NCBI GenBank assembly: GCA_963707635.1
Contig: OY970173.1
Span: 992,001 to 1,056,000 of the forward strand
Length of the DNA stretch: 64,000 nucleotides
From: Candidatus Latescibacterota bacterium
GTDB lineage: Bacteria > Krumholzibacteriota > Krumholzibacteriia > WVZY01 > JAKEHA01
Direction of reading: 5' to 3'
Positions within the stretch are counted from its first letter, which is position 1, and each line of letters starts with the position of its first letter. Under the pieces are notes generated by a model that was not told the origin of the DNA, ran no database searches, and saw only the letters and a program-made list of their open reading frames with translations. Positions 1 through 64,000 of this stretch are shown here, in pieces. Made by a program: the position numbers and the translations under genes.

Positions 1-1233
1 TCCTCCAACCTGCGCCTCGCGTTTACCCTCCCGACCGCGCTGGTGACCTACCTGTTCGCGCCCCAGATCGCGCACGCGTTTCACAACGACGTGCTGCTGT
101 GGCCGGTGCGGCTTTCGGCCGGGCTCGTGTTCTGCGCCAGCGTCTACGAATTCCAGGAGCAGTTTCTGATCGGGCTCAACCGCCACGCGGTGGTTTCGCG
201 CGTACGTTCGGCCATGCTCACGCTGCGCATCGTGGCGACGGTGGCCGTGGTCGCGGCCGGCATGGGGACGATCGGGATTCTGTGCGGCTACATCGGCGCG
301 TGGATCGTCGGCATGATCGTCTTCTCGATTCTGCTGCGGCGCTACCTGCCGGACGCCACGCCGGACCGGGTGGAGCGCACGTCGATCCGGCGCCGGCTGC
401 TCGCGATGAGCATCCCGCTGGCCGTGAGCAGCGCGTCGGTGACGATCTACTCCCAGGTGGACAAGCTGGTCCTGGGGTACTTCGATCCCATCGAAGAAGT
501 GGGGCAGTACTCGATCGCGCGCGCGGTGATGGAGGTGGCGCTGTTTCCCGCGTTCGCGCTCGTGACCACGCTGCGCCCGGCGCTCGCGGCGCGCTTCTCG
601 CAGGGCGATCTGGCCGATTGCGCGCGGCTGATCCGGCGTTCATTGCGCTTCTCGCTGGTGGCGGGCGTGCTGTTCGGATCGATTTTCGTGGCGATGTCGG
701 TGCCGCTGGTGTCGCTCGTGTACTCGAGCCAGTATCACTACGCGGGCGAACTGCTGGTGTGGTTCTCGTGGATCGTCGTGATTCGAAGCCTGGGCGCGCT
801 GGTCCTGCCCGCGCTGCTCGCAGCCGACCGCATCCGGACCTACGCGTGGCTCACGGCCGGCGCCGCGGTGCTCAATTTCGTGCTCAACGTGGTGCTGATC
901 CCGACCATGCATTCGCGCGGGGCGATCGTCGCCACCATCGTCTCCTACGGGCTCCTGCTGGCCTTCGGGCTGCGGGAGGTCTTCGCTATCTTCGGGGTTC
1001 GCCTGCGGTTGCGGGCGCTGGCGTCCGCCTTTCGCACGCTTCTTGCAGGCGCGGTGGTGGCGGCAGCCCTCTGGGCAATAATCAGGCAACTTCATGTCGA
1101 ACCGGGAGTTTGGATCATTGCACTCGCGCTGCTCCACGTCGTTCTTTACGGGTTGCTCGTCGTGGTGCTACGAGTCATCCGGCCGGCCGAAATTCGTCCT
1201 TTTGTGAGCAACTTGTTGAAAATGAAAGGATAG
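1..1233 (+). CDS. Polysaccharide flippase (Wzx/MurJ-like, MATE superfamily), 5' truncated by window edge
   Basis: Frame open from base 1; many TM helices; 'IYSQVDKLVLGYF...EEVGQYSIA' flippase-type motif; next to a WecA-like gene. Confidence 0.8.
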   Translation, partial: SSNLRLAFTLPTALVTYLFAPQIAHAFHNDVLLWPVRLSAGLVFCASVYEFQEQFLIGLNRHAVVSRVRSAMLTLRIVATVAVVAAGMGTIGILCGYIGAWIVGMIVFSILLRRYLPDATPDRVERTSIRRRLLAMSIPLAVSSASVTIYSQVDKLVLGYFDPIEEVGQYSIARAVMEVALFPAFALVTTLRPALAARFSQGDLADCARLIRRSLRFSLVAGVLFGSIFVAMSVPLVSLVYSSQYHYAGELLVWFSWIVVIRSLGALVLPALLAADRIRTYAWLTAGAAVLNFVLNVVLIPTMHSRGAIVATIVSYGLLLAFGLREVFAIFGVRLRLRALASAFRTLLAGAVVAAALWAIIRQLHVEPGVWIIALALLHVVLYGLLVVVLRVIRPAEIRPFVSNLLKMKG

Positions 1234-1266
1234 CCGGTCTACAGTATCGGCGCAGGAGGCAGTCTG

Positions 1267-2394
1267 GTGACAGCATTACCGACGTGGATGGCTGACGTGG
1301 TGGTTTTTGCGATCGCGCTCGCCGTGAGCGTCGCCGCCACGCCTCTCGTGCGCGGGCTCGCGGTCCGCTGGCGTCTCGGCGACAAGCCCAACGGGCGCAA
1401 AGTGCACGCGGAGCACATTCCGCACCTCGGCGGGGTCGCGTTGTTTCTCGCCGTGGCCGTCGCCGTTCTCGCCGCGGGAGTCCTCTTGCGGCGCGGGGCC
1501 GGCGACTGGTCGCTTCTGGCCAAGGCCGTCCCCGTCGTCATGACCATCGTGTTGCTCGGGCTGGTGGACGACATGCGCAGCCTGCGCGCGCGCCAGAAGC
1601 TCGTCGTCCAGACCGTCGCGGCCGCTGTGCTGGTCGCGGTGGGCTTCCGCTTCTTCACCGGCGTGTGGCTGCTCGACGTGTCGTCGATCCTGCTGGTGGT
1701 GCTTTCGATGGTGTTCATCGTGGGCATGTTGAGCTCGGTCAATCTGATCGACGGCCACGACGGACTGGCGGCCGGGGTGACGCTGATTTCGGCGGTGGCG
1801 TTTGCGGTGATCGGCGGCATGATCGGCGCGCCCGACGTGATGACGCTGTCGCTGGCCGTTTGCGGCGCCTGCCTGGGCTTCCTCTTCTTCAACTTCCCGC
1901 CCGGCCGCATCTACATGGGAGACACCGGCAGCATGATGCTCGGGCTCCTGCTCGCGCTGATGGCGTGCATGGTGTCGATGCGCTCCCACTCCGCGAACAC
2001 GTTCGCGGCGGTCTGTCTCGTGCTCGGCCTCCCGATCCTCGATACTCTGCTGGCGATCGCGCGCCGCCTCGTGCTGCGCTCGCCCGTGTTCGCGGCCGAC
2101 ACGCTGCACATGCACCACGTGCTGCGCGCGTCCGGATTGTCGCCGCGGCGCACGCTGGTCGTGCTCTACGGCATGCAGGCGCTCTTCTGCCTGCTCGGCG
2201 TCGCCGCTGCCGCCAACTGGGTCGCACCCGTGATCGTGGGTCTCGGTTTCCTGACGGTCGCATTCGTCGCGTTCCTGCGCGCGATGGTCGAAGTCCCGGC
2301 CGAGCGCGCGACCGCTGCGTCCCCGAGCGCGATCCCGTTCCAGTCGGGCTTCCCGACCGCCCTGCAGGAGCGCCACACCTCCGTCGGCCGGTAA
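1267..2394 (+). CDS. Undecaprenyl-phosphate GlcNAc-1-phosphate transferase (WecA/TagO, glycosyltransferase family 4)
   Basis: DKPNGRKVH..IPHLGG, LGLVDD, NLIDGHDG, FNFPPGRIYMGDTG, HMHH motifs; start may be ATG 1288. Confidence 0.88.
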   Translation: MTALPTWMADVVVFAIALAVSVAATPLVRGLAVRWRLGDKPNGRKVHAEHIPHLGGVALFLAVAVAVLAAGVLLRRGAGDWSLLAKAVPVVMTIVLLGLVDDMRSLRARQKLVVQTVAAAVLVAVGFRFFTGVWLLDVSSILLVVLSMVFIVGMLSSVNLIDGHDGLAAGVTLISAVAFAVIGGMIGAPDVMTLSLAVCGACLGFLFFNFPPGRIYMGDTGSMMLGLLLALMACMVSMRSHSANTFAAVCLVLGLPILDTLLAIARRLVLRSPVFAADTLHMHHVLRASGLSPRRTLVVLYGMQALFCLLGVAAAANWVAPVIVGLGFLTVAFVAFLRAMVEVPAERATAASPSAIPFQSGFPTALQERHTSVGR

Positions 2395-2399
2395 CTCCG

Positions 2400-2429
2400 T
2401 TGACGCTCCCGCGAGCGCTGTGATATCGT
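2400..2429 (+). promoter_or_regulatory. Putative sigma70 promoter of the hemC-like/serS operon
   Basis: TTGACG (2400-2405), 18-nt spacer, TG-A-TATCGT (2421-2429). Confidence 0.5.
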
Positions 2430-2487
2430 TTCCGGCACTCGAGCGGAATACGACCGCAGTGCACCTTCCTGGACGGACGGAATCAGC

Positions 2488-3411
2488 GTGACGACGAAAA
2501 CGACGTGTCGAATTGCCAGCGACGTCGATCTTCTCTCCCGTGTCCAACTCGATGAAGTGTTGCGCCTGCTCGACGTGTACAGCGCGAAGCACGCGATCGA
2601 CCTCGTGACCCAGGACGAACCGGACGAGCTCAAGCATTCCAAGTCGATCTTCAGTTCCCCCGAACGCATCGCCGTGCTCATGAGCCGCCTGCTCGACGGC
2701 GAGTGCGACGTGCTCGTCCTCGACGCCGTCTGCCTGCCGACGCGCATGCCCATCGGGCTCACGATCGGGGCCCTCACCCGGCGCATCACGCCGTACGACG
2801 CGCTCATCTCCAACGACGACTGCATCCTGGACGAGCTGCGCGAGGGCGCCGCATTGATCACCAGCACGCTCCGGCGCGAGGCCCAGTTGCGCTACTACCG
2901 GCCCGACCTGAAGATCGTGCGCTCGCAGGGGAGCTTCGACGCGGTGCTCCAGAAGGTGAAGAGCGGGAAGGTGGAGGCCGCCGTGGTCGCGGCCGCTGAC
3001 GTCGAACGGCTCAACAAGCAGGAGTCCGTCACCGAGCTGCTCACCAATTCCGTGTGCATTCCCGCCGCCGGGCAGGGGGCACTCGCCGTCATGATTCGCT
3101 CCGCCGAGGAGCAGTTCCGCGACACCGTGCAGTCGATAAACGACCCCGCGACCCACAGCATGCTGCGCGCCGAGTGGGCGTTCCTCGAGGAGCTCGACGT
3201 CGACGCGGCCGCGCCGGTCGCCGTGCTCGCGGGCATCGAGGGCAAGGCGCTCGAACTGGAGGGCATGGTGTGCTTCCCCGACGGCAGCGAGCGGATCCAG
3301 TGCATGGTGAAGGGGTCCATCGGCGACGAAGAGGACGTCGGACGCACCCTGGCCACCGAAATCCTCGAATCCGGCGGGCGCGAGGTGATCGCGGAGTTCC
3401 GCCTCTCGTGA
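2488..3411 (+). CDS. Hydroxymethylbilane synthase (HemC)-like protein with catalytic and cofactor-binding residues replaced
   Basis: HemC scaffold motifs (RIAS, TSTLRREAQL, PAAGQGALAV, RAEWAFL) over about 307 aa; lacks VHSxKD, RGNxxTR and the GGC cofactor Cys. Confidence 0.8.
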   Translation: MTTKTTCRIASDVDLLSRVQLDEVLRLLDVYSAKHAIDLVTQDEPDELKHSKSIFSSPERIAVLMSRLLDGECDVLVLDAVCLPTRMPIGLTIGALTRRITPYDALISNDDCILDELREGAALITSTLRREAQLRYYRPDLKIVRSQGSFDAVLQKVKSGKVEAAVVAAADVERLNKQESVTELLTNSVCIPAAGQGALAVMIRSAEEQFRDTVQSINDPATHSMLRAEWAFLEELDVDAAAPVAVLAGIEGKALELEGMVCFPDGSERIQCMVKGSIGDEEDVGRTLATEILESGGREVIAEFRLS

Positions 3412-3415
3412 CCGT

Positions 3416-4684
3416 GTGATCGATCGCCGCCTCATCCGCGAAGAATCCGACCGGCTCCGACTCGGCCTTCGGCGCAAGCATTCCACCATCGACCTCGACC
3501 GCCTCGTCGCGCTCGACCGCGAACACCTCGCCAACCTGCAGGACGCCGAAAAACTCAAGCACGAGCGCAACGTCGCCTCCGACGAGATCGGCCGGCGCAA
3601 GAAGGCCGGCGAGGACGCCGCCGCCCTGCACGCGGCCATGAAGGAAACCGCCGCGCGCATCAAGGCGCTCGAAGTGCGCAACAAGGAAATCGAAGAGACG
3701 CTCGATTCACTCCTGCTCACCGTCCCCAATCTCCCGCACGACAGCGTCCCCGACGGCGCGGACAGCACGGCCAACGTGGTCGTGCGCACCAAGGGAACCG
3801 CGGCGAAGCCCTTCGCCGACGTGCTCCCGCACTGGGAGATCGGCGAGAAGCTGGGGATCCTCGACCTCGAAGCCGGGCGCATCGTCTCCGGCCGGGGCTT
3901 CGTCGTCTTCCGCGGCGACGGCGCGCGCCTGTGCCGCGCGCTGGTGAACCTGATGCTCGACATGCACATCGAGCAGGGGTACCAGGAGGTGCTGGTCCCG
4001 TACCTCGTGCACCGGGCGTCGATGACCGGCACCGGTCAGCTTCCCAAGCTGGAAGAAGACATGTACCGCTGCGACACCGACGACCTGTTTTTGATTCCGA
4101 CCGCCGAAGTCCCGGTCACCAATCTGCACCGGGATTCCACCCTCGAGCGCGACCGGCTGCCCATCAAGTACACCGCGTTCAGCCCGTGCTTCCGGCGCGA
4201 GGCGGGGAGCCACGGGGCCGACACGCGCGGGCTCCTGCGCGTTCATCAGTTCGACAAGGTCGAGATGGTGAAGTTCGTCCACCCCGACGGGTCGTACGAC
4301 GAGCTGGAGAGTCTCGTGACCGACGCGTGCGCGGTGCTCGAAGCACTCGAGCTTCCGTACCGGGTGGTGGCGCTGTGTGCGGGGGACTTGAGTTTCGCGG
4401 CGGCGAAGTGCTACGACCTGGAGGCGTTCGCGCCCGGCGTCGACAAATGGCTCGAGGTGTCGTCGTGCAGCAACTTCGAGGACTTCCAGGCACGCCGCGC
4501 CGGGATTCGCATGAAGAAAGCCGATGGTGACCGCCACCGCTTCGTGCACACCTTGAACGGGTCGGGGCTCGCCCTTCCGCGCGTGGTGGCGTCGATCCTC
4601 GAGGTGCACCAGACCCCGACCGGCCGGGTGAAAATACCGCGGCGCCTCTCCGCGTACATGCAGGGCAAGGAGTACCTCGGCTGA
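3416..4684 (+). CDS. serS: Serine--tRNA ligase
   Basis: N-terminal coiled coil; LIPTAEVP, FRREAG, GLLRVHQFDKVE, EVSSCSNF, TLNGSGLA. Confidence 0.97.
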   Translation: MIDRRLIREESDRLRLGLRRKHSTIDLDRLVALDREHLANLQDAEKLKHERNVASDEIGRRKKAGEDAAALHAAMKETAARIKALEVRNKEIEETLDSLLLTVPNLPHDSVPDGADSTANVVVRTKGTAAKPFADVLPHWEIGEKLGILDLEAGRIVSGRGFVVFRGDGARLCRALVNLMLDMHIEQGYQEVLVPYLVHRASMTGTGQLPKLEEDMYRCDTDDLFLIPTAEVPVTNLHRDSTLERDRLPIKYTAFSPCFRREAGSHGADTRGLLRVHQFDKVEMVKFVHPDGSYDELESLVTDACAVLEALELPYRVVALCAGDLSFAAAKCYDLEAFAPGVDKWLEVSSCSNFEDFQARRAGIRMKKADGDRHRFVHTLNGSGLALPRVVASILEVHQTPTGRVKIPRRLSAYMQGKEYLG

Positions 4685-4701
4685 CGGGTAGCCGGATTTC
4701 C

Positions 4702-5952
4702 ATGGCGCTCGCGCCCAGCGGCAACATTCGATTCTGGCTGAAGGGGTACCTCTTCCTCGGCGTGGCCGTGCTTACCCTGGCCATGCTGGTCTACTCGAAC
4801 CACCTCATCTCGCGCATGCGGGCGAGCTCGGAGGCGACCAGCCGCCTCTTCTCGCGTTACTTCTCGAACGTCATCTTCGAGGTCGCAGACGACGGCAGCC
4901 TCGCCAACCTGCGCGCCGTCGTGCAGGAGACCGACCTGCCGATCATCATCACCGTGTTCGAGGGCAAGCCCATTCTCTGGCACGGCGTTCCCGTCGACGA
5001 GCGCACCGAAGAAGACTTCCAGATGCTGATCAACATGGACGTCAACAACCCGCCCACGCCCAAGCTCAAGAAGCTGGTCGAACTCTATCGCGAGTTCGAC
5101 CGCACCAACGCGCCCATCCCGATCCGCGCGGTCGGCGCCGACGACCCCACCGGGTGGGTGCACTACGGGCCGTCGCCGCTCCAGCGCGAGCTGCGCTACA
5201 TGCCGTTCGTCATGCTCGGGATCTTTCTCGTGTTCATGGCGGTCGCGATCCAGGGACTGCGCACCCTCAAGGTGGCCGAGCAGCGCTCGATCTGGGTGGG
5301 CATGGCAAAGGAAACCGCGCACCAGCTCGGGACGCCGCTCTCGGCGATGCTGGGCTGGGTGCAGATTCTCAAAGACCGCGCCGCTGCACGCGGCTACGAC
5401 GACATGCGGGCATCGATCGACGAGATGGAGATCGATCTCTCGAGGCTCAACAAGGTGACGGAACGCTTCAGCAAGATCGGCTCGACGCCGGAGCTCGCCG
5501 CGGTCGATTTGACGCCGGTTCTCGAGCGCACGGTGGCGTATTTCCACAAGCGGCTGCCGAGCCTCAAGGCGAACTCGTCGATCACGCTCCGGGGCGAGAA
5601 GATCCCGCCCGTCAACGGCAACGTGGAGCTGCTGGAGTGGGTGTTCGAGAACCTGATCAAGAACGCGCTCGACGCGCTGGGCGAGTCCGGCGGCGAGATC
5701 GAGATCACCACGCGCCACGCGGCCGAGCAGCGGGCGGTGGAGGTCACCGTGCGGGACACCGGGCGCGGCATTCCGGCGACGCTGCGCGACCAGATCTTCA
5801 ACCCCGGGTTCACCACCAAACGGCGCGGGTGGGGGCTGGGACTCGTGCTCGCGCGCCGGATCGTCGAGGAGTACCACGGCGGCGAGATTCGTCTCGTCGA
5901 GTCCCGCCCCGGCAAGGGCACGACCTTCCAGGTGCGCCTGCCCGCGGCTTGA
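4702..5952 (+). CDS. Membrane sensor histidine kinase, PorY-like
   Basis: Two TM helices; H-box MAKETAHQLGTPLS; N-box ENLIKNALDA; DTGRG; GFTTKRRGWGLGL. Confidence 0.88.
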   Translation: MALAPSGNIRFWLKGYLFLGVAVLTLAMLVYSNHLISRMRASSEATSRLFSRYFSNVIFEVADDGSLANLRAVVQETDLPIIITVFEGKPILWHGVPVDERTEEDFQMLINMDVNNPPTPKLKKLVELYREFDRTNAPIPIRAVGADDPTGWVHYGPSPLQRELRYMPFVMLGIFLVFMAVAIQGLRTLKVAEQRSIWVGMAKETAHQLGTPLSAMLGWVQILKDRAAARGYDDMRASIDEMEIDLSRLNKVTERFSKIGSTPELAAVDLTPVLERTVAYFHKRLPSLKANSSITLRGEKIPPVNGNVELLEWVFENLIKNALDALGESGGEIEITTRHAAEQRAVEVTVRDTGRGIPATLRDQIFNPGFTTKRRGWGLGLVLARRIVEEYHGGEIRLVESRPGKGTTFQVRLPAA

Positions 5953-6056
5953 TCGGCCTCGTCCGGACGCGTATACTTCAGAGGCATCCGGCATTCCGCC
6001 GCGCGCCGCGCCCGTGTCCGCGACCCGACAGCCACGCTGCTCTATTACAAAGAAAA

Positions 6057-7601
6057 ATGACCAAACGCATTCTCTGGGTCGACGATGAGATCGAGCTGCT
6101 CAAGTCGCACGTCATGTTCCTGCGTGGCAAGGGCTACGACGTCCAGACCGCCACCAACGGGGCGGACGCGTTGAGCCTTGTCCGCGAGGGCAAGTTCGAC
6201 ATCATGCTGCTCGACGAGTCGATGCCCGGGCGCAGCGGGCTCGACGCGCTGGTGGAGATCAAGGAAGCGGACACCGGGCTGCCGGTGGTGATGATCACCA
6301 AGAACGAGGAAGAGCGGCTGATGGACAACGCCATCGGCATGAAGATCGACGACTATCTGCTCAAGCCGGTGAGCCCGCTGCAGATCTATTCGGCCTGCAA
6401 GCGCATCCTCGACGCTCCCAAGATCCAGGAGGACCGCCTCTCGCCCGACTACGTGCGCCAGTTCGGCGAGATCAACGCGCTGGTGCAGGAGAGCACGTGG
6501 GACGCGTGGCTGCGCGTCCACCGCAAGCTGTGCCAGTGGGACCGCGAGTTCGACCAGTTCCGCCGCACGGGCTTGAATGCCACCCACGAGGACCAACGGC
6601 TGAATTGCGCGCACCACTTCGGGCAGTTCGTGGAGGCCAACTACCGCGACTGGGTCGCGTCGGCCGACCGCCCGACCATGAGCGTCGACATCTTTCCGAA
6701 GTTCATCGCCCCGCACCTCAAGGCGGGGGAGAAGATCTTCTTCATCCTGGTCGACTGCGTGCGGCTCGACCAGTGGATGGTGATCGAGGAGTTCCTGGGC
6801 GAGTACTTCGACGTGCAGTGGGACTTCTACTCGTCGATTCTGCCCACCGCCACGCCGTACTCGCGCAACGCCATTTTCAGCGGCTTGTTTCCGGACGAGA
6901 TCGCCCGCCGCTATCCCGACAAGTGGCTGGAGCGAAGCAACGAGGAGACCAGCAAGAACAAGTACGAATCCTTTTTCCTGGCCGAGCAGATGAAGCGCGC
7001 CAGGCTCGACGAGAGCAAGCTGCGCTACGTGAAGATTTATACGGCGGCCGAGGCGAACGAAACCAAGAAGCGGGTGGCGGGGTTTATGAACACGCCGTTC
7101 GTGGCGCTGGTGTTCAATTTCGTCGATATCCTCACCCACGGCCGGAACCAGTCGGAGATCCTCCAGCAGCTGCTCCCGGACGAAGCGGCGTTTCGCTCGC
7201 TCATGCGCTCCTGGTTCTCGCACTCGGTGCTGCGCGACATCCTGATCGACCTCGCGCGCGCGAAGATCAAGGTGGTGCTCACCACCGACCACGGCTCGAT
7301 TCTCGGCCGCAAGTCGAGCCTGGTCTACGGCCGGCGTGACACCTCGACCAACCTGCGCTACAAGTTCGGTGACAACTTGAAAACCGACGAGCGCCAGGCG
7401 ATCATCACGCGCCAGCCGGGCGAGTTTCGCCTGCCCTCGGAGTCGCGCACCAAGACCTACATCTTCGCGAAAGAGTATTTCTATTTCGTCTATCCGACCA
7501 ATTTCCGCGACTACGAGAAGGCCTACGACGGCAGCTTCCAGCACGGGGGCGTCTCGCTGGAGGAGATGGTCCTGCCCTGCCTGACCCTCACGCCCCGGTG
7601 A
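6057..7601 (+). CDS. porX: PorX-like response regulator (REC + PglZ/alkaline-phosphatase-superfamily domain)
   Basis: ILWVDDEIELLK..., LLDESMPG receiver; DCVRLDQW, ILPTATPYSRNAIFSG, TTDHG, FQHGGVSLEEM; followed by tsaE as in Bacteroidota; start ATG 6057. Confidence 0.85.
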   Translation: MTKRILWVDDEIELLKSHVMFLRGKGYDVQTATNGADALSLVREGKFDIMLLDESMPGRSGLDALVEIKEADTGLPVVMITKNEEERLMDNAIGMKIDDYLLKPVSPLQIYSACKRILDAPKIQEDRLSPDYVRQFGEINALVQESTWDAWLRVHRKLCQWDREFDQFRRTGLNATHEDQRLNCAHHFGQFVEANYRDWVASADRPTMSVDIFPKFIAPHLKAGEKIFFILVDCVRLDQWMVIEEFLGEYFDVQWDFYSSILPTATPYSRNAIFSGLFPDEIARRYPDKWLERSNEETSKNKYESFFLAEQMKRARLDESKLRYVKIYTAAEANETKKRVAGFMNTPFVALVFNFVDILTHGRNQSEILQQLLPDEAAFRSLMRSWFSHSVLRDILIDLARAKIKVVLTTDHGSILGRKSSLVYGRRDTSTNLRYKFGDNLKTDERQAIITRQPGEFRLPSESRTKTYIFAKEYFYFVYPTNFRDYEKAYDGSFQHGGVSLEEMVLPCLTLTPR

Positions 7602-7614
7602 CGGGGCGTCGGCC

Positions 7615-8082
7615 ATGCCGCGATCGGTTGCATGCACGGTGCGCACCGCCTCGCGCGCGGAGACGGTGCAATTCGGCGCCGCGCTGGGAACCCGAATCCG
7701 CCACGGCGTGTGCGTGTGCCTCACCGGCCCGCTCGGTGCCGGCAAGACCGCGCTGGTCTCGGGGCTGTGCCGCGGCCTCGGCGTGACCGACCCGGTCGTC
7801 AGCCCCACCTTCATCCTGCTGGAGAGGTTCGCCGGCCGGCTGCCGGTGGTGCACGTCGACTTGTACCGCCTCGAACACGAGCGCGAGCTGGAAGAAATCG
7901 GTGTGTTCGACACCCTCGGCACCGGTTCGGTGGTGCTGGCGGAGTGGGGGGACCGGTCTCCCGGCCTGTTGCGCGGGGCCGACATCGTGATCGACATTCA
8001 GCCCGGTGATGGGGATGCGCGCACGCTGGTCGTGTCGGCGACGCCGAGCCTGGCCGCCGACCTGGCGGGGTGCCAATGGTAA
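7615..8082 (+). CDS. tsaE: tRNA threonylcarbamoyladenosine biosynthesis ATPase TsaE
   Basis: GPLGAGKT P-loop, SPTF, HVDLYRL, EW. Confidence 0.93.
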   Translation: MPRSVACTVRTASRAETVQFGAALGTRIRHGVCVCLTGPLGAGKTALVSGLCRGLGVTDPVVSPTFILLERFAGRLPVVHVDLYRLEHERELEEIGVFDTLGTGSVVLAEWGDRSPGLLRGADIVIDIQPGDGDARTLVVSATPSLAADLAGCQW

Positions 8083-8819
8083 CGCTCGCGATCGACACCT
8101 CGCACGCGGTCGGGAGCGCGGCGCTCGCGGTGGACGGCGCCGTATCGGGAGTCGGACGCTTCGAGGAGCCGTCGTCGCATCTGGTGGCACTGGGGCGTAC
8201 GGTCGAGGACCTGCTGTCGGCCGCCGGCCGCAGTGCCCGCGACGTCGATCGTATCGCGGTCGTGATCGGCCCGGGGAGCTTTACCGGGCTGCGCATCGGG
8301 CTCGCGTTCGCGAAGGGACTGCACGCGGCGATCGGCGTGGAGATGGTGGTGATGGACTCGCTGCGCCTGCTGGCGCTTCCGCACCTCGCCGACACGCCGA
8401 CCGTGTGTGCGATGATCGACGCCCGCCGGGGCGAAGTGTACGCGGCGGTCTACGCACCCGCGTCCGCCGCCGAAACCGACGCGGATGCCGGGGCCGCGCG
8501 CGAAGTCGGGACCCCGCGCGCGCAGGCGCCGGACGCGTTTCTGGATTCACTCGCCGCCGCGCCCGCGCTCTTCGTCGGCACTGGAACGCTCGCCCACGCC
8601 GACCGGATCCGGGCCCGATTCCCGGGCGCGCGCCTCGCCGGCGGCGCCGAGGCGTACCCCTCGACGGCGCACCTCGCCGCCATTGCCCACCGGATGCCCG
8701 CGCTCGACAAGGCGTCGATCCGGACGCTGGAACCCCTCTATCTGCGGCCCAGCGGCGCGGAGCGCATGCGCCTGCGCCCCCTGGGCCGCGCCGGCGACGA
8801 CCCGGCTACCGATTCATGA
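8076..8819 (+). CDS. tsaB: tRNA threonylcarbamoyladenosine biosynthesis protein TsaB
   Basis: LAIDTS, GPGSFTGLRIG, IDARRGEVY, EPLYLR. Confidence 0.93.
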   Translation: MVTLAIDTSHAVGSAALAVDGAVSGVGRFEEPSSHLVALGRTVEDLLSAAGRSARDVDRIAVVIGPGSFTGLRIGLAFAKGLHAAIGVEMVVMDSLRLLALPHLADTPTVCAMIDARRGEVYAAVYAPASAAETDADAGAAREVGTPRAQAPDAFLDSLAAAPALFVGTGTLAHADRIRARFPGARLAGGAEAYPSTAHLAAIAHRMPALDKASIRTLEPLYLRPSGAERMRLRPLGRAGDDPATDS

Positions 8820-9283
8820 CCGACCTCGTGATCGAACCCCTCGATGAGCCGCACCTGCCACGCGTGCTCGAGATCGAACGCGAGCTGTTTCGCGCGCCGT
8901 GGTCGCTCGCCATGTTCCGCCAGGAAGTGGAGGAGAAGTGGCTGTCACGCTCGTTTGTGGCGATCTCCGAGCAGCAGGTCGTCGCGTACGTGATCGCGTG
9001 GTTTTTGCGCGGTGAGGTTCACATCCTGAACCTCGGCGTCACTCCGACGCACCAGCGGCGCGGCATCGCGCGCCGCCTGCTGCGCCACATCCTCGATTTT
9101 GCGGAAGAAACCAACAGTGCGTTGGTCACACTCGAGGTCCGGGTCAGCAACGAGGCGGCCAAGCGGCTCTACGCCTCGATGGGGTTCGCGTCGGTCGGGA
9201 TCCGGCGGCGCTACTACCGCGACAACGACGAGGACGCGCTGGTCATGACCCGCCGCCTCGGCCGCGACCGGGAGCGGGAATGA
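8816..9283 (+). CDS. rimI: Ribosomal protein S18 N-acetyltransferase RimI-like GNAT
   Basis: ATGA overlap with tsaB; HILNLGV..QRRGIA, LEVRVSN..A..LY...GF, RRRYY..EDA. Confidence 0.88.
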   Translation: MTDLVIEPLDEPHLPRVLEIERELFRAPWSLAMFRQEVEEKWLSRSFVAISEQQVVAYVIAWFLRGEVHILNLGVTPTHQRRGIARRLLRHILDFAEETNSALVTLEVRVSNEAAKRLYASMGFASVGIRRRYYRDNDEDALVMTRRLGRDRERE

Positions 9284-10029
9284 CGATGGGCGGCTCCTCG
9301 AAGCTGGCCGTCGTCGCCGGCAGCGGCATGGGGGCGCTCGCCGACGAGGTGGCGGTGGATCGGCGCGTGCCGTTTTCCGACATCGACGGGGTCGGCGCCT
9401 GCACGGTGGCCGGCCACGCGGGGGAGGTTCGCGAGGGAACGCTCGACGGCCGGCCGTGTGTGTGGGTGCTGGGCAGGCGGCACGGCTATGAGGGGCAGGC
9501 GGCAGCCATGCTGAAGCTGGTGGACTGGCTGGCGTCCCGGGGCGTCACCCACCTGCTCGTAACCTCCGCGGCGGGAGCGCTCCGTCCATCGCTGTTGCCG
9601 GGGGAGGTCGTGATCGCCCGTGACGTGATCGACCGGCAGAACCGCCGGTTGGCCCCGCGTCCGGACCCGCCGGACACCCGTTTGGCGCTCGACCCGGGGC
9701 TGGTCGCCGCGCTGGAACGAGCCGCCACGCGGGCGGGGGTCGCGTGGCACCGGGGCACGCTGGTGTGCGGCAGCGGACCGGCCTACGAGACGGCCGCCGA
9801 GGTCCGTTACCTCCAGGAGAGCGCCGGGGACGTGGCCACCATGTCGGCCGCGCCCGAGATGATGGCCGCCAACCGGATCGGGCTCCCCGTGGCCGTCGCC
9901 GCCCTCGTGACCAACCCCGGCACCGGCATCGCCCCGGCGGCCCTGTCGCACTCGGAGGTGCTCGATGTGGGACGGAAGTCCGTCGGGCAGGTGGGGGCTG
10001 TTGTCAGGCAACTGCTTGCAGAATTGTAA
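9280..10029 (+). CDS. Purine nucleoside phosphorylase family protein (PunA/XapA/MTAP-like)
   Basis: GSG, V.GHAG, GRRH.YEG, TSAAG, GPAYETAAE, MS..PE, VTN motifs. Confidence 0.82.
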   Translation: MTMGGSSKLAVVAGSGMGALADEVAVDRRVPFSDIDGVGACTVAGHAGEVREGTLDGRPCVWVLGRRHGYEGQAAAMLKLVDWLASRGVTHLLVTSAAGALRPSLLPGEVVIARDVIDRQNRRLAPRPDPPDTRLALDPGLVAALERAATRAGVAWHRGTLVCGSGPAYETAAEVRYLQESAGDVATMSAAPEMMAANRIGLPVAVAALVTNPGTGIAPAALSHSEVLDVGRKSVGQVGAVVRQLLAEL

Positions 10030-10132
10030 CTTGAGTGGGAGCCGGCGCCTCGTGCCCGGAATGCTGTTGTGGCCCTCCGGTGGCACCGCTATAGTGGGAT
10101 CAATTCCCTGACGAAGGACGGTGCTCTCCGAA

Positions 10133-11035
10133 TTGTCGTGGTTCAAACGGGAAAAGAAGGGCGTCCAGCCCATCCAGAAGAAGCCCGTTCCGGACGGTCT
10201 CTGGAAGAAGTGCGACATCTGCGGAGAGATCCTCTACGTCAAGGAGCTCGAGAAACGTCTGTGGACGTGCTCGAAGTGCGGCTACCACTTCATGATCTCG
10301 ACCCAGCAGTACATCGAGATCCTCGCCGACCCGGGTTCCTTTCGTGAAACGCACACCGGCCTCGTCTCGGGCGACCCGCTCGAGTTCAAGGACCTCAAGC
10401 GCTACAAGGATCGTATTCGCGAGTACCGCGAGAAGACCGGCATGGAAGACGCGATGGTCACCGGCTTCGCCTCCATGGGCGGCCGCGACGTCGTGCTCGG
10501 CATCATGGACTTCTCGTACATGGGGGGCAGCATGGGGTCGGTGGTGGGCGAGAAGTTCGCGCGCGCCGCGGACGACGCCATCCTGCGCCGGCGCCCGTTC
10601 ATCGTGGTGTCGCGCTCCGGCGGCGCCCGCATGCAGGAGTCGATCTACTCGCTCATGCAGATGGCGAAGACGAGTGCGATGCTCGCGCGCCTCGACGAAG
10701 CCGGCCTCCCGTACATTTCGATCATGACCAACCCGACCACGGGGGGTGTGACCGCGAGCTACGCCAGCCTCGGCGACGTGATCATCGCCGAGCCCAAGGC
10801 GCTGATCGGGTTCGCGGGACCGCGCGTCATCCAGCAGACGATCCGGCAGGATCTCCCGGAAGGCTTTCAGCGCAGCGAGTTCCTGCTCGAGCACGGTATG
10901 ATCGACATGATCGTGCCGCGCGACGAGCTGCGCCGCGTGATCGAGGGGCTCCTGGACTTCATGAGCGCGAGAACTGCGGCGTCCGTCACGGAACAGGAAG
11001 TGAAGGATGACTCGGAGTCGCCGGCCGTTTCCTGA
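10133..11035 (+). CDS. accD: Acetyl-CoA carboxylase carboxyltransferase beta subunit
   Basis: C4 zinc finger (CDIC..CSKC), GGSMGSVVGEK, SGGARMQE, PTTGGV, FAGPRVI; start TTG 10133 (MSWF) or GTG 10121. Confidence 0.96.
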   Translation: MSWFKREKKGVQPIQKKPVPDGLWKKCDICGEILYVKELEKRLWTCSKCGYHFMISTQQYIEILADPGSFRETHTGLVSGDPLEFKDLKRYKDRIREYREKTGMEDAMVTGFASMGGRDVVLGIMDFSYMGGSMGSVVGEKFARAADDAILRRRPFIVVSRSGGARMQESIYSLMQMAKTSAMLARLDEAGLPYISIMTNPTTGGVTASYASLGDVIIAEPKALIGFAGPRVIQQTIRQDLPEGFQRSEFLLEHGMIDMIVPRDELRRVIEGLLDFMSARTAASVTEQEVKDDSESPAVS

Positions 11036-12374
11036 TCCCTCCTCCCCGCTTCCGCCCCACCTCACATTCGTCCTCGGTCTCTCGCCTTCTGCGATGACGC
11101 TGGGGCTTGCCAACATGCGCGCCCTCATGGACCGCCTCGGCCACCCGGAGCGGCGGTTCCGGTCGGCGCTGGTGGCCGGCACCAACGGCAAGGGGTCGGT
11201 CACCGCGATGCTCGCCTCGATATTGAGCCGTCACGGCGTGCGCACCGGCCGCTACATTTCGCCGCACGTGTTCAGCGTGGTGGAACGCATCGCGATCGAC
11301 GGGGAGTTCGTGAGCGTGGCGGAGATGGAGGCGGCCGCGGCCCGCGTCGTCCCGCTCTACGGCGAGATTCCGTTCAGCTACTTCGAAGCCCTGACCGCGA
11401 TCGCGTTCCTGGTGTTCGCGCAGCGCGGCGTCGAGGTCGCGGTGCTCGAGGTGGGCCTCGGCGGCCGTTTCGACGCCACCAACGTGGTCGAGCCGGAGGT
11501 CAGCATCGTGACCAGTATATCGCTGGACCACCGCCGCATCCTCGGCGATACCGAGGAGGAAATCCTGCGCGAGAAGCTGGGGGTGGCGCGCGCCGGGATC
11601 CCGCTCCTGGTCGGGGCGCTCTCGCCGGAGCTGCGCGCGGTCGTCGACGAACGCGCCGCGCGCGCCGGGTTCGACGTGTTCGGCCCAGTGGAACTCGGCA
11701 ATGCAACAGTCGAGGAAGAGTTCCTGGGCGGCATTCAGGTTCGCCTCCGCACGCCGCACGCCGACTACGGCACCGCGCGCGTCCGTTTCGGGGGGCGCCA
11801 CCAGGCGGTCAACGCGCTGCTCGCGGTCGGCGCCGCGGAGCGGCTGCTGCCCTCGCTCGAGCGGGCGGTGGAGGGGCTGGAGGCCGCCGCCATCGCGGGG
11901 CGGTTCGAGTGTCTGGAACGGGGCGGCCGCACCTTCGTCCTCGACGTCGCGCACAACGACGCCGCCCTCGTGGCCACCGCGGACCACCTGGCCCGGTTTC
12001 GCCCGCGCGAGGAATGCGCGCTCGTGTTCGGGCTGCTCAAGCGCAAGGAGCTTTTCGAGGCGCCGCGCCACCTGATGGAGGCGGCTTCCTGCCTGTGTCT
12101 GGTCGAGCCCGACGCCGAGCCCGGAAGCAACGACGCGGCGTTCCCCCCGCACGAGTTGTGGGCCCGATACTTCGCTCCGCTCTTGCCCAATGCGGCGACG
12201 GACGTCATGCTGTGGAACCGCACGGCCTCCGGCGACGATTCGCTCGCGCGTGTGAAGCGCTGGCTGGACGGCGACGGCCGCCGGTTCAAGGTCGTGCTGG
12301 CGACCGGATCCCATCGCGTGGTCGAGGGCTTCGGGGGACGGATTCTGGCGGATGCAGTCGGGAGCGCACGGTGA
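11007..12374 (+). CDS. folC: Folylpolyglutamate synthase/dihydrofolate synthase
   Basis: AGTNGKGS, YISPH, FEALTA, EVGLGGRFDATN, ISLDH, LDVAHN; accD-folC synteny. Confidence 0.92.
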   Translation: MTRSRRPFPDPSSPLPPHLTFVLGLSPSAMTLGLANMRALMDRLGHPERRFRSALVAGTNGKGSVTAMLASILSRHGVRTGRYISPHVFSVVERIAIDGEFVSVAEMEAAAARVVPLYGEIPFSYFEALTAIAFLVFAQRGVEVAVLEVGLGGRFDATNVVEPEVSIVTSISLDHRRILGDTEEEILREKLGVARAGIPLLVGALSPELRAVVDERAARAGFDVFGPVELGNATVEEEFLGGIQVRLRTPHADYGTARVRFGGRHQAVNALLAVGAAERLLPSLERAVEGLEAAAIAGRFECLERGGRTFVLDVAHNDAALVATADHLARFRPREECALVFGLLKRKELFEAPRHLMEAASCLCLVEPDAEPGSNDAAFPPHELWARYFAPLLPNAATDVMLWNRTASGDDSLARVKRWLDGDGRRFKVVLATGSHRVVEGFGGRILADAVGSAR

Positions 12375-13318
12375 GCCTCTATCTGGGCGTCGACATCGGC
12401 GGGACCAACGTCAAGATCGCGGCGGTGTCCGCCACCGGGCGCGTGCTCGCGCGCGGCGTGATCGATACCCGCGCCGGGGAGGGTCCGGCGCGCACGTTCC
12501 GCCGCATCCACGACGCGGCCCGCCACCTGGCGGGGAAGGGCCGGGTCGGCGGGGTCGGCATCGGGTGCGCCGGCCTGCTCGATGCGCGGACGAAGCGCCT
12601 CCACGCCTCGCCGAATCTCCCCGAGTGGGAGGGCGCCGCCCTGGAGCGAATCGCGCGGGTGCACTTCGGTGTACCAATCCTGGTCGAGAACGACGCGACC
12701 TGCGCCGCCTTCGGCGAATCGTTCGCGCGGGGGCGGAACGGGCGCGACCTGGTCATGATCACGCTCGGCACCGGGGTGGGCGGCGGCATCATCAGCGACG
12801 GGCGGGTGGTGCGGGGGACATCGGGATTCGCGGGCGAGGTCGGCCACATGGTCGTCGATCCGAAAGGGCCCCGCTGCCGCTGCGGCGCCCGCGGGTGCCT
12901 CGAGGCGTACGCCAGCGCGTACGGGATCGCGCGCACCGCACGCAACGCCCTGCGCCGGCGGGGGAAGAAACGGCTCGCCGGGGGCGGGCGACTGGACGCC
13001 CGCGCCGTGTTCGAAGCCGCCCGCCGCGGCGACCCGGCGGCGCGGGAGACGGTGCGCGTGACGGGCGAGCACCTGGGTACGGCGATTGCGTCGCTGCTGA
13101 ATTTGCTCAACCCGTCGATGGTGGTGATCGGGGGCGGAATCGCGGCGTCGTTCGCCGCGCTCTCGCCGCACGTGCGCCGGGCCGTGGAGCGCAGCGCGTT
13201 TGCCGCCACCGTACGCGCGGCGAGGATCGAGCCGTCGCGGCTGGGCAACGACGCGGCGGTGGTCGGCGCCGCGATGCTCGTGCGCGGCGCGCGACCGCGA
13301 AGGCGCCCCGCTGGTTGA
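12371..13318 (+). CDS. ROK family sugar kinase (glucokinase-like)
   Basis: GVDIGGT, ENDA, LGTGVGGG, GEVGH, CRCGARGCLE; GTGA overlap with folC. Confidence 0.9.
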   Translation: MSLYLGVDIGGTNVKIAAVSATGRVLARGVIDTRAGEGPARTFRRIHDAARHLAGKGRVGGVGIGCAGLLDARTKRLHASPNLPEWEGAALERIARVHFGVPILVENDATCAAFGESFARGRNGRDLVMITLGTGVGGGIISDGRVVRGTSGFAGEVGHMVVDPKGPRCRCGARGCLEAYASAYGIARTARNALRRRGKKRLAGGGRLDARAVFEAARRGDPAARETVRVTGEHLGTAIASLLNLLNPSMVVIGGGIAASFAALSPHVRRAVERSAFAATVRAARIEPSRLGNDAAVVGAAMLVRGARPRRRPAG

Positions 13319-13336
13319 TTCTGCCCCGCTGACGGC

Positions 13337-16300
13337 ATGCCCATGTCCTCACCGCGACACCGGCCCCAGCGATTCGCCGCCGCGCTCGCGGTCTACCTCG
13401 TGCTGGCGGCCGGCGCGGGGGCGCGCTTCGGCGCCGCCCAGACCGGACCGGCCGAGCCGCCCGCGCCGGACTACTACGACATCACCGGCGATTTCACCTC
13501 GCTGAAGAAGATCAACGGCGAAACCGTCCTCGAGCTCCTGCAGAACGTGCGCATCGTGCACGGCGACGTGACCGTCAACGCCGACCGGGCGGTATCGTTC
13601 ACCGAGCGGCGTCTCACCCAGCTCACCGGGCACGTGCGGGTGCAGCAGGGCACATTCGTAATGACGGGGGAGGAAGGCGAATACCGCCGCGACGAGGACC
13701 TGGCCGTGCTCGAGCGCCGCGTGCACATCGTCGACGAGGGCTGGACGGTGGACTGTGACGAAGTGCGCTATTCGCGGCGCACCGGCCAGGCGTGGCTCAT
13801 CGGCCACGTGGTGGGGCGCGATTCCACCTCGACGCTCCGCGCCGACCGCGTGCTGTACGAGCGCACCATCGGACGCGCGGAGGCGTTCGGTTCCGTCGAG
13901 CTTTCCAACCGCGAGGAGCGCGTGGTCGTGCGCGGGCGCCACGGCGTCTACCGGCGCGACCGCGGCGAGGGGTTGATCGACCGCGACCCGACACTCGTCT
14001 CCGGCCCCGACGACGACGAGCCGGTCACGGTGGTGAGCGACACGATGCGGGTGTACCCGGACAGCTCGCGCGCGATCGCGTACTACCGGGTCAAGATCAT
14101 CAAGGGCAACACCGTCACCCAGTGCGATTCCGCGATGCTCTACGACGACCAGAAGCGGGTCGAGCTCTACGGGCATCCGCTCGCCCGCCAGGACCGCACC
14201 ACCATGAAGGGCGAGCGCATGATCGCCCACTACGACGAGAAGGAGATCAACCGGATCGACATCCTCGGCGCCGCCGTCATCCGGGACGAGCGCCGCGACT
14301 CGCTGGTGGTCGGGCGCGACAACTGGGTCGCGGGCGACACGATTTCACTCTATCTGCACGACAACGGCCTCGACTCGCTGCACGTCGCGGGCCACGCGTC
14401 GAGCGAGTACTACCCGTCGACCCCGAACAAGGTGGAGAGCAACTTCATCAGCGGGAACCGCATGTTCTTCCGGCTGGGGCGCGACGAAATCGAATTCGTG
14501 GACGTGTCGGGCAAGGCGGGTGGGACGTACCGGTACCTGAACCTGGGCGCGAACCAGACCGCGGACAGCCTGCGCGCGGTCGGGGATTCCACGCTCGCGT
14601 ACGTCCCCTTCGCCGGCCGCGCCGAGCGCGTGGAGTATTCGGCGGAGCGCATCCAGTACCACGCGCGCACCAGGGACCTGGTGCTGGAGAAGTCGGCCCG
14701 GCTCACCTATCACGACAACGAGCTCACCGGCGACGCCATCACCTACCACTCCGCGCTGCAGATCCTCGACGCCACCGGGAGTCCGACGCTCACCGACGCC
14801 GGCCAGAAACTCTACGGGAAGCGCATGGACTACGACCTCGAATCGGAGACCGGGCTGGTCACCTCCGGCAGCACGCAGTACGAGCAGGGGTACTACCACG
14901 GCGAGAACATGGCGAAGGTGGGGGAGAACGAGCTCAAGGTCTGGAATTCCTGGTACTCGACCTGCGACCTCAAGGAACCGCACTACCACTTCGCGGCGCG
15001 CACCATGAAGGTCTACCCGGACGACAAGGTGTTCAGCGGCCCCATCTGGCTCCACATCGGCAAGACGCCGATTTTCGCGCTGCCTTTCATGGCCAACTCC
15101 ATCAGCCACGGGAGGAGATCGGGGGTGCTGCGTCCGGACTTCGAATTCGGGATCACGAGCGACCGCTCGCGCTTCATCCGTAACGTGGGTTACTACTGGG
15201 CCACCAACGATTACACCGACTTCACGTTCGTGGCCGACTTCAACGAGGACAAGTCCTGGCGGCTGCACATCACCAACCAGTATAAGCTCCGTTACTTGTT
15301 CGACGGCGCCGTCCAGTATTCCTATTTCCGCGACCTCACCGATCAATCCACCGAGTGGACCTTCGACGGCGTGCATCGCCAGACACTGGGCGAGAAGGCG
15401 TCGCTCAACGCGGGTTTGCGCTTCGTGTCGAGCGACGACGCCCCGCAGAGTGTCAACACCATCGACGACGTGAACCGCTATATCGACCGCTCGATCCGCT
15501 CCAACGTGAGCCTTCGCAAGAGCTGGGACACGGCGGGCTTCAGCGCGTCCGCCAGCCGCACCCAGAACCTGAACATCGTCGACCCCGACGCGATCAAGGT
15601 TCAGATGACGCTGCCGGACGTGACCCTCTCGATCCCGTCGCGTAACCTCTACTTCGGTTCGGACTCCAGCGCCCCCAAGGGGCTTTGGGAAAGCATTCTC
15701 AAGAACACACGCTATTCACCCGCTCTGTCGGGCAGCCGCCAGAACACCGAGAAGCTCTACGAGGATTCGGAGGCGATCAACGGCCGCGCGGGGCTCTCGC
15801 TCAGCAGTCCGCAGCGGATCAAGTTCGTGACCCTGGCGCCGGGGCTCAACACGAGCCTGGTCTCGTCGCGATACGACCTGCAGCGCCGGGCGTACGACCG
15901 GATCGTAACCTCGGGGGGAGTGCCCGACACCGTGCCCGTCGCCGCGCTGGACTCCACCTCGACCATCACCCAGTTCACCTGGAACGTCGGCGTGTCCGCA
16001 AATAGCAACTTCTACGGCACCTTCTACCCGCGCATCGGCCGCTTGCGCGGCATCCGCCACACGCTCACGCCGAGTGTGGCCTATTCGCTGACCCCGGCGC
16101 AGCACGGTCGGCCGCGCGCCCAGGGGGTCGGTCTCAACCTGCGCAACGCCTTCGACCTGAAGGTGCTGGATACGTCGAAGGCGGCGCGGGAGGACACCAC
16201 CGATACCGAGGGGGAGAAGGTCCGCAAGCTCTCGAGCGTCCTGTTCTGGAACCTCTCCGCCTCCTACCGGCCCGACCTCCCGCTCGACCAGGCGTGGAGC

Positions 16301-16927
16301 ACCGTCAACTCCGCGGTCAACTTCGTGCTGATGGGCATGAACGTGTCGATCAACCACGTGATCGACCCCTACACCTGGGACATCAACAGCACCAGCGCGA
16401 CCTCGAGCCTGCGCATCGGCGGAACCCACCCGTTCGGGAGGGCGTCGCACGTGGACACGCGCGAGCTCAACCAGGTCGCGGCGGCCGATACCTCCCACGC
16501 GAAGCGGAAAGACTTCGCCTCCGGCGGCGTCGAGTTCATCCAGACCGGAGACGTCGCGGCCGACCGGCCCGCGGGCGACATCCAGCTCGAGGAGGGGCGT
16601 CTCCCGTGGAGCATGTCGCTGGGGTTGAGCTACTCGAAGTCGTCGTCGGGGCAGTCCAGCTCCACCCTGCGCATGGGCTGGCAGGTCAAGCTGACGGACA
16701 ACTGGCATATTGACTATTCGACGATCTACGACGTCGAGTCGCGCGAGCAGTCGGGCCAGTACTTCAGCATCGGGCGCGACCTGCACTGCTGGGAGATGAG
16801 CTTTTCCCGCCAACTGCTTGGCGACGAGTGGCAGTACTACTTCCGCATCTCGCTCAAGGCCCATTCCGACCTCTACGGCGAATCGGGCAGCCGCGGCGTC
16901 GGGGGCGGTCTTATCGGTCAATTCTAG
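13337..16927 (+). CDS. lptD: LPS assembly protein: tandem OstA/LptA-like beta-jellyroll repeats fused to an LptD-like beta-barrel
   Basis: Signal peptide; repeated 'V.A/CD...Y......GHV' jellyroll units; YSTCD...PHY; C-terminal RDLHCWEMSF. Confidence 0.8.
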   Translation: MPMSSPRHRPQRFAAALAVYLVLAAGAGARFGAAQTGPAEPPAPDYYDITGDFTSLKKINGETVLELLQNVRIVHGDVTVNADRAVSFTERRLTQLTGHVRVQQGTFVMTGEEGEYRRDEDLAVLERRVHIVDEGWTVDCDEVRYSRRTGQAWLIGHVVGRDSTSTLRADRVLYERTIGRAEAFGSVELSNREERVVVRGRHGVYRRDRGEGLIDRDPTLVSGPDDDEPVTVVSDTMRVYPDSSRAIAYYRVKIIKGNTVTQCDSAMLYDDQKRVELYGHPLARQDRTTMKGERMIAHYDEKEINRIDILGAAVIRDERRDSLVVGRDNWVAGDTISLYLHDNGLDSLHVAGHASSEYYPSTPNKVESNFISGNRMFFRLGRDEIEFVDVSGKAGGTYRYLNLGANQTADSLRAVGDSTLAYVPFAGRAERVEYSAERIQYHARTRDLVLEKSARLTYHDNELTGDAITYHSALQILDATGSPTLTDAGQKLYGKRMDYDLESETGLVTSGSTQYEQGYYHGENMAKVGENELKVWNSWYSTCDLKEPHYHFAARTMKVYPDDKVFSGPIWLHIGKTPIFALPFMANSISHGRRSGVLRPDFEFGITSDRSRFIRNVGYYWATNDYTDFTFVADFNEDKSWRLHITNQYKLRYLFDGAVQYSYFRDLTDQSTEWTFDGVHRQTLGEKASLNAGLRFVSSDDAPQSVNTIDDVNRYIDRSIRSNVSLRKSWDTAGFSASASRTQNLNIVDPDAIKVQMTLPDVTLSIPSRNLYFGSDSSAPKGLWESILKNTRYSPALSGSRQNTEKLYEDSEAINGRAGLSLSSPQRIKFVTLAPGLNTSLVSSRYDLQRRAYDRIVTSGGVPDTVPVAALDSTSTITQFTWNVGVSANSNFYGTFYPRIGRLRGIRHTLTPSVAYSLTPAQHGRPRAQGVGLNLRNAFDLKVLDTSKAAREDTTDTEGEKVRKLSSVLFWNLSASYRPDLPLDQAWSTVNSAVNFVLMGMNVSINHVIDPYTWDINSTSATSSLRIGGTHPFGRASHVDTRELNQVAAADTSHAKRKDFASGGVEFIQTGDVAADRPAGDIQLEEGRLPWSMSLGLSYSKSSSGQSSSTLRMGWQVKLTDNWHIDYSTIYDVESREQSGQYFSIGRDLHCWEMSFSRQLLGDEWQYYFRISLKAHSDLYGESGSRGVGGGLIGQF

Positions 16928-17000
16928 GTCGGGGCGGGAGCGCCCCGGCGGATGTCCCCCGAAATCTCGCGTCGCCACGCCGAGAATGCTTGAATATGTA

Positions 17001-17030
17001 TTGACACGTTTTTTTTGAGGTCGATAAAGT
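17001..17030 (+). promoter_or_regulatory. Sigma70 promoter of hup
   Basis: Perfect TTGACA (17001-17006), 18 nt, TAAAGT (17025-17030); strong SD AAGGAGGTGA follows. Confidence 0.65.
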
Positions 17031-17058
17031 GCGCATGAGAGTGGGAAGGAGGTGAACA

Positions 17059-17352
17059 ATGAACAAGACTGAATTGATCGAGCGCATCGCGCAGAAGACC
17101 GGGCTCACGATGAAGGACGCCAAGAACGTCATCGACGTGATTTTCAGCACCCAGGCCAAGAGCGGCATCATCGCGGGCGAGCTCAAGTCGGGTCGCAAGG
17201 TACAGATCACCGGGTTCGGAACGTTCCAGGTCCGCAAGCGCAAGAAGCGGGAGGGACGGAATCCACAGACAGGTGCACCCATCGAGATTCCAGCGACCAA
17301 GTTCCCCGCGTTTTCCGCGGGCCGCGCCCTAAAGGACCGCGTCAAGGTGTAG
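17059..17352 (+). CDS. hup: DNA-binding protein HU
   Basis: MNKTELI, VQITGFGTF, GRNPQTG, P.FSAG..LK. Confidence 0.96.
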   Translation: MNKTELIERIAQKTGLTMKDAKNVIDVIFSTQAKSGIIAGELKSGRKVQITGFGTFQVRKRKKREGRNPQTGAPIEIPATKFPAFSAGRALKDRVKV

Positions 17353-17374
17353 TACCCTGGCGTGGCTCTGTCGT

Positions 17375-17414
17375 CGGCAGGCGAAGCGTGCACCGCTTCG
17401 CCTGTCGCTTTTTT
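17375..17414 (+). terminator. Rho-independent terminator after hup
   Basis: CGGCAGGCGAAGCG / TGCAC loop / CGCTTCGCCTGTCG then C-TTTTTT. Confidence 0.85.
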
Positions 17415-17645
17415 GTCCGCTATGCGGGTCCTGTCGGCCAACAGCCCACGGCGGGCTCGCCATTCGCGCCTCCGCACTCGGTGGCTCGCCCTTGTGGGCG
17501 CCCGTTGGCCGCCACCCGCGTCGTTCCGGATCGGCGCCACCCGCTCGTGCTGCAGGGAATTCCGGGTCCTGCCACCCGCTCCAGTACAACCGCGCGCCGG
17601 TCAACGCCTTGTGGCGTGGCGACGGCACGTGCTATATTCCTCGAC

Positions 17646-19052
17646 ATGCGTTTCCTCGTGGCAAGTTTGGCCGCGTGGTCGGTGCTCGTGTCGCCCGGCG
17701 CCGCCCAGGCGCCGCAGACCGCGCCCTTCGACGCGACCGTGCGCCTGGTGTACGAAAGCGACACGCGTGCGTACTACCGGCCCTGCGGCTGACACAACAA
17801 TGCCGCTGGCGGACTCGCCCGGCGGGCGGGTCTCTTGAAGACGTTGCGGGCGGAGTCGGCGCCGGTACTGGTGTGCACGGCGGGGGATTTCTACGGGACC
17901 GCCGACGTGTACAACGAGTCGAAGTCGCATTTCGTGGCGCGGATGCTGGGCGAACTCGGATACGACGCGATCGGCGTCGGCGAGATGGATCTGAATTTCG
18001 GGCTGGCCTCGCTGGTCGAAGACGCCCGCCTCTACCGCCTGCCGATCGTGTGCGCGAACCTCCAGGCCAAGAACGATTCCTTGCGCGTGCGCACGGGCGG
18101 GCCCGAGTCCACCGCCGCTGACCGATTGGGCAGCGCGTTCCCGCCGTACCGGATCGTGACCAAGGCGGGCGCGCGCTTCGGGTTCCTGGGGCTGCTGTCG
18201 CCGGCGACCAAGACGCACGCGCGGGAAGCGACGGTGGAGTCGCTGACGTACGTGCTGGGCGACCCGCTCGAGATCGCGAAGACGGCGGTGGCCGAGCTGC
18301 GGCCGCAGTGCGACGTGCTCGTCGTGCTGGGCCACATGGACGAGGAGGAGGCGCGCAAGCTGGCTGAAAAGGTCCCCGGGATCGACCTGGTAGTGCTGGG
18401 ACACGACCCGCAGGGGAAGTCGCTCGGAGAGTTGGTAACGGTAGGCGACACCCACCTGCTGCGCGCGACCGCGCAGGGGCAGTACATCGGCCAGCTGGAC
18501 ATGCGGCTGGGCGACGATCACCACATCGCCGAGGTGTGGAACCGGCTGCACGTGCTGCAGGCCTCGTACCCGGACGACCCCGACATGGCGAAGAAGCTGG
18601 ACCAGTTCGACGTGGACAACCGGATGATTCAGAAGGAGCTCTTCGCCAAGGAACAGATGAAGGCCAGCGCCGACGACCCCTTCGCCGCGCGCTATCTCGG
18701 GGTGGGTGCCTGCCAGTCGTGCCACCTCGAGCAGTTCAACGTGTACACCGGTACCCGCCACGCGCATGCCTACGCCACGCTGGCGTCAGAGTTCGTCCAG
18801 CGCGACACCAACTGCGTGGGCTGCCACGTGACCGGCTACGGCGACGCGGGGGGATTCCAGGGCGTGCGGATGCGTGGCTCGATGGTCGACCTGGTCGACG
18901 TTCAGTGCGAGGCGTGCCACGGCCCCGGGGCCGACCACGCGCGCGACGGCTCGTACCGCCAGAAGGCGCGGGAAAGCTGCGTGCGCTGCCACACCCCCAA
19001 CGACGACCCCGATTTCAATTTTGACGAAGACTGGCCCAAGATCGCCCACTAG
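17646..19052 (+). CDS. Secreted UshA-like selenoprotein (C-G-U, Sec49 at TGA 17790-17792) fused to a tetraheme c-type cytochrome domain, 468 aa
   Basis: ORFs 17388..17792 and 17835..19052 share a frame; read-through gives signal peptide-...YYRPCG-U-HNNAAGGLARRAG..AGDF; four CxxCH motifs (CQSCH, CVGCH, CEACH, CVRCH). Confidence 0.88.
17803..17825 (+). promoter_or_regulatory. Putative bacterial SECIS element
   Basis: CCGCU-GGCG/GACU/CGCC-(C)-GGCGG hairpin; G-initiated loop starts 19 nt after the UGA. Confidence 0.65.
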
Positions 19053-19821
19053 CCTCGCGCTCGCGGCGGCTGTCTTGTCGGTGCTTCCGGTCGGGTCGGC
19101 CCGCGCCGCCGACGCGGAGTCGCTGCTGCTGCCGGGTATCGACATTCGCTCGATCGACTTCGCGGTCGGAACCTGGTGCCGCTACCGGGTCGTCGACGAA
19201 GCCATGGGCCAGGCGGACACGAGCGAGGTGATGCTGGCGATCGTCGGGCGGGAGTCCACACCCGACGGTCCCGCGTACTGGCTCGAGATCGAGACGAGTC
19301 CATTGCGCGGCTCCGACGACGACCGTGACTTCTCGCGCGTGCTGGTGGACGATCGGGTGCGCGCGATGGCGCCGGGCGACTCGGTCTATCATTTCGTGCG
19401 GCGGTTCTACGTCAAGAAGGGCAACGGGCCGGTCGAGGCGGGTGATCCCCGGGACCTCAAGCGGCTAACGGTCGTGTCTCCCGCCTCCAGGGGGGATTGG
19501 AAAACCACTCCCGGCCGCCGGATCGACACGACCGCGGGAGCCATCGATTGCGAACTCCGCCAGTTCGAGACCGACGAATCGCGCGACGTCCCCGCAGGGC
19601 GGATCGTGATCCGGCAGCGCCGGGTCGATCGAGTCCAGGTGTGGGTCTCACTCGTGATCCCCGTGTTTCATCTCGCCCGCTGCGAGATCGAGCGCCTGCG
19701 CGAGTCGAAGGCCATCCCGCCGGTGCGGGGCGTGCCGGATTCCGGGCCGAGAACCTCACGAACCACCAGCGAGATCGTGTCCTACGGCACCGGCGCGAAA
19801 GCGCGCATTGCCGCGCCGTGA
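19021..19821 (+). CDS. Exported hypothetical protein overlapping the end of the seleno-cytochrome gene
   Basis: Signal peptide (LALAAAVLSVLPVGSARA-A); beta-rich; start uncertain (TTG 19021). Confidence 0.65.
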   Translation: MTKTGPRSPTSLALAAAVLSVLPVGSARAADAESLLLPGIDIRSIDFAVGTWCRYRVVDEAMGQADTSEVMLAIVGRESTPDGPAYWLEIETSPLRGSDDDRDFSRVLVDDRVRAMAPGDSVYHFVRRFYVKKGNGPVEAGDPRDLKRLTVVSPASRGDWKTTPGRRIDTTAGAIDCELRQFETDESRDVPAGRIVIRQRRVDRVQVWVSLVIPVFHLARCEIERLRESKAIPPVRGVPDSGPRTSRTTSEIVSYGTGAKARIAAP

Positions 19822-19959
19822 TGCGATGATTTGATTTTGGCCGCGGGGCTGTGCTATAAGATCGCACAGATTCGGGCCCGCAACCGATTTCACCTGACTT
19901 CCACGGTTACCAACTGATTCAAGGAGGAGGGCGCCCGCCTGCCGCGCCCGGGACTACCC

Positions 19960-20958
19960 ATGAGCGATCGACTGCGACGCGTCAAGTACGCGGAGAGTGT
20001 TCTCGGAACCATCGGCAACACGCCCCTGGTCAGGCTCAACCGCGTCGCCGCCGACGTGAAGTGCACGGTGCTCGCGAAGCTCGAGTACTTCAATCCCGGC
20101 GGCAGCGTCAAGGATCGCATCGGAATCGTCATGATCGAAGACGAGATCCGCAAGGGGACCCTCAAGCCGGGCGGCACCATCGTCGAATGCACGTCGGGCA
20201 ACACCGGTCTCGGACTCGCGCTCGCGGCCTCGATCCTGGGGTACAAGTGCGTGTTCACCATGCCCGACAAGGTCCCGGTCGAAAAAGAGTACATGCTCAA
20301 GGCGTACGGGGCGGAGGTGATCCGCTGCCCGACCAACGTCGCGCCGGACTCGCCCGAGAGTTACTACTCGGTGGCGAAACGTCTCGCGCGCGAGCGCCCC
20401 AACGCGGTACTCGGCAACCAGTATCAGAATCCGATGAACCCGGAGGCGCACTACCGGTCGACGGGTCCCGAGATCTGGCGCGACACCGGCGGCGAGGTCG
20501 ACTACCTGGTGGCGGGCATGGGGACCGGCGGGACGATCAGCGGGACCGGCCGCTACCTGAAGGAAATGAAGCCGGCGGTGAAAGTAATCGGCGCCGACCC
20601 CGAGGGCAGTATCCTCACCCATTATTTCTATCACAAGGAATTGATCGAGGCTCGCCAGTACCTGGTCGATGGAATCGGCGAAGACTTCATCCCGGGGACC
20701 TGTCAGTTCCAGTACGTCGACGAGATGATGCTGGTGGGCGATCGCGAGTCGATCCTCATGACGAGGCGGCTCGCGCGCGAGGAAGGAATGCTGGTGGGCA
20801 GCTCCTCCGGCACGGCCGTCGTGGCCGCGCTGCGGGTGGCGCGCGACCTCGACGCCGACAAGATCGTGGTGGTCCTGATACCGGACACCGGGGAGCGTTA
20901 CTTGAGCAAGGTTCATTCGGAAGCGTGGCTCGCCCAGCATGGTCTGGGCGGCGCGTAG
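19960..20958 (+). CDS. Cystathionine beta-synthase/cysteine synthase family PLP enzyme
   Basis: IGNTPLV, KLEYFNPGGSVKDR, TSGNTG, GMGTGGT, GIGEDF, PDTGERYLSK. Confidence 0.92.
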   Translation: MSDRLRRVKYAESVLGTIGNTPLVRLNRVAADVKCTVLAKLEYFNPGGSVKDRIGIVMIEDEIRKGTLKPGGTIVECTSGNTGLGLALAASILGYKCVFTMPDKVPVEKEYMLKAYGAEVIRCPTNVAPDSPESYYSVAKRLARERPNAVLGNQYQNPMNPEAHYRSTGPEIWRDTGGEVDYLVAGMGTGGTISGTGRYLKEMKPAVKVIGADPEGSILTHYFYHKELIEARQYLVDGIGEDFIPGTCQFQYVDEMMLVGDRESILMTRRLAREEGMLVGSSSGTAVVAALRVARDLDADKIVVVLIPDTGERYLSKVHSEAWLAQHGLGGA

Positions 20959-20972
20959 ACAGGCGGAGGCAT

Positions 20973-22106
20973 ATGGGATTCTCGACCGATTGCGTGCACG
21001 CGGGGCAGTCCCCGGACGAAAAAACCGGCGCCGTCATCACGCCGATCTTCCAGACCTCGACCTACCGGCAGGATGGAATCGGCAAGCACCGAGGCTACGA
21101 ATACGCCCGCACCGCCAACCCGACGCGCGAGGCCCTGGAACGCAACGTCGCCGCGCTGGAGAAGGGGAAGCACGGAATCGCCTATTCCTCGGGCATGGCC
21201 GCGATCGACACCGTGCTCCGGCTGTTCGGACCGGGGGACGAGATTGTCGTGACCCATAACGTGTACGGCGGCACGTACCGCCTCTTCGAGATGGTGTTGA
21301 AGGGGTACGGCCTCTCCTTCAAGTTCATCGACACCGCCGACCTCGCGGCCGTGGAGCGCGCGCTTTCGGACAAGACCCGCCTGGTCTTCATCGAGTCGCC
21401 CACCAACCCGGTGCTCCGCGTCACCGACATCCGCGCGGTGTCGGAGATGGCGCACGCGCGCGGGGCGCGGGTGTGCGTGGACAACACCTTCATGAGTCCC
21501 TACCTGCAGAATCCGCTGGCCCTGGGCGCCGACCTGGTCACGCACAGCACGACCAAGTTCCTGAACGGACACAGCGACATGGTGGGCGGCATCGTCGTGT
21601 TGAACGACGACGTTACCGCGCAGAAGCTCCGTTTCCTCCAGAACGCGGTGGGCGCGGTTCCCGGGCCGATGGATTGCTGGCTGGCGCTGCGCGGGACCAA
21701 GACGCTCGCCGTGCGCATGAAGCAGCACGAAGCGAACGCCCGGGTCCTCGCCGCGTTCCTGGCGGGACACCCAAACCTGGAGAAGGTCAACTACCCGGGG
21801 CTGCCCGACCACCCGCACCACGAGCTCGCCAGGCGACAGGCGCGCGGCTTCGGCGCGATCATTTCCTTCGACCTCGAGTCGCGCGAGCGCGCCGACAAAG
21901 TGCTGCGCGCGGTCAAGCTCTTCACCCTCGCCGAGAGTCTCGGCGGGGTGGAGAGTCTGATCAGCCATCCTGCCACCATGACGCACGGCAGCGTTCCCGA
22001 CGCCGACAAGGCGAAGCTGGGCGTGACTCCCGGGCTGGTGCGGATCTCGGTCGGCATCGAAGACGTCGAAGATCTCCAGGCCGATCTCGAGCAAGCGCTT
22101 CGTTAA
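20973..22106 (+). CDS. Cystathionine gamma-lyase/synthase (Cys/Met metabolism PLP enzyme)
   Basis: SD GGAGG; PIFQTSTY, YARTANPT, SGMAAI, ESPTNP, DNTF, HSTTKFLNGHSD, AESLGGVESL. Confidence 0.93.
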   Translation: MGFSTDCVHAGQSPDEKTGAVITPIFQTSTYRQDGIGKHRGYEYARTANPTREALERNVAALEKGKHGIAYSSGMAAIDTVLRLFGPGDEIVVTHNVYGGTYRLFEMVLKGYGLSFKFIDTADLAAVERALSDKTRLVFIESPTNPVLRVTDIRAVSEMAHARGARVCVDNTFMSPYLQNPLALGADLVTHSTTKFLNGHSDMVGGIVVLNDDVTAQKLRFLQNAVGAVPGPMDCWLALRGTKTLAVRMKQHEANARVLAAFLAGHPNLEKVNYPGLPDHPHHELARRQARGFGAIISFDLESRERADKVLRAVKLFTLAESLGGVESLISHPATMTHGSVPDADKAKLGVTPGLVRISVGIEDVEDLQADLEQALR

Positions 22107-22147
22107 CCATCTGCCGCGATCGGGCCGCTCATCGAGAAAGAGCGGTC

Positions 22148-22338
22148 GGTGTGCACTCCCTCTGCCGCCGTCCTCCCGCGCACAATGTTGATATGCGCGA
22201 CTGCGGATTGGCGTCCGAGGGAGTGCACACCTTCCCCAAAAAGAACGGGCGATATATCGGGCGAAGCGCGATTTCGCGAGTCGCGCATTCCAGCTTGTGC
22301 GCGCGAGCGCATGAGCGCGGAGTCCGATATATCGCCCG
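22148..22338. repeat. Two tandem long inverted repeats with perfect 15-bp stems
   Basis: GGTGTGCACTCCCTC 22148-22162 / GAGGGAGTGCACACC 22217-22231; CGGGCGATATATCGG 22246-22260 / CCGATATATCGCCCG 22324-22338. Confidence 0.85.
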
Positions 22339-22447
22339 GGAATACTCGGGGTCGCCATCTTGCGCGTCCGGCGGATCGTGACTATATTCAGAACGTCGAT
22401 GTTGCCACACGACAACGTGCTACGAGCTGATCCTCTGCAGTTTTTGC

Positions 22448-22476
22448 TTGACGCATCTGGCGGTATCTTCTAGGGT
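22448..22476 (+). promoter_or_regulatory. Putative sigma70 promoter
   Basis: TTGACG, 17 nt, TAGGGT. Confidence 0.5.
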
Positions 22477-22589
22477 TCCGCAAGATATTGTGGTTCCGGT
22501 GCGTCAGGACACAGCATCCTGTGTATCCCGGCCATTTAAAACGGTTTAGGCTGTTGCCCTTTTTTCACCTCAACACGGAGGAGTTGGGT

Positions 22590-22769
22590 ATGGAAAAGCG
22601 GGAAAAAGGCGGGGTGCTCATGAAGGACAAGGAGTACGTCAAGTTCGTTCAGCTCCTTCGAAAGGCGGAGAAGGAAGGACGGTTGGACGGATATCCCTGT
22701 CCGCTTTGCGGCTCGCGGTACGCGACTAGCGATGATGCGGAAGGGTGCTGCCGGGTTGTGATCTCGTGA
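22590..22769 (+). CDS. Small zinc-finger protein (CPxCG-x11-CC)
   Basis: SD GGAGGAG before ATG 22590 (alternative 22620); CPLCGSRYATSDDAEGCC. Confidence 0.6.
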   Translation: MEKREKGGVLMKDKEYVKFVQLLRKAEKEGRLDGYPCPLCGSRYATSDDAEGCCRVVIS

Positions 22770-22791
22770 CCCCCGCAGCCGGACGGTGAAT

Positions 22792-23193
22792 ATGTCTATC
22801 GTGAGTTCCAGTACCATTCGACAGCACTGCTCGGTCTGCAAGGCCGACTTCGACATGGACATCATCAAGCAGGGCAGCACCGAGGAAGTGCTGTGGCTGA
22901 AATGTCCCGGCTGTCAGGGCTTCCTTCCCTACATGCCGAAGGAAGACATGACCGGAGCCGACGATCGCCTTCCGGACGAGCAGTTGGTGGCGATTGAAGA
23001 CCTGGATGTCGATCACGCCAAGGAGTACTCGGACGACCAGGAGTTTCAGATCGGTGAAGTGATTCACCACCGCTCCTGGAACGATTTCGGCAAGATCGTC
23101 GGCAAGGATCGGCTGCCCGGTAATCGCCGGACGATCTGGGTGCAGTTCATTCGGCAGGGGCGCGTGCAGCTCCTCGAAGGCGTCGTTCACTAA
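22792..23193 (+). CDS. Zinc-ribbon protein with C-terminal Tudor-like (PcrA/UvrD-CTD-like) domain
   Basis: CSVC...CPGC; acidic linker; FQIGEVIHHRSWNDFGKIV...IWVQF. Confidence 0.7.
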   Translation: MSIVSSSTIRQHCSVCKADFDMDIIKQGSTEEVLWLKCPGCQGFLPYMPKEDMTGADDRLPDEQLVAIEDLDVDHAKEYSDDQEFQIGEVIHHRSWNDFGKIVGKDRLPGNRRTIWVQFIRQGRVQLLEGVVH

Positions 23194-23214
23194 CGACGTC
23201 GGCGCGGGGCGATC

Positions 23215-23991
23215 ATGCACCGCATCGGAGTCGCGGCCTGCGTGGCGGCCGCGCTCGCGATCGTAGCCTGCGCCTTCCACGAGGCCGGTGCCGCGGGCAT
23301 CTATGAAGATGCTCCTGCGGAATCGGCCTTTCTTTTATCCCCCAGACAGATAGTCGTGCGCGGCACGTTGGAGTTCACCTCCGGTGGGGCGGAGGGCTCC
23401 GTCTATCGTCTCCTGGCGGCCTTCCCCGTCCGCAGCGCCTTCTACGTGTCCGTCGACCAGCCGTTCGTCGCGCTCACCGATTCGTCCCACATCGAGACCG
23501 GACTCGGCGACCTTCGGCTCCGCGCCCGGGCGCGGCTGTGGGGGGGCGGGGGGCGTGCGGTCTACCTGCTCGGATTTCTCAGCGCGGGCACCGGCAACAG
23601 CCGGTTCTTTCCGTATTCGTCGCAGACGATCGACGTGAACGCGTCGGCTGGCTACGCCGATTCCCTGGGCACTCTGACCGTGTGGGCGATCGCTGGATTC
23701 ACCTGGGTCAGCAACTATCCCGACAATCAGGTGATCGTCGCCGCATGCACGGACTATCTGCGCGTGAGCGCGGGGGCGTCGCTCGCGCTCGGGTCGAAAA
23801 CCGCGGTCGGGGCGGGCGCCTTGGTTCTTTCGTACGAGGGCGATACGCGCCGCGATCTCCTCTTCGCCACCGGGACCTATCAGTGGACGGGCGCGCTGGG
23901 CCTGTTTGCCGACGTGCAGGTCGAAACCGGGCCGGTCGGCGACCGCGTGAACGACTGGGGTGCGATCGGGGGCGTGAGCGTCGGTTTTTGA
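23215..23991 (+). CDS. Putative outer-membrane beta-barrel protein
   Basis: Signal peptide, GLGD motif, alternating strands, terminal Phe. Confidence 0.65.
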   Translation: MHRIGVAACVAAALAIVACAFHEAGAAGIYEDAPAESAFLLSPRQIVVRGTLEFTSGGAEGSVYRLLAAFPVRSAFYVSVDQPFVALTDSSHIETGLGDLRLRARARLWGGGGRAVYLLGFLSAGTGNSRFFPYSSQTIDVNASAGYADSLGTLTVWAIAGFTWVSNYPDNQVIVAACTDYLRVSAGASLALGSKTAVGAGALVLSYEGDTRRDLLFATGTYQWTGALGLFADVQVETGPVGDRVNDWGAIGGVSVGF

Positions 23992-24148
23992 CCCCTCGCA
24001 CACTTCGAGAACCGCTTCGCAGTTTGCCCGTGCTGCCTGCCCGCGCCGGGCCCCAACCCCCAAGCACAGAGTTCCGAGTCGCGCCTCGTCGCGTCAGCCC
24101 GATTCCCATGGATTCCGCATGCGGACGCCCCAAAAGTCCCCCTGTCCG

Positions 24149-24163
24149 TGGCACATGGCTTGC
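24149..24163 (+). promoter_or_regulatory. Sigma54 (-24/-12) promoter
   Basis: TGGCAC-ATGGC-TTGC matches TGGCAC-N5-TTGC; 85 nt upstream of the REC gene. Confidence 0.7.
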
Positions 24164-24248
24164 CCTTTCGGACCCCGGCAGACCCTCTGGTCGACGCAAC
24201 GACAACGGACCAGACATCGCTCCCCGATGGGAGAGCTGGAGGGAACTC

Positions 24249-24848
24249 GTGATCCGCATAGTCCTCGTGGAGGACGACGATCTCATGCGCGAATGGCTCG
24301 GACGTTCGCTCGCCAGCCGTGGCTACACGGTGGCGCGCTTCGCTCGCGCCGACCACGCCATTCCCGCCGTCGCCGCGGATCCGCCCGACGTCGTCGTCTC
24401 CGACGTGCGCATGCCGGGCATGTCCGGGTTCGAAATGGGTCACGCGCTGCGGGCCCGCGGCCTCTGCGTGCCCTTCGTGTTCATGACGGCCGATCCGACG
24501 GAGTCGCTGGACGAGGAAGCGTCCATGCTCGGGGCCCGGCGCGTGCTGCGGAAACCCTTCGGCGACGTGGCCGAGCTCTGGGAAGCGGTTGACGCCGCCG
24601 TCGACGCGGCCGTTGCAGATGGCGCCGCGAACGGCGCGGACCTGACCGAAACGTCGCACGCGCTGCGGACCCCTCTCACCGCGGTCCGCATGGCGGTCGA
24701 AGGGCTCATCGCCGAGCGCACGCTCGACGCGCGCGAACGCCACCTGGCCGAGATCGCGGTGCGCAACCTCGACCGGCTCGCCAACGCGGTCGAAGATCAC
24801 CTCGACCACCTCGCCTTCGCGGGCGATCTGGACGCGCCGCTCGACTAG
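24249..24848 (+). CDS. Receiver domain fused to HisKA (DHp) helices, no HATPase domain
   Basis: SD GGAGGG + GTG; VEDD, SDVRMPGMSG, MTA, KPF; SHALRTPLTAV...NLDRL. Confidence 0.78.
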   Translation: MIRIVLVEDDDLMREWLGRSLASRGYTVARFARADHAIPAVAADPPDVVVSDVRMPGMSGFEMGHALRARGLCVPFVFMTADPTESLDEEASMLGARRVLRKPFGDVAELWEAVDAAVDAAVADGAANGADLTETSHALRTPLTAVRMAVEGLIAERTLDARERHLAEIAVRNLDRLANAVEDHLDHLAFAGDLDAPLD

Positions 24849-24862
24849 CGGCAATCCCTTTT

Positions 24863-26236
24863 TCAGTCTGTGTGGGTTTCGAGAAGTTCCGACATGCGGG
24901 ACTTGCGCCGCCGTTGCACGGCCTCGGCGTCGGCGGCGGTGGTGGGGCCGCCGGCGAGCAGCAGCGTCAGCGGCTGCTCGATGGTGCGTTCGACCGACCC
25001 GCGCATCGGCCGCAGCTCGAACGAGCCTTCCTCGATGTGCTCGACCAGCCAGGCGAACGCCTCCACCCCGGTGTAGCCGAACCCATCGCAGTGAACGGGT
25101 TCCCCGTCTTCGAGGAATACCTTCGCCCGCCCCTCGGGGGTGTGGAATACCAGCACGCCCGTGAGACCGGACGAGCTCGCCAGGCGCAGCGCGTCGGCGA
25201 CCACGATCCGCCCCAGGTCACCGGCGTAGAGCGAGGGCGGCCGCACGCGGCGCGCGAACGCCCGCGCGAGCGGAGACGCGAATACGATCACGACGCCGAT
25301 CAGCACCAGGATGGCGGTGAGGTGACGGTCGAAGAACGCGGCGACCCCGGGCGCGACGTCACGGATGGCGCCGGTGAACTGCTCCGGCCAGGCTGGTCCC
25401 TCGCTCTTCGGCGCGGCCGCGCCGGCGCCGGGGGCGGAAAGCGCGCGAAACTGTTCGCGCGCCCACTCGTTCGACGGATCCTGCGCGAGGATGGCCTGCA
25501 GCACGTCGGACGCCTCGCCGCGGACCCAGTTGCCGGATTCGATCAGGCGGCGCGCGGACGACTCCATGGACGCGATGCGGTCGTGCTCGATCTTGGTGGA
25601 GAACTCGGCGCGCAGGGCGTAGAGGTCCTCGCGCGGCGCTTTCGACAGCGCGAGGTCGATGGTGGACAGCGCGGCATCCATCTGCCCGATGCGCGCCAGG
25701 CAGCGGGCCTTGTCGGCCAGGACGTCGACGTTGTCGGGGGTGATGGACAGGAGCACGGCGAGGCGCGGCAGCGCCTCCTCGAAGCGCCCGGCGGCCAGCA
25801 GGGTGCGGATCTCGCGCTCGAGTTCGCCGCGCAGCTCCTGCTCCACGATGCGCAGGTTCGCGACGATGTCGAGGCGCGCCGGGACCAGCGTGGAGGCGCG
25901 CGTCAGGAGGCCCCGGGCATACTCCAAACGACCCGTGCGTTTGTAGAGGTGCGCGAGCTCGCACATCGCGTCGATGTCGTCTGGGTCACGGAGCAGCGCT
26001 TCCTGGAAATAGACTTCCGCGAGCGGAAAATGGGAGAAGCCCACTGCTGAACGCCCCATGTCCAGGAGTTCCTCGCGCGTCGTCGTCGAGTCGAACAACG
26101 CCTCGTTGTTCCACTCCGGGACGAAGTGGGCACGCGGCTGCTGCGCCCCGGCCGGGGACGCAACGGCGCACAGGCCGGCCGCGAGACTGGCGATCATGAG
26201 GGAAACACGCGTCATCACGACGCGAAATCGCAACAT
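24863..26236 (-). CDS. Exported TPR protein with one TM helix and cytoplasmic DUF4388 (PATAN-like) domain
   Basis: Signal peptide, TPR helices, TM segment, AGDLG..ADALRL..SGLTGVL..FLEDGEPVHC..G.EAF..EGSFE. Confidence 0.72.
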   Translation of the reverse strand: MLRFRVVMTRVSLMIASLAAGLCAVASPAGAQQPRAHFVPEWNNEALFDSTTTREELLDMGRSAVGFSHFPLAEVYFQEALLRDPDDIDAMCELAHLYKRTGRLEYARGLLTRASTLVPARLDIVANLRIVEQELRGELEREIRTLLAAGRFEEALPRLAVLLSITPDNVDVLADKARCLARIGQMDAALSTIDLALSKAPREDLYALRAEFSTKIEHDRIASMESSARRLIESGNWVRGEASDVLQAILAQDPSNEWAREQFRALSAPGAGAAAPKSEGPAWPEQFTGAIRDVAPGVAAFFDRHLTAILVLIGVVIVFASPLARAFARRVRPPSLYAGDLGRIVVADALRLASSSGLTGVLVFHTPEGRAKVFLEDGEPVHCDGFGYTGVEAFAWLVEHIEEGSFELRPMRGSVERTIEQPLTLLLAGGPTTAADAEAVQRRRKSRMSELLETHTD

Positions 26237-26353
26237 TCATACCATGGGCACGAAGGGAAGCCATGGGAACCGGGGTGGGGCGGCCGGGAACAACCGGGCG
26301 GGATGGGGCCGTTTGGGCCGCGACGGGGCAGCGCGAGGAACGACGGGCAGCGA

Positions 26354-27781
26354 TCAGTCGGGCAGGTTGACGGCCTTTCGGGTCCAGCTCGACACGACGG
26401 CGAAGTTCGCGGGGTCGCGCAGGAGCTGCACCCCGTGCCCGGAGAACTGGAACACACGCGTGGTGACCACCGGACGCGCGCCGCCGTGGCCGGTCGCCGC
26501 GGAGTCGTCGCCCGCCTCGGTGAGCAGCCAGAGCGAGCGCATGGCGAAGGCGTCTTCGTCGCTCGCGACCGCCAGCATCGGCTTCGGCGGCCGGAACGAC
26601 AGCGCCGCCGCCAGGTCACGATCGTCCGCGGTGAACAGCGGCGAGAGGTGGACGACGACCGCCACCACGCCGAGCTCGTGGATCGCGTGTTCGACGGTGG
26701 TGCACGCGCCGCCTTCGGCGACGATGGCGATGCCGTCGGCCGGGACCCCGGCCTGGTCGCGAAGGTAGCGCCACGCGGTTTCCACGTCGGACGCAAGCCG
26801 GTCGCGCTGGCGCGCCGGCATCTGGCTGTACGACGGGATCGAGTCCGATCGGCTGTCGCCGTGCCCGCGCGGGTCGACTGTCAGGGTGGTCAGGCCGTCG
26901 ACGGTGAAGAGCTGCGCGTACGGCGTGAACGCGGAGCGCCGGCCTCCCAGGTCGGGAACGAACAGGATCGCGGCCGGGCTCTTGCCGCGCCGCAGCGTCG
27001 CCTCGAGACGCACCCCGCCCTCGCCCTGGAGCTCGATGATCTCGGCGCCTTCGGCCCGGGCGGCGTCGGCGCGCGCGCGCCGCGCGCCGGCGACGGCGCC
27101 GGAGACGACCGCGTCGAACTCGCCGGCGTTCACCTTGCCCGACGCGGACAGCAGCGCGATCAACGCCGCGTCGTCGTCCGGATTGGAGTCCCCGGTCGAA
27201 CCGATCAGCGCAAGGTACGCGGCGCGGGCCTCGTCGCGGCGCCCGAGGCCGGCGAGGCATCGCGCGCGCACGCGCACCGCGTCCTCGGCGGCGTCCTCGT
27301 CCAGCATGGCGACGGCATGGTCGGCCACCTGCAGCGCCTCGTCGCGGCGCCCCAGCTCCAGGAGTGCGCGCGCCCGGAGCGCGTACGCGCGGCCGAGGAA
27401 CGGGGGAGGGGTCGCGCTGGCGCCGGACCACTCGATCGCGGCGCGGAGCACTTTCTCGGCGCCGTCGGGGTCGTGACCCTGATCGAGGAGCATGACGGCG
27501 TACGCGTTCGACGTGGCCACGTCGCCCGGAAAGAACACCAGAATCTGTTCGAATGCCTCTGCCGCCCGGTCGAACTGGCCGATCGACACGTACAGATCCG
27601 CCAGCCACCGCAGCGTCACCGCCTGCTTCTCGGCGGCGACGTCCCCTCCGATGAGCTGTTCGAGTTTCCGTATCTCCTGGTCGATGTCCGCGCGGGTGTC
27701 GATCCGGCCGCTCGAATCCTGCCCGCGCGCGCTCGACGCGCACAGAATCGAAACCAAGACGACCAGCGTGACGCGCAGCAT
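26354..27781 (-). CDS. Exported TPR protein with C-terminal alpha/beta-hydrolase fold
   Basis: Signal peptide, TPRs; VDPRGHGDS; Asp (SDED) and His (SGHG) positions; no GxSxG. Confidence 0.7.
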   Translation of the reverse strand: MLRVTLVVLVSILCASSARGQDSSGRIDTRADIDQEIRKLEQLIGGDVAAEKQAVTLRWLADLYVSIGQFDRAAEAFEQILVFFPGDVATSNAYAVMLLDQGHDPDGAEKVLRAAIEWSGASATPPPFLGRAYALRARALLELGRRDEALQVADHAVAMLDEDAAEDAVRVRARCLAGLGRRDEARAAYLALIGSTGDSNPDDDAALIALLSASGKVNAGEFDAVVSGAVAGARRARADAARAEGAEIIELQGEGGVRLEATLRRGKSPAAILFVPDLGGRRSAFTPYAQLFTVDGLTTLTVDPRGHGDSRSDSIPSYSQMPARQRDRLASDVETAWRYLRDQAGVPADGIAIVAEGGACTTVEHAIHELGVVAVVVHLSPLFTADDRDLAAALSFRPPKPMLAVASDEDAFAMRSLWLLTEAGDDSAATGHGGARPVVTTRVFQFSGHGVQLLRDPANFAVVSSWTRKAVNLPD

Positions 27782-27787
27782 GAGCGG

Positions 27788-28348
27788 CTACAGCCCGAGC
27801 TCCGTCGATACGGTCCGCATCGAGGAGATGACGTTCGCGATGTGTTCGTCGAGCGACAGCCCGACCAACTCGGCGCCGCGTTCGATGTCTTCGCGCGAGA
27901 CGTTGCGGGCGAATCCCTTGTCCTTGAGCTTCTTCTTCACCGACGCGGGTTCGAGGTCGGAAAGGCTCTTCGACGGCCGCACCAGCGCCACCGCGGTGAT
28001 GAAACCGCACAGCTCGTCGACGGCGAAAAGCGCCTGGCGCATCGGTGTGTCGCGCGGGACGCCGGTGCGATCCGCGTGGGAGAGGATGGTCTGGATCAAT
28101 TCCTCGTCGACCCCGCGCGCCCGGAGGATTTCCGCCCCGCGGAACGGGTGGTCGTCGAGCGACGGGAAGCGCTCGTAGTCGAAGTCGTGCAGGAGGCCGG
28201 CGGCGCCCCACGCGTCGGCGTCGGCACCGGAACGCGCGGCGTAGTGACGCATCGCCGCTTCCACCGCGTAGGCGTGTTTGAGCAGGCTCTCGCCCTGGGT
28301 GTGTTCCTGCAGGATGGCGAGGGCGCTTTCCCGCGTGGGAAACGGCAC
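27788..28348 (-). CDS. HD-domain (HDIG) metal-dependent phosphohydrolase
   Basis: SD AAGGAG + GTG 28348; LLKHAYAVE, GLLHDFDYE, HP..G, ILSH, DELCG. Confidence 0.88.
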   Translation of the reverse strand: MPFPTRESALAILQEHTQGESLLKHAYAVEAAMRHYAARSGADADAWGAAGLLHDFDYERFPSLDDHPFRGAEILRARGVDEELIQTILSHADRTGVPRDTPMRQALFAVDELCGFITAVALVRPSKSLSDLEPASVKKKLKDKGFARNVSREDIERGAELVGLSLDEHIANVISSMRTVSTELGL

Positions 28349-28421
28349 GGCCGGACACTCCTTGGTTTGCGGGATGGCGGGGCGATCGTCTATATTAGGC
28401 GGACGACCATCTGATGATAGT

Positions 28422-30197
28422 ATGAATACTCCCGCCAGTTCCAAAGAAAAACGCCGGCTCGCGCTGCGAACAGTGCTGCGCTACCTCGGCCGATACCGCC
28501 TTCGACTCGCCGTCGGAGGCTTGTGTCTGGTGCTGGCCGACCTGCTCGTGCTCGTGAGTCCGTGGATTCTCAAGACCGCGATCGACGCGCTCTCGCGCGG
28601 AGTGACGAAACGAGAGCTGCTCAGCTACGCGGGCATGCTGGTCGGGATCGCGGCGGTGGGCGGCCTGTTCCGGTTTCTCATGCGCCGCATCATGATCGGC
28701 GTTTCCCGTCAGATCGAAGTCGACATGCGCGCGGACTTCTTCGCGCACCTGCAGGCGATGAGCCCCGCGTTCTATCACCACCACCGCACCGGCGAGCTGA
28801 TGGCGCTCGCCACCAACGACTTGAACGCCGTGCGCACGCTGGTGGGCCCCGCGGTCATGTACTCGATGAACACGGTGGTGATCGGCAGCATGGCGATCGC
28901 GCTGATGATGGTGCTGTCGTGGAAGCTCACCATCGCGGCGCTCGCGCCCATGCTCGTGCTCACGGTGGGCGTCTACTACAGCGTGAAGATCATCCACCGG
29001 CTGTTCGAGATCGTGCAGGCGAAATTCGCGTCGATCAACGCGCGGGCGCAGGAGAACCTGAGCGGCATCCGGGTGGTGAAGGCCTACGCGCGCGAGAACT
29101 ACGAGACCGGCGAGTTCGCGAAGGCGAGCGGGGAGTATCTCGCGGCCAACATGAAACTGCTGCGGGTGCAGAGCCTGCTCCACCCGCTCCTCGCCACCGT
29201 CGCCGGCATGGGCGTGCTGGCGATCCTCCTCTTCGGCGGCAACCTCGTCATCGACGGCGAGATCACGCTGGGGACGTTCGTCGCGTTCAACGGTTACCTC
29301 ACCATGCTGGTGTGGCCGGTGATCGCGCTCGGCTGGGTAATGAACATGAACGAGCAGGGCCTCGCGTCCATGCAGCGCATCAACGAGGTGCTCGAGGAGA
29401 AGGCGACCGTCACCGACGAGCGCGCCGGCGCGGGCGGGGTCGACCACGCGTCGATTCGCTTCGACGACGTGTCGTTTTCGTACGGCCGTGGCGGCGTCCA
29501 CCGCGACGTGCTCAAGCACATCAGCTTCGAGGTGAAGGACGGAGAGACGGTCGCGATCGTGGGGCCGACGGGATCCGGCAAGACCTCGCTCGTCTCGCTC
29601 GTCCTGCGCCTGTACGACGCGACCGGCGGGCGCGTGCTCGTCGGCGGGCGCGACGTGCGCGAGATTCCGCTGCGGGAGCTCCGCGGATTGATCGGCCTGG
29701 TGCCGCAGGACATCTTCCTTTTCTCGGAGACGATCCGCGAGAACATCTCCTTCGGCGTGGCGGAGCTGCCCGACCCGGTGCTCCACGTCGTGAGCCAGAC
29801 CGCGCAGATCTACGACGAAGTCATCGAGTTCCCGGGCAAGTTCGAGTCGATGATCGGGGAGCGCGGAATCAATCTCTCGGGCGGGCAGGCGCAGCGCGTG
29901 GCGATCGCGCGCGCACTGGCCAAGCGCCCCCGCATCCTGATCCTCGACGACGCGCTCTCCAGCGTGGACGCCACCACCGAGGAGAAGATCCTTACCTCGC
30001 TCGCGGGCGAATTCGAGAACCGGACCGTGATCCTGATCTCGCACCGCATCTCGACCGCGCGCCAGGCCGACCGCGTGGTGGTGCTCGACGACGGCGAGAT
30101 CGTCGAGCAGGGCACGCACGACGAGCTGATCGCGCTCGGCGGGCTCTACGCCGAGATGAATCGAAAGCAGATGCTGATGGTGGCGCTGGAGAGGTGA
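28422..30197 (+). CDS. ABC exporter TMD-NBD subunit 1 (YheI/TM287-like, degenerate Walker B)
   Basis: GPTGSGKT, LSGGQAQR, ILDDALS; ATG 28422. Confidence 0.92.
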   Translation: MNTPASSKEKRRLALRTVLRYLGRYRLRLAVGGLCLVLADLLVLVSPWILKTAIDALSRGVTKRELLSYAGMLVGIAAVGGLFRFLMRRIMIGVSRQIEVDMRADFFAHLQAMSPAFYHHHRTGELMALATNDLNAVRTLVGPAVMYSMNTVVIGSMAIALMMVLSWKLTIAALAPMLVLTVGVYYSVKIIHRLFEIVQAKFASINARAQENLSGIRVVKAYARENYETGEFAKASGEYLAANMKLLRVQSLLHPLLATVAGMGVLAILLFGGNLVIDGEITLGTFVAFNGYLTMLVWPVIALGWVMNMNEQGLASMQRINEVLEEKATVTDERAGAGGVDHASIRFDDVSFSYGRGGVHRDVLKHISFEVKDGETVAIVGPTGSGKTSLVSLVLRLYDATGGRVLVGGRDVREIPLRELRGLIGLVPQDIFLFSETIRENISFGVAELPDPVLHVVSQTAQIYDEVIEFPGKFESMIGERGINLSGGQAQRVAIARALAKRPRILILDDALSSVDATTEEKILTSLAGEFENRTVILISHRISTARQADRVVVLDDGEIVEQGTHDELIALGGLYAEMNRKQMLMVALER

Positions 30198-32011
30198 GCG
30201 TGGAGTACATCCAGGCCGACGAACTGCAGGAGAAGCCGTACGACCGCCGCCTGATGGGGCGGCTGATGGCGTACCTCAAGCCGTACAAGCGCTACGTCGG
30301 GTTGAGCGTGGCGCTGCTCGCGGTCGAGTCGCTGATCGAGCTGGCCCCGCCCTTCGTCACCAAGCTGGCGATCGACCGCTATCTGGCGCCGACGGGAGAC
30401 GTCGCGACCAGTCTTCGGCACGCCGGACTGGCGAAGGCGGTGGCGGTGCTGGGGGTGGCGCTGCTGGCGGGTCTGGCCTCGAGCTACGTCCACGGGCTCA
30501 CGATGGGCTTCGTGGGCCAGCGCGTGATGTTCGACCTGCGCATGCAGATCTTCCGCCGGCTCCAGCGCCTGGATGTCTCGTTCTTCGACCGCAACCCGGT
30601 GGGGCGCCTGATGACGCGGCTCACCAACGACGTCGAGACCCTCAACGAGATGTTCACCGCCGGCGTGGTCGCGATCTTCCTGGACATTTTCACGCTGGCG
30701 GGAATCGTGGTCGTGCTGGTGTGGCTCAACTGGCAGCTGGCGCTCATCACCTTCACCGTGCTGCCGCTATTGTTCATCTGCGCACAGGTGTTCCGCATCA
30801 AGGCGCGCGACTCCTACCGCAAGGTGCGCGTGCGTCTGGCGGCCCTCAATACGTTCCTGCAGGAAAACGTGACCGGCATGAGCGTGGTGCAGATCTTCAA
30901 CCGCGAGAAGGCGCAAAACCGGCGCTTTTCGCGGCTGAACAACGAGCTCTACGACGCCCACCTGCAGTCGATCCTGGCCTACGCGGTGTTCTATCCGGCG
31001 GTGGAGCTCCTGAGCGCGGTGGCGATCGCGCTGATCGTCGCCTTCGGCGGGCTCGACGTGATCACGGGTGCCATGACCTTCGGCTCGCTGGTGGCGTTCA
31101 TCCAGTACGCGCAGCGTTTCTATCGCCCGATCAGCGACCTCTCGGAGAAATACAACATCCTGCAGTCGGCGATGGCCTCGTCGGAGCGCATCTTCGGCGT
31201 GCTCGACCGCGACGCCCGCATCGCCGATCCCGCGGATCCGGCGCCGATTCCGACCGCGCCGTCCGAGGTGCGGTTCGACCACGTGAGCTTCGCCTACAAC
31301 CCGGACGTCCCCGTCCTCCACGACGTGAGCTTCACCGTGCAGCCCGGCGAGAAACTCGCCATCGTCGGCTACACCGGCGCGGGCAAGACCACCATCATTA
31401 GTCTACTTTCGCGTTTCTACGACGTGAACGAGGGACGCATCACCATCGACGGCGTCGACGTGCGCGGCTACCGGCTGACGGATCTGCGCCGGCACATCGC
31501 CACTGTGCTCCAGGACGTGTTTCTGTTTTCCGGGAGCGTGGCGCACAACATCCACCTCGGGAATACCGAGATCCCCGACGCGCAAATCCGCGACGTGGCG
31601 CGCTACATCAACGCGGAGCGCTTCGTCGAGCGGCTGCCGAACGGGTACGACGAGAACGTCGGCGAGCGCGGGAGCTCGCTCTCCGTCGGCGAGCGCCAGC
31701 TGCTCTCGTTCGCGCGCGCGCTGGTGTACGACCCGAAGATCCTGGTGCTCGACGAGGCGACCTCCAGCGTCGACACCGAGACCGAGTTCCTGGTCCAGGA
31801 CGCGCTGCGCAAGTTCATGGCCAACCGGACCTCGATCGTGATCGCACACCGGCTCTCGACCATCCGCTACGTGGACCGCATCCTCGTGCTGCACAGGGGC
31901 CGCGTGGTCGAGGAAGGCACCCACGCGCAGCTGCTCGCACAGGGCGGGCACTACGCAAAGCTCTACGAGCTGCAGTTCAAGGAGCAGGAGAAGACGCAGC
32001 TGCTAGATTAG
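30194..32011 (+). CDS. ABC exporter TMD-NBD subunit 2 (YheH/TM288-like)
   Basis: GTGA overlap; GYTGAGKT, LSVGERQ, LDEATS, IAHRLST. Confidence 0.92.
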   Translation: MSVEYIQADELQEKPYDRRLMGRLMAYLKPYKRYVGLSVALLAVESLIELAPPFVTKLAIDRYLAPTGDVATSLRHAGLAKAVAVLGVALLAGLASSYVHGLTMGFVGQRVMFDLRMQIFRRLQRLDVSFFDRNPVGRLMTRLTNDVETLNEMFTAGVVAIFLDIFTLAGIVVVLVWLNWQLALITFTVLPLLFICAQVFRIKARDSYRKVRVRLAALNTFLQENVTGMSVVQIFNREKAQNRRFSRLNNELYDAHLQSILAYAVFYPAVELLSAVAIALIVAFGGLDVITGAMTFGSLVAFIQYAQRFYRPISDLSEKYNILQSAMASSERIFGVLDRDARIADPADPAPIPTAPSEVRFDHVSFAYNPDVPVLHDVSFTVQPGEKLAIVGYTGAGKTTIISLLSRFYDVNEGRITIDGVDVRGYRLTDLRRHIATVLQDVFLFSGSVAHNIHLGNTEIPDAQIRDVARYINAERFVERLPNGYDENVGERGSSLSVGERQLLSFARALVYDPKILVLDEATSSVDTETEFLVQDALRKFMANRTSIVIAHRLSTIRYVDRILVLHRGRVVEEGTHAQLLAQGGHYAKLYELQFKEQEKTQLLD

Positions 32012-32028
32012 TCTCGATTCGGAGAGGA

Positions 32029-32439
32029 GTGACGACTATCGCCATGAAGCCAAAGCTCTCGTTCTGGCTGGCCGGCGCATTCCTGACCGCGTTTCTGGCC
32101 GTCGGCATCCCGTACTGGCAGGTTCCATACGCGAAGGTGTCCATGCCCAACACGCTGATGGCGCCGGGCCTGTTCATGGTGGTGTTCGCAGCCGCACTGA
32201 TGCGGTTCGCGGGAAAGCACAGCTTCCTCGCGTCCTGGCTCGTCGTCGCTGCGGCCGTTCCGGCCACGGTGATGGCGCGGGTCGTGGTCGACACATCGCA
32301 GGATCCCACATCGCATAACCTGTGGCCGTTCGAAGTCGCGCTGGCGTGGCTGGTCGGACTGCTGGCCTCGCTCGCCGGCGCGGCGCTGGGGAGCGCGCCG
32401 GCGTTGCTGGCGCGGGGAGAGTCGCGCGGCGATTCATGA
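32029..32439 (+). CDS. Small four-TM membrane protein (DPTSHNLWPFE motif)
   Basis: Hydrophobic helices; SD GGAG; start GTG 32029 or ATG 32044. Confidence 0.65.
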   Translation: MTTIAMKPKLSFWLAGAFLTAFLAVGIPYWQVPYAKVSMPNTLMAPGLFMVVFAAALMRFAGKHSFLASWLVVAAAVPATVMARVVVDTSQDPTSHNLWPFEVALAWLVGLLASLAGAALGSAPALLARGESRGDS

Positions 32440-32461
32440 GTACCTGCTCGCAGGAGGAGCC

Positions 32462-32854
32462 ATGCCCATCAGAATCGTGAGACTCGGGAGCCCGCGCGCG
32501 AAGGGCGAGGGGCTGCGAATCGGGACCGTCCGGCGCCCGCCCCGCGGCGTCCCTAAAGACCAGTGGGCCGCGCAGGATATCTATGACGTCTGGTTTCCCA
32601 ATCTGTCGCCGAGCGAGACGCTGCTCAAGGCCACCTTCCCGGTGAAGGACGAGCGCGCCTGGAAGACGTTTCGGCGGAAATTCCTCGCCGAGCTGAAATC
32701 CCCCGCGGTGCGACGAGAGCTGGAGCTGCTGGCGGCCTTGTCCCATCACACCAGTTTCGCGATCGGCTGCTACTGCAAGGAGGAATCTCACTGCCACCGC
32801 TCGATTCTTCGCGAGTTGCTCGGGGATCTCGGGGCGGACATTGTGCCGAAATAG
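32462..32854 (+). CDS. DUF488 (YeaO-like) family protein
   Basis: EGLRIGTVRRPPRGV.K, DVWFPNLSPS, CYC..E..CHR. Confidence 0.82.
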   Translation: MPIRIVRLGSPRAKGEGLRIGTVRRPPRGVPKDQWAAQDIYDVWFPNLSPSETLLKATFPVKDERAWKTFRRKFLAELKSPAVRRELELLAALSHHTSFAIGCYCKEESHCHRSILRELLGDLGADIVPK

Positions 32855-32935
32855 CGTTATCGGGGTTACGGACAAGGCGCCGGGAGCAATGTATTTTCTC
32901 GTACGCGTCGTCTCACCATTGTCAAGGAGGTAGCC

Positions 32936-33328
32936 ATGAATAGCGTTGTTCATTTTGAAATGCCTTTCGAGAACCGCGAGCGCCTGGCGAAGTTCTATCA
33001 GTCCGCGTTCGACTGGCAGATGCAGATGCTCGGGCCGGAGATGGGAAATTACGTGCTGGCCATCACCACCGAGTCCGGTCCGCAGGGCCCCAGGAAGCCC
33101 GGCGCGATCAACGGCGGCTTCTTCGAGAAGCAGCCGGACCGGCCCATGCAGTATCCGTCGGTCGTGATCGCGGTGGACGACCTCAAGAAGGCGATGCAGA
33201 AGGTGACGGCCTCGGGGGGCAAGCTGCTGGGTGAACCGATGGAAATACCCGGCGTGGGTCAGTACCTCTCGATCACCGACACGGAAGGAAACCGGGTGGG
33301 CCTGCTCCAGCCGGTTCCTCGCGGCTGA
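32936..33328 (+). CDS. VOC/glyoxalase family protein
   Basis: VVHFE, INGG, VDDL, EIPGVG, DTEGN. Confidence 0.88.
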   Translation: MNSVVHFEMPFENRERLAKFYQSAFDWQMQMLGPEMGNYVLAITTESGPQGPRKPGAINGGFFEKQPDRPMQYPSVVIAVDDLKKAMQKVTASGGKLLGEPMEIPGVGQYLSITDTEGNRVGLLQPVPRG

Positions 33329-33377
33329 CGCGCGCCGGGGCTGTTTGTAGACCCCGAAGCGCCGGGTTCCCGCGAAC

Positions 33378-33990
33378 ATGGTCATGGGGCCTGTAGTTGC
33401 AGACACCCGGGGAAACCTGGTGCTCCGACTATTGGCGCCGTACCTCTCGGTCGGGGTCTGCTGGTGCCTGTTCCACAACGCGTGGCTCGCGATCATCGGC
33501 TATCACGCGCAGATTCTGTGGTGGTCGCGCGGAACGCAACCAAACCTCGGCGAAACCCCGGCCGACTCGGTTTACGATGCTGATTCTGCCGTTCGCGCTC
33601 GCCGGCCCGGCCCTCGGCGTTCTCCTTCCTCACGTCGCGCGAACGGATGTTACGGTCTGGCTGGATCGCTACCAGCTCACGGGCCCGGCGCTGCTCGTCA
33701 TGACGTTCTACTTCGGGCTCGTTCACCCGGTGCTCGAGCAGGTGCACTGGGCGCCGCTGCGCGAGCGCACCCTGCTTGCCCACGTGGCGTTCGCCGGCTA
33801 TCACCTGCTGGTGCTTTACTCGATCCTGCCCGTTCCGTGGCTCGCGGTGGGTTTCGTCGTCCTGAACCTGGCCTCGTGGCTGTGGTCACGGATGGTGCGC
33901 GCGTCCGGGAGTCTGTGGCCGGCCATCGCGTCGCAGAGCGCCGCGGACCTCGGGATCGTTCTCGTCGCCGCGCTCGGGTTCGTGGAGTAG
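33378..33990 (+). pseudogene. Frameshifted membrane protein (CPBP/Abi-like); break near 33540-33555
   Basis: Hydrophobic N-terminus in the frame of 33378; continuation (MLILPFALAG..HPVLEQVHW..AGYH..SQSAAD) in the frame of 33397..33990. Confidence 0.55.
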
Positions 33991-34012
33991 ACTCCACCGG
34001 AAGGTGACCTGA

Positions 34013-34651
34013 ATGCACAATCGAACTCTCTGGATCAGCGGCGGAATCTCGGGTGTGAGTTCGGTGGTGTGCTATGTCCTGGCCATCATGCTCCCATGGC
34101 CGGAGACTCAACTGGGCACCGTGGCCGCGCTGGCGGTCGTGAGCGCGTGGCCCATCTTGAGCATCGTGTACGTCTACGGGCTCTACGATTTCGTCGCGGC
34201 GGGGAGAGAGAGCACCGCCAACCGTTTGTCATTCGTGTTCGCGGTGGCGGGTTTTGCGACGGTGCTCGCGATGATCATCGTTCAACTCGCGGTCGGTGCG
34301 GGCGTGGGCGAGATCACCGCCGGGCTGGATGAGCAGACTGCCCGGGCGATGCGTGGCGGTCTACGCCTGATCGACCACGGTCTGGATGTGGCGTGGGATT
34401 TTCTGATCGGAATAGCGCTCATCTTCTCCGGCGTGGCAATCCGCAGACGCGACGGCCTGGGGCTGGGTTGGGCGGTTGTTTCGGGGGTGCTGGGGGTGGC
34501 GTTGATCGCGCTAAACGCAGCCACCTTTCCACAGCCGCCCGCGGACGCAGGGCTCTTCGACATTGGCCCGGTTATCGGAGTGTTCACGATCGCACTCGCC
34601 GGAAGACTGACGGCCCTGGGGTGGCGGACACCCCGCGTGAACACCGGCTAG
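34013..34651 (+). CDS. Multi-pass membrane protein of unknown function
   Basis: About six TM helices; SD GAAGGTGA. Confidence 0.7.
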   Translation: MHNRTLWISGGISGVSSVVCYVLAIMLPWPETQLGTVAALAVVSAWPILSIVYVYGLYDFVAAGRESTANRLSFVFAVAGFATVLAMIIVQLAVGAGVGEITAGLDEQTARAMRGGLRLIDHGLDVAWDFLIGIALIFSGVAIRRRDGLGLGWAVVSGVLGVALIALNAATFPQPPADAGLFDIGPVIGVFTIALAGRLTALGWRTPRVNTG

Positions 34652-34678
34652 CGGCCGCTGGCCAAGGAGCACAATGCG

Positions 34679-34781
34679 GGTTTCCCGACCTATCGCCGAG
34701 CGAGACGCTGTTCAAAGCGATCTTCTCGGCGAAGGACGAGCGCGCCAAAAGTCCCACTGCCACCGCTCGATTCTGCGCGAG
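34679..34781 (+). pseudogene. Degenerate, internally deleted remnant of a DUF488 paralog
   Basis: Similar to 32592-32659 joined to 32789-32815. Confidence 0.75.
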
Positions 34782-34798
34782 CACACTTGGTCTTCCGG

Positions 34799-35653
34799 CT
34801 ACTTAAGCAGAATCACCTTGCGCGTGAGAACGTCATCGCTCGCCTGCACGCGTATCAGGTACACACCGCTGGGAACCGCCCGCCCGTGGCCATCGGTTCC
34901 GTCCCACGTGATCGATTGGGTCTTATAGCCGCTCACGTGCCGGTCGAACTGTGTCACGACGCGTCCGGTTGCGTCGAATACGACGAGTCTGACCGTCGCG
35001 GGCCCCTTCGTCCGAAACGAGATCGTCGTGGAGGGGTTGCACGGATTCGGGTAGACCTTGAGCACGTAGATGGGCGCGGTGCGAACCGTGCGGGGGGAGG
35101 GCGCCGCGGTGACCACGATACGGATGCGCCAGGTGGACTTGCGTGGTGGTTGGGTCACGGTGGAGATCGTGTACCACGCAGAGATCGTGTCCCCTGGCGT
35201 GGCGAGCATGTCGCTGCGTACAATACAGAACGACGGTGCGGTCAGGTTCGGCGGAGGAGTCGGTTCCGGAATGACCGGCCCGACCTCCGGCGACGGGGTT
35301 GGGGTGGGCGTCGCGGGGATCTCCGGGCGTTCCAAAGTGACGATCATGCCGCGGATGATCGGCACGAACGGCCCCGATTCGTCTTTCAGGCTGAACTCGA
35401 TCCCCGGGCCGCCGCGGATCTCGTACAGCAGGCGGCTTCCGGGCTTGGTCGCGATCGACGGAAGCGCGATGCGGCGAGGCTCGCCGGGCCACAACGACGT
35501 AATGGGCAGATCCGCGGCGGTTCCCAGCGCCGTCGTGTCCGCCTGCGCGCTCCGGGTCCCGGCCGGAACCCAGCTGCACGCGCTTGCCTGGATGATACCC
35601 GTGAGCAGACACACTCCGATTGCGGGCATTGCGTGCCCGTACCTCCGGTACAC
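34799..35653 (-). CDS. Secreted protein with Pro/Thr-rich segment and FlgD-Ig/Por-secretion-like C-terminal domain
   Basis: Signal peptide; PATPTPTPSP; YPNPCNPSTTI..VFDATGR..WDG.D..G..VPSGVY..RKVILLK. Confidence 0.72.
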   Translation of the reverse strand: MYRRYGHAMPAIGVCLLTGIIQASACSWVPAGTRSAQADTTALGTAADLPITSLWPGEPRRIALPSIATKPGSRLLYEIRGGPGIEFSLKDESGPFVPIIRGMIVTLERPEIPATPTPTPSPEVGPVIPEPTPPPNLTAPSFCIVRSDMLATPGDTISAWYTISTVTQPPRKSTWRIRIVVTAAPSPRTVRTAPIYVLKVYPNPCNPSTTISFRTKGPATVRLVVFDATGRVVTQFDRHVSGYKTQSITWDGTDGHGRAVPSGVYLIRVQASDDVLTRKVILLK

Positions 35654-35878
35654 GATGCACCTCCTGCCGGCGGCGGGGTGGCCGCACTCGCCGGCCCGAG
35701 TCGATGTTTCGTGGGGTTGGTCAGCGTGGGGGTTGGCGTGGGTCTGTTCGCAAGATGGTTAACAACGGCACGACTGGCAAGCGGATTCATGACGCGCCGT
35801 GGACGGCGCTCCCTCGAATGCGCTAGAGTCACGAGCGCTTGACCGGAGCCGCGGACCGGAGTCCGGGAGAAGACGAGA

Positions 35879-36259
35879 TTGAAACTACTCTGGGTGGGTA
35901 TCGGTGGATTCGCGGGGTCGGTACTCCGCTACTTGGTCAGTGGCTGGGTGCAGGAATCCTCGCGCAGCGTTTCGTTTCCGTACGGGACGCTGGCGGTCAA
36001 CGTCGTCGGCTGCCTGCTGATCGGCGGGCTTTCTTACCTCGCGGACGAGCGCGGCCTGCTCCACCCGCAGGCGCGGCTGTTCCTGATCGTCGGCATACTC
36101 GGCGGTTTCACGACGTTTTCCGCATTCGGTAACGAGACGTTCGCGCTGCTCCGCACCGGCGAATTCGCGCGCGCGCTGGCCAACGTGCTCTTGAACGTGT
36201 TCCTGTGTCTGACCGCGGTGTGGCTCGGTCGCGCGGCGGCGTTCGGGATCTGGAGGTAA
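35879..36259 (+). CDS. crcB: Fluoride channel CrcB/Fluc
   Basis: GGFAGSVLRY, FPYGTLAVNVVG, GILGGFTTFSAF. Confidence 0.95.
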   Translation: MKLLWVGIGGFAGSVLRYLVSGWVQESSRSVSFPYGTLAVNVVGCLLIGGLSYLADERGLLHPQARLFLIVGILGGFTTFSAFGNETFALLRTGEFARALANVLLNVFLCLTAVWLGRAAAFGIWR

Positions 36260-36262
36260 GCG

Positions 36263-36607
36263 ATGACGCTCCCGGAAGAAGGATACCTGCTTCGCATCTT
36301 CATCGGGGAAAACGACAAGCACGCCGGGCGTCCGCTCTACGAATGGCTGGTCGTGCAGGCACGCGCGCGCGGGCTCGCCGGAGCGACGGTGCTCCGGGGC
36401 ACGATGGGCTTCGGCGCCAACAGCAAGGTCATTCACACGGTGAAGATCGAGCGACTCTCCGAGGACCTTCCGATCGTGGTGGAAATCGTCGATACGCGCG
36501 CGAAGCTGGAGAGTTACCTCGAGACGATCGACGGTGCGATCGGCGCCGGGCTCGCCACGCTGGAGAAGGCTGAGGTCCGCTTCTACCGGAGCGACCCGGC
36601 GAAATAG
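36263..36607 (+). CDS. DUF190 (PII-like) protein
   Basis: LRIFIGE.D, AGATVLRG..GFG, LSEDLPIVVEIVD; typical crcB partner. Confidence 0.9.
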   Translation: MTLPEEGYLLRIFIGENDKHAGRPLYEWLVVQARARGLAGATVLRGTMGFGANSKVIHTVKIERLSEDLPIVVEIVDTRAKLESYLETIDGAIGAGLATLEKAEVRFYRSDPAK

Positions 36608-36672
36608 GGCGCACGCGACGCCACGGCGTAGACAGTGGGCCTCTCATGGGGTAGGCTCACCGTCTTGCGCCC

Positions 36673-39397
36673 ATGACCCTCGCCCCCGGCACCCGCCTCG
36701 GCCCCTACGAGATCGTCGCGCCGCTCGGCGCGGGCGGCATGGGCGAGGTCTATCGCGCGCAGCGACACGCGGCTCGGCCGCGACGTCGCGGTCAAGGTGC
36801 TGCCGCAGCACCTGTCCGCGAACCCCGAGGTCCGCGCGCGCTTCGAGCGCGAGGCGAAGACGGTCTCGTCGCTCAACCATCCCGCACATCTGCACGCTGC
36901 TACGACGTCGGCCGCGAGGGCGACACCGACTACCTGGTGATGGAGCTGATCGAGGGCGAGACGCTGGCGGCGCGGCTGGCGAAGGGCGCGCTGCCCGCTG
37001 GCGGAGGTGTTGAAGCTCGGCGCGCAGATCGCCGACGCGCTCGACCGCGCGCACCGCGCCGGCGTCGTGCACCGCGATCTCAAGCCCGGCAACGTGATGC
37101 TGACGAAGTCGCGGCGCGAAGCTGATGGACTTCGGGCTCGCGCGCGCGACGGGCCTGGCGGGGCCCGCCGGCAGCGGGGCGTCGATCGGCGCGCTGACGC
37201 AGTCGCCGACGATGGCGCAGCCGCTGACGGCCGAAGGGACGATCGTCGGGACGTTCCAGTACATGGCGCCGGAGCAGCTCGAAGGCAAGGAGGCCGACGC
37301 GCGCAGCGATCTGTGGGCGCTGGGCTGCGTGCTCTACGAGATGGCGACGGGCAAGCGCGCGTTCGAGGGCAAGAGCCAGGCGTCGCTGATCACCTCGATC
37401 ATGGGCACGCGAGCCCGCGCCGCTCTCGCAAGCTGGCGCCGATGACGCCGCCGGCGCTCGACCGCGTGGTGCAGGCGTGCCTCGCCAAGGACCCGGCGGA
37501 CCGGATCCAGAGCGCGCACGACGTGAAGCTGCAGCTGCAGTGGGCGGTGGAGGGCGGTTCCGTCGCGGGCGCGCCGGCACCGATCGCCGCGCCGACGAGG
37601 CGGCGCGGAAATTTCGTTCCCTGGATCGTCGCGGCGGCGGGGCTGGTCGCTGCGGGCGTAATGTTCGCGCAGAGCAGAGGCGGCGGCCACGAGGAAGCGC
37701 CGTCGCAGGCCGTGCACGCCGCCATTCTGCCCCCAAGCGGTGTCGTCTATTCGTCGAGCACGGATCGCCCGCTTCCGCTCGCGATCTCGCCCGACGGGAG
37801 ACTGGTCGCGTTCTGCGCGCGCACCGGCGAGGGCCCCGACATGCTCTGGGTTCGGTCGGTCGACTCGAACGACGCCCGCGCCATCGCCGGCACCGAGGGC
37901 GCGCAGGGGCCGTTCTTCTCGCCCGACGGGAAGACGATCGGCTTCTTCGCGCGCGGGAAGATGAAGCGCGTCGATACCACCGGCGGCGCGGTGATCACGC
38001 TGGCGGACGGGGGCGACCCGCGCGGCGCGACCTGGAGCCCGAACGGCTGGATCGTCTTCGGGAGCACCGCCTACGGCCCGCTCTGGAAGGTGAGGGAAGA
38101 CGGCGGTGCCGTCGCGGCGGCGACCGTGCTCGATTCGACGCGCGCCGAGGCCACCCACCGCTACCCGTGGTTTCTGCCCGACGGCCGACACTTTCTCTAT
38201 CTCGCCCGGCGCAGCGGCGCGGGTGCCGGCAACGAGCCCACCATCTTCGTGGGAGAATTCGATTCCGCGCAGCGAACCCGCGTGCTCGAGGTGGCGTCCA
38301 ATGTCGCCTACGCGTCGGGGCACCTGCTCTACATCCGCGAAGGCGTGCTGGTCGCGCAGCGCTTCGACCCGAACACGCTCGCGGTTTCCGGCTCCGCGAT
38401 CCCTCTGATCGACGACGCGCGCATGGACGAGCGCTTCAGCCGCGGCGTGTTTTCCGTGTCCACCAACGGCGTGCTGGTGTGCATGACCGGCAAAAATCAG
38501 ACGCGCACGCAGATGCAGTGGTTGGATCGAAGCGGCAAGTGGCTCTCGGACATCGGCGAGCCCACCGACTACACCTACGGCGGAACGCCGGAGCTCTCGC
38601 CCGACGGCGCGCAGTCGGTCATGCCCATCGCGAACCGAGAACGCGGCACGTCGGACGTGTGGCTCGTCGATCTGAATAGCGGGCGTCGTCACCGTTTGAC
38701 CGTCGATGCGTACGATCACCCCGCTGCCACTTGGCACCCCGACGGAAAACGGGTGGCGGTGAGCACCAACCGGGGCGGCGAGAAAATATTCTCGGTGGAC
38801 CTCCTGGCGGTGGACGGGGCGCTGTTGCGCAGCCTGCACCGGGGGGCGGAATACTTGTGGCCGAGATCGATTTCTCCGGACGGCCGCGTGCTCCTCTTCG
38901 ACGCGCCCGAGACCGGGTTGAGGGAACGGTTCGACACCTGGATGGTGTCGATGGCGGGAGATTCCGGCTCGGCGATGATCGCGGGGGGTGAGGGCACGCA
39001 ACAACGGGCCCAATTCTCGCCGGACGGCCGCCTCTTCGCGTACGACTCGGACGAATCGGAGCAGGAAGAGGTGTACGTCGCCGCCTACCCGGGCGGCGGC
39101 AAGTGGCAGGTGTCGCAGGACGGCGGCACCGAGCCGCGCTGGCGGCAGGACGGGGATGAGCTGTACTACGTTGACCGCGACAACTTCATCGTTGCGGTCG
39201 AGACGCGCGCCGGCGGAGCGGCGTTCGAAGCCGGCTCCGCGACGAAGCTCTTCCAGTTTCACGGCGCCGGAGGCCTGTGGCGCTACGACGTCAATGCGGA
39301 CGGCACGCGCTTTTTGGTGACGCGGGCGCTGCAGGAAGACCTGGCTTCCCCGGTGACGCTCATCACCGACTGGACGCGCAAGGTCGCGGGGCGCTGA
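36673..39397 (+). CDS. Ser/Thr protein kinase-TM-TolB/PD40 beta-propeller protein 1; about 7 single-base insertions in the kinase half (likely assembly errors)
   Basis: [20 protein letters not shown] and GTFQYMAPE occur in different frames; SPDG repeats; collinear with 42015..44720. Confidence 0.8.
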
Positions 39398-39401
39398 TCG
39401 C

Positions 39402-42002
39402 GTGATGGCGCTCAATCCCGGCACCCGCCTCGGTCCCTACGAAATCCTCTCGCCCCTCGGTGCGGGCGGGATGGGCGAGGTCTATCGCGCCCGCGACACC
39501 CGGCTCAGCCGCGACGTCGCCGTCAAGGTGCTCCCGCCGCACCTCTCGTCGAACCCGGAAGTCCGCGCGCGCTTCGAGCGCGAGGCGAAGGCGGTTTCGT
39601 CGCTCAACCACCCGCACATCTGCACGCTTTTCGACGTGGGCCGCGAGCGTGACACCGATTTCCTCGTCATGGAGTTCATCGAGGGCGAAACGCTGGCCCG
39701 GCGCCTCGAGAAAGGCCCGCTCCTGACCGAACAGGTGATCACGCTGGGCGCACAGATCGCGGACGCGCTCGCGCGCGCGCACCGCGCGGGCATCGTCCAC
39801 CGCGACTTGAAGCCCGGCAACGTGATGCTGACCAAGTCGGGTGCGAAGCTCATGGATTTCGGCCTGGCGCGCGCCACCGGGCTCGCGGGTGGAGCCGGCA
39901 GCAGCCTGACCATGGAGGGGCTGACGCAATCGCCCACCATGGGGGCGCCGCTCACCTCCGAGGGCACCATCGTCGGCACGTTTCAGTACATGTCGCCCGA
40001 ACAGCTCGAGGGCAAGGAGGCTGACGCGCGCAGCGACATCTGGGCGCTCGGTTGTGTGCTCTACGAAATGGCGACGGGCAAGCGCGCCTTCGAGGGCAAG
40101 AGCCAGGCCAGCCTGATCGTTGCCATCATGGAGAAGCCCGTGGTGTCGCTGGTGGATCTCGCTCCCGCCTCGCCAGCGGCGCTCGACCGTCTGGTACAGG
40201 CGTGTCTTGCGAAGGACCCCGATGATCGCGTGCAGACCGCGCACGACGTCAGACTTCAACTGGGGTGGATGCATGCCGAGACGGCCAGCGCAACCGGCGC
40301 CAGCCCGTCCGTGCGAGGCGGCTCTCGGCGCGCGCGCTGGGTAGCAGGCGCGCTGCTCGTCGTGGCGGCGATCGCGGCCGCGTTCGTGGCCGGGCGCCAG
40401 AACGCGCCGGGCCGCACGTCGACGGCGTTTCAGTTTCAACGCAAGACCTACCGCTCGCAGGCCATCTTCTCGGCGCGCTTCATGCCGGACGGAAAGACGA
40501 TGGTGTTGAGCAGTGCCCTCGAAGGCAACACCACGGAGCTGTTCGTGATCCGGCCCGAGTATCCCGAGCCACAGCCGCTGGGCATGAAGAACGTGCACCT
40601 GCTCGCCGTCTCGTCACGCGGCGAGCTGGCGGTCTTAAACCGCGCCCGTTTCATCGGGCACCACCGGCTCTTCAACGGAACGTTGGCGCGCATGCCACTG
40701 GAAGGTGGCGCACCGCGCGAGATCATGGAGGGCGTTCGTGAGGCAGACTGGGCTCCCGACGGTGAAAACCTCGCCGTCATCCACGAGTTGGACGAAAAGG
40801 ATCGCCTCGAATTTCCGATCGGCAAGGTACTGGTCGAATCCGCCGGCTACTTGAGCGATGTGCGAGTGTCCCCGCGGGGCGACCGCATCGCCTTCATGGA
40901 GCATCCCTCCAAGTACGACGACCGCGGATCGGTCAATGTGGTCGACCTCGAGGGCCACACGCGCGTGCTGACGGGTGGATACTGGGGCATGGAGGGGTTG
41001 GCGTGGTCGCGCGACAACGCCGCCGTGCTCTTCGGCGCCACCACGAACGGGACCGACTACTCCGTGTACCGTGTCGATCTCGACGGGCACGCCGGACCCG
41101 CGGGCCAGAGCGCCGGCGGACTGACGATCCACGACGTCGCGTCCGACGGCACCTGGGCGGTGACGCGGGATGAATACCCGGTCCGGCTCGTCTTCCGCGC
41201 GGCCGGCTCGACCGCGGATGTGGACTTGTCGTGGCTCGACAATGGCATCGACCCCTTCATTTCCGCCGATGGCAAGACGGTCACCTTCACCGACCAGAGC
41301 GAAGGAGCGGGTGCGAACTACGCGGTGGCGGTCCGACCTGCGTCCGGTGGCGCCATCGTCCGGCTGGGTGAGGGCCACGGCCAGGGGTTTTCACCGGATG
41401 GGAAGTCCGTGCTGGCGTTCGTGCCCATCACGCCCTGCCGTCTCATGTCGTACCCGGTCGGTGCCGGACAGCCGGTTCGTCTCGACCGCGGCGGGTTCGA
41501 GAATATCTCCTATGCGCAATGGATGAAGGACGGGAACCACGTACTGGTGAGCGGAAACGAAGCCGGCAAGCCACCGCGCTGCTTCCTGGTTGATGTTTCG
41601 TCGGGCACGTCGGAGCCGGTGGGGCCCGAGGGGATCCGGAGAGGATGCCCATCCCCGGACGGAACCGCTTTCGTCGCCCGATCGCAGTCTGGCTGGACGA
41701 TCTTCCCGATGGCGGACAACGGCGAAGGAACTCCGCTTCCGGCGCTGACGTCGAAGGATTATGTGATCCGGTGGAATCTGGACGGTTCATCCCTTTACTG
41801 TTACCAGCGGGCCACCATTCCCGCCTCGATCGACCGCATCGACGTGAAAACGGGCCGGCGCGAAACCACGCCGCTGCTGGCCGGCGGCGGTGCAGGAGCG
41901 CTTTCCATTCTGTCGGTGGCGATCGCCGATGATCTGCGCTCCGTGGTGTACGGCTCGTGGTCTTACACCTCGGTCCTGTACGCAGTCACGGGCGAGCGAT
42001 AG
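39402..42002 (+). CDS. Ser/Thr protein kinase-TM-beta-propeller protein 2
   Basis: Intact Hanks motifs, TM helix, WAPDG/SPDG repeats. Confidence 0.92.
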   Translation: MMALNPGTRLGPYEILSPLGAGGMGEVYRARDTRLSRDVAVKVLPPHLSSNPEVRARFEREAKAVSSLNHPHICTLFDVGRERDTDFLVMEFIEGETLARRLEKGPLLTEQVITLGAQIADALARAHRAGIVHRDLKPGNVMLTKSGAKLMDFGLARATGLAGGAGSSLTMEGLTQSPTMGAPLTSEGTIVGTFQYMSPEQLEGKEADARSDIWALGCVLYEMATGKRAFEGKSQASLIVAIMEKPVVSLVDLAPASPAALDRLVQACLAKDPDDRVQTAHDVRLQLGWMHAETASATGASPSVRGGSRRARWVAGALLVVAAIAAAFVAGRQNAPGRTSTAFQFQRKTYRSQAIFSARFMPDGKTMVLSSALEGNTTELFVIRPEYPEPQPLGMKNVHLLAVSSRGELAVLNRARFIGHHRLFNGTLARMPLEGGAPREIMEGVREADWAPDGENLAVIHELDEKDRLEFPIGKVLVESAGYLSDVRVSPRGDRIAFMEHPSKYDDRGSVNVVDLEGHTRVLTGGYWGMEGLAWSRDNAAVLFGATTNGTDYSVYRVDLDGHAGPAGQSAGGLTIHDVASDGTWAVTRDEYPVRLVFRAAGSTADVDLSWLDNGIDPFISADGKTVTFTDQSEGAGANYAVAVRPASGGAIVRLGEGHGQGFSPDGKSVLAFVPITPCRLMSYPVGAGQPVRLDRGGFENISYAQWMKDGNHVLVSGNEAGKPPRCFLVDVSSGTSEPVGPEGIRRGCPSPDGTAFVARSQSGWTIFPMADNGEGTPLPALTSKDYVIRWNLDGSSLYCYQRATIPASIDRIDVKTGRRETTPLLAGGGAGALSILSVAIADDLRSVVYGSWSYTSVLYAVTGER

Positions 42003-42014
42003 GAGACCACGTCG

Positions 42015-44720
42015 ATGGTACTCACTCCCGGCACCCGCCTCGGCCCCTATGAAATCCTCTCGCCCCTCGGGGCGGGCGGAATGGGCGAGGTCTACCGCGC
42101 GCGCGACACCCGGCTGGGTCGCGACGTCGCGATCAAGGTGCTGCCCCAGCATCTCTCGTCGAACGCCGAGGTGCGTTCGCGCTTCGAACGCGAAGCGAAG
42201 ACCGTCTCGGGGCTGAACCACCCCCACATCTGCACGCTTTTTGACGTGGGGCGCGAGAACGATACCGACTTTCTGGTGATGGAGTTGATCGAGGGCGAGA
42301 CGCTTGCTGCCCGGCTCGCCAAGGGAGCGCTCCCGGCGGTGGAGGTGCTGCGACTCGGCACCCAGATCGCCGACGCGCTCGACAAGGCGCACCGCGCAGG
42401 GATCGTCCACCGCGACTTGAAGCCCGGCAACGTGATGCTGACGAAGTCGGGGGCGAAGCTGATGGACTTCGGACTCGCGCGCGCATCGGGGCTGGTGGGG
42501 CCGTCCGGCTCGGGCGCGTCGATCGCGGCGCTGACCCAGTCGCCTACGGTGGCGCAGCCGCTGACGGCGGAGGGGACGATCGTCGGGACGTTCCAGTACA
42601 TGTCGCCCGAGCAGCTCGAGGCGAAGGACGCGGACGAGCGCAGCGACATCTGGTCGCTGGGTTGTGTGCTCTACGAAATGGCGACCGGCAAGCGCGCGTT
42701 CGAGGGCAAGAGCCAGGCCTCGCTGATCGGTGCGATCATGAGCACGGAGCCCGCGCCCATTTCGCAGGTGGTTCCGATGACGCCGCCCGCCCTGGATCGG
42801 GTGGTGCACGCGTGTTTGGCCAAGGATCCGGCGGACCGCATCCAGAGCGCGCACGACGTGAAGCTCCAGCTCGCGTGGATCGGCGAAGGCGGGCAGGGGG
42901 GAGCGCCCGAATCCGTCGCGAAGCGCCGCCGTGGTTTCGGGTGGTTGCCCTGGGTGGCGGTGGTGGTGGTCGCGATGGTGGCCACGGACATTGTGCGGCA
43001 GCTCACGACCGGCTCCGACGAAGGCGAAGCGCTGGTGACGCGCACGACCATCGGCGCTCCGCCCGGCGCGCGCCTCGAGATCTCGGGTGACGACGCGGGT
43101 CCGCCGGCGCTTTCGCCCGACGGCACCATGCTGGTGTTTTCCGCCGTGGGCGGCGGGGGGGGAAAGCGCCTCTGGCTGCGCCGGCTCGACGACTTCACCG
43201 CCCGCGCGCTCCCGGGAACGGACGGGGCGAGCTATCCGTTCTGGTCTCCGGACAGCCGGTCGATCGGTTTCTTCAGCCCGACCAAGCTGAAGCGGCTCGA
43301 CCTGGCGCAGGGTTCCGTGATTACGGTTTGCGACTCCGTGGATGCGGCGCGCGGCGGAACCTGGTCGCGCGACGGCGTCATCCTGTTCACCCCGGCGTTC
43401 TGGGAGGGACTCTTCCAGGTGCCGGCCTCGGGCGGACAGCGCCGCCGCGTGACGACTCCGGACTCCACCTCCGAAACGACCCACCGCTTTCCGCAGTTCA
43501 TGCCGGACGGTCGTCATTACATCTATCTATCGGCCAATCACCGCGTACCGGACGCAAACACGTCGGCCATCTACTACGGTTCGCTCGACGGCGGGGAACG
43601 CCGTCCGCTGTTCGCCTCCAAGAGCAACGCCGTCTACGCGCAGGGGTTCCTCCTGTTCGTGCGCGACAGTACTCTAATGGCGCAGGAATTCGACGCCGCC
43701 AGCGGGACCGTGAAGGGCGCCCCCCGGGCGACGCGCGAGGTGGTCCAGCTCGACCGCTCGACGTGGAACGCGACCATCACCGCGGCGGAGAACGGCGTGC
43801 TCGTGTACGGTCTCGGAGGGCGCTCCGGAAACTGCCGCGTGTCGTGGTACGAGCGTTCCGGGGTCCGGACCAAGGCACTGTCGTCGTTCGGAAATCTCCT
43901 GGCCATCGATCTTTCACCGGACGACCGCCGGGTGGTGATGGAGTGGCAGCAGACCCCGCTGGCCGACGACTGGGTGATCGACGTGGCGACGGGAACCCGC
44001 TCGCGCGTGACCACCGGCGCCGACGACGAAACCGCCCCCATCTGGCTGCCGGATGGGAAGCGAGTCGCCTACGGCGCCCGGGAGTCGGAGAAGTACAGCA
44101 TCTACTTCAAGCGGGCGGATGGATCTGCCGACCCGGAGCTGTTCCTCAATGATCCGGTCGAAGACGTCTGGCCCCTCTCCGCGTCGCGCGACGGGAAGTG
44201 GATCGCGTACGGCAAGGGGGTCGCGTCGGGAACCGCGCACGGAGCGCTGTGTATCAAGCCGCTCACGGGCCCGGGTGCGGCTCGCGTGCTGGTACCGGCA
44301 GCCGACGCCTTCGTGGGCGCGCAGTTCTCGCCGGACGCGAAGTGGATCGCGTTCTCGGCGTCGGTGTCGGGCCGCCCCGAGGTCTATGTGGCACCGGTAC
44401 CCGCCAGCGGCGAAGGCCTCTCCGCCCGCTGGCAGGTCTCCGGCAACGGGGGCGACCGTCCGCGGTGGCGCGGCGACGGGCGCGAACTCTACTACGTCCG
44501 GCCCGACTGCACGATCATGGCCGTCTCCGTCGACGGCTCCGGCACTGAATTTCGTGTCGCCGGCGAGACGCCTCTGTTCCAGGCGTTTCAGCGCATCCTC
44601 GCCCAGACGATGGATGTAAGCAGCGACGGCCAGCACTTCGTCATTAATGCGCTGGGCGGCGACGAGGGCGAGCCGCTCGCGATCGTCGCCAACTGGCTCC
44701 AGACCCTCGCCTCGCCCTAG
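42015..44720 (+). CDS. Ser/Thr protein kinase-TM-TolB/PD40 beta-propeller protein 3
   Basis: Intact Hanks motifs, TM helix, PFWSPD/FSPD repeats. Confidence 0.92.
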   Translation: MVLTPGTRLGPYEILSPLGAGGMGEVYRARDTRLGRDVAIKVLPQHLSSNAEVRSRFEREAKTVSGLNHPHICTLFDVGRENDTDFLVMELIEGETLAARLAKGALPAVEVLRLGTQIADALDKAHRAGIVHRDLKPGNVMLTKSGAKLMDFGLARASGLVGPSGSGASIAALTQSPTVAQPLTAEGTIVGTFQYMSPEQLEAKDADERSDIWSLGCVLYEMATGKRAFEGKSQASLIGAIMSTEPAPISQVVPMTPPALDRVVHACLAKDPADRIQSAHDVKLQLAWIGEGGQGGAPESVAKRRRGFGWLPWVAVVVVAMVATDIVRQLTTGSDEGEALVTRTTIGAPPGARLEISGDDAGPPALSPDGTMLVFSAVGGGGGKRLWLRRLDDFTARALPGTDGASYPFWSPDSRSIGFFSPTKLKRLDLAQGSVITVCDSVDAARGGTWSRDGVILFTPAFWEGLFQVPASGGQRRRVTTPDSTSETTHRFPQFMPDGRHYIYLSANHRVPDANTSAIYYGSLDGGERRPLFASKSNAVYAQGFLLFVRDSTLMAQEFDAASGTVKGAPRATREVVQLDRSTWNATITAAENGVLVYGLGGRSGNCRVSWYERSGVRTKALSSFGNLLAIDLSPDDRRVVMEWQQTPLADDWVIDVATGTRSRVTTGADDETAPIWLPDGKRVAYGARESEKYSIYFKRADGSADPELFLNDPVEDVWPLSASRDGKWIAYGKGVASGTAHGALCIKPLTGPGAARVLVPAADAFVGAQFSPDAKWIAFSASVSGRPEVYVAPVPASGEGLSARWQVSGNGGDRPRWRGDGRELYYVRPDCTIMAVSVDGSGTEFRVAGETPLFQAFQRILAQTMDVSSDGQHFVINALGGDEGEPLAIVANWLQTLASP

Positions 44721-44767
44721 GCGAACCCCTCTCGGCGCGGCGTCGCGTTTGCGATAGAATCCGCCGC

Positions 44768-47045
44768 ATGCACCTTTCCACCGGCATCCGCCTGGGCCCC
44801 TACGAAATTCTCGCCCCCCTCGGCGCGGGGGGCATGGGCGAGGTCTATCGCGCGCGCGACACCAGGCTCGACCGCGAGGTGGCGGTCAAGGTGCTCCCGA
44901 CCTCCGCCCGGGAGGACCGGGAAGCCCGGGCGCGGTTCCGGCGCGAGGCGCTCGCACTCTCGCGGCTCAACCATCCCAACATCGAGATGGTGCTCGACTT
45001 CGGCGAGGATGGCGGCGTCGATTACATGGTGCTCGAGTTCGTGCCGGGGGAGACGCTGGCCGCGCGGGTGGCGCGGGGCCGCATCCCCGAGCGCGAAGCC
45101 GCCGAACTCGGTGCGCAGGTCGCCGAGGCGCTCAGCGAAGCCCACGAGCGCGGCGTCCTCCACCGGGACCTGAAGCCGGGCAACATCATGGTGACACCCA
45201 AGGGGCGGGTGAAGGTGCTCGACTTCGGGCTGGCGAAACTCGCGCAAGTGCCGAGCGACGAGACGCGCAGCATGGACGTGACCCAGGCCGGGACGGCACC
45301 GGGGACACTCGCCTACATGGCGCCCGAGCAGCTCTTGGGCACGCCGATCGACGCGCGCACAGACCTATATGCCCTCGGCGTGGCGCTCTACGAAATGACG
45401 ACCGCACGGCGCCCGTTCGAGGCGCCGCTGGCGACCGCGCTGGCCAACGAAGTGTTACACGGGAAGCTTGCGCCGCCGCGCGCGCACGAACCGTCGCTCT
45501 CGGCGCGCGCCGAGGCGATCATCCTGCGCGCGATGGAGCGCGAAAGCGCGCGGCGCTACCAGACCGCGGGCGAGATGCTCGGCGAACTGCGGCGCCTGTC
45601 GGCGGCGGACGCGAGTGATTCGGGTGAAGCTCGGGGGACGACGACCGCCCCGTCACGCCGGGTGACCTCGATCGCGGTACTCCCGCTCGAGAACTTGTCC
45701 GGCGATCCCGCGCAGGAGTACTTCTCGGACGGCATGACCGAAGAACTGATCGCGTGCCTCGCGCAGGTGCGCGCGCTGCGCATCATCTCGCGCACGTCGG
45801 TGATGCGGTACAAGGGTCAGCGAAAGGCGATCCCCGATATCGCGCGCGAGCTCAACGTGGACGCGGTGGTCGAGGGCTCCGTGCGCCGGGCGGGCGACCG
45901 CGTGCGGATCACCGCGCAGCTCATCGACGCATCGAGCGAGCGTCACCTGTGGGGCAAGTCGTACGAGCGCGACATGAAGGAAGTGCTCGCGCTGCAGGGC
46001 GAGGTGGCGGCGGCAATCGTGGACGAGATTCAGGTCAGCGTGACGCCGCAGGAAGAGACGCGCCTGCGGGACGCGCGCGCGGTGAATCCCGAAGCATATC
46101 GAGGCCTACCTGAAGGGGCGCTATCTCATCGAGCGTCGGACCGACGAGAACGCTTCAGGAGGGACTCGCGTGCCTCGAACGAGGCCGTGCGTATCGATCC
46201 TTCGCTGGAACTGGCGCACGTCGGCGTGGCCGACGCCTACAACCTGATGGGATTCTGGACCGGCGTGCCGCCGCGGGAGGCTTTCCCGCACGCCCGGGCC
46301 TCCGCGCAGCAAGCGCTCGAGATCAACCCCGCCAGCGCGGAGGCGCTGACCTCGCTCGCCTACGGGACGTTCTGGCACGACTGGAATTTCGCGGAGGCCG
46401 AACGCCTCTACCGCCGTTCGATCGATCTGAATCCGAAGTACTCGCAGGCGCACCTGTGGCTCGCGAACTTGCTGGTCGGGGACGGCCGGTTCGAGGAGGC
46501 GAAAGCGGAAGCTCAGGTTGCCCGGACGCTCGATCCGGTCTCCAACATTGCAATCACCTCGGGAGGATGGTGCCCCTACTATGCAGGGAGCTTCGACGAG
46601 GCGGTTCGCCTGTATCGCGACGCAACTCGGTTGATTCCCGATTTTGGACCTCTCCACTTGTGGATGGGACTGGCGTGCGCGCAAGCGGACCTCGACGCCG
46701 AGGCCATGGCGGCGCTTGCCGGCTGCGTCGAGATTCTGGGGCGCACGCCGGTGGTAGCTCTCGGCGCTAGCGGTCGCCCACGCGCGCGCGGGGCGGACGT
46801 CGGAGGCGCGCGCTCTCCTGTCCGAGCTGGAAGCGCTGTCCGCCCACCGCTACGTCGGCAGCGTACTACTTCGCGCAGGTACTGGTGGCGCTGGGCGATC
46901 ACGACGCCGCGTTCGCCGCTCTCGAGAAGGCCCTCGAAGAGCGGGCTCACTGGCTGGCATTCAGTCCGACGTGGATCCGGCGCTCAACGCGCTTCGAGGC
47001 GACTCGCGTTTCGAGGCACTGGCCGCGCGCGTGGGCATCCAGTAG
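44768..47045 (+). CDS. Ser/Thr protein kinase + TolB-N-like + TPR protein; frameshifted after about 46095
   Basis: Kinase motifs; SIAVLPLENLSGD..QEYFSDGMTEELI; TPR helices; terminal frame ...FEALAARVGIQ-TAG 47043-47045. Confidence 0.8.
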
Positions 47046-47071
47046 GATTTCGCCGATCGAATCACCAGGAG

Positions 47072-47106
47072 AAACGGCCACCCCGGCGAACCGGGATGGC
47101 CGTTTT
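47072..47106. terminator. Probable bidirectional terminator between convergent genes
   Basis: AAACGGCCA-C-CCCGG/CGAA/CCGGG-A-TGGCCGTTTT. Confidence 0.75.
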
Positions 47107-47125
47107 CGTCGAAAGCAGAGATCCT

Positions 47126-47680
47126 CTACCGATAGAGCGACTTGATCTGTCCCCAGGTGGAAACCTCGGTCGAGACCGTGGTCCTCTCCACTGTGAGCCA
47201 GATCTTCCAGCTCGCGGCTGTGGGGCCGAAGTTCATGGTGACTTCGCACTTGTACTGGCCGGTGACCATGATCGGGAGCAACGGATTGACGATGCTGAAG
47301 CCGGTATCCGTGAGGTTGTCTCCAGCTTTCTTGACCTTGTGGGACAGCACGGTACCGTACGGTGGGGCTGCTTCGACCGGGCCGGACATATCGAAATATG
47401 ATTGGTCGCCGCTGTTCGCCGAATACTCCCAGTGGATGCTGATAATCGCCATGTCCGCCGGCAGGTTGGCGAAGAACGAATCCTGCGTATTCGAGGTCGG
47501 CGTCGGCCCAATCGAGCCTATCCACGTGTTGACGCCGGCATCCAGCGTGAACGTGGGCGGGTTGGACTGGTCCAGGTCGCCGTCGACGGCTTCGTTATAG
47601 TTGACTACCGCGGCGAGACTTCCGCCGGCCAGTGTCACGGATAAGAGAGCGCACAAGAGACCTGTCTTGGCAGTTTTCAT
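47126..47680 (-). CDS. Secreted protein ending in STWGQIKSLYR
   Basis: SD GGGAGG; signal peptide; YNEAVDGDL N-terminus; C-terminal tail motif. Confidence 0.8.
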   Translation of the reverse strand: MKTAKTGLLCALLSVTLAGGSLAAVVNYNEAVDGDLDQSNPPTFTLDAGVNTWIGSIGPTPTSNTQDSFFANLPADMAIISIHWEYSANSGDQSYFDMSGPVEAAPPYGTVLSHKVKKAGDNLTDTGFSIVNPLLPIMVTGQYKCEVTMNFGPTAASWKIWLTVERTTVSTEVSTWGQIKSLYR

Positions 47681-47892
47681 GAAGAACCTCCCGGAGCGGC
47701 CGTGATTGCCCTTAGCTTAGATCAGCCCGGTCTTCTGCGTACTTCCCCGGGGCAGTTATTGTACACCCGATCGACGTGGCCCGGGGGGCATTTCTTCCTT
47801 TACGGACGGGCTTTTTCGCGCCACAGTCTGCAGTGACATTGAGAAAGATGCGCGGCGAAAGCAGCCGCGTTCGGTCGAGGAGGTGATGACCC

Positions 47893-48942
47893 ATGAGCGA
47901 CAAGGATCAGAGATTCAGACTCACCGAGTTTGCGGCATGCGCCGGTTGAGCCTCCAAATTCAGCGCAGCGGGACTGCGCGAGATACTCCGTGAGCTCCCG
48001 CTTCCGGCCGATCCCAACGTGCTCGTGGGCCACGCCGGAAGCGACGATGCCGGGGTCTATCGTCTCTCGGACGAGGCGGCGATGGTGCTGACGGTCGACT
48101 TCTTCACGCCCATCGTCGACGACCCGTACGACTACGGGCGTGTCGCCGCGACGAATTCGATCTCGGACATCTACGCGATGGGGGGCCGGCCGGTGGTCGC
48201 CCTCAACATCGCGGCGTTCCCGGAAAAGGGGCTTCCGGCGGAGGCGCTTCGCGAGATCATCCGGGGCGGCGCCGACGTGGCGCGCGCGGCCGGGGTTTCG
48301 ATCGTCGGCGGGCACACCGTCAACGACCCGGAGCTCAAGTACGGTCTTGCCGTCGTCGGGATGATCGACCCGCGCCGCATCGTGCGTAACGGTGGCGCGC
48401 GGGTGGGGGACCGTCTTGTCCTCACCAAGCCCATCGGAACGGGTGTGCTGGCCACGCAGTTGAAGGCCGGCGCGCTGTCATCGCAAGCGACGGAGCGGCT
48501 GGTAGGCGTGATGACGCACTTGAACCGGGAAGCGTCGGAGCTGATGCTCCGTCACGACCCGCACGCGTGCACGGACATTACCGGCTATGGACTGATCGGC
48601 CACGCGAACGAGATGGCGGAGGCGAGCGGGGTGTCGATCGTGTTGCGAGCGGCCGCGGTGCCGCTGATCGAAGGCGCGATGGAAGCGGCCGCGCACGGCT
48701 ATCTCACCGGCGGCGGCAACACCACGCGCAAGTTCCTCGCCGAGCGCGTGCGCATGGCGCCCCCGGTGGGGGAGACGATGACGTCGCTGCTGTTCGACCC
48801 GCAGACCGCGGGCGGGCTCCTGATCGCGGTCGCGCCCGATCAGGCCGATGCGTTGCTGGCGAAGCTCAAGCAGCATCACCCGCACGCTTCCATCATCGGC
48901 GAGTGCGTGGCGCGCACAGATGTCTCAATAATCGTTGAGTAG
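47893..48942 (+). CDS. selD: Selenide, water dikinase SelD, selenoprotein form (Sec19 at TGA 47947-47949), 349 aa
   Basis: SD GGAGGTGA + ATG 47893; MSDKDQRFRLTEFAACAG-U-ASKF in frame with DDAGVY, TVDFFTP, NSISDIYAMGG, GGHT, LTKPIGTG, TDITGYGL, DPQTAGGLL. Confidence 0.95.
47963..47979 (+). promoter_or_regulatory. Putative SECIS element of selD
   Basis: GCGCAG/CGGGA/CTGCGC hairpin; loop starts 19 nt after the UGA. Confidence 0.68.
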
Positions 48943-49043
48943 AGGCGCAAGCGGGTGGCATCGAGCCGGGGTCCCCGTGGACGAAGTCCCGCGGGGTGGC
49001 GAGATGACAGGACCCGCGAGGCAGACGGAAAAGAAACGGGGAG

Positions 49044-50390
49044 CTAGAACATCGCCGCGCGCAGCTGCGCGGTCGGGCGCACCGGCGTCTGGACCACCAC
49101 CGGGTTGGTGACCCCGCTCAATAGCGACTCGTGCACCCGCGCCATATAGGCGTCGCGCGTGGCGTCGAAGCGCGCGATGTCGTGCGGCGTCACCGGGTCC
49201 TTGGCCGGGAGGTCGATCGCGCGCGGGTTCACCCACGCCCCGTTCTTCGTCATGCGGTAGCAGAGGTGGGGGCCCGTCGCGAGCCCCGTGGAACCCACGT
49301 ATCCGATCAGCTGCCCACCCGACACGCGGCATCCCTGGAAGATCCCCTTCGCGAACGACGACAGGTGCAGGTAGTAGGTGTCCACCGAGCGGTTGTGGCG
49401 AATCTTGATGTAGTTGCCGTTGCCCGGCGCGTACGCCCGCGCCGTGACGACGCCGTCGCCGGTGGAGTACACCGGCGTTCCGCGCGGCGCCGCGTAGTCC
49501 ACGCCGAAGTGGGGCTTGTAGACTTTCTGCACCGGGTGGAAGCGACGCCTCTGGAAGTTGGACGAGATGCGCGAGAACTTGAGCGGTGCCCGGCGCAGAG
49601 ACTTCTGCAGCGACGATCCATCGACATTGTAGTAGCCGACGGAGCCTCCCGCCGGCCTGAAACGGATCGCGTTGAATTCCTTGCCCGCGTTCACCACGCG
49701 CGCCGCGAGCACGTCGCCCACCGCGGTGTACCCCGTCGCGTACTGCCGGCGCTCGTAGAGCATCACGTACTCGTCGCCGCGACGCAGGTCGCTCACGAAG
49801 TCGATCGTCCAGCCGAAAATCTCGTCGAGCGAAGTGGCGAGCAATGTTTCCGCGCCCTGTTCCTGCAGGGACGCGAAGATCGAATCGTGAATGACGCCGT
49901 GGGTGACGACGTAGTCGGTTTCGAACGGGACCGACTCCACCGACGCGACGTAGCCGTCGACGTCGCGGTGCACGCGCACGTATTCCTGCGGGCTGGTATA
50001 GAGAACGAGGCTGTCGATGGCGCCATTGGGGGTCGCGTACAGGTCGAATGATTGGCCGGCGCGCACCCGGCGCCAGTCGTAGGTCCGGCGCGTGTCACGG
50101 GTCAACATGTCGACGTCGAAGGCCGAGACCCCGAGCTCGCGGAGTTCCACGTACATCGACGAGTTGCGGCCGATGGTCCCGCGCAGCGGTTCCCGGGCCG
50201 GCTCGACGAAGAGCTGCTCCACTTCCGCCGGGTCGAGCGCTTCGCTGCCCTCTTCGACGCGGATGCACCCGGCGATCTCGACGTTGTGTGACATGACCCG
50301 GTCCACCAGCGGGATTAGATAGGCGTCGCGCCCCGCGTAGGCGAGGACGGCCAGGAGGGCAACGGTCAATGGGGTGGCGCGTCTCTGCAT
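49044..50390 (-). CDS. M23 family peptidoglycan DD-endopeptidase (MepM-like)
   Basis: HFGVDYAAP.GTPV, YLHLS, GYVGSTG.ATGPHL. Confidence 0.9.
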   Translation of the reverse strand: MQRRATPLTVALLAVLAYAGRDAYLIPLVDRVMSHNVEIAGCIRVEEGSEALDPAEVEQLFVEPAREPLRGTIGRNSSMYVELRELGVSAFDVDMLTRDTRRTYDWRRVRAGQSFDLYATPNGAIDSLVLYTSPQEYVRVHRDVDGYVASVESVPFETDYVVTHGVIHDSIFASLQEQGAETLLATSLDEIFGWTIDFVSDLRRGDEYVMLYERRQYATGYTAVGDVLAARVVNAGKEFNAIRFRPAGGSVGYYNVDGSSLQKSLRRAPLKFSRISSNFQRRRFHPVQKVYKPHFGVDYAAPRGTPVYSTGDGVVTARAYAPGNGNYIKIRHNRSVDTYYLHLSSFAKGIFQGCRVSGGQLIGYVGSTGLATGPHLCYRMTKNGAWVNPRAIDLPAKDPVTPHDIARFDATRDAYMARVHESLLSGVTNPVVVQTPVRPTAQLRAAMF

Positions 50391-50679
50391 CTTGTCTAAT
50401 TTAAGTGTTTATATCAGGTTATTCCGAGTTTTTTCGAACTTGGCCGATCCATGATCGCCGGTTGCCCCGGTCGGGGCAAGCCCTTTTTCGAGGCTCCGGA
50501 GGATCTGCTGCAACTTCCATTCCCCGAGGTGGGCAGAAGATGCCGCCCCGTCGTTTCCGCCAGCACCTCATCACTCCTCGCGGCCCCGAGGGATTGCTCG
50601 GGCGCGAATCCGCAGCGCGCTTTCAATAATCGCGCGCGAGGACCTAAGCGGGAGAGCAGTCCTTCGGGGCCGCAGCCCC

Positions 50680-50721
50680 AAAAACCGAATCCGCCGATCG
50701 CACAGGCGACCGGCGGATTCG
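50680..50721 (-). terminator. Rho-independent terminator after the M14 gene
   Basis: CGAATCCGCCG 50686-50696 / CGGCGGATTCG 50711-50721, with T-run on the minus strand. Confidence 0.7.
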
Positions 50722-50778
50722 TCAGGGGCGGCGAATTACGGCGCCGCCGTATCTGGGGTTGGTCTCCCCCGGGGAGCT

Positions 50779-53076
50779 CTATTTCAACAGCAGTAACTTT
50801 CGCACACGGGAGGTGGCCCCGTCCACGGTCAATCTAACAAAATAGACACCGGTCGGGGACGGAGCGCCCCGGCCGTCGCGGCCGTCCCACCTGGATACGT
50901 ATGTTCCGGGGGATCTCGTTTCGTTGACCAGGGTCACGACGCGAGAGCCCGTGACCGAAAAGACCGCCAGCTCGACCCGCGCCGGCACTCCGCCCACCGC
51001 TCCTCCCACCACGAACGGGATCTGTGTGGTCGGATTGAACGGGTTTGGGTAGTTGGGCCCAATGTCGGTGCGGAATACCCGCGGCGCATCGGCGGCGGTC
51101 AGCGTCGCGACCACGCCGTCGCGCGTGTTGCTCCACCGGCTTGCGTGATCCTCCGCGTCGCGCGCGCGGACGCGGTAGCGCCATGTGCCGGTGGCGGCCG
51201 GGACGTAATCGTAGAGCGTATCCGTCACTCCACTCGCCAGTATGGAGACGCTCCCGCACCCGATCGCGAAGTCGATGTTGTCGACGCGAATTCCGGTTCC
51301 CACCGTCGCTTGATCGGTGACGTACGCGAAGCGCAACATGATTTCCTGACCCGCATACGCCGTGAGCGGAAAGATGGCGTCGACCCATCCATAGCTCGAG
51401 CCGGTGAACCCGTGCCCAAGGTTGTTCCCGGTCGGGTTCGCCGGGGTGGTGATGTTGCCCGCGATAGTCGTCCAGATTACGCCGCCGTTGGTGCTCACCT
51501 GCACGTAGCCGTAGTCGTAGTTCTGCTCGGTCAGGTAGTTCACGCTGAAGCGCAGCGAGTCGGTCGCCGCCTCGACCACGAACGGGCGGTCCATGGTGAG
51601 CGTGTGCATGATGCCGTTGCCGTTTCCGGCGTCGTAGCCTCCGCCGCTCAACCCGGAGGCGGTGTAGAAAAACCCGTTCGACGTCCATCCCGTCAAAGAC
51701 GGTGTGCACGTGTCGACGAAACGAAACGGGTTCAGGCACCCCTCGACGTCGTACGAGACGACCGGGTTGGGATCGGCCGGGTCGTTACCGGTCCACGAGA
51801 TCCGGGTGATGGCGTTCGCGTACGGGGACTGCAGCGCGTACTGCGAGGGCGGGTGAGGCGCCACCACACGGTAGGGGTTGTCGCCCCACTCGAGCAGCTT
51901 GAGGTTCATCGGGAGCAGCAGGTCGAATGTCGGCTGAATGAGCGATTCCGGCGGGCCGAAGCCGCCCTGCGCCTGGCTGTTCACCTCCGGCGTGAGCGCG
52001 AATATCTTTCCCTTGCTCGCCTGTTCGCCGTAGCCCCAGTCGTCGGAGTCGCCGTTGGTCCGATAGATCGCTCCCATGGCCGGGTTGCCGGTCAGGTATC
52101 CGTTCTCCCGGGCGAGCGTGTCCGCGAGCGCTGCGAACACCTCGTGATCCGGCGTGAAGGCGAAGGTGTAGCCCCACCCGTAGAGCAGGAGTTCGCCGTA
52201 GCTGTGGTACGAGAGCCAGGTGGTGAACTCGCGCGTGTTGACGAAGTCGCGGATACGCTGCGTCTCCGGTTCGGAGAACCCGCTGGTGCCACGGTAGGTC
52301 TCGCTCGACGTGCTCGGCGACGACCCGATGTTGTCGTAGCCCCACTGGTAGCCGTAATTCCGATTCAAGTCGACGCCGAAGGTCCCGTTGCCGTTGTTGC
52401 GCCGGTTCTTGCGCCACCAACCCGACCAGTGGCCGGCGTGGTTCTGCTGAACGTAGACGTGCCCGTCCGGGTTGACCATGGGCAGGAAGAAGATCTCGCG
52501 CGTGTCGATGTAGCGGGTGATGTCGGCGTCGACGCCGTAGTGCTCGAGCAGGTACTTCGCGAAGCGCAGCGGGATCTCGACGCTCATGAGCTCGCGCGCG
52601 TGGTGGTCGCCCATGTAGAGAATCTCCGGCTCGTTCTCGTCTATGGAGACGTTATCGGAGACCTTGAGCACGGTGAGGTTGCGGTTCTGGAGGCTTTTCC
52701 CGATGTGCACCGTATCCGCGATCGCGGGGTAGGTGGCCTCCAGGTACGCCAGGACCGATTCGGTCTCGGCGTAGGTGTGGTAGAGGCCCAGATTCGCGTC
52801 GATGATCATCGGCGGCGGCGCGAGCGGCTCGATCACGGAGACGGACACGGGATAGGGGCGCGACAGCAGGAAATCGAGCGCGGGGCCGTCGGCTAGGACA
52901 TCGACGCCGTGCCGGGTGAAGGCGAGGATCTCGATGCCGCGGGCCTGGAATTCCTCGAGCTGGACGGGTCCCTTATAGGGGACGGTGACGACGGCGGTCG
53001 CGCCGAAACCGGGCCTGACCGCCCCGGCCAGGCAGGAAGCGGCAAGAACGCCCGTGAGCCAGCGACGCGGGGCCAT
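50779..53076 (-). CDS. Secreted M14 zinc carboxypeptidase (CpT-like) with InhA/MAM-like and FN3-like domains and FlgD/Por-like CTD
   Basis: HHARE, NPDG, WRKNR, GVDLNRN, SEPET, HSYG; NYPNPFNPTT..WDGRD..GVYF..RKLLLLK; start ATG 53076. Confidence 0.88.
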   Translation of the reverse strand: MAPRRWLTGVLAASCLAGAVRPGFGATAVVTVPYKGPVQLEEFQARGIEILAFTRHGVDVLADGPALDFLLSRPYPVSVSVIEPLAPPPMIIDANLGLYHTYAETESVLAYLEATYPAIADTVHIGKSLQNRNLTVLKVSDNVSIDENEPEILYMGDHHARELMSVEIPLRFAKYLLEHYGVDADITRYIDTREIFFLPMVNPDGHVYVQQNHAGHWSGWWRKNRRNNGNGTFGVDLNRNYGYQWGYDNIGSSPSTSSETYRGTSGFSEPETQRIRDFVNTREFTTWLSYHSYGELLLYGWGYTFAFTPDHEVFAALADTLARENGYLTGNPAMGAIYRTNGDSDDWGYGEQASKGKIFALTPEVNSQAQGGFGPPESLIQPTFDLLLPMNLKLLEWGDNPYRVVAPHPPSQYALQSPYANAITRISWTGNDPADPNPVVSYDVEGCLNPFRFVDTCTPSLTGWTSNGFFYTASGLSGGGYDAGNGNGIMHTLTMDRPFVVEAATDSLRFSVNYLTEQNYDYGYVQVSTNGGVIWTTIAGNITTPANPTGNNLGHGFTGSSYGWVDAIFPLTAYAGQEIMLRFAYVTDQATVGTGIRVDNIDFAIGCGSVSILASGVTDTLYDYVPAATGTWRYRVRARDAEDHASRWSNTRDGVVATLTAADAPRVFRTDIGPNYPNPFNPTTQIPFVVGGAVGGVPARVELAVFSVTGSRVVTLVNETRSPGTYVSRWDGRDGRGAPSPTGVYFVRLTVDGATSRVRKLLLLK

Positions 53077-53187
53077 GGCGTCATTATAGCGGATACCGCG
53101 CGCGGCGGCCCCTGACAACGCTCGCCAGGGACCGGAATTCCGATGGTCGCAACGCACGGGGATCGCTAAACTTCAGGAAACGGCGTC

Positions 53188-54279
53188 ATGGAGAATCTCC
53201 TTAAGAAGCAGCTCGCCCAGATCAAATCCCGCGCCCTCGCGCTGGCGGGGCGCGCCGGCGGACCCGATCCAATCCCAGGGGCCGCCACCTCGACCGACCC
53301 GGGCCGCGAAATCATCGAGGCCGTTATTCAGACCGGCGCGGTTTTCCGTGGCGCGGATGCCGACCGGCTCCGGACGTCGCGCCGGTTTCCGTGGTGGTTT
53401 CGCCGGCGCCTGATTCACGAGCGCCAGTCGGGATTCGAAGGGGAATTCCAGCGCGTGCTGGAGGAGTTGGCCGACGGCGCTCCCCTTGAGTTCGAGCGCG
53501 CCATTCCCGGCGAGGTGCGCACCCTGGATGCGGCCGGCTATTACCTCGTGCGCCTGGCCGGCAACCAGATCGATCCGATTGCCGCGGCCGAGGCGGAGCG
53601 CCTGGCGTCGTTGTCCGTCTGGCCGGCAGACATCGTCCGCACCGTCGTGGGCGAGCGCCGCAACCGCGCGATCGTCGACCTGGCCGACGATGTCTCGCCG
53701 CCGTCCCTGCTGTTTCTCGATATCGAGACGGCCGGGCTCTCCGCCAATACGTACGTGTTTCTGTGCGGTCTGATGTACTGGGCGAACGGGGAGTTCGTCG
53801 TCGAGCAGGCGTTCGCGCGCGATTATGCCGAAGAGGAAGGCCTGCTTCGCCACGTGCGGGCCGCCATCGATCGCTTCGGCACCGTGGTCACCTATAACGG
53901 GGCCAGCTTCGACATCCCATTTCTACGCACGCGCATGGCGGTGCACCGCGTGCCCGACATCGAGCCGGTCGGGTCGGTGGACCTGCTGCACTCGTCGCGG
54001 CGAATGTTCCGCGGCGTGCTTCCAAACTGCCGGCTGGTCACCGTCGAGCGGCATCTGCGCGGAGTCGACCGCGTCGATGACATCCCGAGCCGGTACATCC
54101 CGCGCGCGTACCACGAGTTCGTTCGCAGCCGGGACGCGCGCATCATGCGCAACGTCGTCTACCACAACCGCATGGATCTGTTCACCATGGCGGTGATCCT
54201 GAACCACTTCGCGGGTTCGCCCGCTGACGACGATGTGACCCGCGGGGGAAGGGTTCCTGGACCGGTACAGCGGCCTTGA
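53188..54279 (+). CDS. RNase H-like DEDD exonuclease (YprB/MrfB-like)
   Basis: FLDIETAG, YNGASFDIP, DLLH, HNRMDL; 3' end uncertain (overlaps convergent gene). Confidence 0.82.
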   Translation: MENLLKKQLAQIKSRALALAGRAGGPDPIPGAATSTDPGREIIEAVIQTGAVFRGADADRLRTSRRFPWWFRRRLIHERQSGFEGEFQRVLEELADGAPLEFERAIPGEVRTLDAAGYYLVRLAGNQIDPIAAAEAERLASLSVWPADIVRTVVGERRNRAIVDLADDVSPPSLLFLDIETAGLSANTYVFLCGLMYWANGEFVVEQAFARDYAEEEGLLRHVRAAIDRFGTVVTYNGASFDIPFLRTRMAVHRVPDIEPVGSVDLLHSSRRMFRGVLPNCRLVTVERHLRGVDRVDDIPSRYIPRAYHEFVRSRDARIMRNVVYHNRMDLFTMAVILNHFAGSPADDDVTRGGRVPGPVQRP

Positions 54280-54961
54280 TTCCGCCCCACGTGCTGTTGG
54301 CCACCGGCAGCGACCCGCCCGAAACCTCCACGTGGACGTTCTCGATCGCCCACGACTCGTCGGTTCCGCCCTGCCACTGAAGCGCGGCCGGCCCCGACAC
54401 CGCGCTCAATTTCCAGACGACGGTCAGCGTGCTCGCCGTGTGCGGGATCAGCATGAACGCAGGCTCGACCGCCATGTTGTAGGCCCGGTCGCGACCCCAG
54501 TAACCGCCGTTCGTGAACCCGAGATTGGTACCGGAGCTCAAGAGCCCTCCGGCCGGCGCCACGTAGCTGGACGCGTCTCCGGTGGCGAGCTGGAACCAAT
54601 GGTTGAACAGGAGATTGCCATCGACCGTTACCTGGAAGAGCTCTGTGCCGTCCCACGAGTCGATCACCCCGAGCAGGAAACCGAGGCTCACGTAGGTGTG
54701 GGCAGGGAGGCCGGTGAGCGTCAGCTGGGTATCCAGTAGGGGCACGCTCGTGTAGTGCAGGAACTTACCAGCGAACTGGTTCCCCAGGGGACCGAGCCCC
54801 GCGTAGCCCTGGACTCCGTCGAGAACCGCGCCCGGGGCCGACATCTCCGCCGGGAGGCCGCTCTCGAAGTCGGTATAGAAGACGGTCTGCGCGCCCGCTG
54901 CCCCCGCGAACAGGGCGACGGCGAACACGGCAATCCCGATGCGGGCAATGGCACTGGTCAT
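54182..54961 (-). CDS. Secreted beta-sandwich protein with STWGGIKA(LYR)-type tail; C-terminus probably frameshifted
   Basis: SD GAAAGGA + ATG 54961; signal peptide; FYTDFE, IDSWDG, DESWAIEN; removing one base gives STWGGIKALYR. Confidence 0.75.
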   Translation of the reverse strand: MTSAIARIGIAVFAVALFAGAAGAQTVFYTDFESGLPAEMSAPGAVLDGVQGYAGLGPLGNQFAGKFLHYTSVPLLDTQLTLTGLPAHTYVSLGFLLGVIDSWDGTELFQVTVDGNLLFNHWFQLATGDASSYVAPAGGLLSSGTNLGFTNGGYWGRDRAYNMAVEPAFMLIPHTASTLTVVWKLSAVSGPAALQWQGGTDESWAIENVHVEVSGGSLPVANSTWGGIKAAVPVQEPFPRGSHRRQRANPRSGSGSPPW

Positions 54962-55146
54962 GGTTCGGTTCCTTTCTCGTTCGGAGCCTCGGTGGCTCCA
55001 GCCGGTGAGCGTGGATCTGGCTTCGGAGATAGGACGGGGAGACCGCACGGGAATCACGGGCGAGGCGCGAAAAAAGGACATCTTGTGGCGTCACCATGGG
55101 TGATACCATCGCGGCGCGCACCTGCCTCACCCACCTCCCGACAATC

Positions 55147-56082
55147 ATGCAATTCAGCCGTTCTCAAACTGTCGCAATCCTGGCAAGGGTGTGGCTGTCG
55201 GCCCTTCCCCTCGCGGGCGTGTCGGTGGCTCGTGCGCAGCAGATCGAGCCGCGCGCGTATTCGAATGCGCCCGTGGGCGTCAATTTCGCCCTGGCCACCT
55301 ACGGCTTTGCCGACGGTTCGGTAGTAGTCGACCCGTCCGTGCCGCTGGAGAATGCGAATCTCCAGATGCACGTAACCGGCGTTGCCTACGTGCGCACGCT
55401 CGGCCTCTGGGGGCTGTCCACCAAGGCCAACGTAGTCCTGCCGTTCGCGTGGCTCTCTGGAACGGCGGAGCTGGCGGGCGAGCCCGTGCAGAGGGAAGTC
55501 TCGGGTTTGGGCGACGTCGGACTGCGCGTGTCCGTCAACCTGTTCGGGGCGCCCGCACTCCTGCCCGGGGAGTTCGCGTCCTATCGCCAGCGCGCGATCA
55601 TCGGCGCCAGCCTCAACGTCTCGGTTCCCACCGGCCAGTACGACTCCGACCGCCTCGTCAACATCGGCACCAACCGCTGGCTCGTGAAGCCGGAGCTCGG
55701 GGTGTCGCGCGCCCTGGGTCTGTGGACGCTGGAACTCGCCGTGGCGGCTTCCTTGTTCGGGAAGAATGACGAGTTCATGGGCGGCCAGACGCGCGAGCAA
55801 GCCCCGCTCTATTCGGTTCAGGGGGGCGTCATCTACAACTTCCCGCACGCGATCTGGGCGGCGCTAAACGGCACGTATTACACCGGAGGCCGCACGACCG
55901 TCGATGGCGTCGAAGGCGACGACCAGCAGGAGAACAGCCGCGCGGGACTCACGGTCACGTTTCCCGCATCCCGGAGACATTCGGTCAAGCTATTCGCCAG
56001 TACCGGGGTATCGACGCGCACCGGAGGCAACTACGACCTGTTCAGTGTTGCCTGGCAGTACCGGTGGGGTGGTGGGCTCTAG
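55147..56082 (+). CDS. Outer-membrane transporter-like beta-barrel (MetA-pathway of phenol degradation family)
   Basis: Signal peptide; EPRAYSNAPVG, GLGD, PTGQYD..LVNIGTNRW..KPE, terminal WQYRW. Confidence 0.78.
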   Translation: MQFSRSQTVAILARVWLSALPLAGVSVARAQQIEPRAYSNAPVGVNFALATYGFADGSVVVDPSVPLENANLQMHVTGVAYVRTLGLWGLSTKANVVLPFAWLSGTAELAGEPVQREVSGLGDVGLRVSVNLFGAPALLPGEFASYRQRAIIGASLNVSVPTGQYDSDRLVNIGTNRWLVKPELGVSRALGLWTLELAVAASLFGKNDEFMGGQTREQAPLYSVQGGVIYNFPHAIWAALNGTYYTGGRTTVDGVEGDDQQENSRAGLTVTFPASRRHSVKLFASTGVSTRTGGNYDLFSVAWQYRWGGGL

Positions 56083-56185
56083 CGCGCAACCGGGAACAGA
56101 CTGGCAACGGCGTGGGTGTGGGGTTACACTTGCCCGTCGCACGATCTTCGATGTGCACACACGTTTCAGACCGGGAGGTCTTGCC

Positions 56186-56854
56186 TTGAAATTACATCTA
56201 ACGATGGGGGCCGCGCTGGTTGCGTGCGTGGCATCGGTCGCGTCCGCGCAAACGCTCACTACCACGAGCAGCTCTTCGGGTTCGCTGCCGGCGCACCGCG
56301 GGGAACTCATCCCCCTCGGCGGCTACGCGTGGACCATGGGGTTCGATGTCTATACGGGTCTCTCTTACGGCACGATCGATCTGAAGGACGCAGGCTTCTT
56401 CGGCGCAGCGATCGACGTGAACACTCAAAAGAGCGCGTCGGGAAAGACCGCGCAGATCCGGTTGTTGTATCGACGCTCCAACACCACCGCGCAATTCCGT
56501 TCCGTAACGCTGGCGCAGCCATTCGAATCGGACGTTTCCGTGGAGTACTGGCACATCGGCGGCCTGGCCGGTGTCCCGCGGGGCAACGTGATGCCGTACG
56601 CCACGTTTACGGTTGGCGGCACGCGCCTGGTCGCCGAAGGCGACGACACGTGGAAGTTCTCGACCATGCTGGGGCTCGGCGTGAAGCTCTACAAGTCCCC
56701 GAAGGTCGGCCTGATGATCCAGGGCACTTGGCCGTTCACCTTCATGGAGACGTGGGGCGGGGTCACGGTCGGAACCGGCGGGGCCGGCGTGTCTCTCGGC
56801 GGGACGGGGATATCGCAGCTCGACGTGGGCGGCGGACTGATGATCAACTTCTAG
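56186..56854 (+). CDS. Small outer-membrane beta-barrel protein
   Basis: SD GGGAGG + TTG; signal peptide; terminal GLMINF. Confidence 0.7.
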   Translation: MKLHLTMGAALVACVASVASAQTLTTTSSSSGSLPAHRGELIPLGGYAWTMGFDVYTGLSYGTIDLKDAGFFGAAIDVNTQKSASGKTAQIRLLYRRSNTTAQFRSVTLAQPFESDVSVEYWHIGGLAGVPRGNVMPYATFTVGGTRLVAEGDDTWKFSTMLGLGVKLYKSPKVGLMIQGTWPFTFMETWGGVTVGTGGAGVSLGGTGISQLDVGGGLMINF

Positions 56855-56905
56855 ACCGGCGGGCCCGGACGCGACGGGCGAGCCGGTGATACGGGATGGG
56901 TTGCG

Positions 56906-59497
56906 ATGAACGTCGAGAAGTTTCTCAAGCACGTCGAGACGTCGGACTGGTACGACGGTCAGATTGTCCGGGTGGAACGCCTGCCGGAGCGCCCCGCGCG
57001 TTTTGCTCCGCTCGACCCGCCCGTGACCCCGCGCGTCGCGGCAGTGATCGGCGCGGACGGAATCGAGAAGCTCTACACCCACCAGGCCGAAGCGATCGCC
57101 CGCGCGCGCGCCGGCGAACACGTGGTGGTCGTCACCGGAACCGCGAGCGGTAAGACGCTGTGCTATAACGTGCCGGTGCTGGAGTCGATCCTCGACGACC
57201 CCGCCTCGTGCGCGCTCTATCTGTATCCGACCAAGGCGCTGGCGCAGGACCAGCTGCGCACGCTGACGCGCTATCTCGAAGCGGACGCGGCGCTGCCGCT
57301 GGTCTGCGGAACCTACGACGGTGACACGCCGCCCAACGCGCGCCGCAAGCTCAAGAACGACGCCAACGTGCTCCTCACCAACCCCGACATGCTGCACTCG
57401 GGGATTCTCCCCAATCATGGAACGTGGGCGCGCTTTCTCGCGAAACTCAAGTACGTGGTGGTCGACGAGGTCCACACCTACCGGGGGACGTTCGGCTCCA
57501 ACGTGGCCCACGTGCTCGGGCGGCTCAATCGCATCTGCGAGCACTACGGCGCGAGACCCACGTTCATCGGCAGCTCGGCGACGATTCGCAATCCCAAGGA
57601 ACTCGCGGAGAAGCTGACCGGCCGGCCCATGAGCGTGGTCGACAACGACGGCGCGCCGCGCGGCCCGAAGGCGTTCGTCATCTGGAACCCGCCGTTTTTC
57701 GGGGACGACCGGGTGGAGCGCAAGAGCGCCAACGTGGAAGCGGCGCGAATCCTCGCCGAACTGGTGGCGGGCGACCACCAGGCGATCACCTTCGTCCGCG
57801 CGCGCGTGGTGAGCGAGATCATCGCGCGCTACGCGCAGGAGTTCGTCTCGAAGGTGTCACCCTCGCGCGCGAAGCTGATCCGATCATACCGCGGCGGTTA
57901 CCTTCCCGAAGAGCGGCGCCAGATCGAGCGCGCGCTCTTCGCCGGCGACCTCAAGGGCGTGGTCAGCACCAACGCGCTGGAGCTGGGGATCGACATCGGC
58001 ACCATGGAAGCGGCGTTGCTGGTGGGGTACCCGGGTTCGATCGCGTCGACGTGGCAGCAGGCGGGCCGCGCGGGGCGCGGCGCCGAACCCTCGCTGGTGG
58101 TATTGCTCCCGTACGATTCGCCCATCGATCAGTACCTGGCGCGTCACCCCGACTATTTCTTCGGACGCTCGCCGGAAAACGCGGTCGTCGACCCGTTCAA
58201 CGCGCACATCGTGCTGTCGCACGTGCGCGCGGCGGCCTTCGAGCTGCCGGTGCGCAAGGAAGACTGGACGCAGTTCGGCGACGCGTGCGGCCCGATCCTG
58301 AAGTTGCTCGAAGAGGACCGGCAGGTGCGCCAGCAGGGCGGGCAGTTCTTCTGGAGCGGTCCCAATTACCCGAGCGCGGACGTGAGCCTGCGCAACATCG
58401 GCGACGACGTGTATACCATCATTATAGGAACGTCGGCGGCGATGGCGGCGGAAGGACTGAGCGCGCTGGTGAAGTCGTCGCGTGTGATCGGCACCATCGA
58501 CGAATCGGGCGCCTTCCAGCAGCTCCATCCGCAGGCGATCTACATCCACCACGGCGAGACCTACTTCGTCAACGAGCTGGACGTGCGCAAGAAGATCGCG
58601 TGGGTGCAGAAGGAGGACACCGACTACTACACCCAGTCGATCACCGAGACCAAGATCAAGATCGAGAAGGAGGAGCTGCACAAGAGCGCGGGTGGCGCTG
58701 AGACGGGGTCCCCGTCGAGCGAAGCCGACGGGGTGGCGAAGCGACAGGACCCGCGTAGCCGCGACCAAATGCGCGGAACCACGGCCGAGGTCTACTGGGG
58801 CGACCTCTCGGTCACGTCGGTGACGTACATGTTCAAGAAGATCAAGTTCGGCAGCCGCGATTCGCTCGGCTTCGGCGCGCTCGACCTTCCCGCCCAGACT
58901 CTCGACACCACCGGCATGTGGCTCCTGCCGCACCCGTCCGCCTACGTGCTCGCGAAAGCCTCCGGGCGCGTGCCGCGCGAGGGGCTCCTCGGCATTTCGA
59001 ACCTGATCCGTGAAGTGATCCCGCTCTACGCGATGTGCGACACCATGGACATCGGCGCGTCGGTGGATTCGTCGGCGGCGAACGCACCCGGGATTTTCGT
59101 GCACGATCGTTTTCCCGGCGGTCTGGGGTTCGCGCTCAAGGCCTACGAGCTGATCGACGAGATCCTGGCGGCGTGCGTCGAGCTGATCGACCACTGCGCG
59201 TGCCACGACGGTTGCCCGTCGTGCGTGGGCTCACCGCTCCCGCCGTATTCGCACCTCGACCCAGACGTCAACGCGCGCGGGCTGATCCCGGACAAGCAGG
59301 CGGCGAAGTCGATTCTCCACCACCTGCTGGGTCGCGACCCGTACCAGCCGTCCGTGCGGGCGAGCGCCGGGAGCGCGGAAGTGGCGCGGGAAGAGGAGGA
59401 GCTGCGCAAGCTCGTCGATGCGACGCAACTTCCGGTCACGCTCGAAAAGAAGCTGCGCCAGCGCGTTGACAGGCTGCGGCACCGGCGACCGTTCTAG
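56906..59497 (+). CDS. SF2 DEAH helicase with DUF1998 Zn domain (YprA/MrfA/SftH family)
   Basis: LYTHQ, TASGKT, PTKAL, DEVH, SAT, TNALELGIDIG, QQAGRAGR; CACHDGCPSC. Confidence 0.92.
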   Translation: MNVEKFLKHVETSDWYDGQIVRVERLPERPARFAPLDPPVTPRVAAVIGADGIEKLYTHQAEAIARARAGEHVVVVTGTASGKTLCYNVPVLESILDDPASCALYLYPTKALAQDQLRTLTRYLEADAALPLVCGTYDGDTPPNARRKLKNDANVLLTNPDMLHSGILPNHGTWARFLAKLKYVVVDEVHTYRGTFGSNVAHVLGRLNRICEHYGARPTFIGSSATIRNPKELAEKLTGRPMSVVDNDGAPRGPKAFVIWNPPFFGDDRVERKSANVEAARILAELVAGDHQAITFVRARVVSEIIARYAQEFVSKVSPSRAKLIRSYRGGYLPEERRQIERALFAGDLKGVVSTNALELGIDIGTMEAALLVGYPGSIASTWQQAGRAGRGAEPSLVVLLPYDSPIDQYLARHPDYFFGRSPENAVVDPFNAHIVLSHVRAAAFELPVRKEDWTQFGDACGPILKLLEEDRQVRQQGGQFFWSGPNYPSADVSLRNIGDDVYTIIIGTSAAMAAEGLSALVKSSRVIGTIDESGAFQQLHPQAIYIHHGETYFVNELDVRKKIAWVQKEDTDYYTQSITETKIKIEKEELHKSAGGAETGSPSSEADGVAKRQDPRSRDQMRGTTAEVYWGDLSVTSVTYMFKKIKFGSRDSLGFGALDLPAQTLDTTGMWLLPHPSAYVLAKASGRVPREGLLGISNLIREVIPLYAMCDTMDIGASVDSSAANAPGIFVHDRFPGGLGFALKAYELIDEILAACVELIDHCACHDGCPSCVGSPLPPYSHLDPDVNARGLIPDKQAAKSILHHLLGRDPYQPSVRASAGSAEVAREEEELRKLVDATQLPVTLEKKLRQRVDRLRHRRPF

Positions 59498-59584
59498 GGA
59501 TCCACCCACGAACAAAGCGTTACTTTAGTAGTGGAGGGGATGGTATTATATTCCCGGTGGGTGAAACGCAGGCCGGGAGGCTGC

Positions 59585-60980
59585 ATGAGCGTCAGAAGCA
59601 TCCTTCGTGACACAGCAGGCTGGGTTGGGCTGGTGCTGTGCGCCACCACCGGCTGCGAGCGCGATACATCCGGACTGGAACCGTTTCCGCTGTCCACCGA
59701 TCCGGTCGTTTTCACCGACCAGCTGGCCGAGGGAGTAGACTTTCAGGCTTTCATGAATTCCAAGTACGACGCGATCACCGTGGTGACCGACGAGAAGTAC
59801 AGCGGCACCGCATCCCTGAAGGTCGTCGTACCCGGACCGAACGATCCCACCGGCTGGTTCGCCGGAGGCGCGTTCACTTCCAGTGACTACCGGGATCTAT
59901 CCGGATACAACGCGGTGGTGTTCTACGCCAGGGCGGCCAAGAACGGAGTGACGCTCAACGTGGCCGGGCTGGGCAACGACAACACCGGGACCTCGAAGTT
60001 CGAGGCGAGCTCGGCCAACCTCCCCCTGACCACCACGTGGCAGCGGTACGTCGTCCCCATTCCCCTGCCGGAGAAACTCTCCTCCGAGCGGGGACTGCTC
60101 TACTTCGCGGAGGGCTTCGAGAACAACGAGGGCTACGAATTCTGGCTCGACGAAATCGCGTTCACGTATCTGGAGAGCATCACGAATCCGCGTCCGGCCA
60201 TCGTGACCAAGACGGTGGGCGCTTTCGCAGGCGCGACGGTCGACCCCGGCCAGGGGAGCACGACCTTCTCCATCGGGGGCACCGACCAGGTCGTCTCCCA
60301 TATGCCCGGATACTTCTCCTTCTTCTCGTCGGCCGACAGCGTGGTCGTCGTCTCGGACGGAGTGATCAGGGTCGTGGGCGAAGGTGAGGCCGACGTCACG
60401 GCCCGGCTCGGGAGCGTGGATGCCACCGGGACCATCACGGTACGGGGCAGCGCCGCGCCCGTCACGGCCGCGCCGAGGCCCACGGTTCCCGCGGCCAACG
60501 TCATTTCGCTCTTCAGCAACGCCTATGCAAATGTCCCGGTCGACACGTGGTGGGCGGAGTGGTCGCACAACTATTCGAGCTTCACGGACTACAAAGTGGC
60601 GGGCGACGACGTGAAGGCCTATACGAACCTGCAGTATGCCGGCATCGAGTTTGCGTCGCAGACGATCGACGCCACCTCGATGACCCATTTCCATGTCGAT
60701 GTCTGGGTGCCCGCCGGCACGATTCTCTTCCGGGTGAAACTCGTCGATTTCGGGGACGACGGTACTTACCAGGGCGCTCCTGACAGCGAGCGCGAGTTGA
60801 CGTATTCGATCTACGACCCTCGAGCCCCTGCTGACCGGAACCTGGTTCGGTCTGGAGATTCCGATTGAGAACTTCATGAACGGTCCCAACGGGTTGTTTC
60901 AGCGCGCGCATCTAGCGCAGCTGATCGTCTCCGGCACCGGGAATACGGCGTTCATCGACAATGTGTACTTCCACAATTAG
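59585..60980 (+). CDS. Glycan-binding lipoprotein (CBM-like and Ig-like domains); one frameshift near 60810-60820
   Basis: SD GGGAGG; lipobox TTG-C; shifted frame continues PLLTGTWFGLEIP..FIDNVYFHN-TAG 60978-60980. Confidence 0.72.
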
Positions 60981-61788
60981 AGCGTTGCCGGCGGTCGTAC
61001 TGCTCGTCGTCGCCGTGTGCGGTTCGGCCTGTCAGTCGGAGGATGATGCGGTGGCGTGGAATCTGGCCTGGGAGGATGAATTCAGCGGCCCGGCGAACCA
61101 GCTGCCCGATTCCACGAAGTGGCGCTTCGACGTCGGCGGCGACGGCTGGGGCAACAACCAGCTGGAATACGATACCGATCGTCCGGAGAACGTGTCGCTC
61201 GATGGCGCCGGACACCTTGCCATCACGGCGCGCAAGGAACTTTACCTGGGCAACGAGTACACGTCCGGGCGCATCAACACCCGCGGGTTCTTCAGCCAGG
61301 AGCGGGGAAAGTTCGAGGCCCGCATCCGCTTGCCGGTCGGGCAGGGCATCTGGCCCGCGTTCTGGCTGCTCGGCGGCAACTTCGAATCCGTGGGCTGGCC
61401 CCGGTGCGGCGAGATCGACATCATGGAGTATCGGGGACAGCAACCCGCGGTGCTGCACGGGAGTCTCCACGGACCCGGCTACTCCGGCGGATCTGCGCTG
61501 ACCAGCCGCTACACGCTGCCCGGCGGGCAGGCCTTCAACGATGGGTTCCACGTGTTCAGTGTCGAGTGGGACGAGAAGCTGATCGCCTGGTACATGGACG
61601 GTACGCGCTACCTGACCATCACGCCCGACGACCTGCCGGGAAGCTCGGCCTGGGTGTTCGACCACCCATTCTTCATCATCCTGAACGTGGCGGTGGGCGG
61701 AAATTTCGTGGGGCCGCCCAATGCCTCCACCACCTTCCCGCAGACGATGCTCGTCGATTGGGTCAGGGTTTACCGGCGCGGACCGTAG
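60961..61788 (+). CDS. GH16 beta-1,3-glucanase (laminarinase-like) lipoprotein
   Basis: WEDEF, WGNNQLE, GIWPAFWLL, EIDIME catalytic motif, FHVFSVEW, LNVAVGG. Confidence 0.92.
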   Translation: MCTSTIRALPAVVLLVVAVCGSACQSEDDAVAWNLAWEDEFSGPANQLPDSTKWRFDVGGDGWGNNQLEYDTDRPENVSLDGAGHLAITARKELYLGNEYTSGRINTRGFFSQERGKFEARIRLPVGQGIWPAFWLLGGNFESVGWPRCGEIDIMEYRGQQPAVLHGSLHGPGYSGGSALTSRYTLPGGQAFNDGFHVFSVEWDEKLIAWYMDGTRYLTITPDDLPGSSAWVFDHPFFIILNVAVGGNFVGPPNASTTFPQTMLVDWVRVYRRGP

Positions 61789-61790
61789 CC

Positions 61791-63464
61791 ATGGGCGTGC
61801 GCTTGCGGCCGGGCGCGTATGTTCTCGCGGTGCTCGCCGCGACGGCGGTGTGCACGCGCGACCGCCTCGAAACGACCGAAGGTGTGCTGGTGGTCTCGCA
61901 GGAGCAGCAGGCGTCCTGGGTCCGGAACTTCAATCCACTGACCACCGCCACCGCCGCGCGCTGGCCGACCCTGGCCGGAGTGTACGAGCCGCTCTTCGTC
62001 TTCGACAGCATCAAGGCCTCCTATATCCCGTGGCTCGGCGTCGCGCACGAATGGCGCGAGGGGAACCGGGTGCTGCGCATCACCACCCGCGCGGACGTGC
62101 GCTGGTCGGACGGGCATCCCTTCCGCGCGCGCGACGTGGCCTTCACCTTCGAGTTGATGAAGCGGTACCCCGCGCTCGACCGGCGCGGGACGTGGGGCTT
62201 TCTCTCCGGCGTGCGCGCGCTGGACGACCACACCGTCGAGTTCCGGTTCAAGCGCGTGTTCATCCCGGGGTTCGACGAAGTGGCGGCCCAGCAGATCGTG
62301 CCGGAGCATATCTGGAGTTCGGTGGCCGACCCGGTTGCCTACCCCAACGAGACGCCCGTGGCGACGGGCCCCTTCACCGAAGTCCGCGTATTCCGCAACC
62401 AGATATACGAGCTCGGGCGCAATCCAAGATACTGGCAGAAGGGCCTTCCGCGCTTCGACGCCATCCGTTTTCTCGCCTACCCGTCCAACGACCGCGCCAA
62501 CCTGGCGCTGGTCTTCGACGAGGTGGACTGGGCGGGCAATTTCATCCCCGCGGTCGACCGGGTTTTCGTCGCTCGCGACGCCCGGCATCACCACTACTGG
62601 TTTCCGCTCACGGGGAGCAGCATCTTCCTGTACGCCAACACGGAGCGCGCGCCGTTCGACGACGTGCGGGTTCGCAAGGCGCTGAGCATGGCCATCGATC
62701 GCGAACTTCTGGTCGACGTGGCGCTGTACCGTTACTCGCGCCCCGCGGACGCAACCGGCTTGAGCGACGCGTACTCCGCGTGGCGAAATGCGGACATCGC
62801 CGCGGCCGCCGACTGGGTGAGGCTCGACGTCGAAAGAGCCAATGCGCTCCTGGACGAGGCAGGGCTCCAGCGCGGAGCGGACGGCGTGCGCCGGCTGCCG
62901 GACGGGCGGCCGTTGGAGTACGAGATCCTCACCGTATCCGGGTGGTCGGACTGGGTGCGTGCGTCGCAGGTGATCGCGCGCGGCCTTCGCCTCGTCGGCG
63001 TCCACGCCTCGGTGCGCACCTACGACTTCAGCGCGTGGTTCCAGCGCGTGCAGGAAGGCGACTTCGACCTGAGCCTCGGCTGGTCTTTCGAAGGCCCCAC
63101 GCCGTACCTGTTCTACCGGTGGCTGATGTCCTCCGCCACGGTGAGTCCGATCGGGGTGGCATCGATGGGGAACTGGCACCGTTACGGCAGCGTCTCGGCC
63201 GACTCGGTGCTCGCCGCGTTCGAGCGGGAACCGGACCCGGCGGCGCAGCAGCGGCTGGGCGACGCGCTCCAGCGCATCTTCGTCGACGAAGCGCCGGCCA
63301 TCCCGCTCTACCCCAATCCGTCGTGGGCCGAGTACAATACCGCGCGCTTCGCCGGGTTTCCGTCGGCGGAGAATCCGTACGCGGACCCGTCGCCCAACAA
63401 GTTCGATCGCGGCGAAACGCTGCTGGTGCTGACGACGCTCGCGCCGCACCGGGAGGTGGAGTGA
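61791..63464 (+). CDS. ABC transporter solute-binding protein family 5 (OppA-like, probably oligosaccharide-binding)
   Basis: RNFNP, YEPL, RWSDG.PF.A.DV.FT, TGPF, NP.YW, GWSDW. Confidence 0.88.
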   Translation: MGVRLRPGAYVLAVLAATAVCTRDRLETTEGVLVVSQEQQASWVRNFNPLTTATAARWPTLAGVYEPLFVFDSIKASYIPWLGVAHEWREGNRVLRITTRADVRWSDGHPFRARDVAFTFELMKRYPALDRRGTWGFLSGVRALDDHTVEFRFKRVFIPGFDEVAAQQIVPEHIWSSVADPVAYPNETPVATGPFTEVRVFRNQIYELGRNPRYWQKGLPRFDAIRFLAYPSNDRANLALVFDEVDWAGNFIPAVDRVFVARDARHHHYWFPLTGSSIFLYANTERAPFDDVRVRKALSMAIDRELLVDVALYRYSRPADATGLSDAYSAWRNADIAAAADWVRLDVERANALLDEAGLQRGADGVRRLPDGRPLEYEILTVSGWSDWVRASQVIARGLRLVGVHASVRTYDFSAWFQRVQEGDFDLSLGWSFEGPTPYLFYRWLMSSATVSPIGVASMGNWHRYGSVSADSVLAAFEREPDPAAQQRLGDALQRIFVDEAPAIPLYPNPSWAEYNTARFAGFPSAENPYADPSPNKFDRGETLLVLTTLAPHREVE

Positions 63465-63465
63465 G

Positions 63466-64000
63466 TTGCGCTACATTCTGCGGCGCCTCGGCTTCTACCT
63501 GCTCGCCGCCTGGGTGGCCGTGACGCTCAATTTCTTCCTGCCGCGACTGATGCCGGGCGATCCCGCGACGGCGCTGTTCGCCCGCTTCCGCGGCCGGCTC
63601 ACGCCCGAGGCCATGCAGGCCCTGCGCGAAACCTTCGGGCTCACCGACGCACCGCTCTTCAGCCAGTACCTCACCTATCTCGGCAACGCGCTGCGCGGGG
63701 ACCTCGGCATTTCGGTCGCGTACTTTCCCGCTCCCGTGTCCGACGTGCTGGCCCTGGGGTTCGTGTGGACCCTGTTCCTCGCCGGTACGGCGGTGATCGT
63801 GAGCTTCTGCATCGGTACCATGCTCGGCATCGTGGCCGCATGGTGGCGGCGAGGGTGGATCGACACGTGGCTTCCGTCGACGCTCGTCTTCCTCGGCGCG
63901 TTCCCGTACTTCTGGCTGGCGATGGTGCTCCTCTTCGTCTTCGGGTTCACGCTCGGCTGGTTTCCGCTCGGTCACGCGTACGGCGACGATCTCACGCCCG
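63466..64000 (+). CDS. ABC transporter permease (OppB/DppB-like), 3' truncated by window edge
   Basis: TTG 63466: LRYILRRLGFYL..NFFLPRLMPGDP..QYL.YL....RGDLG.S..PYFWLA. Confidence 0.88.
   Translation, partial: MRYILRRLGFYLLAAWVAVTLNFFLPRLMPGDPATALFARFRGRLTPEAMQALRETFGLTDAPLFSQYLTYLGNALRGDLGISVAYFPAPVSDVLALGFVWTLFLAGTAVIVSFCIGTMLGIVAAWWRRGWIDTWLPSTLVFLGAFPYFWLAMVLLFVFGFTLGWFPLGHAYGDDLTP

Follow-up and report, generated by a model that had tools for sequence, protein, structure and literature searches.

Sorting signals define the surface proteome of a bacterium. The tags of the PEP-CTERM/exosortase and GlyGly-CTERM/rhombosortase systems are short, portable and C-terminal, and they sit on small beta-rich secreted proteins. 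In Slam/type XI secretion and LptD–LptE, outer-membrane barrels are paired with lipoproteins. The type A CTD of the T9SS is served by the PorV shuttle and the PorU sortase. The PorU sites mapped in P. gingivalis read X/(GSA)(VLI) in Table 2 of PMC4560394, and none of the 17 sites mapped there has Pro at P1′; a passage of PMC4804311 describes PorU cleavage as sequence-independent. Short Prevotella CTDs still have three beta-strands according to PMC11969387, and type B CTDs use specialised PorP/SprF-like barrels according to PMC12618676. Judged from its sequence, the tail described here behaves as a C-terminal sorting signal that lies outside the type A CTD and PEP-CTERM classes.

Results

Two tail-bearing proteins in the window

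The window is the whole stretch of 64,000 nucleotides that was analysed; it belongs to a 3.2 Mb single-contig genome (G000), and its homologs are labelled Ca. Krumholzibacteria. Secreted protein 1 (47126..47680, minus strand; 184 aa) consists of a Sec signal peptide (47612..47680, minus strand; called by a heuristic), a jelly-roll beta-sandwich body, a linker and a TWG tail, and its ORF ends in ...TVSTEVSTWGQIKSLYR*. The tail core TWGQIKSLYR and the stop codon occupy 47126..47158 (minus strand), with a predicted helix at mature residues 153–158 and with W, G, K, L and Y invariant in alignment A2. The preceding spacer VSTEVS (47159..47176, minus strand) varies between orthologs and stands in the register of the linker preceding T9SS CTDs. 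The DNA pattern from T-W-G to the stop (47158–47126) was matched once in the window and in 0 of 100 shuffles, and every protein 1 homolog has retained the tail (21/21). In the AF2 model (mean pLDDT 82), a jelly-roll body (1–143), whose predicted fold is similar to PPC/collagen-binding domains, is followed by coil and by the separate helix 153–158 at a pLDDT of about 70. Pfam and NCBIfam returned no match for either the tail or protein 1.

Secreted protein 2 (54257..54961, minus strand; about 233 aa) is interrupted near its end, the ORF from 54961 reading ...LPVANSTWGGIKA and then running out of frame at surplus assembly bases (54272 and 54259–54260). Its tail (54257..54292, minus strand) reads TWGGIKA, which orthologs and an independent contig continue with LYR*. 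Indeed, the nearest homologs (P0022–P0024; 89–90% identity) terminate in STWG(G/A)IKALYR*, and the short-read evidence, which is one contig of depth 2.6 with 0 substitutions over 54124–54390, has one base fewer at 54272 and two fewer at 54259, giving ...IKALYR*. Because this low-depth contig and the orthologs both give IKALYR*, the frameshift was most likely introduced during assembly, and the initial annotation, which had the second copy ending in -LYR once its frame was corrected, was right on this point. Further frameshifts affect tail genes elsewhere in the G000 assembly. Over 54223–54272, seven surplus bases at four places relative to the otherwise identical short-read contig represent local long-read assembly errors.

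Tail gene 2 is flanked by an RNase_H_2 exonuclease (53188–54279) and an Hrq1/MrfA-type helicase (56906–59497). In another genome (G196, L403), the homologs of both flanking genes lie side by side with a different TWG-tailed gene behind them, an arrangement that suggests an insertion site for tail genes. Elsewhere in the window is a tandem array of four Ser/Thr kinase genes (37007–47401, plus strand), of which one encodes TPRs and the other three PD40/TolB-like propellers; the first gene of the array shows an apparent 5′ truncation or frameshift. A SelD ORF (48019–48942, plus strand) lacks the first ~38 model positions; either a frameshift or an in-frame TGA coding for selenocysteine may be present upstream.

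A portable C-terminal tail in the genome and across phyla

The regular expression [ST]WG.[IVL]K..[YF], proposed in the initial annotation as a check on C-termini, had 42 matches in the six frames of G000, and all but one of these (41) fall no more than 15 aa from a stop. A PSSM run over 72,135 Trp-anchored windows gave 45 sites at 25 bits or more, the next score being 14.6 bits; 43 of these sites are C-terminal, one is an internal tandem copy and one is the window frameshift, compared with 14.6% of all Trp sites lying that close to a stop. The motif is thus a real, non-random C-terminal signal. Signal peptides were called by the heuristic in 35/44 tail ORFs and in 41/44 with manual starts (by eye, three more at a later start and three in an upstream frameshifted piece); we call the heuristic loose because its ATG-only form passes 417/1060 background segments, compared with 32/44 tails. 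The view that one C-terminal tail is shared by unrelated secreted proteins therefore holds: the tail turned out to be neither rare, nor scattered away from the C-termini of signal-peptide proteins, nor part of a known folded domain.

A 22-column tail profile matched in 151/151 genomes and 69/69 genera of the host phylum, with 1 to at least 58 sites per genome. It also matched in 29/41 genomes of the Eisenbacteria-labelled phylum at a strict E ≤ 1e-6, and two MAGs labelled Gemmatimonadota by their submitters have 58 and 52 tail sites. A pattern scan of GTDB gave at least 121 stretches, with Eisenbacteria, Krumholzibacteriota, Latescibacterota and unnamed labels making up most of the matches listed. 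The tail is not expanded in the Zixibacteria-labelled phylum (31 genomes).

Tail cargo is small (144–305 aa in the 35 signal-peptide proteins) and diverse, Pfam recognising CHRD, LTD, DUF7450, cupredoxin and weak DUF4082 domains among 24 tail proteins and giving no match for the others. As the motif occurs on unrelated folds, and as a CTD takes its place on homologs, it is not tied to one domain family. The tail is very probably a portable envelope address or docking tag. It is real and uncatalogued: no family model was found, and searches of open-access literature (PMC and bioRxiv main text) gave no description of it. Tail genes are not significantly clustered near CTD genes in G000 (14/44 within 5 kb, compared with 10.2 ± 2.8 at random). 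In the flanks of 80 GTDB tail loci, CTD genes are the commonest recurrent neighbours and no candidate reader gene recurs.

The tail is predicted as a separate helix behind a linker, with a core of 10 residues. It had been described as an amphipathic 11-residue tag; the conserved element is longer, about 16 residues (V/T-x3-S/T-W-G-x-I/V-K-x-L-Y/F-R/K, including the spacer). MinD-type membrane-targeting sequences are amphipathic lipid-binding helices, and the tail might likewise attach its cargo to a membrane leaflet with no protein reader. Such a role would suit the hydrophobic face formed by W, I/V, L and Y, the basic flanks, the mean alpha hydrophobic moment of 0.47 and the lack of a cleavage consensus. 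However, the near-invariance of the tail, with its fixed G and K, exceeds what lipid binding needs, its mean hydrophobicity is about 0.02, it also occurs on lipoproteins that are already lipid-anchored, and it has been lost jointly with a specific cassette (see below), which makes a purely lipid-binding helix improbable.

The tail compared with PEP-CTERM and T9SS signals

The initial annotation had noted the absence of a PEP-CTERM or TM anchor, and indeed no TM segment was found in the correctly started tail proteins of G000, which for this reason fall outside the PEP-CTERM definition (PEP motif, TM helix and basic cluster). The tail could still be a truncated PEP-CTERM processed by exosortase, given that TEPSTWG is similar to the start of the lone PEP-CTERM of G000, ATPEPSTWMLLG, and that this genome has one exosortase. 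Against this, the tail has neither the TM helix nor the basic cluster, and exosortase (PF09721) was found in only 34/65 tail-bearing genomes and in 0/21 of family f6, so that we regard this origin as very improbable. As a tail reader, exosortase was rejected, since none was found in 31/65 tail-bearing genomes compared with SprA in 65/65. At C1:3019684–3020307 and 2034773–2035525, G000 has its lone PEP-CTERM protein and one exosortase in an exopolysaccharide-type locus. Two tails, those of P0084 and P0099 (APEPVHASWSRVKAMHRD and APEPAAATTWSRLKAMHRD), are variants in which a PEP-like spacer is joined to the helix. A half-dockerin/cohesin idea was dropped for a register mismatch, seen by eye.

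Another reading takes the tail for a minimal T9SS signal, which SprA and a PorV paralog would recognise and whose spacer PorU would cut to anchor the cargo. G000 encodes PorU, SprA, about 100 proteins with a type A CTD and seven PorV-family genes above cut-off; SprA was found in 65/65 tail-bearing genomes and PorU in 42/42; GldM and GldN were not found in G000 in a search run without a positive control. The sole secretin of G000 sits in a type IV pilus operon, presumably of the pilMNOPQ type, which speaks for the T9SS and led us to reject type II secretion as a route.

Two CTDs in the window served for comparison, that of the 34799–35653 protein (34811..35056, minus strand; TIGR04183, 44 bits) and that of an M14 carboxypeptidase (50779–53157, PF00246; CTD at 50794..51051, minus strand; 28.4 bits), both above cut-off. 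The tail exchanges with such domains in register, in agreement with the initial proposal of a tag parallel to the FlgD/Por-like CTD. Of two neighbouring paralogs, C1:1065923 ends in ..IDDVYFARRVPLPTEPSTWG and C1:1066653 in ..IDDVYFGGLVPTGVGD..CTD, matched in register, and a second swap involves a domain family common to a tail protein and a 1204-aa CTD frame. Among 120 homologs of protein 2, 106 were classed as CTD by regular expression (at least one of them wrongly), nine carry TWG, two TWG variants and three other ends; on a quick tree of this family, the TWG label changes four times, at least two changes being forced. Moreover, when a PSSM built from the spacers of foreign tails was run over 89 own CTD proteins, its peak fell on the linker ahead of the CTD, with a score of 3.34 compared with 2.27 ± 0.27 (maximum 3.17) in 1000 shuffles. 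The P1′–P2′ slot reads (G/S/A)(V/L/I/T) in 27/42 own tails, resembling the P. gingivalis sites listed in PMC4560394, and 35/142 foreign tails fit a PorU site.

Other observations disagree with a T9SS signal. TIGR04183, PF18962 and PF13860 gave 0 matches for both window tail proteins and the 22 A2 members, and where a CTD has at least three strands and motifs B, D and E, AF2 predicts coil and then helix 153–158, a helical end that differs from the three strands kept by the short CTDs covered in PMC11969387. Pro occupies the P1′ slot in 11/42 own tails, 77/142 foreign tails and 9/9 swapped TWG members of the protein 2 family, and Zixibacteria tails have D/E there; the slot varies between orthologs, while W, G, K, L and Y are fixed. 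The P1′ argument against PorU cleavage is weakened because cleavage is described as sequence-independent in PMC4804311. Nevertheless, as P1′ is often Pro and variable next to the fixed W, G, K, L and Y, the helix seems to be the recognised part of the tail and its cleavage is doubtful. A TWG motif ahead of a CTD was found in 0/89 CTD proteins of G000, and no PorV clade is clearly tail-specific in a tree of 66 PorV-family rows, a partial sampling with 28 rows from 53 Zixibacteria matches. Finally, the tail family is missing from 19–20 Zixibacteria that retain PorU, and the distribution of the tail follows a different cassette. Taken with the swaps, these points leave a minimal T9SS signal unlikely.

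Several T9SS-related loci of G000 were noted in passing. At C1:2725491–2732933, three tail genes and a further gene, whose end looks dockerin-like by eye, precede a PorU-like C25 protein with an apparent frameshift. At C1:231877–242087 and 1369409–1376033, PorV-family genes are linked to ExbB/ExbD/TonB-like genes (by eye) and to a TonB-receptor-like gene; with GldM/GldN not detected, the T9SS is possibly energised by the ExbB/ExbD/TonB-like products instead. At 237954, 1548275, 2030474, 2502193, 2523031 and 2562256, most PorV paralogs come immediately after a single large protein whose end is CTD-like, which suggests private barrel–cargo pairs.

A candidate cassette that accompanies the tail

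Behind ksgA in G000, outside the window (C1:371617–376850, L244), three tail sites and a near-motif are clustered. The cassette found there consists, in order, of a 656-aa protein ending in Phe, a lipoprotein (LP1) and paralogs of a second one (LP2). The 656-aa protein is likely an outer-membrane barrel, by its sequence features, and has no match in Pfam, NCBIfam or the PDB. The LP2 paralogs of G000 are frameshifted or fused in the assembly, one having both an internal and a terminal TWG motif. With one query, LP1 was found in 22/40 genomes, and its profile matched in 11/11 further Krumholzibacteriota, 8/10 Eisenbacteria and 11/31 Zixibacteria; the gene order ksgA–barrel–LP1–LP2 is common to the three phyla. 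Two tail-rich Eisenbacteria (G174 and G191) gave no LP1 match at E ≤ 1e-4 and have no barrel next after ksgA; as the cassette is diverged and relocated in G161 and G164, whose ksgA neighbourhood is the same as in these two, it was possibly missed by the search.

LP1 has a predicted NTF2-like fold with a C-terminal helix (164–175) at pLDDT 98, the sole protein in which a form of the tail-related helix is predicted as integral. This (S/T)WG helix is predicted to pack on the LP1 body, with which it covaries weakly (best z 8.0). Its consensus is (T/S)-W-G-x-L-(R/K)-G, with Trp in 83% of the sequences (121 scorable of 150 representatives), and it differs from the tail by L-R-G in place of I-K-x-L-Y. 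The LP1 helix has no Trp in several Krumholzibacteriota lineages, whose cargo tails were detected with a Trp-invariant profile. In Zixibacteria, the LP1 terminus reads SW(A/G)x(F/L)KxxYR*, in the register of the tail. LP1 and LP2 are paralogs whose match stops at the start of the helix (P 99.2%), and extra LP2 copies with full TWG tails occur in G000, G012, G157 and G196.

The Zixibacteria allow the tail and the cassette to be followed together. A single-copy secreted family of 140 aa with the tail STWGKIKALF(K/R) is present in 11/31 genomes, LP1 is found in the same 11/31 although the genes are unlinked, and PorU is found in 31/31. The last 11 columns of this family are 95% conserved compared with 54% for the body (120/120 homologs), a figure raised artificially by the search, which was word-based, used a query that included the tail and favours tailed matches; by this pattern, the tail appears clearly to be under strong, protein-like selection. 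On the PorU tree, the 11/31 distribution corresponds to four Dollo losses, and a simulation of independent losses with G151 left out gave the exact pattern in 5/200,000 runs (2.5e-5); the co-loss is based on one tailed family, four events and a single-gene FastTree. In 19/20 negatives, a different gene lies directly behind ksgA and the cassette is absent at the syntenic site. This gene is the one following the cassette in positive genomes in 11 negatives; seven have the gene found next to the cassette in G220, which we take to be pdxJ-like, and four a TonB-receptor-like gene that adjoins the cassette in G208 and G224. In the remaining genome, G151, a single tail fragment lies at the edge of a contig, LP1 was not matched, and the ksgA contig ends 289 nt past the gene. 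Since only 7/11 positives were picked up by the tail profile, the negatives may contain divergent tails; two negatives have a similar domain on CTD proteins. Instead of being a model cargo, the tailed protein may belong to the module itself as a fourth subunit. It is transthyretin-like (L230:7606–8022 and orthologs), and its gene lies directly downstream of what is presumably a Rex-type regulator gene in 5/7 loci first examined, a possible link between envelope display and redox regulation.

Discussion

We propose, with the chances about evenly balanced, that the tail is an uncleaved docking helix that binds the barrel–LP1–LP2 cassette for display at the outer membrane. The partner would be a non-covalent protein and not a sortase, because exosortase is missing in 31/65 genomes, because P1′ is often Pro and because the tail is lost with the cassette. 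In such a pathway, Sec would carry the cargo, on which signal peptides are seen, to the periplasm, where it would fold and leave the tail free on its spacer. The tail would then dock on an NTF2-like lipoprotein, at its helix site: the site of LP1 is probably occupied by its own (S/T)WG-x-L-K/R helix, that of LP2 would be open, or else the tail may dock on LP1 and displace the resident helix. Finally, the barrel would hold or pass the cargo at the outer membrane for display similar to that of CTD-bearing homologs, surface display being postulated because tail and CTD swap on homologous cargo. The barrel might be a specialised T9SS shuttle, comparable to PorP/SprF for type B CTDs, or an export route of its own.

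The tail may instead bind the cassette for periplasmic retention, or for regulating or plugging the barrel, with no part in export or display. The co-occurrence data would be the same, the helix is also part of LP1 and of several LP2 paralogs, and the surface exposure of tail cargo is postulated from the CTD swaps. However, homologous cargo bears T9SS CTDs, a look-alike cluster bears PEP-CTERM (TM 0.69, a lead only), and up to about 50 different cargo per genome are many for one regulatory site; retention or plugging thus seems rather improbable. Carried to its full extent, the docking model would combine the 650-aa barrel, both NTF2-like lipoproteins and the tail into an undescribed pathway of surface display or secretion in several FCB-related candidate phyla. 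Cargo would be captured by donor-helix complementation, the tail taking the place of the helix that LP2 lacks, and the tail would have been copied from the LP1 helix onto hundreds of unrelated proteins. We put this larger scheme forward tentatively, as somewhat doubtful.

Across entire uncultured phyla, a single genome can have as many as about 50 "hypothetical proteins" marked by the tail. The candidate reader is directly testable, as it involves three genes, one peptide of 16 residues and a predicted site of binding, all of which a laboratory host could express. If the proposal is true, it would represent a new route of outer-membrane display, or a third class of T9SS signal where PorM/PorN motor parts were not found. 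Besides, a ten-residue non-covalent display tag is a potential tool.

Among known systems, PEP-CTERM/exosortase and GlyGly-CTERM/rhombosortase resemble the present one in the type of cargo and in their tag, which is short, portable and C-terminal and is found on many small secreted proteins rich in beta-structure, but the tail has no TM helix and no co-occurring exosortase. With the T9SS type A CTD, it shares a C-terminal position after a flexible linker, Sec-exported cargo of the same families in the same genomes and a similar V/T-E spacer core; it differs by being a predicted helix of about 16 aa instead of a beta-sheet domain of 40–80 aa, by the absence of a model match, by a P1′ that is often Pro or D/E and by a distribution that tracks another cassette. 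Slam/type XI secretion and the LptD–LptE barrel–plug pairs also have an outer-membrane barrel and lipoproteins acting on periplasmic cargo, an analogy only, as no sequence similarity was detected. Finally, the type B CTD with its PorP/SprF-like shuttle barrels is alike in that, according to PMC12618676, a signal class is matched to its own barrel, which sets the final location. The differences are that the barrel described here (about 650 aa) has no database match and is joined by two NTF2-like lipoproteins, and that one cassette per genome would serve up to about 50 cargo.
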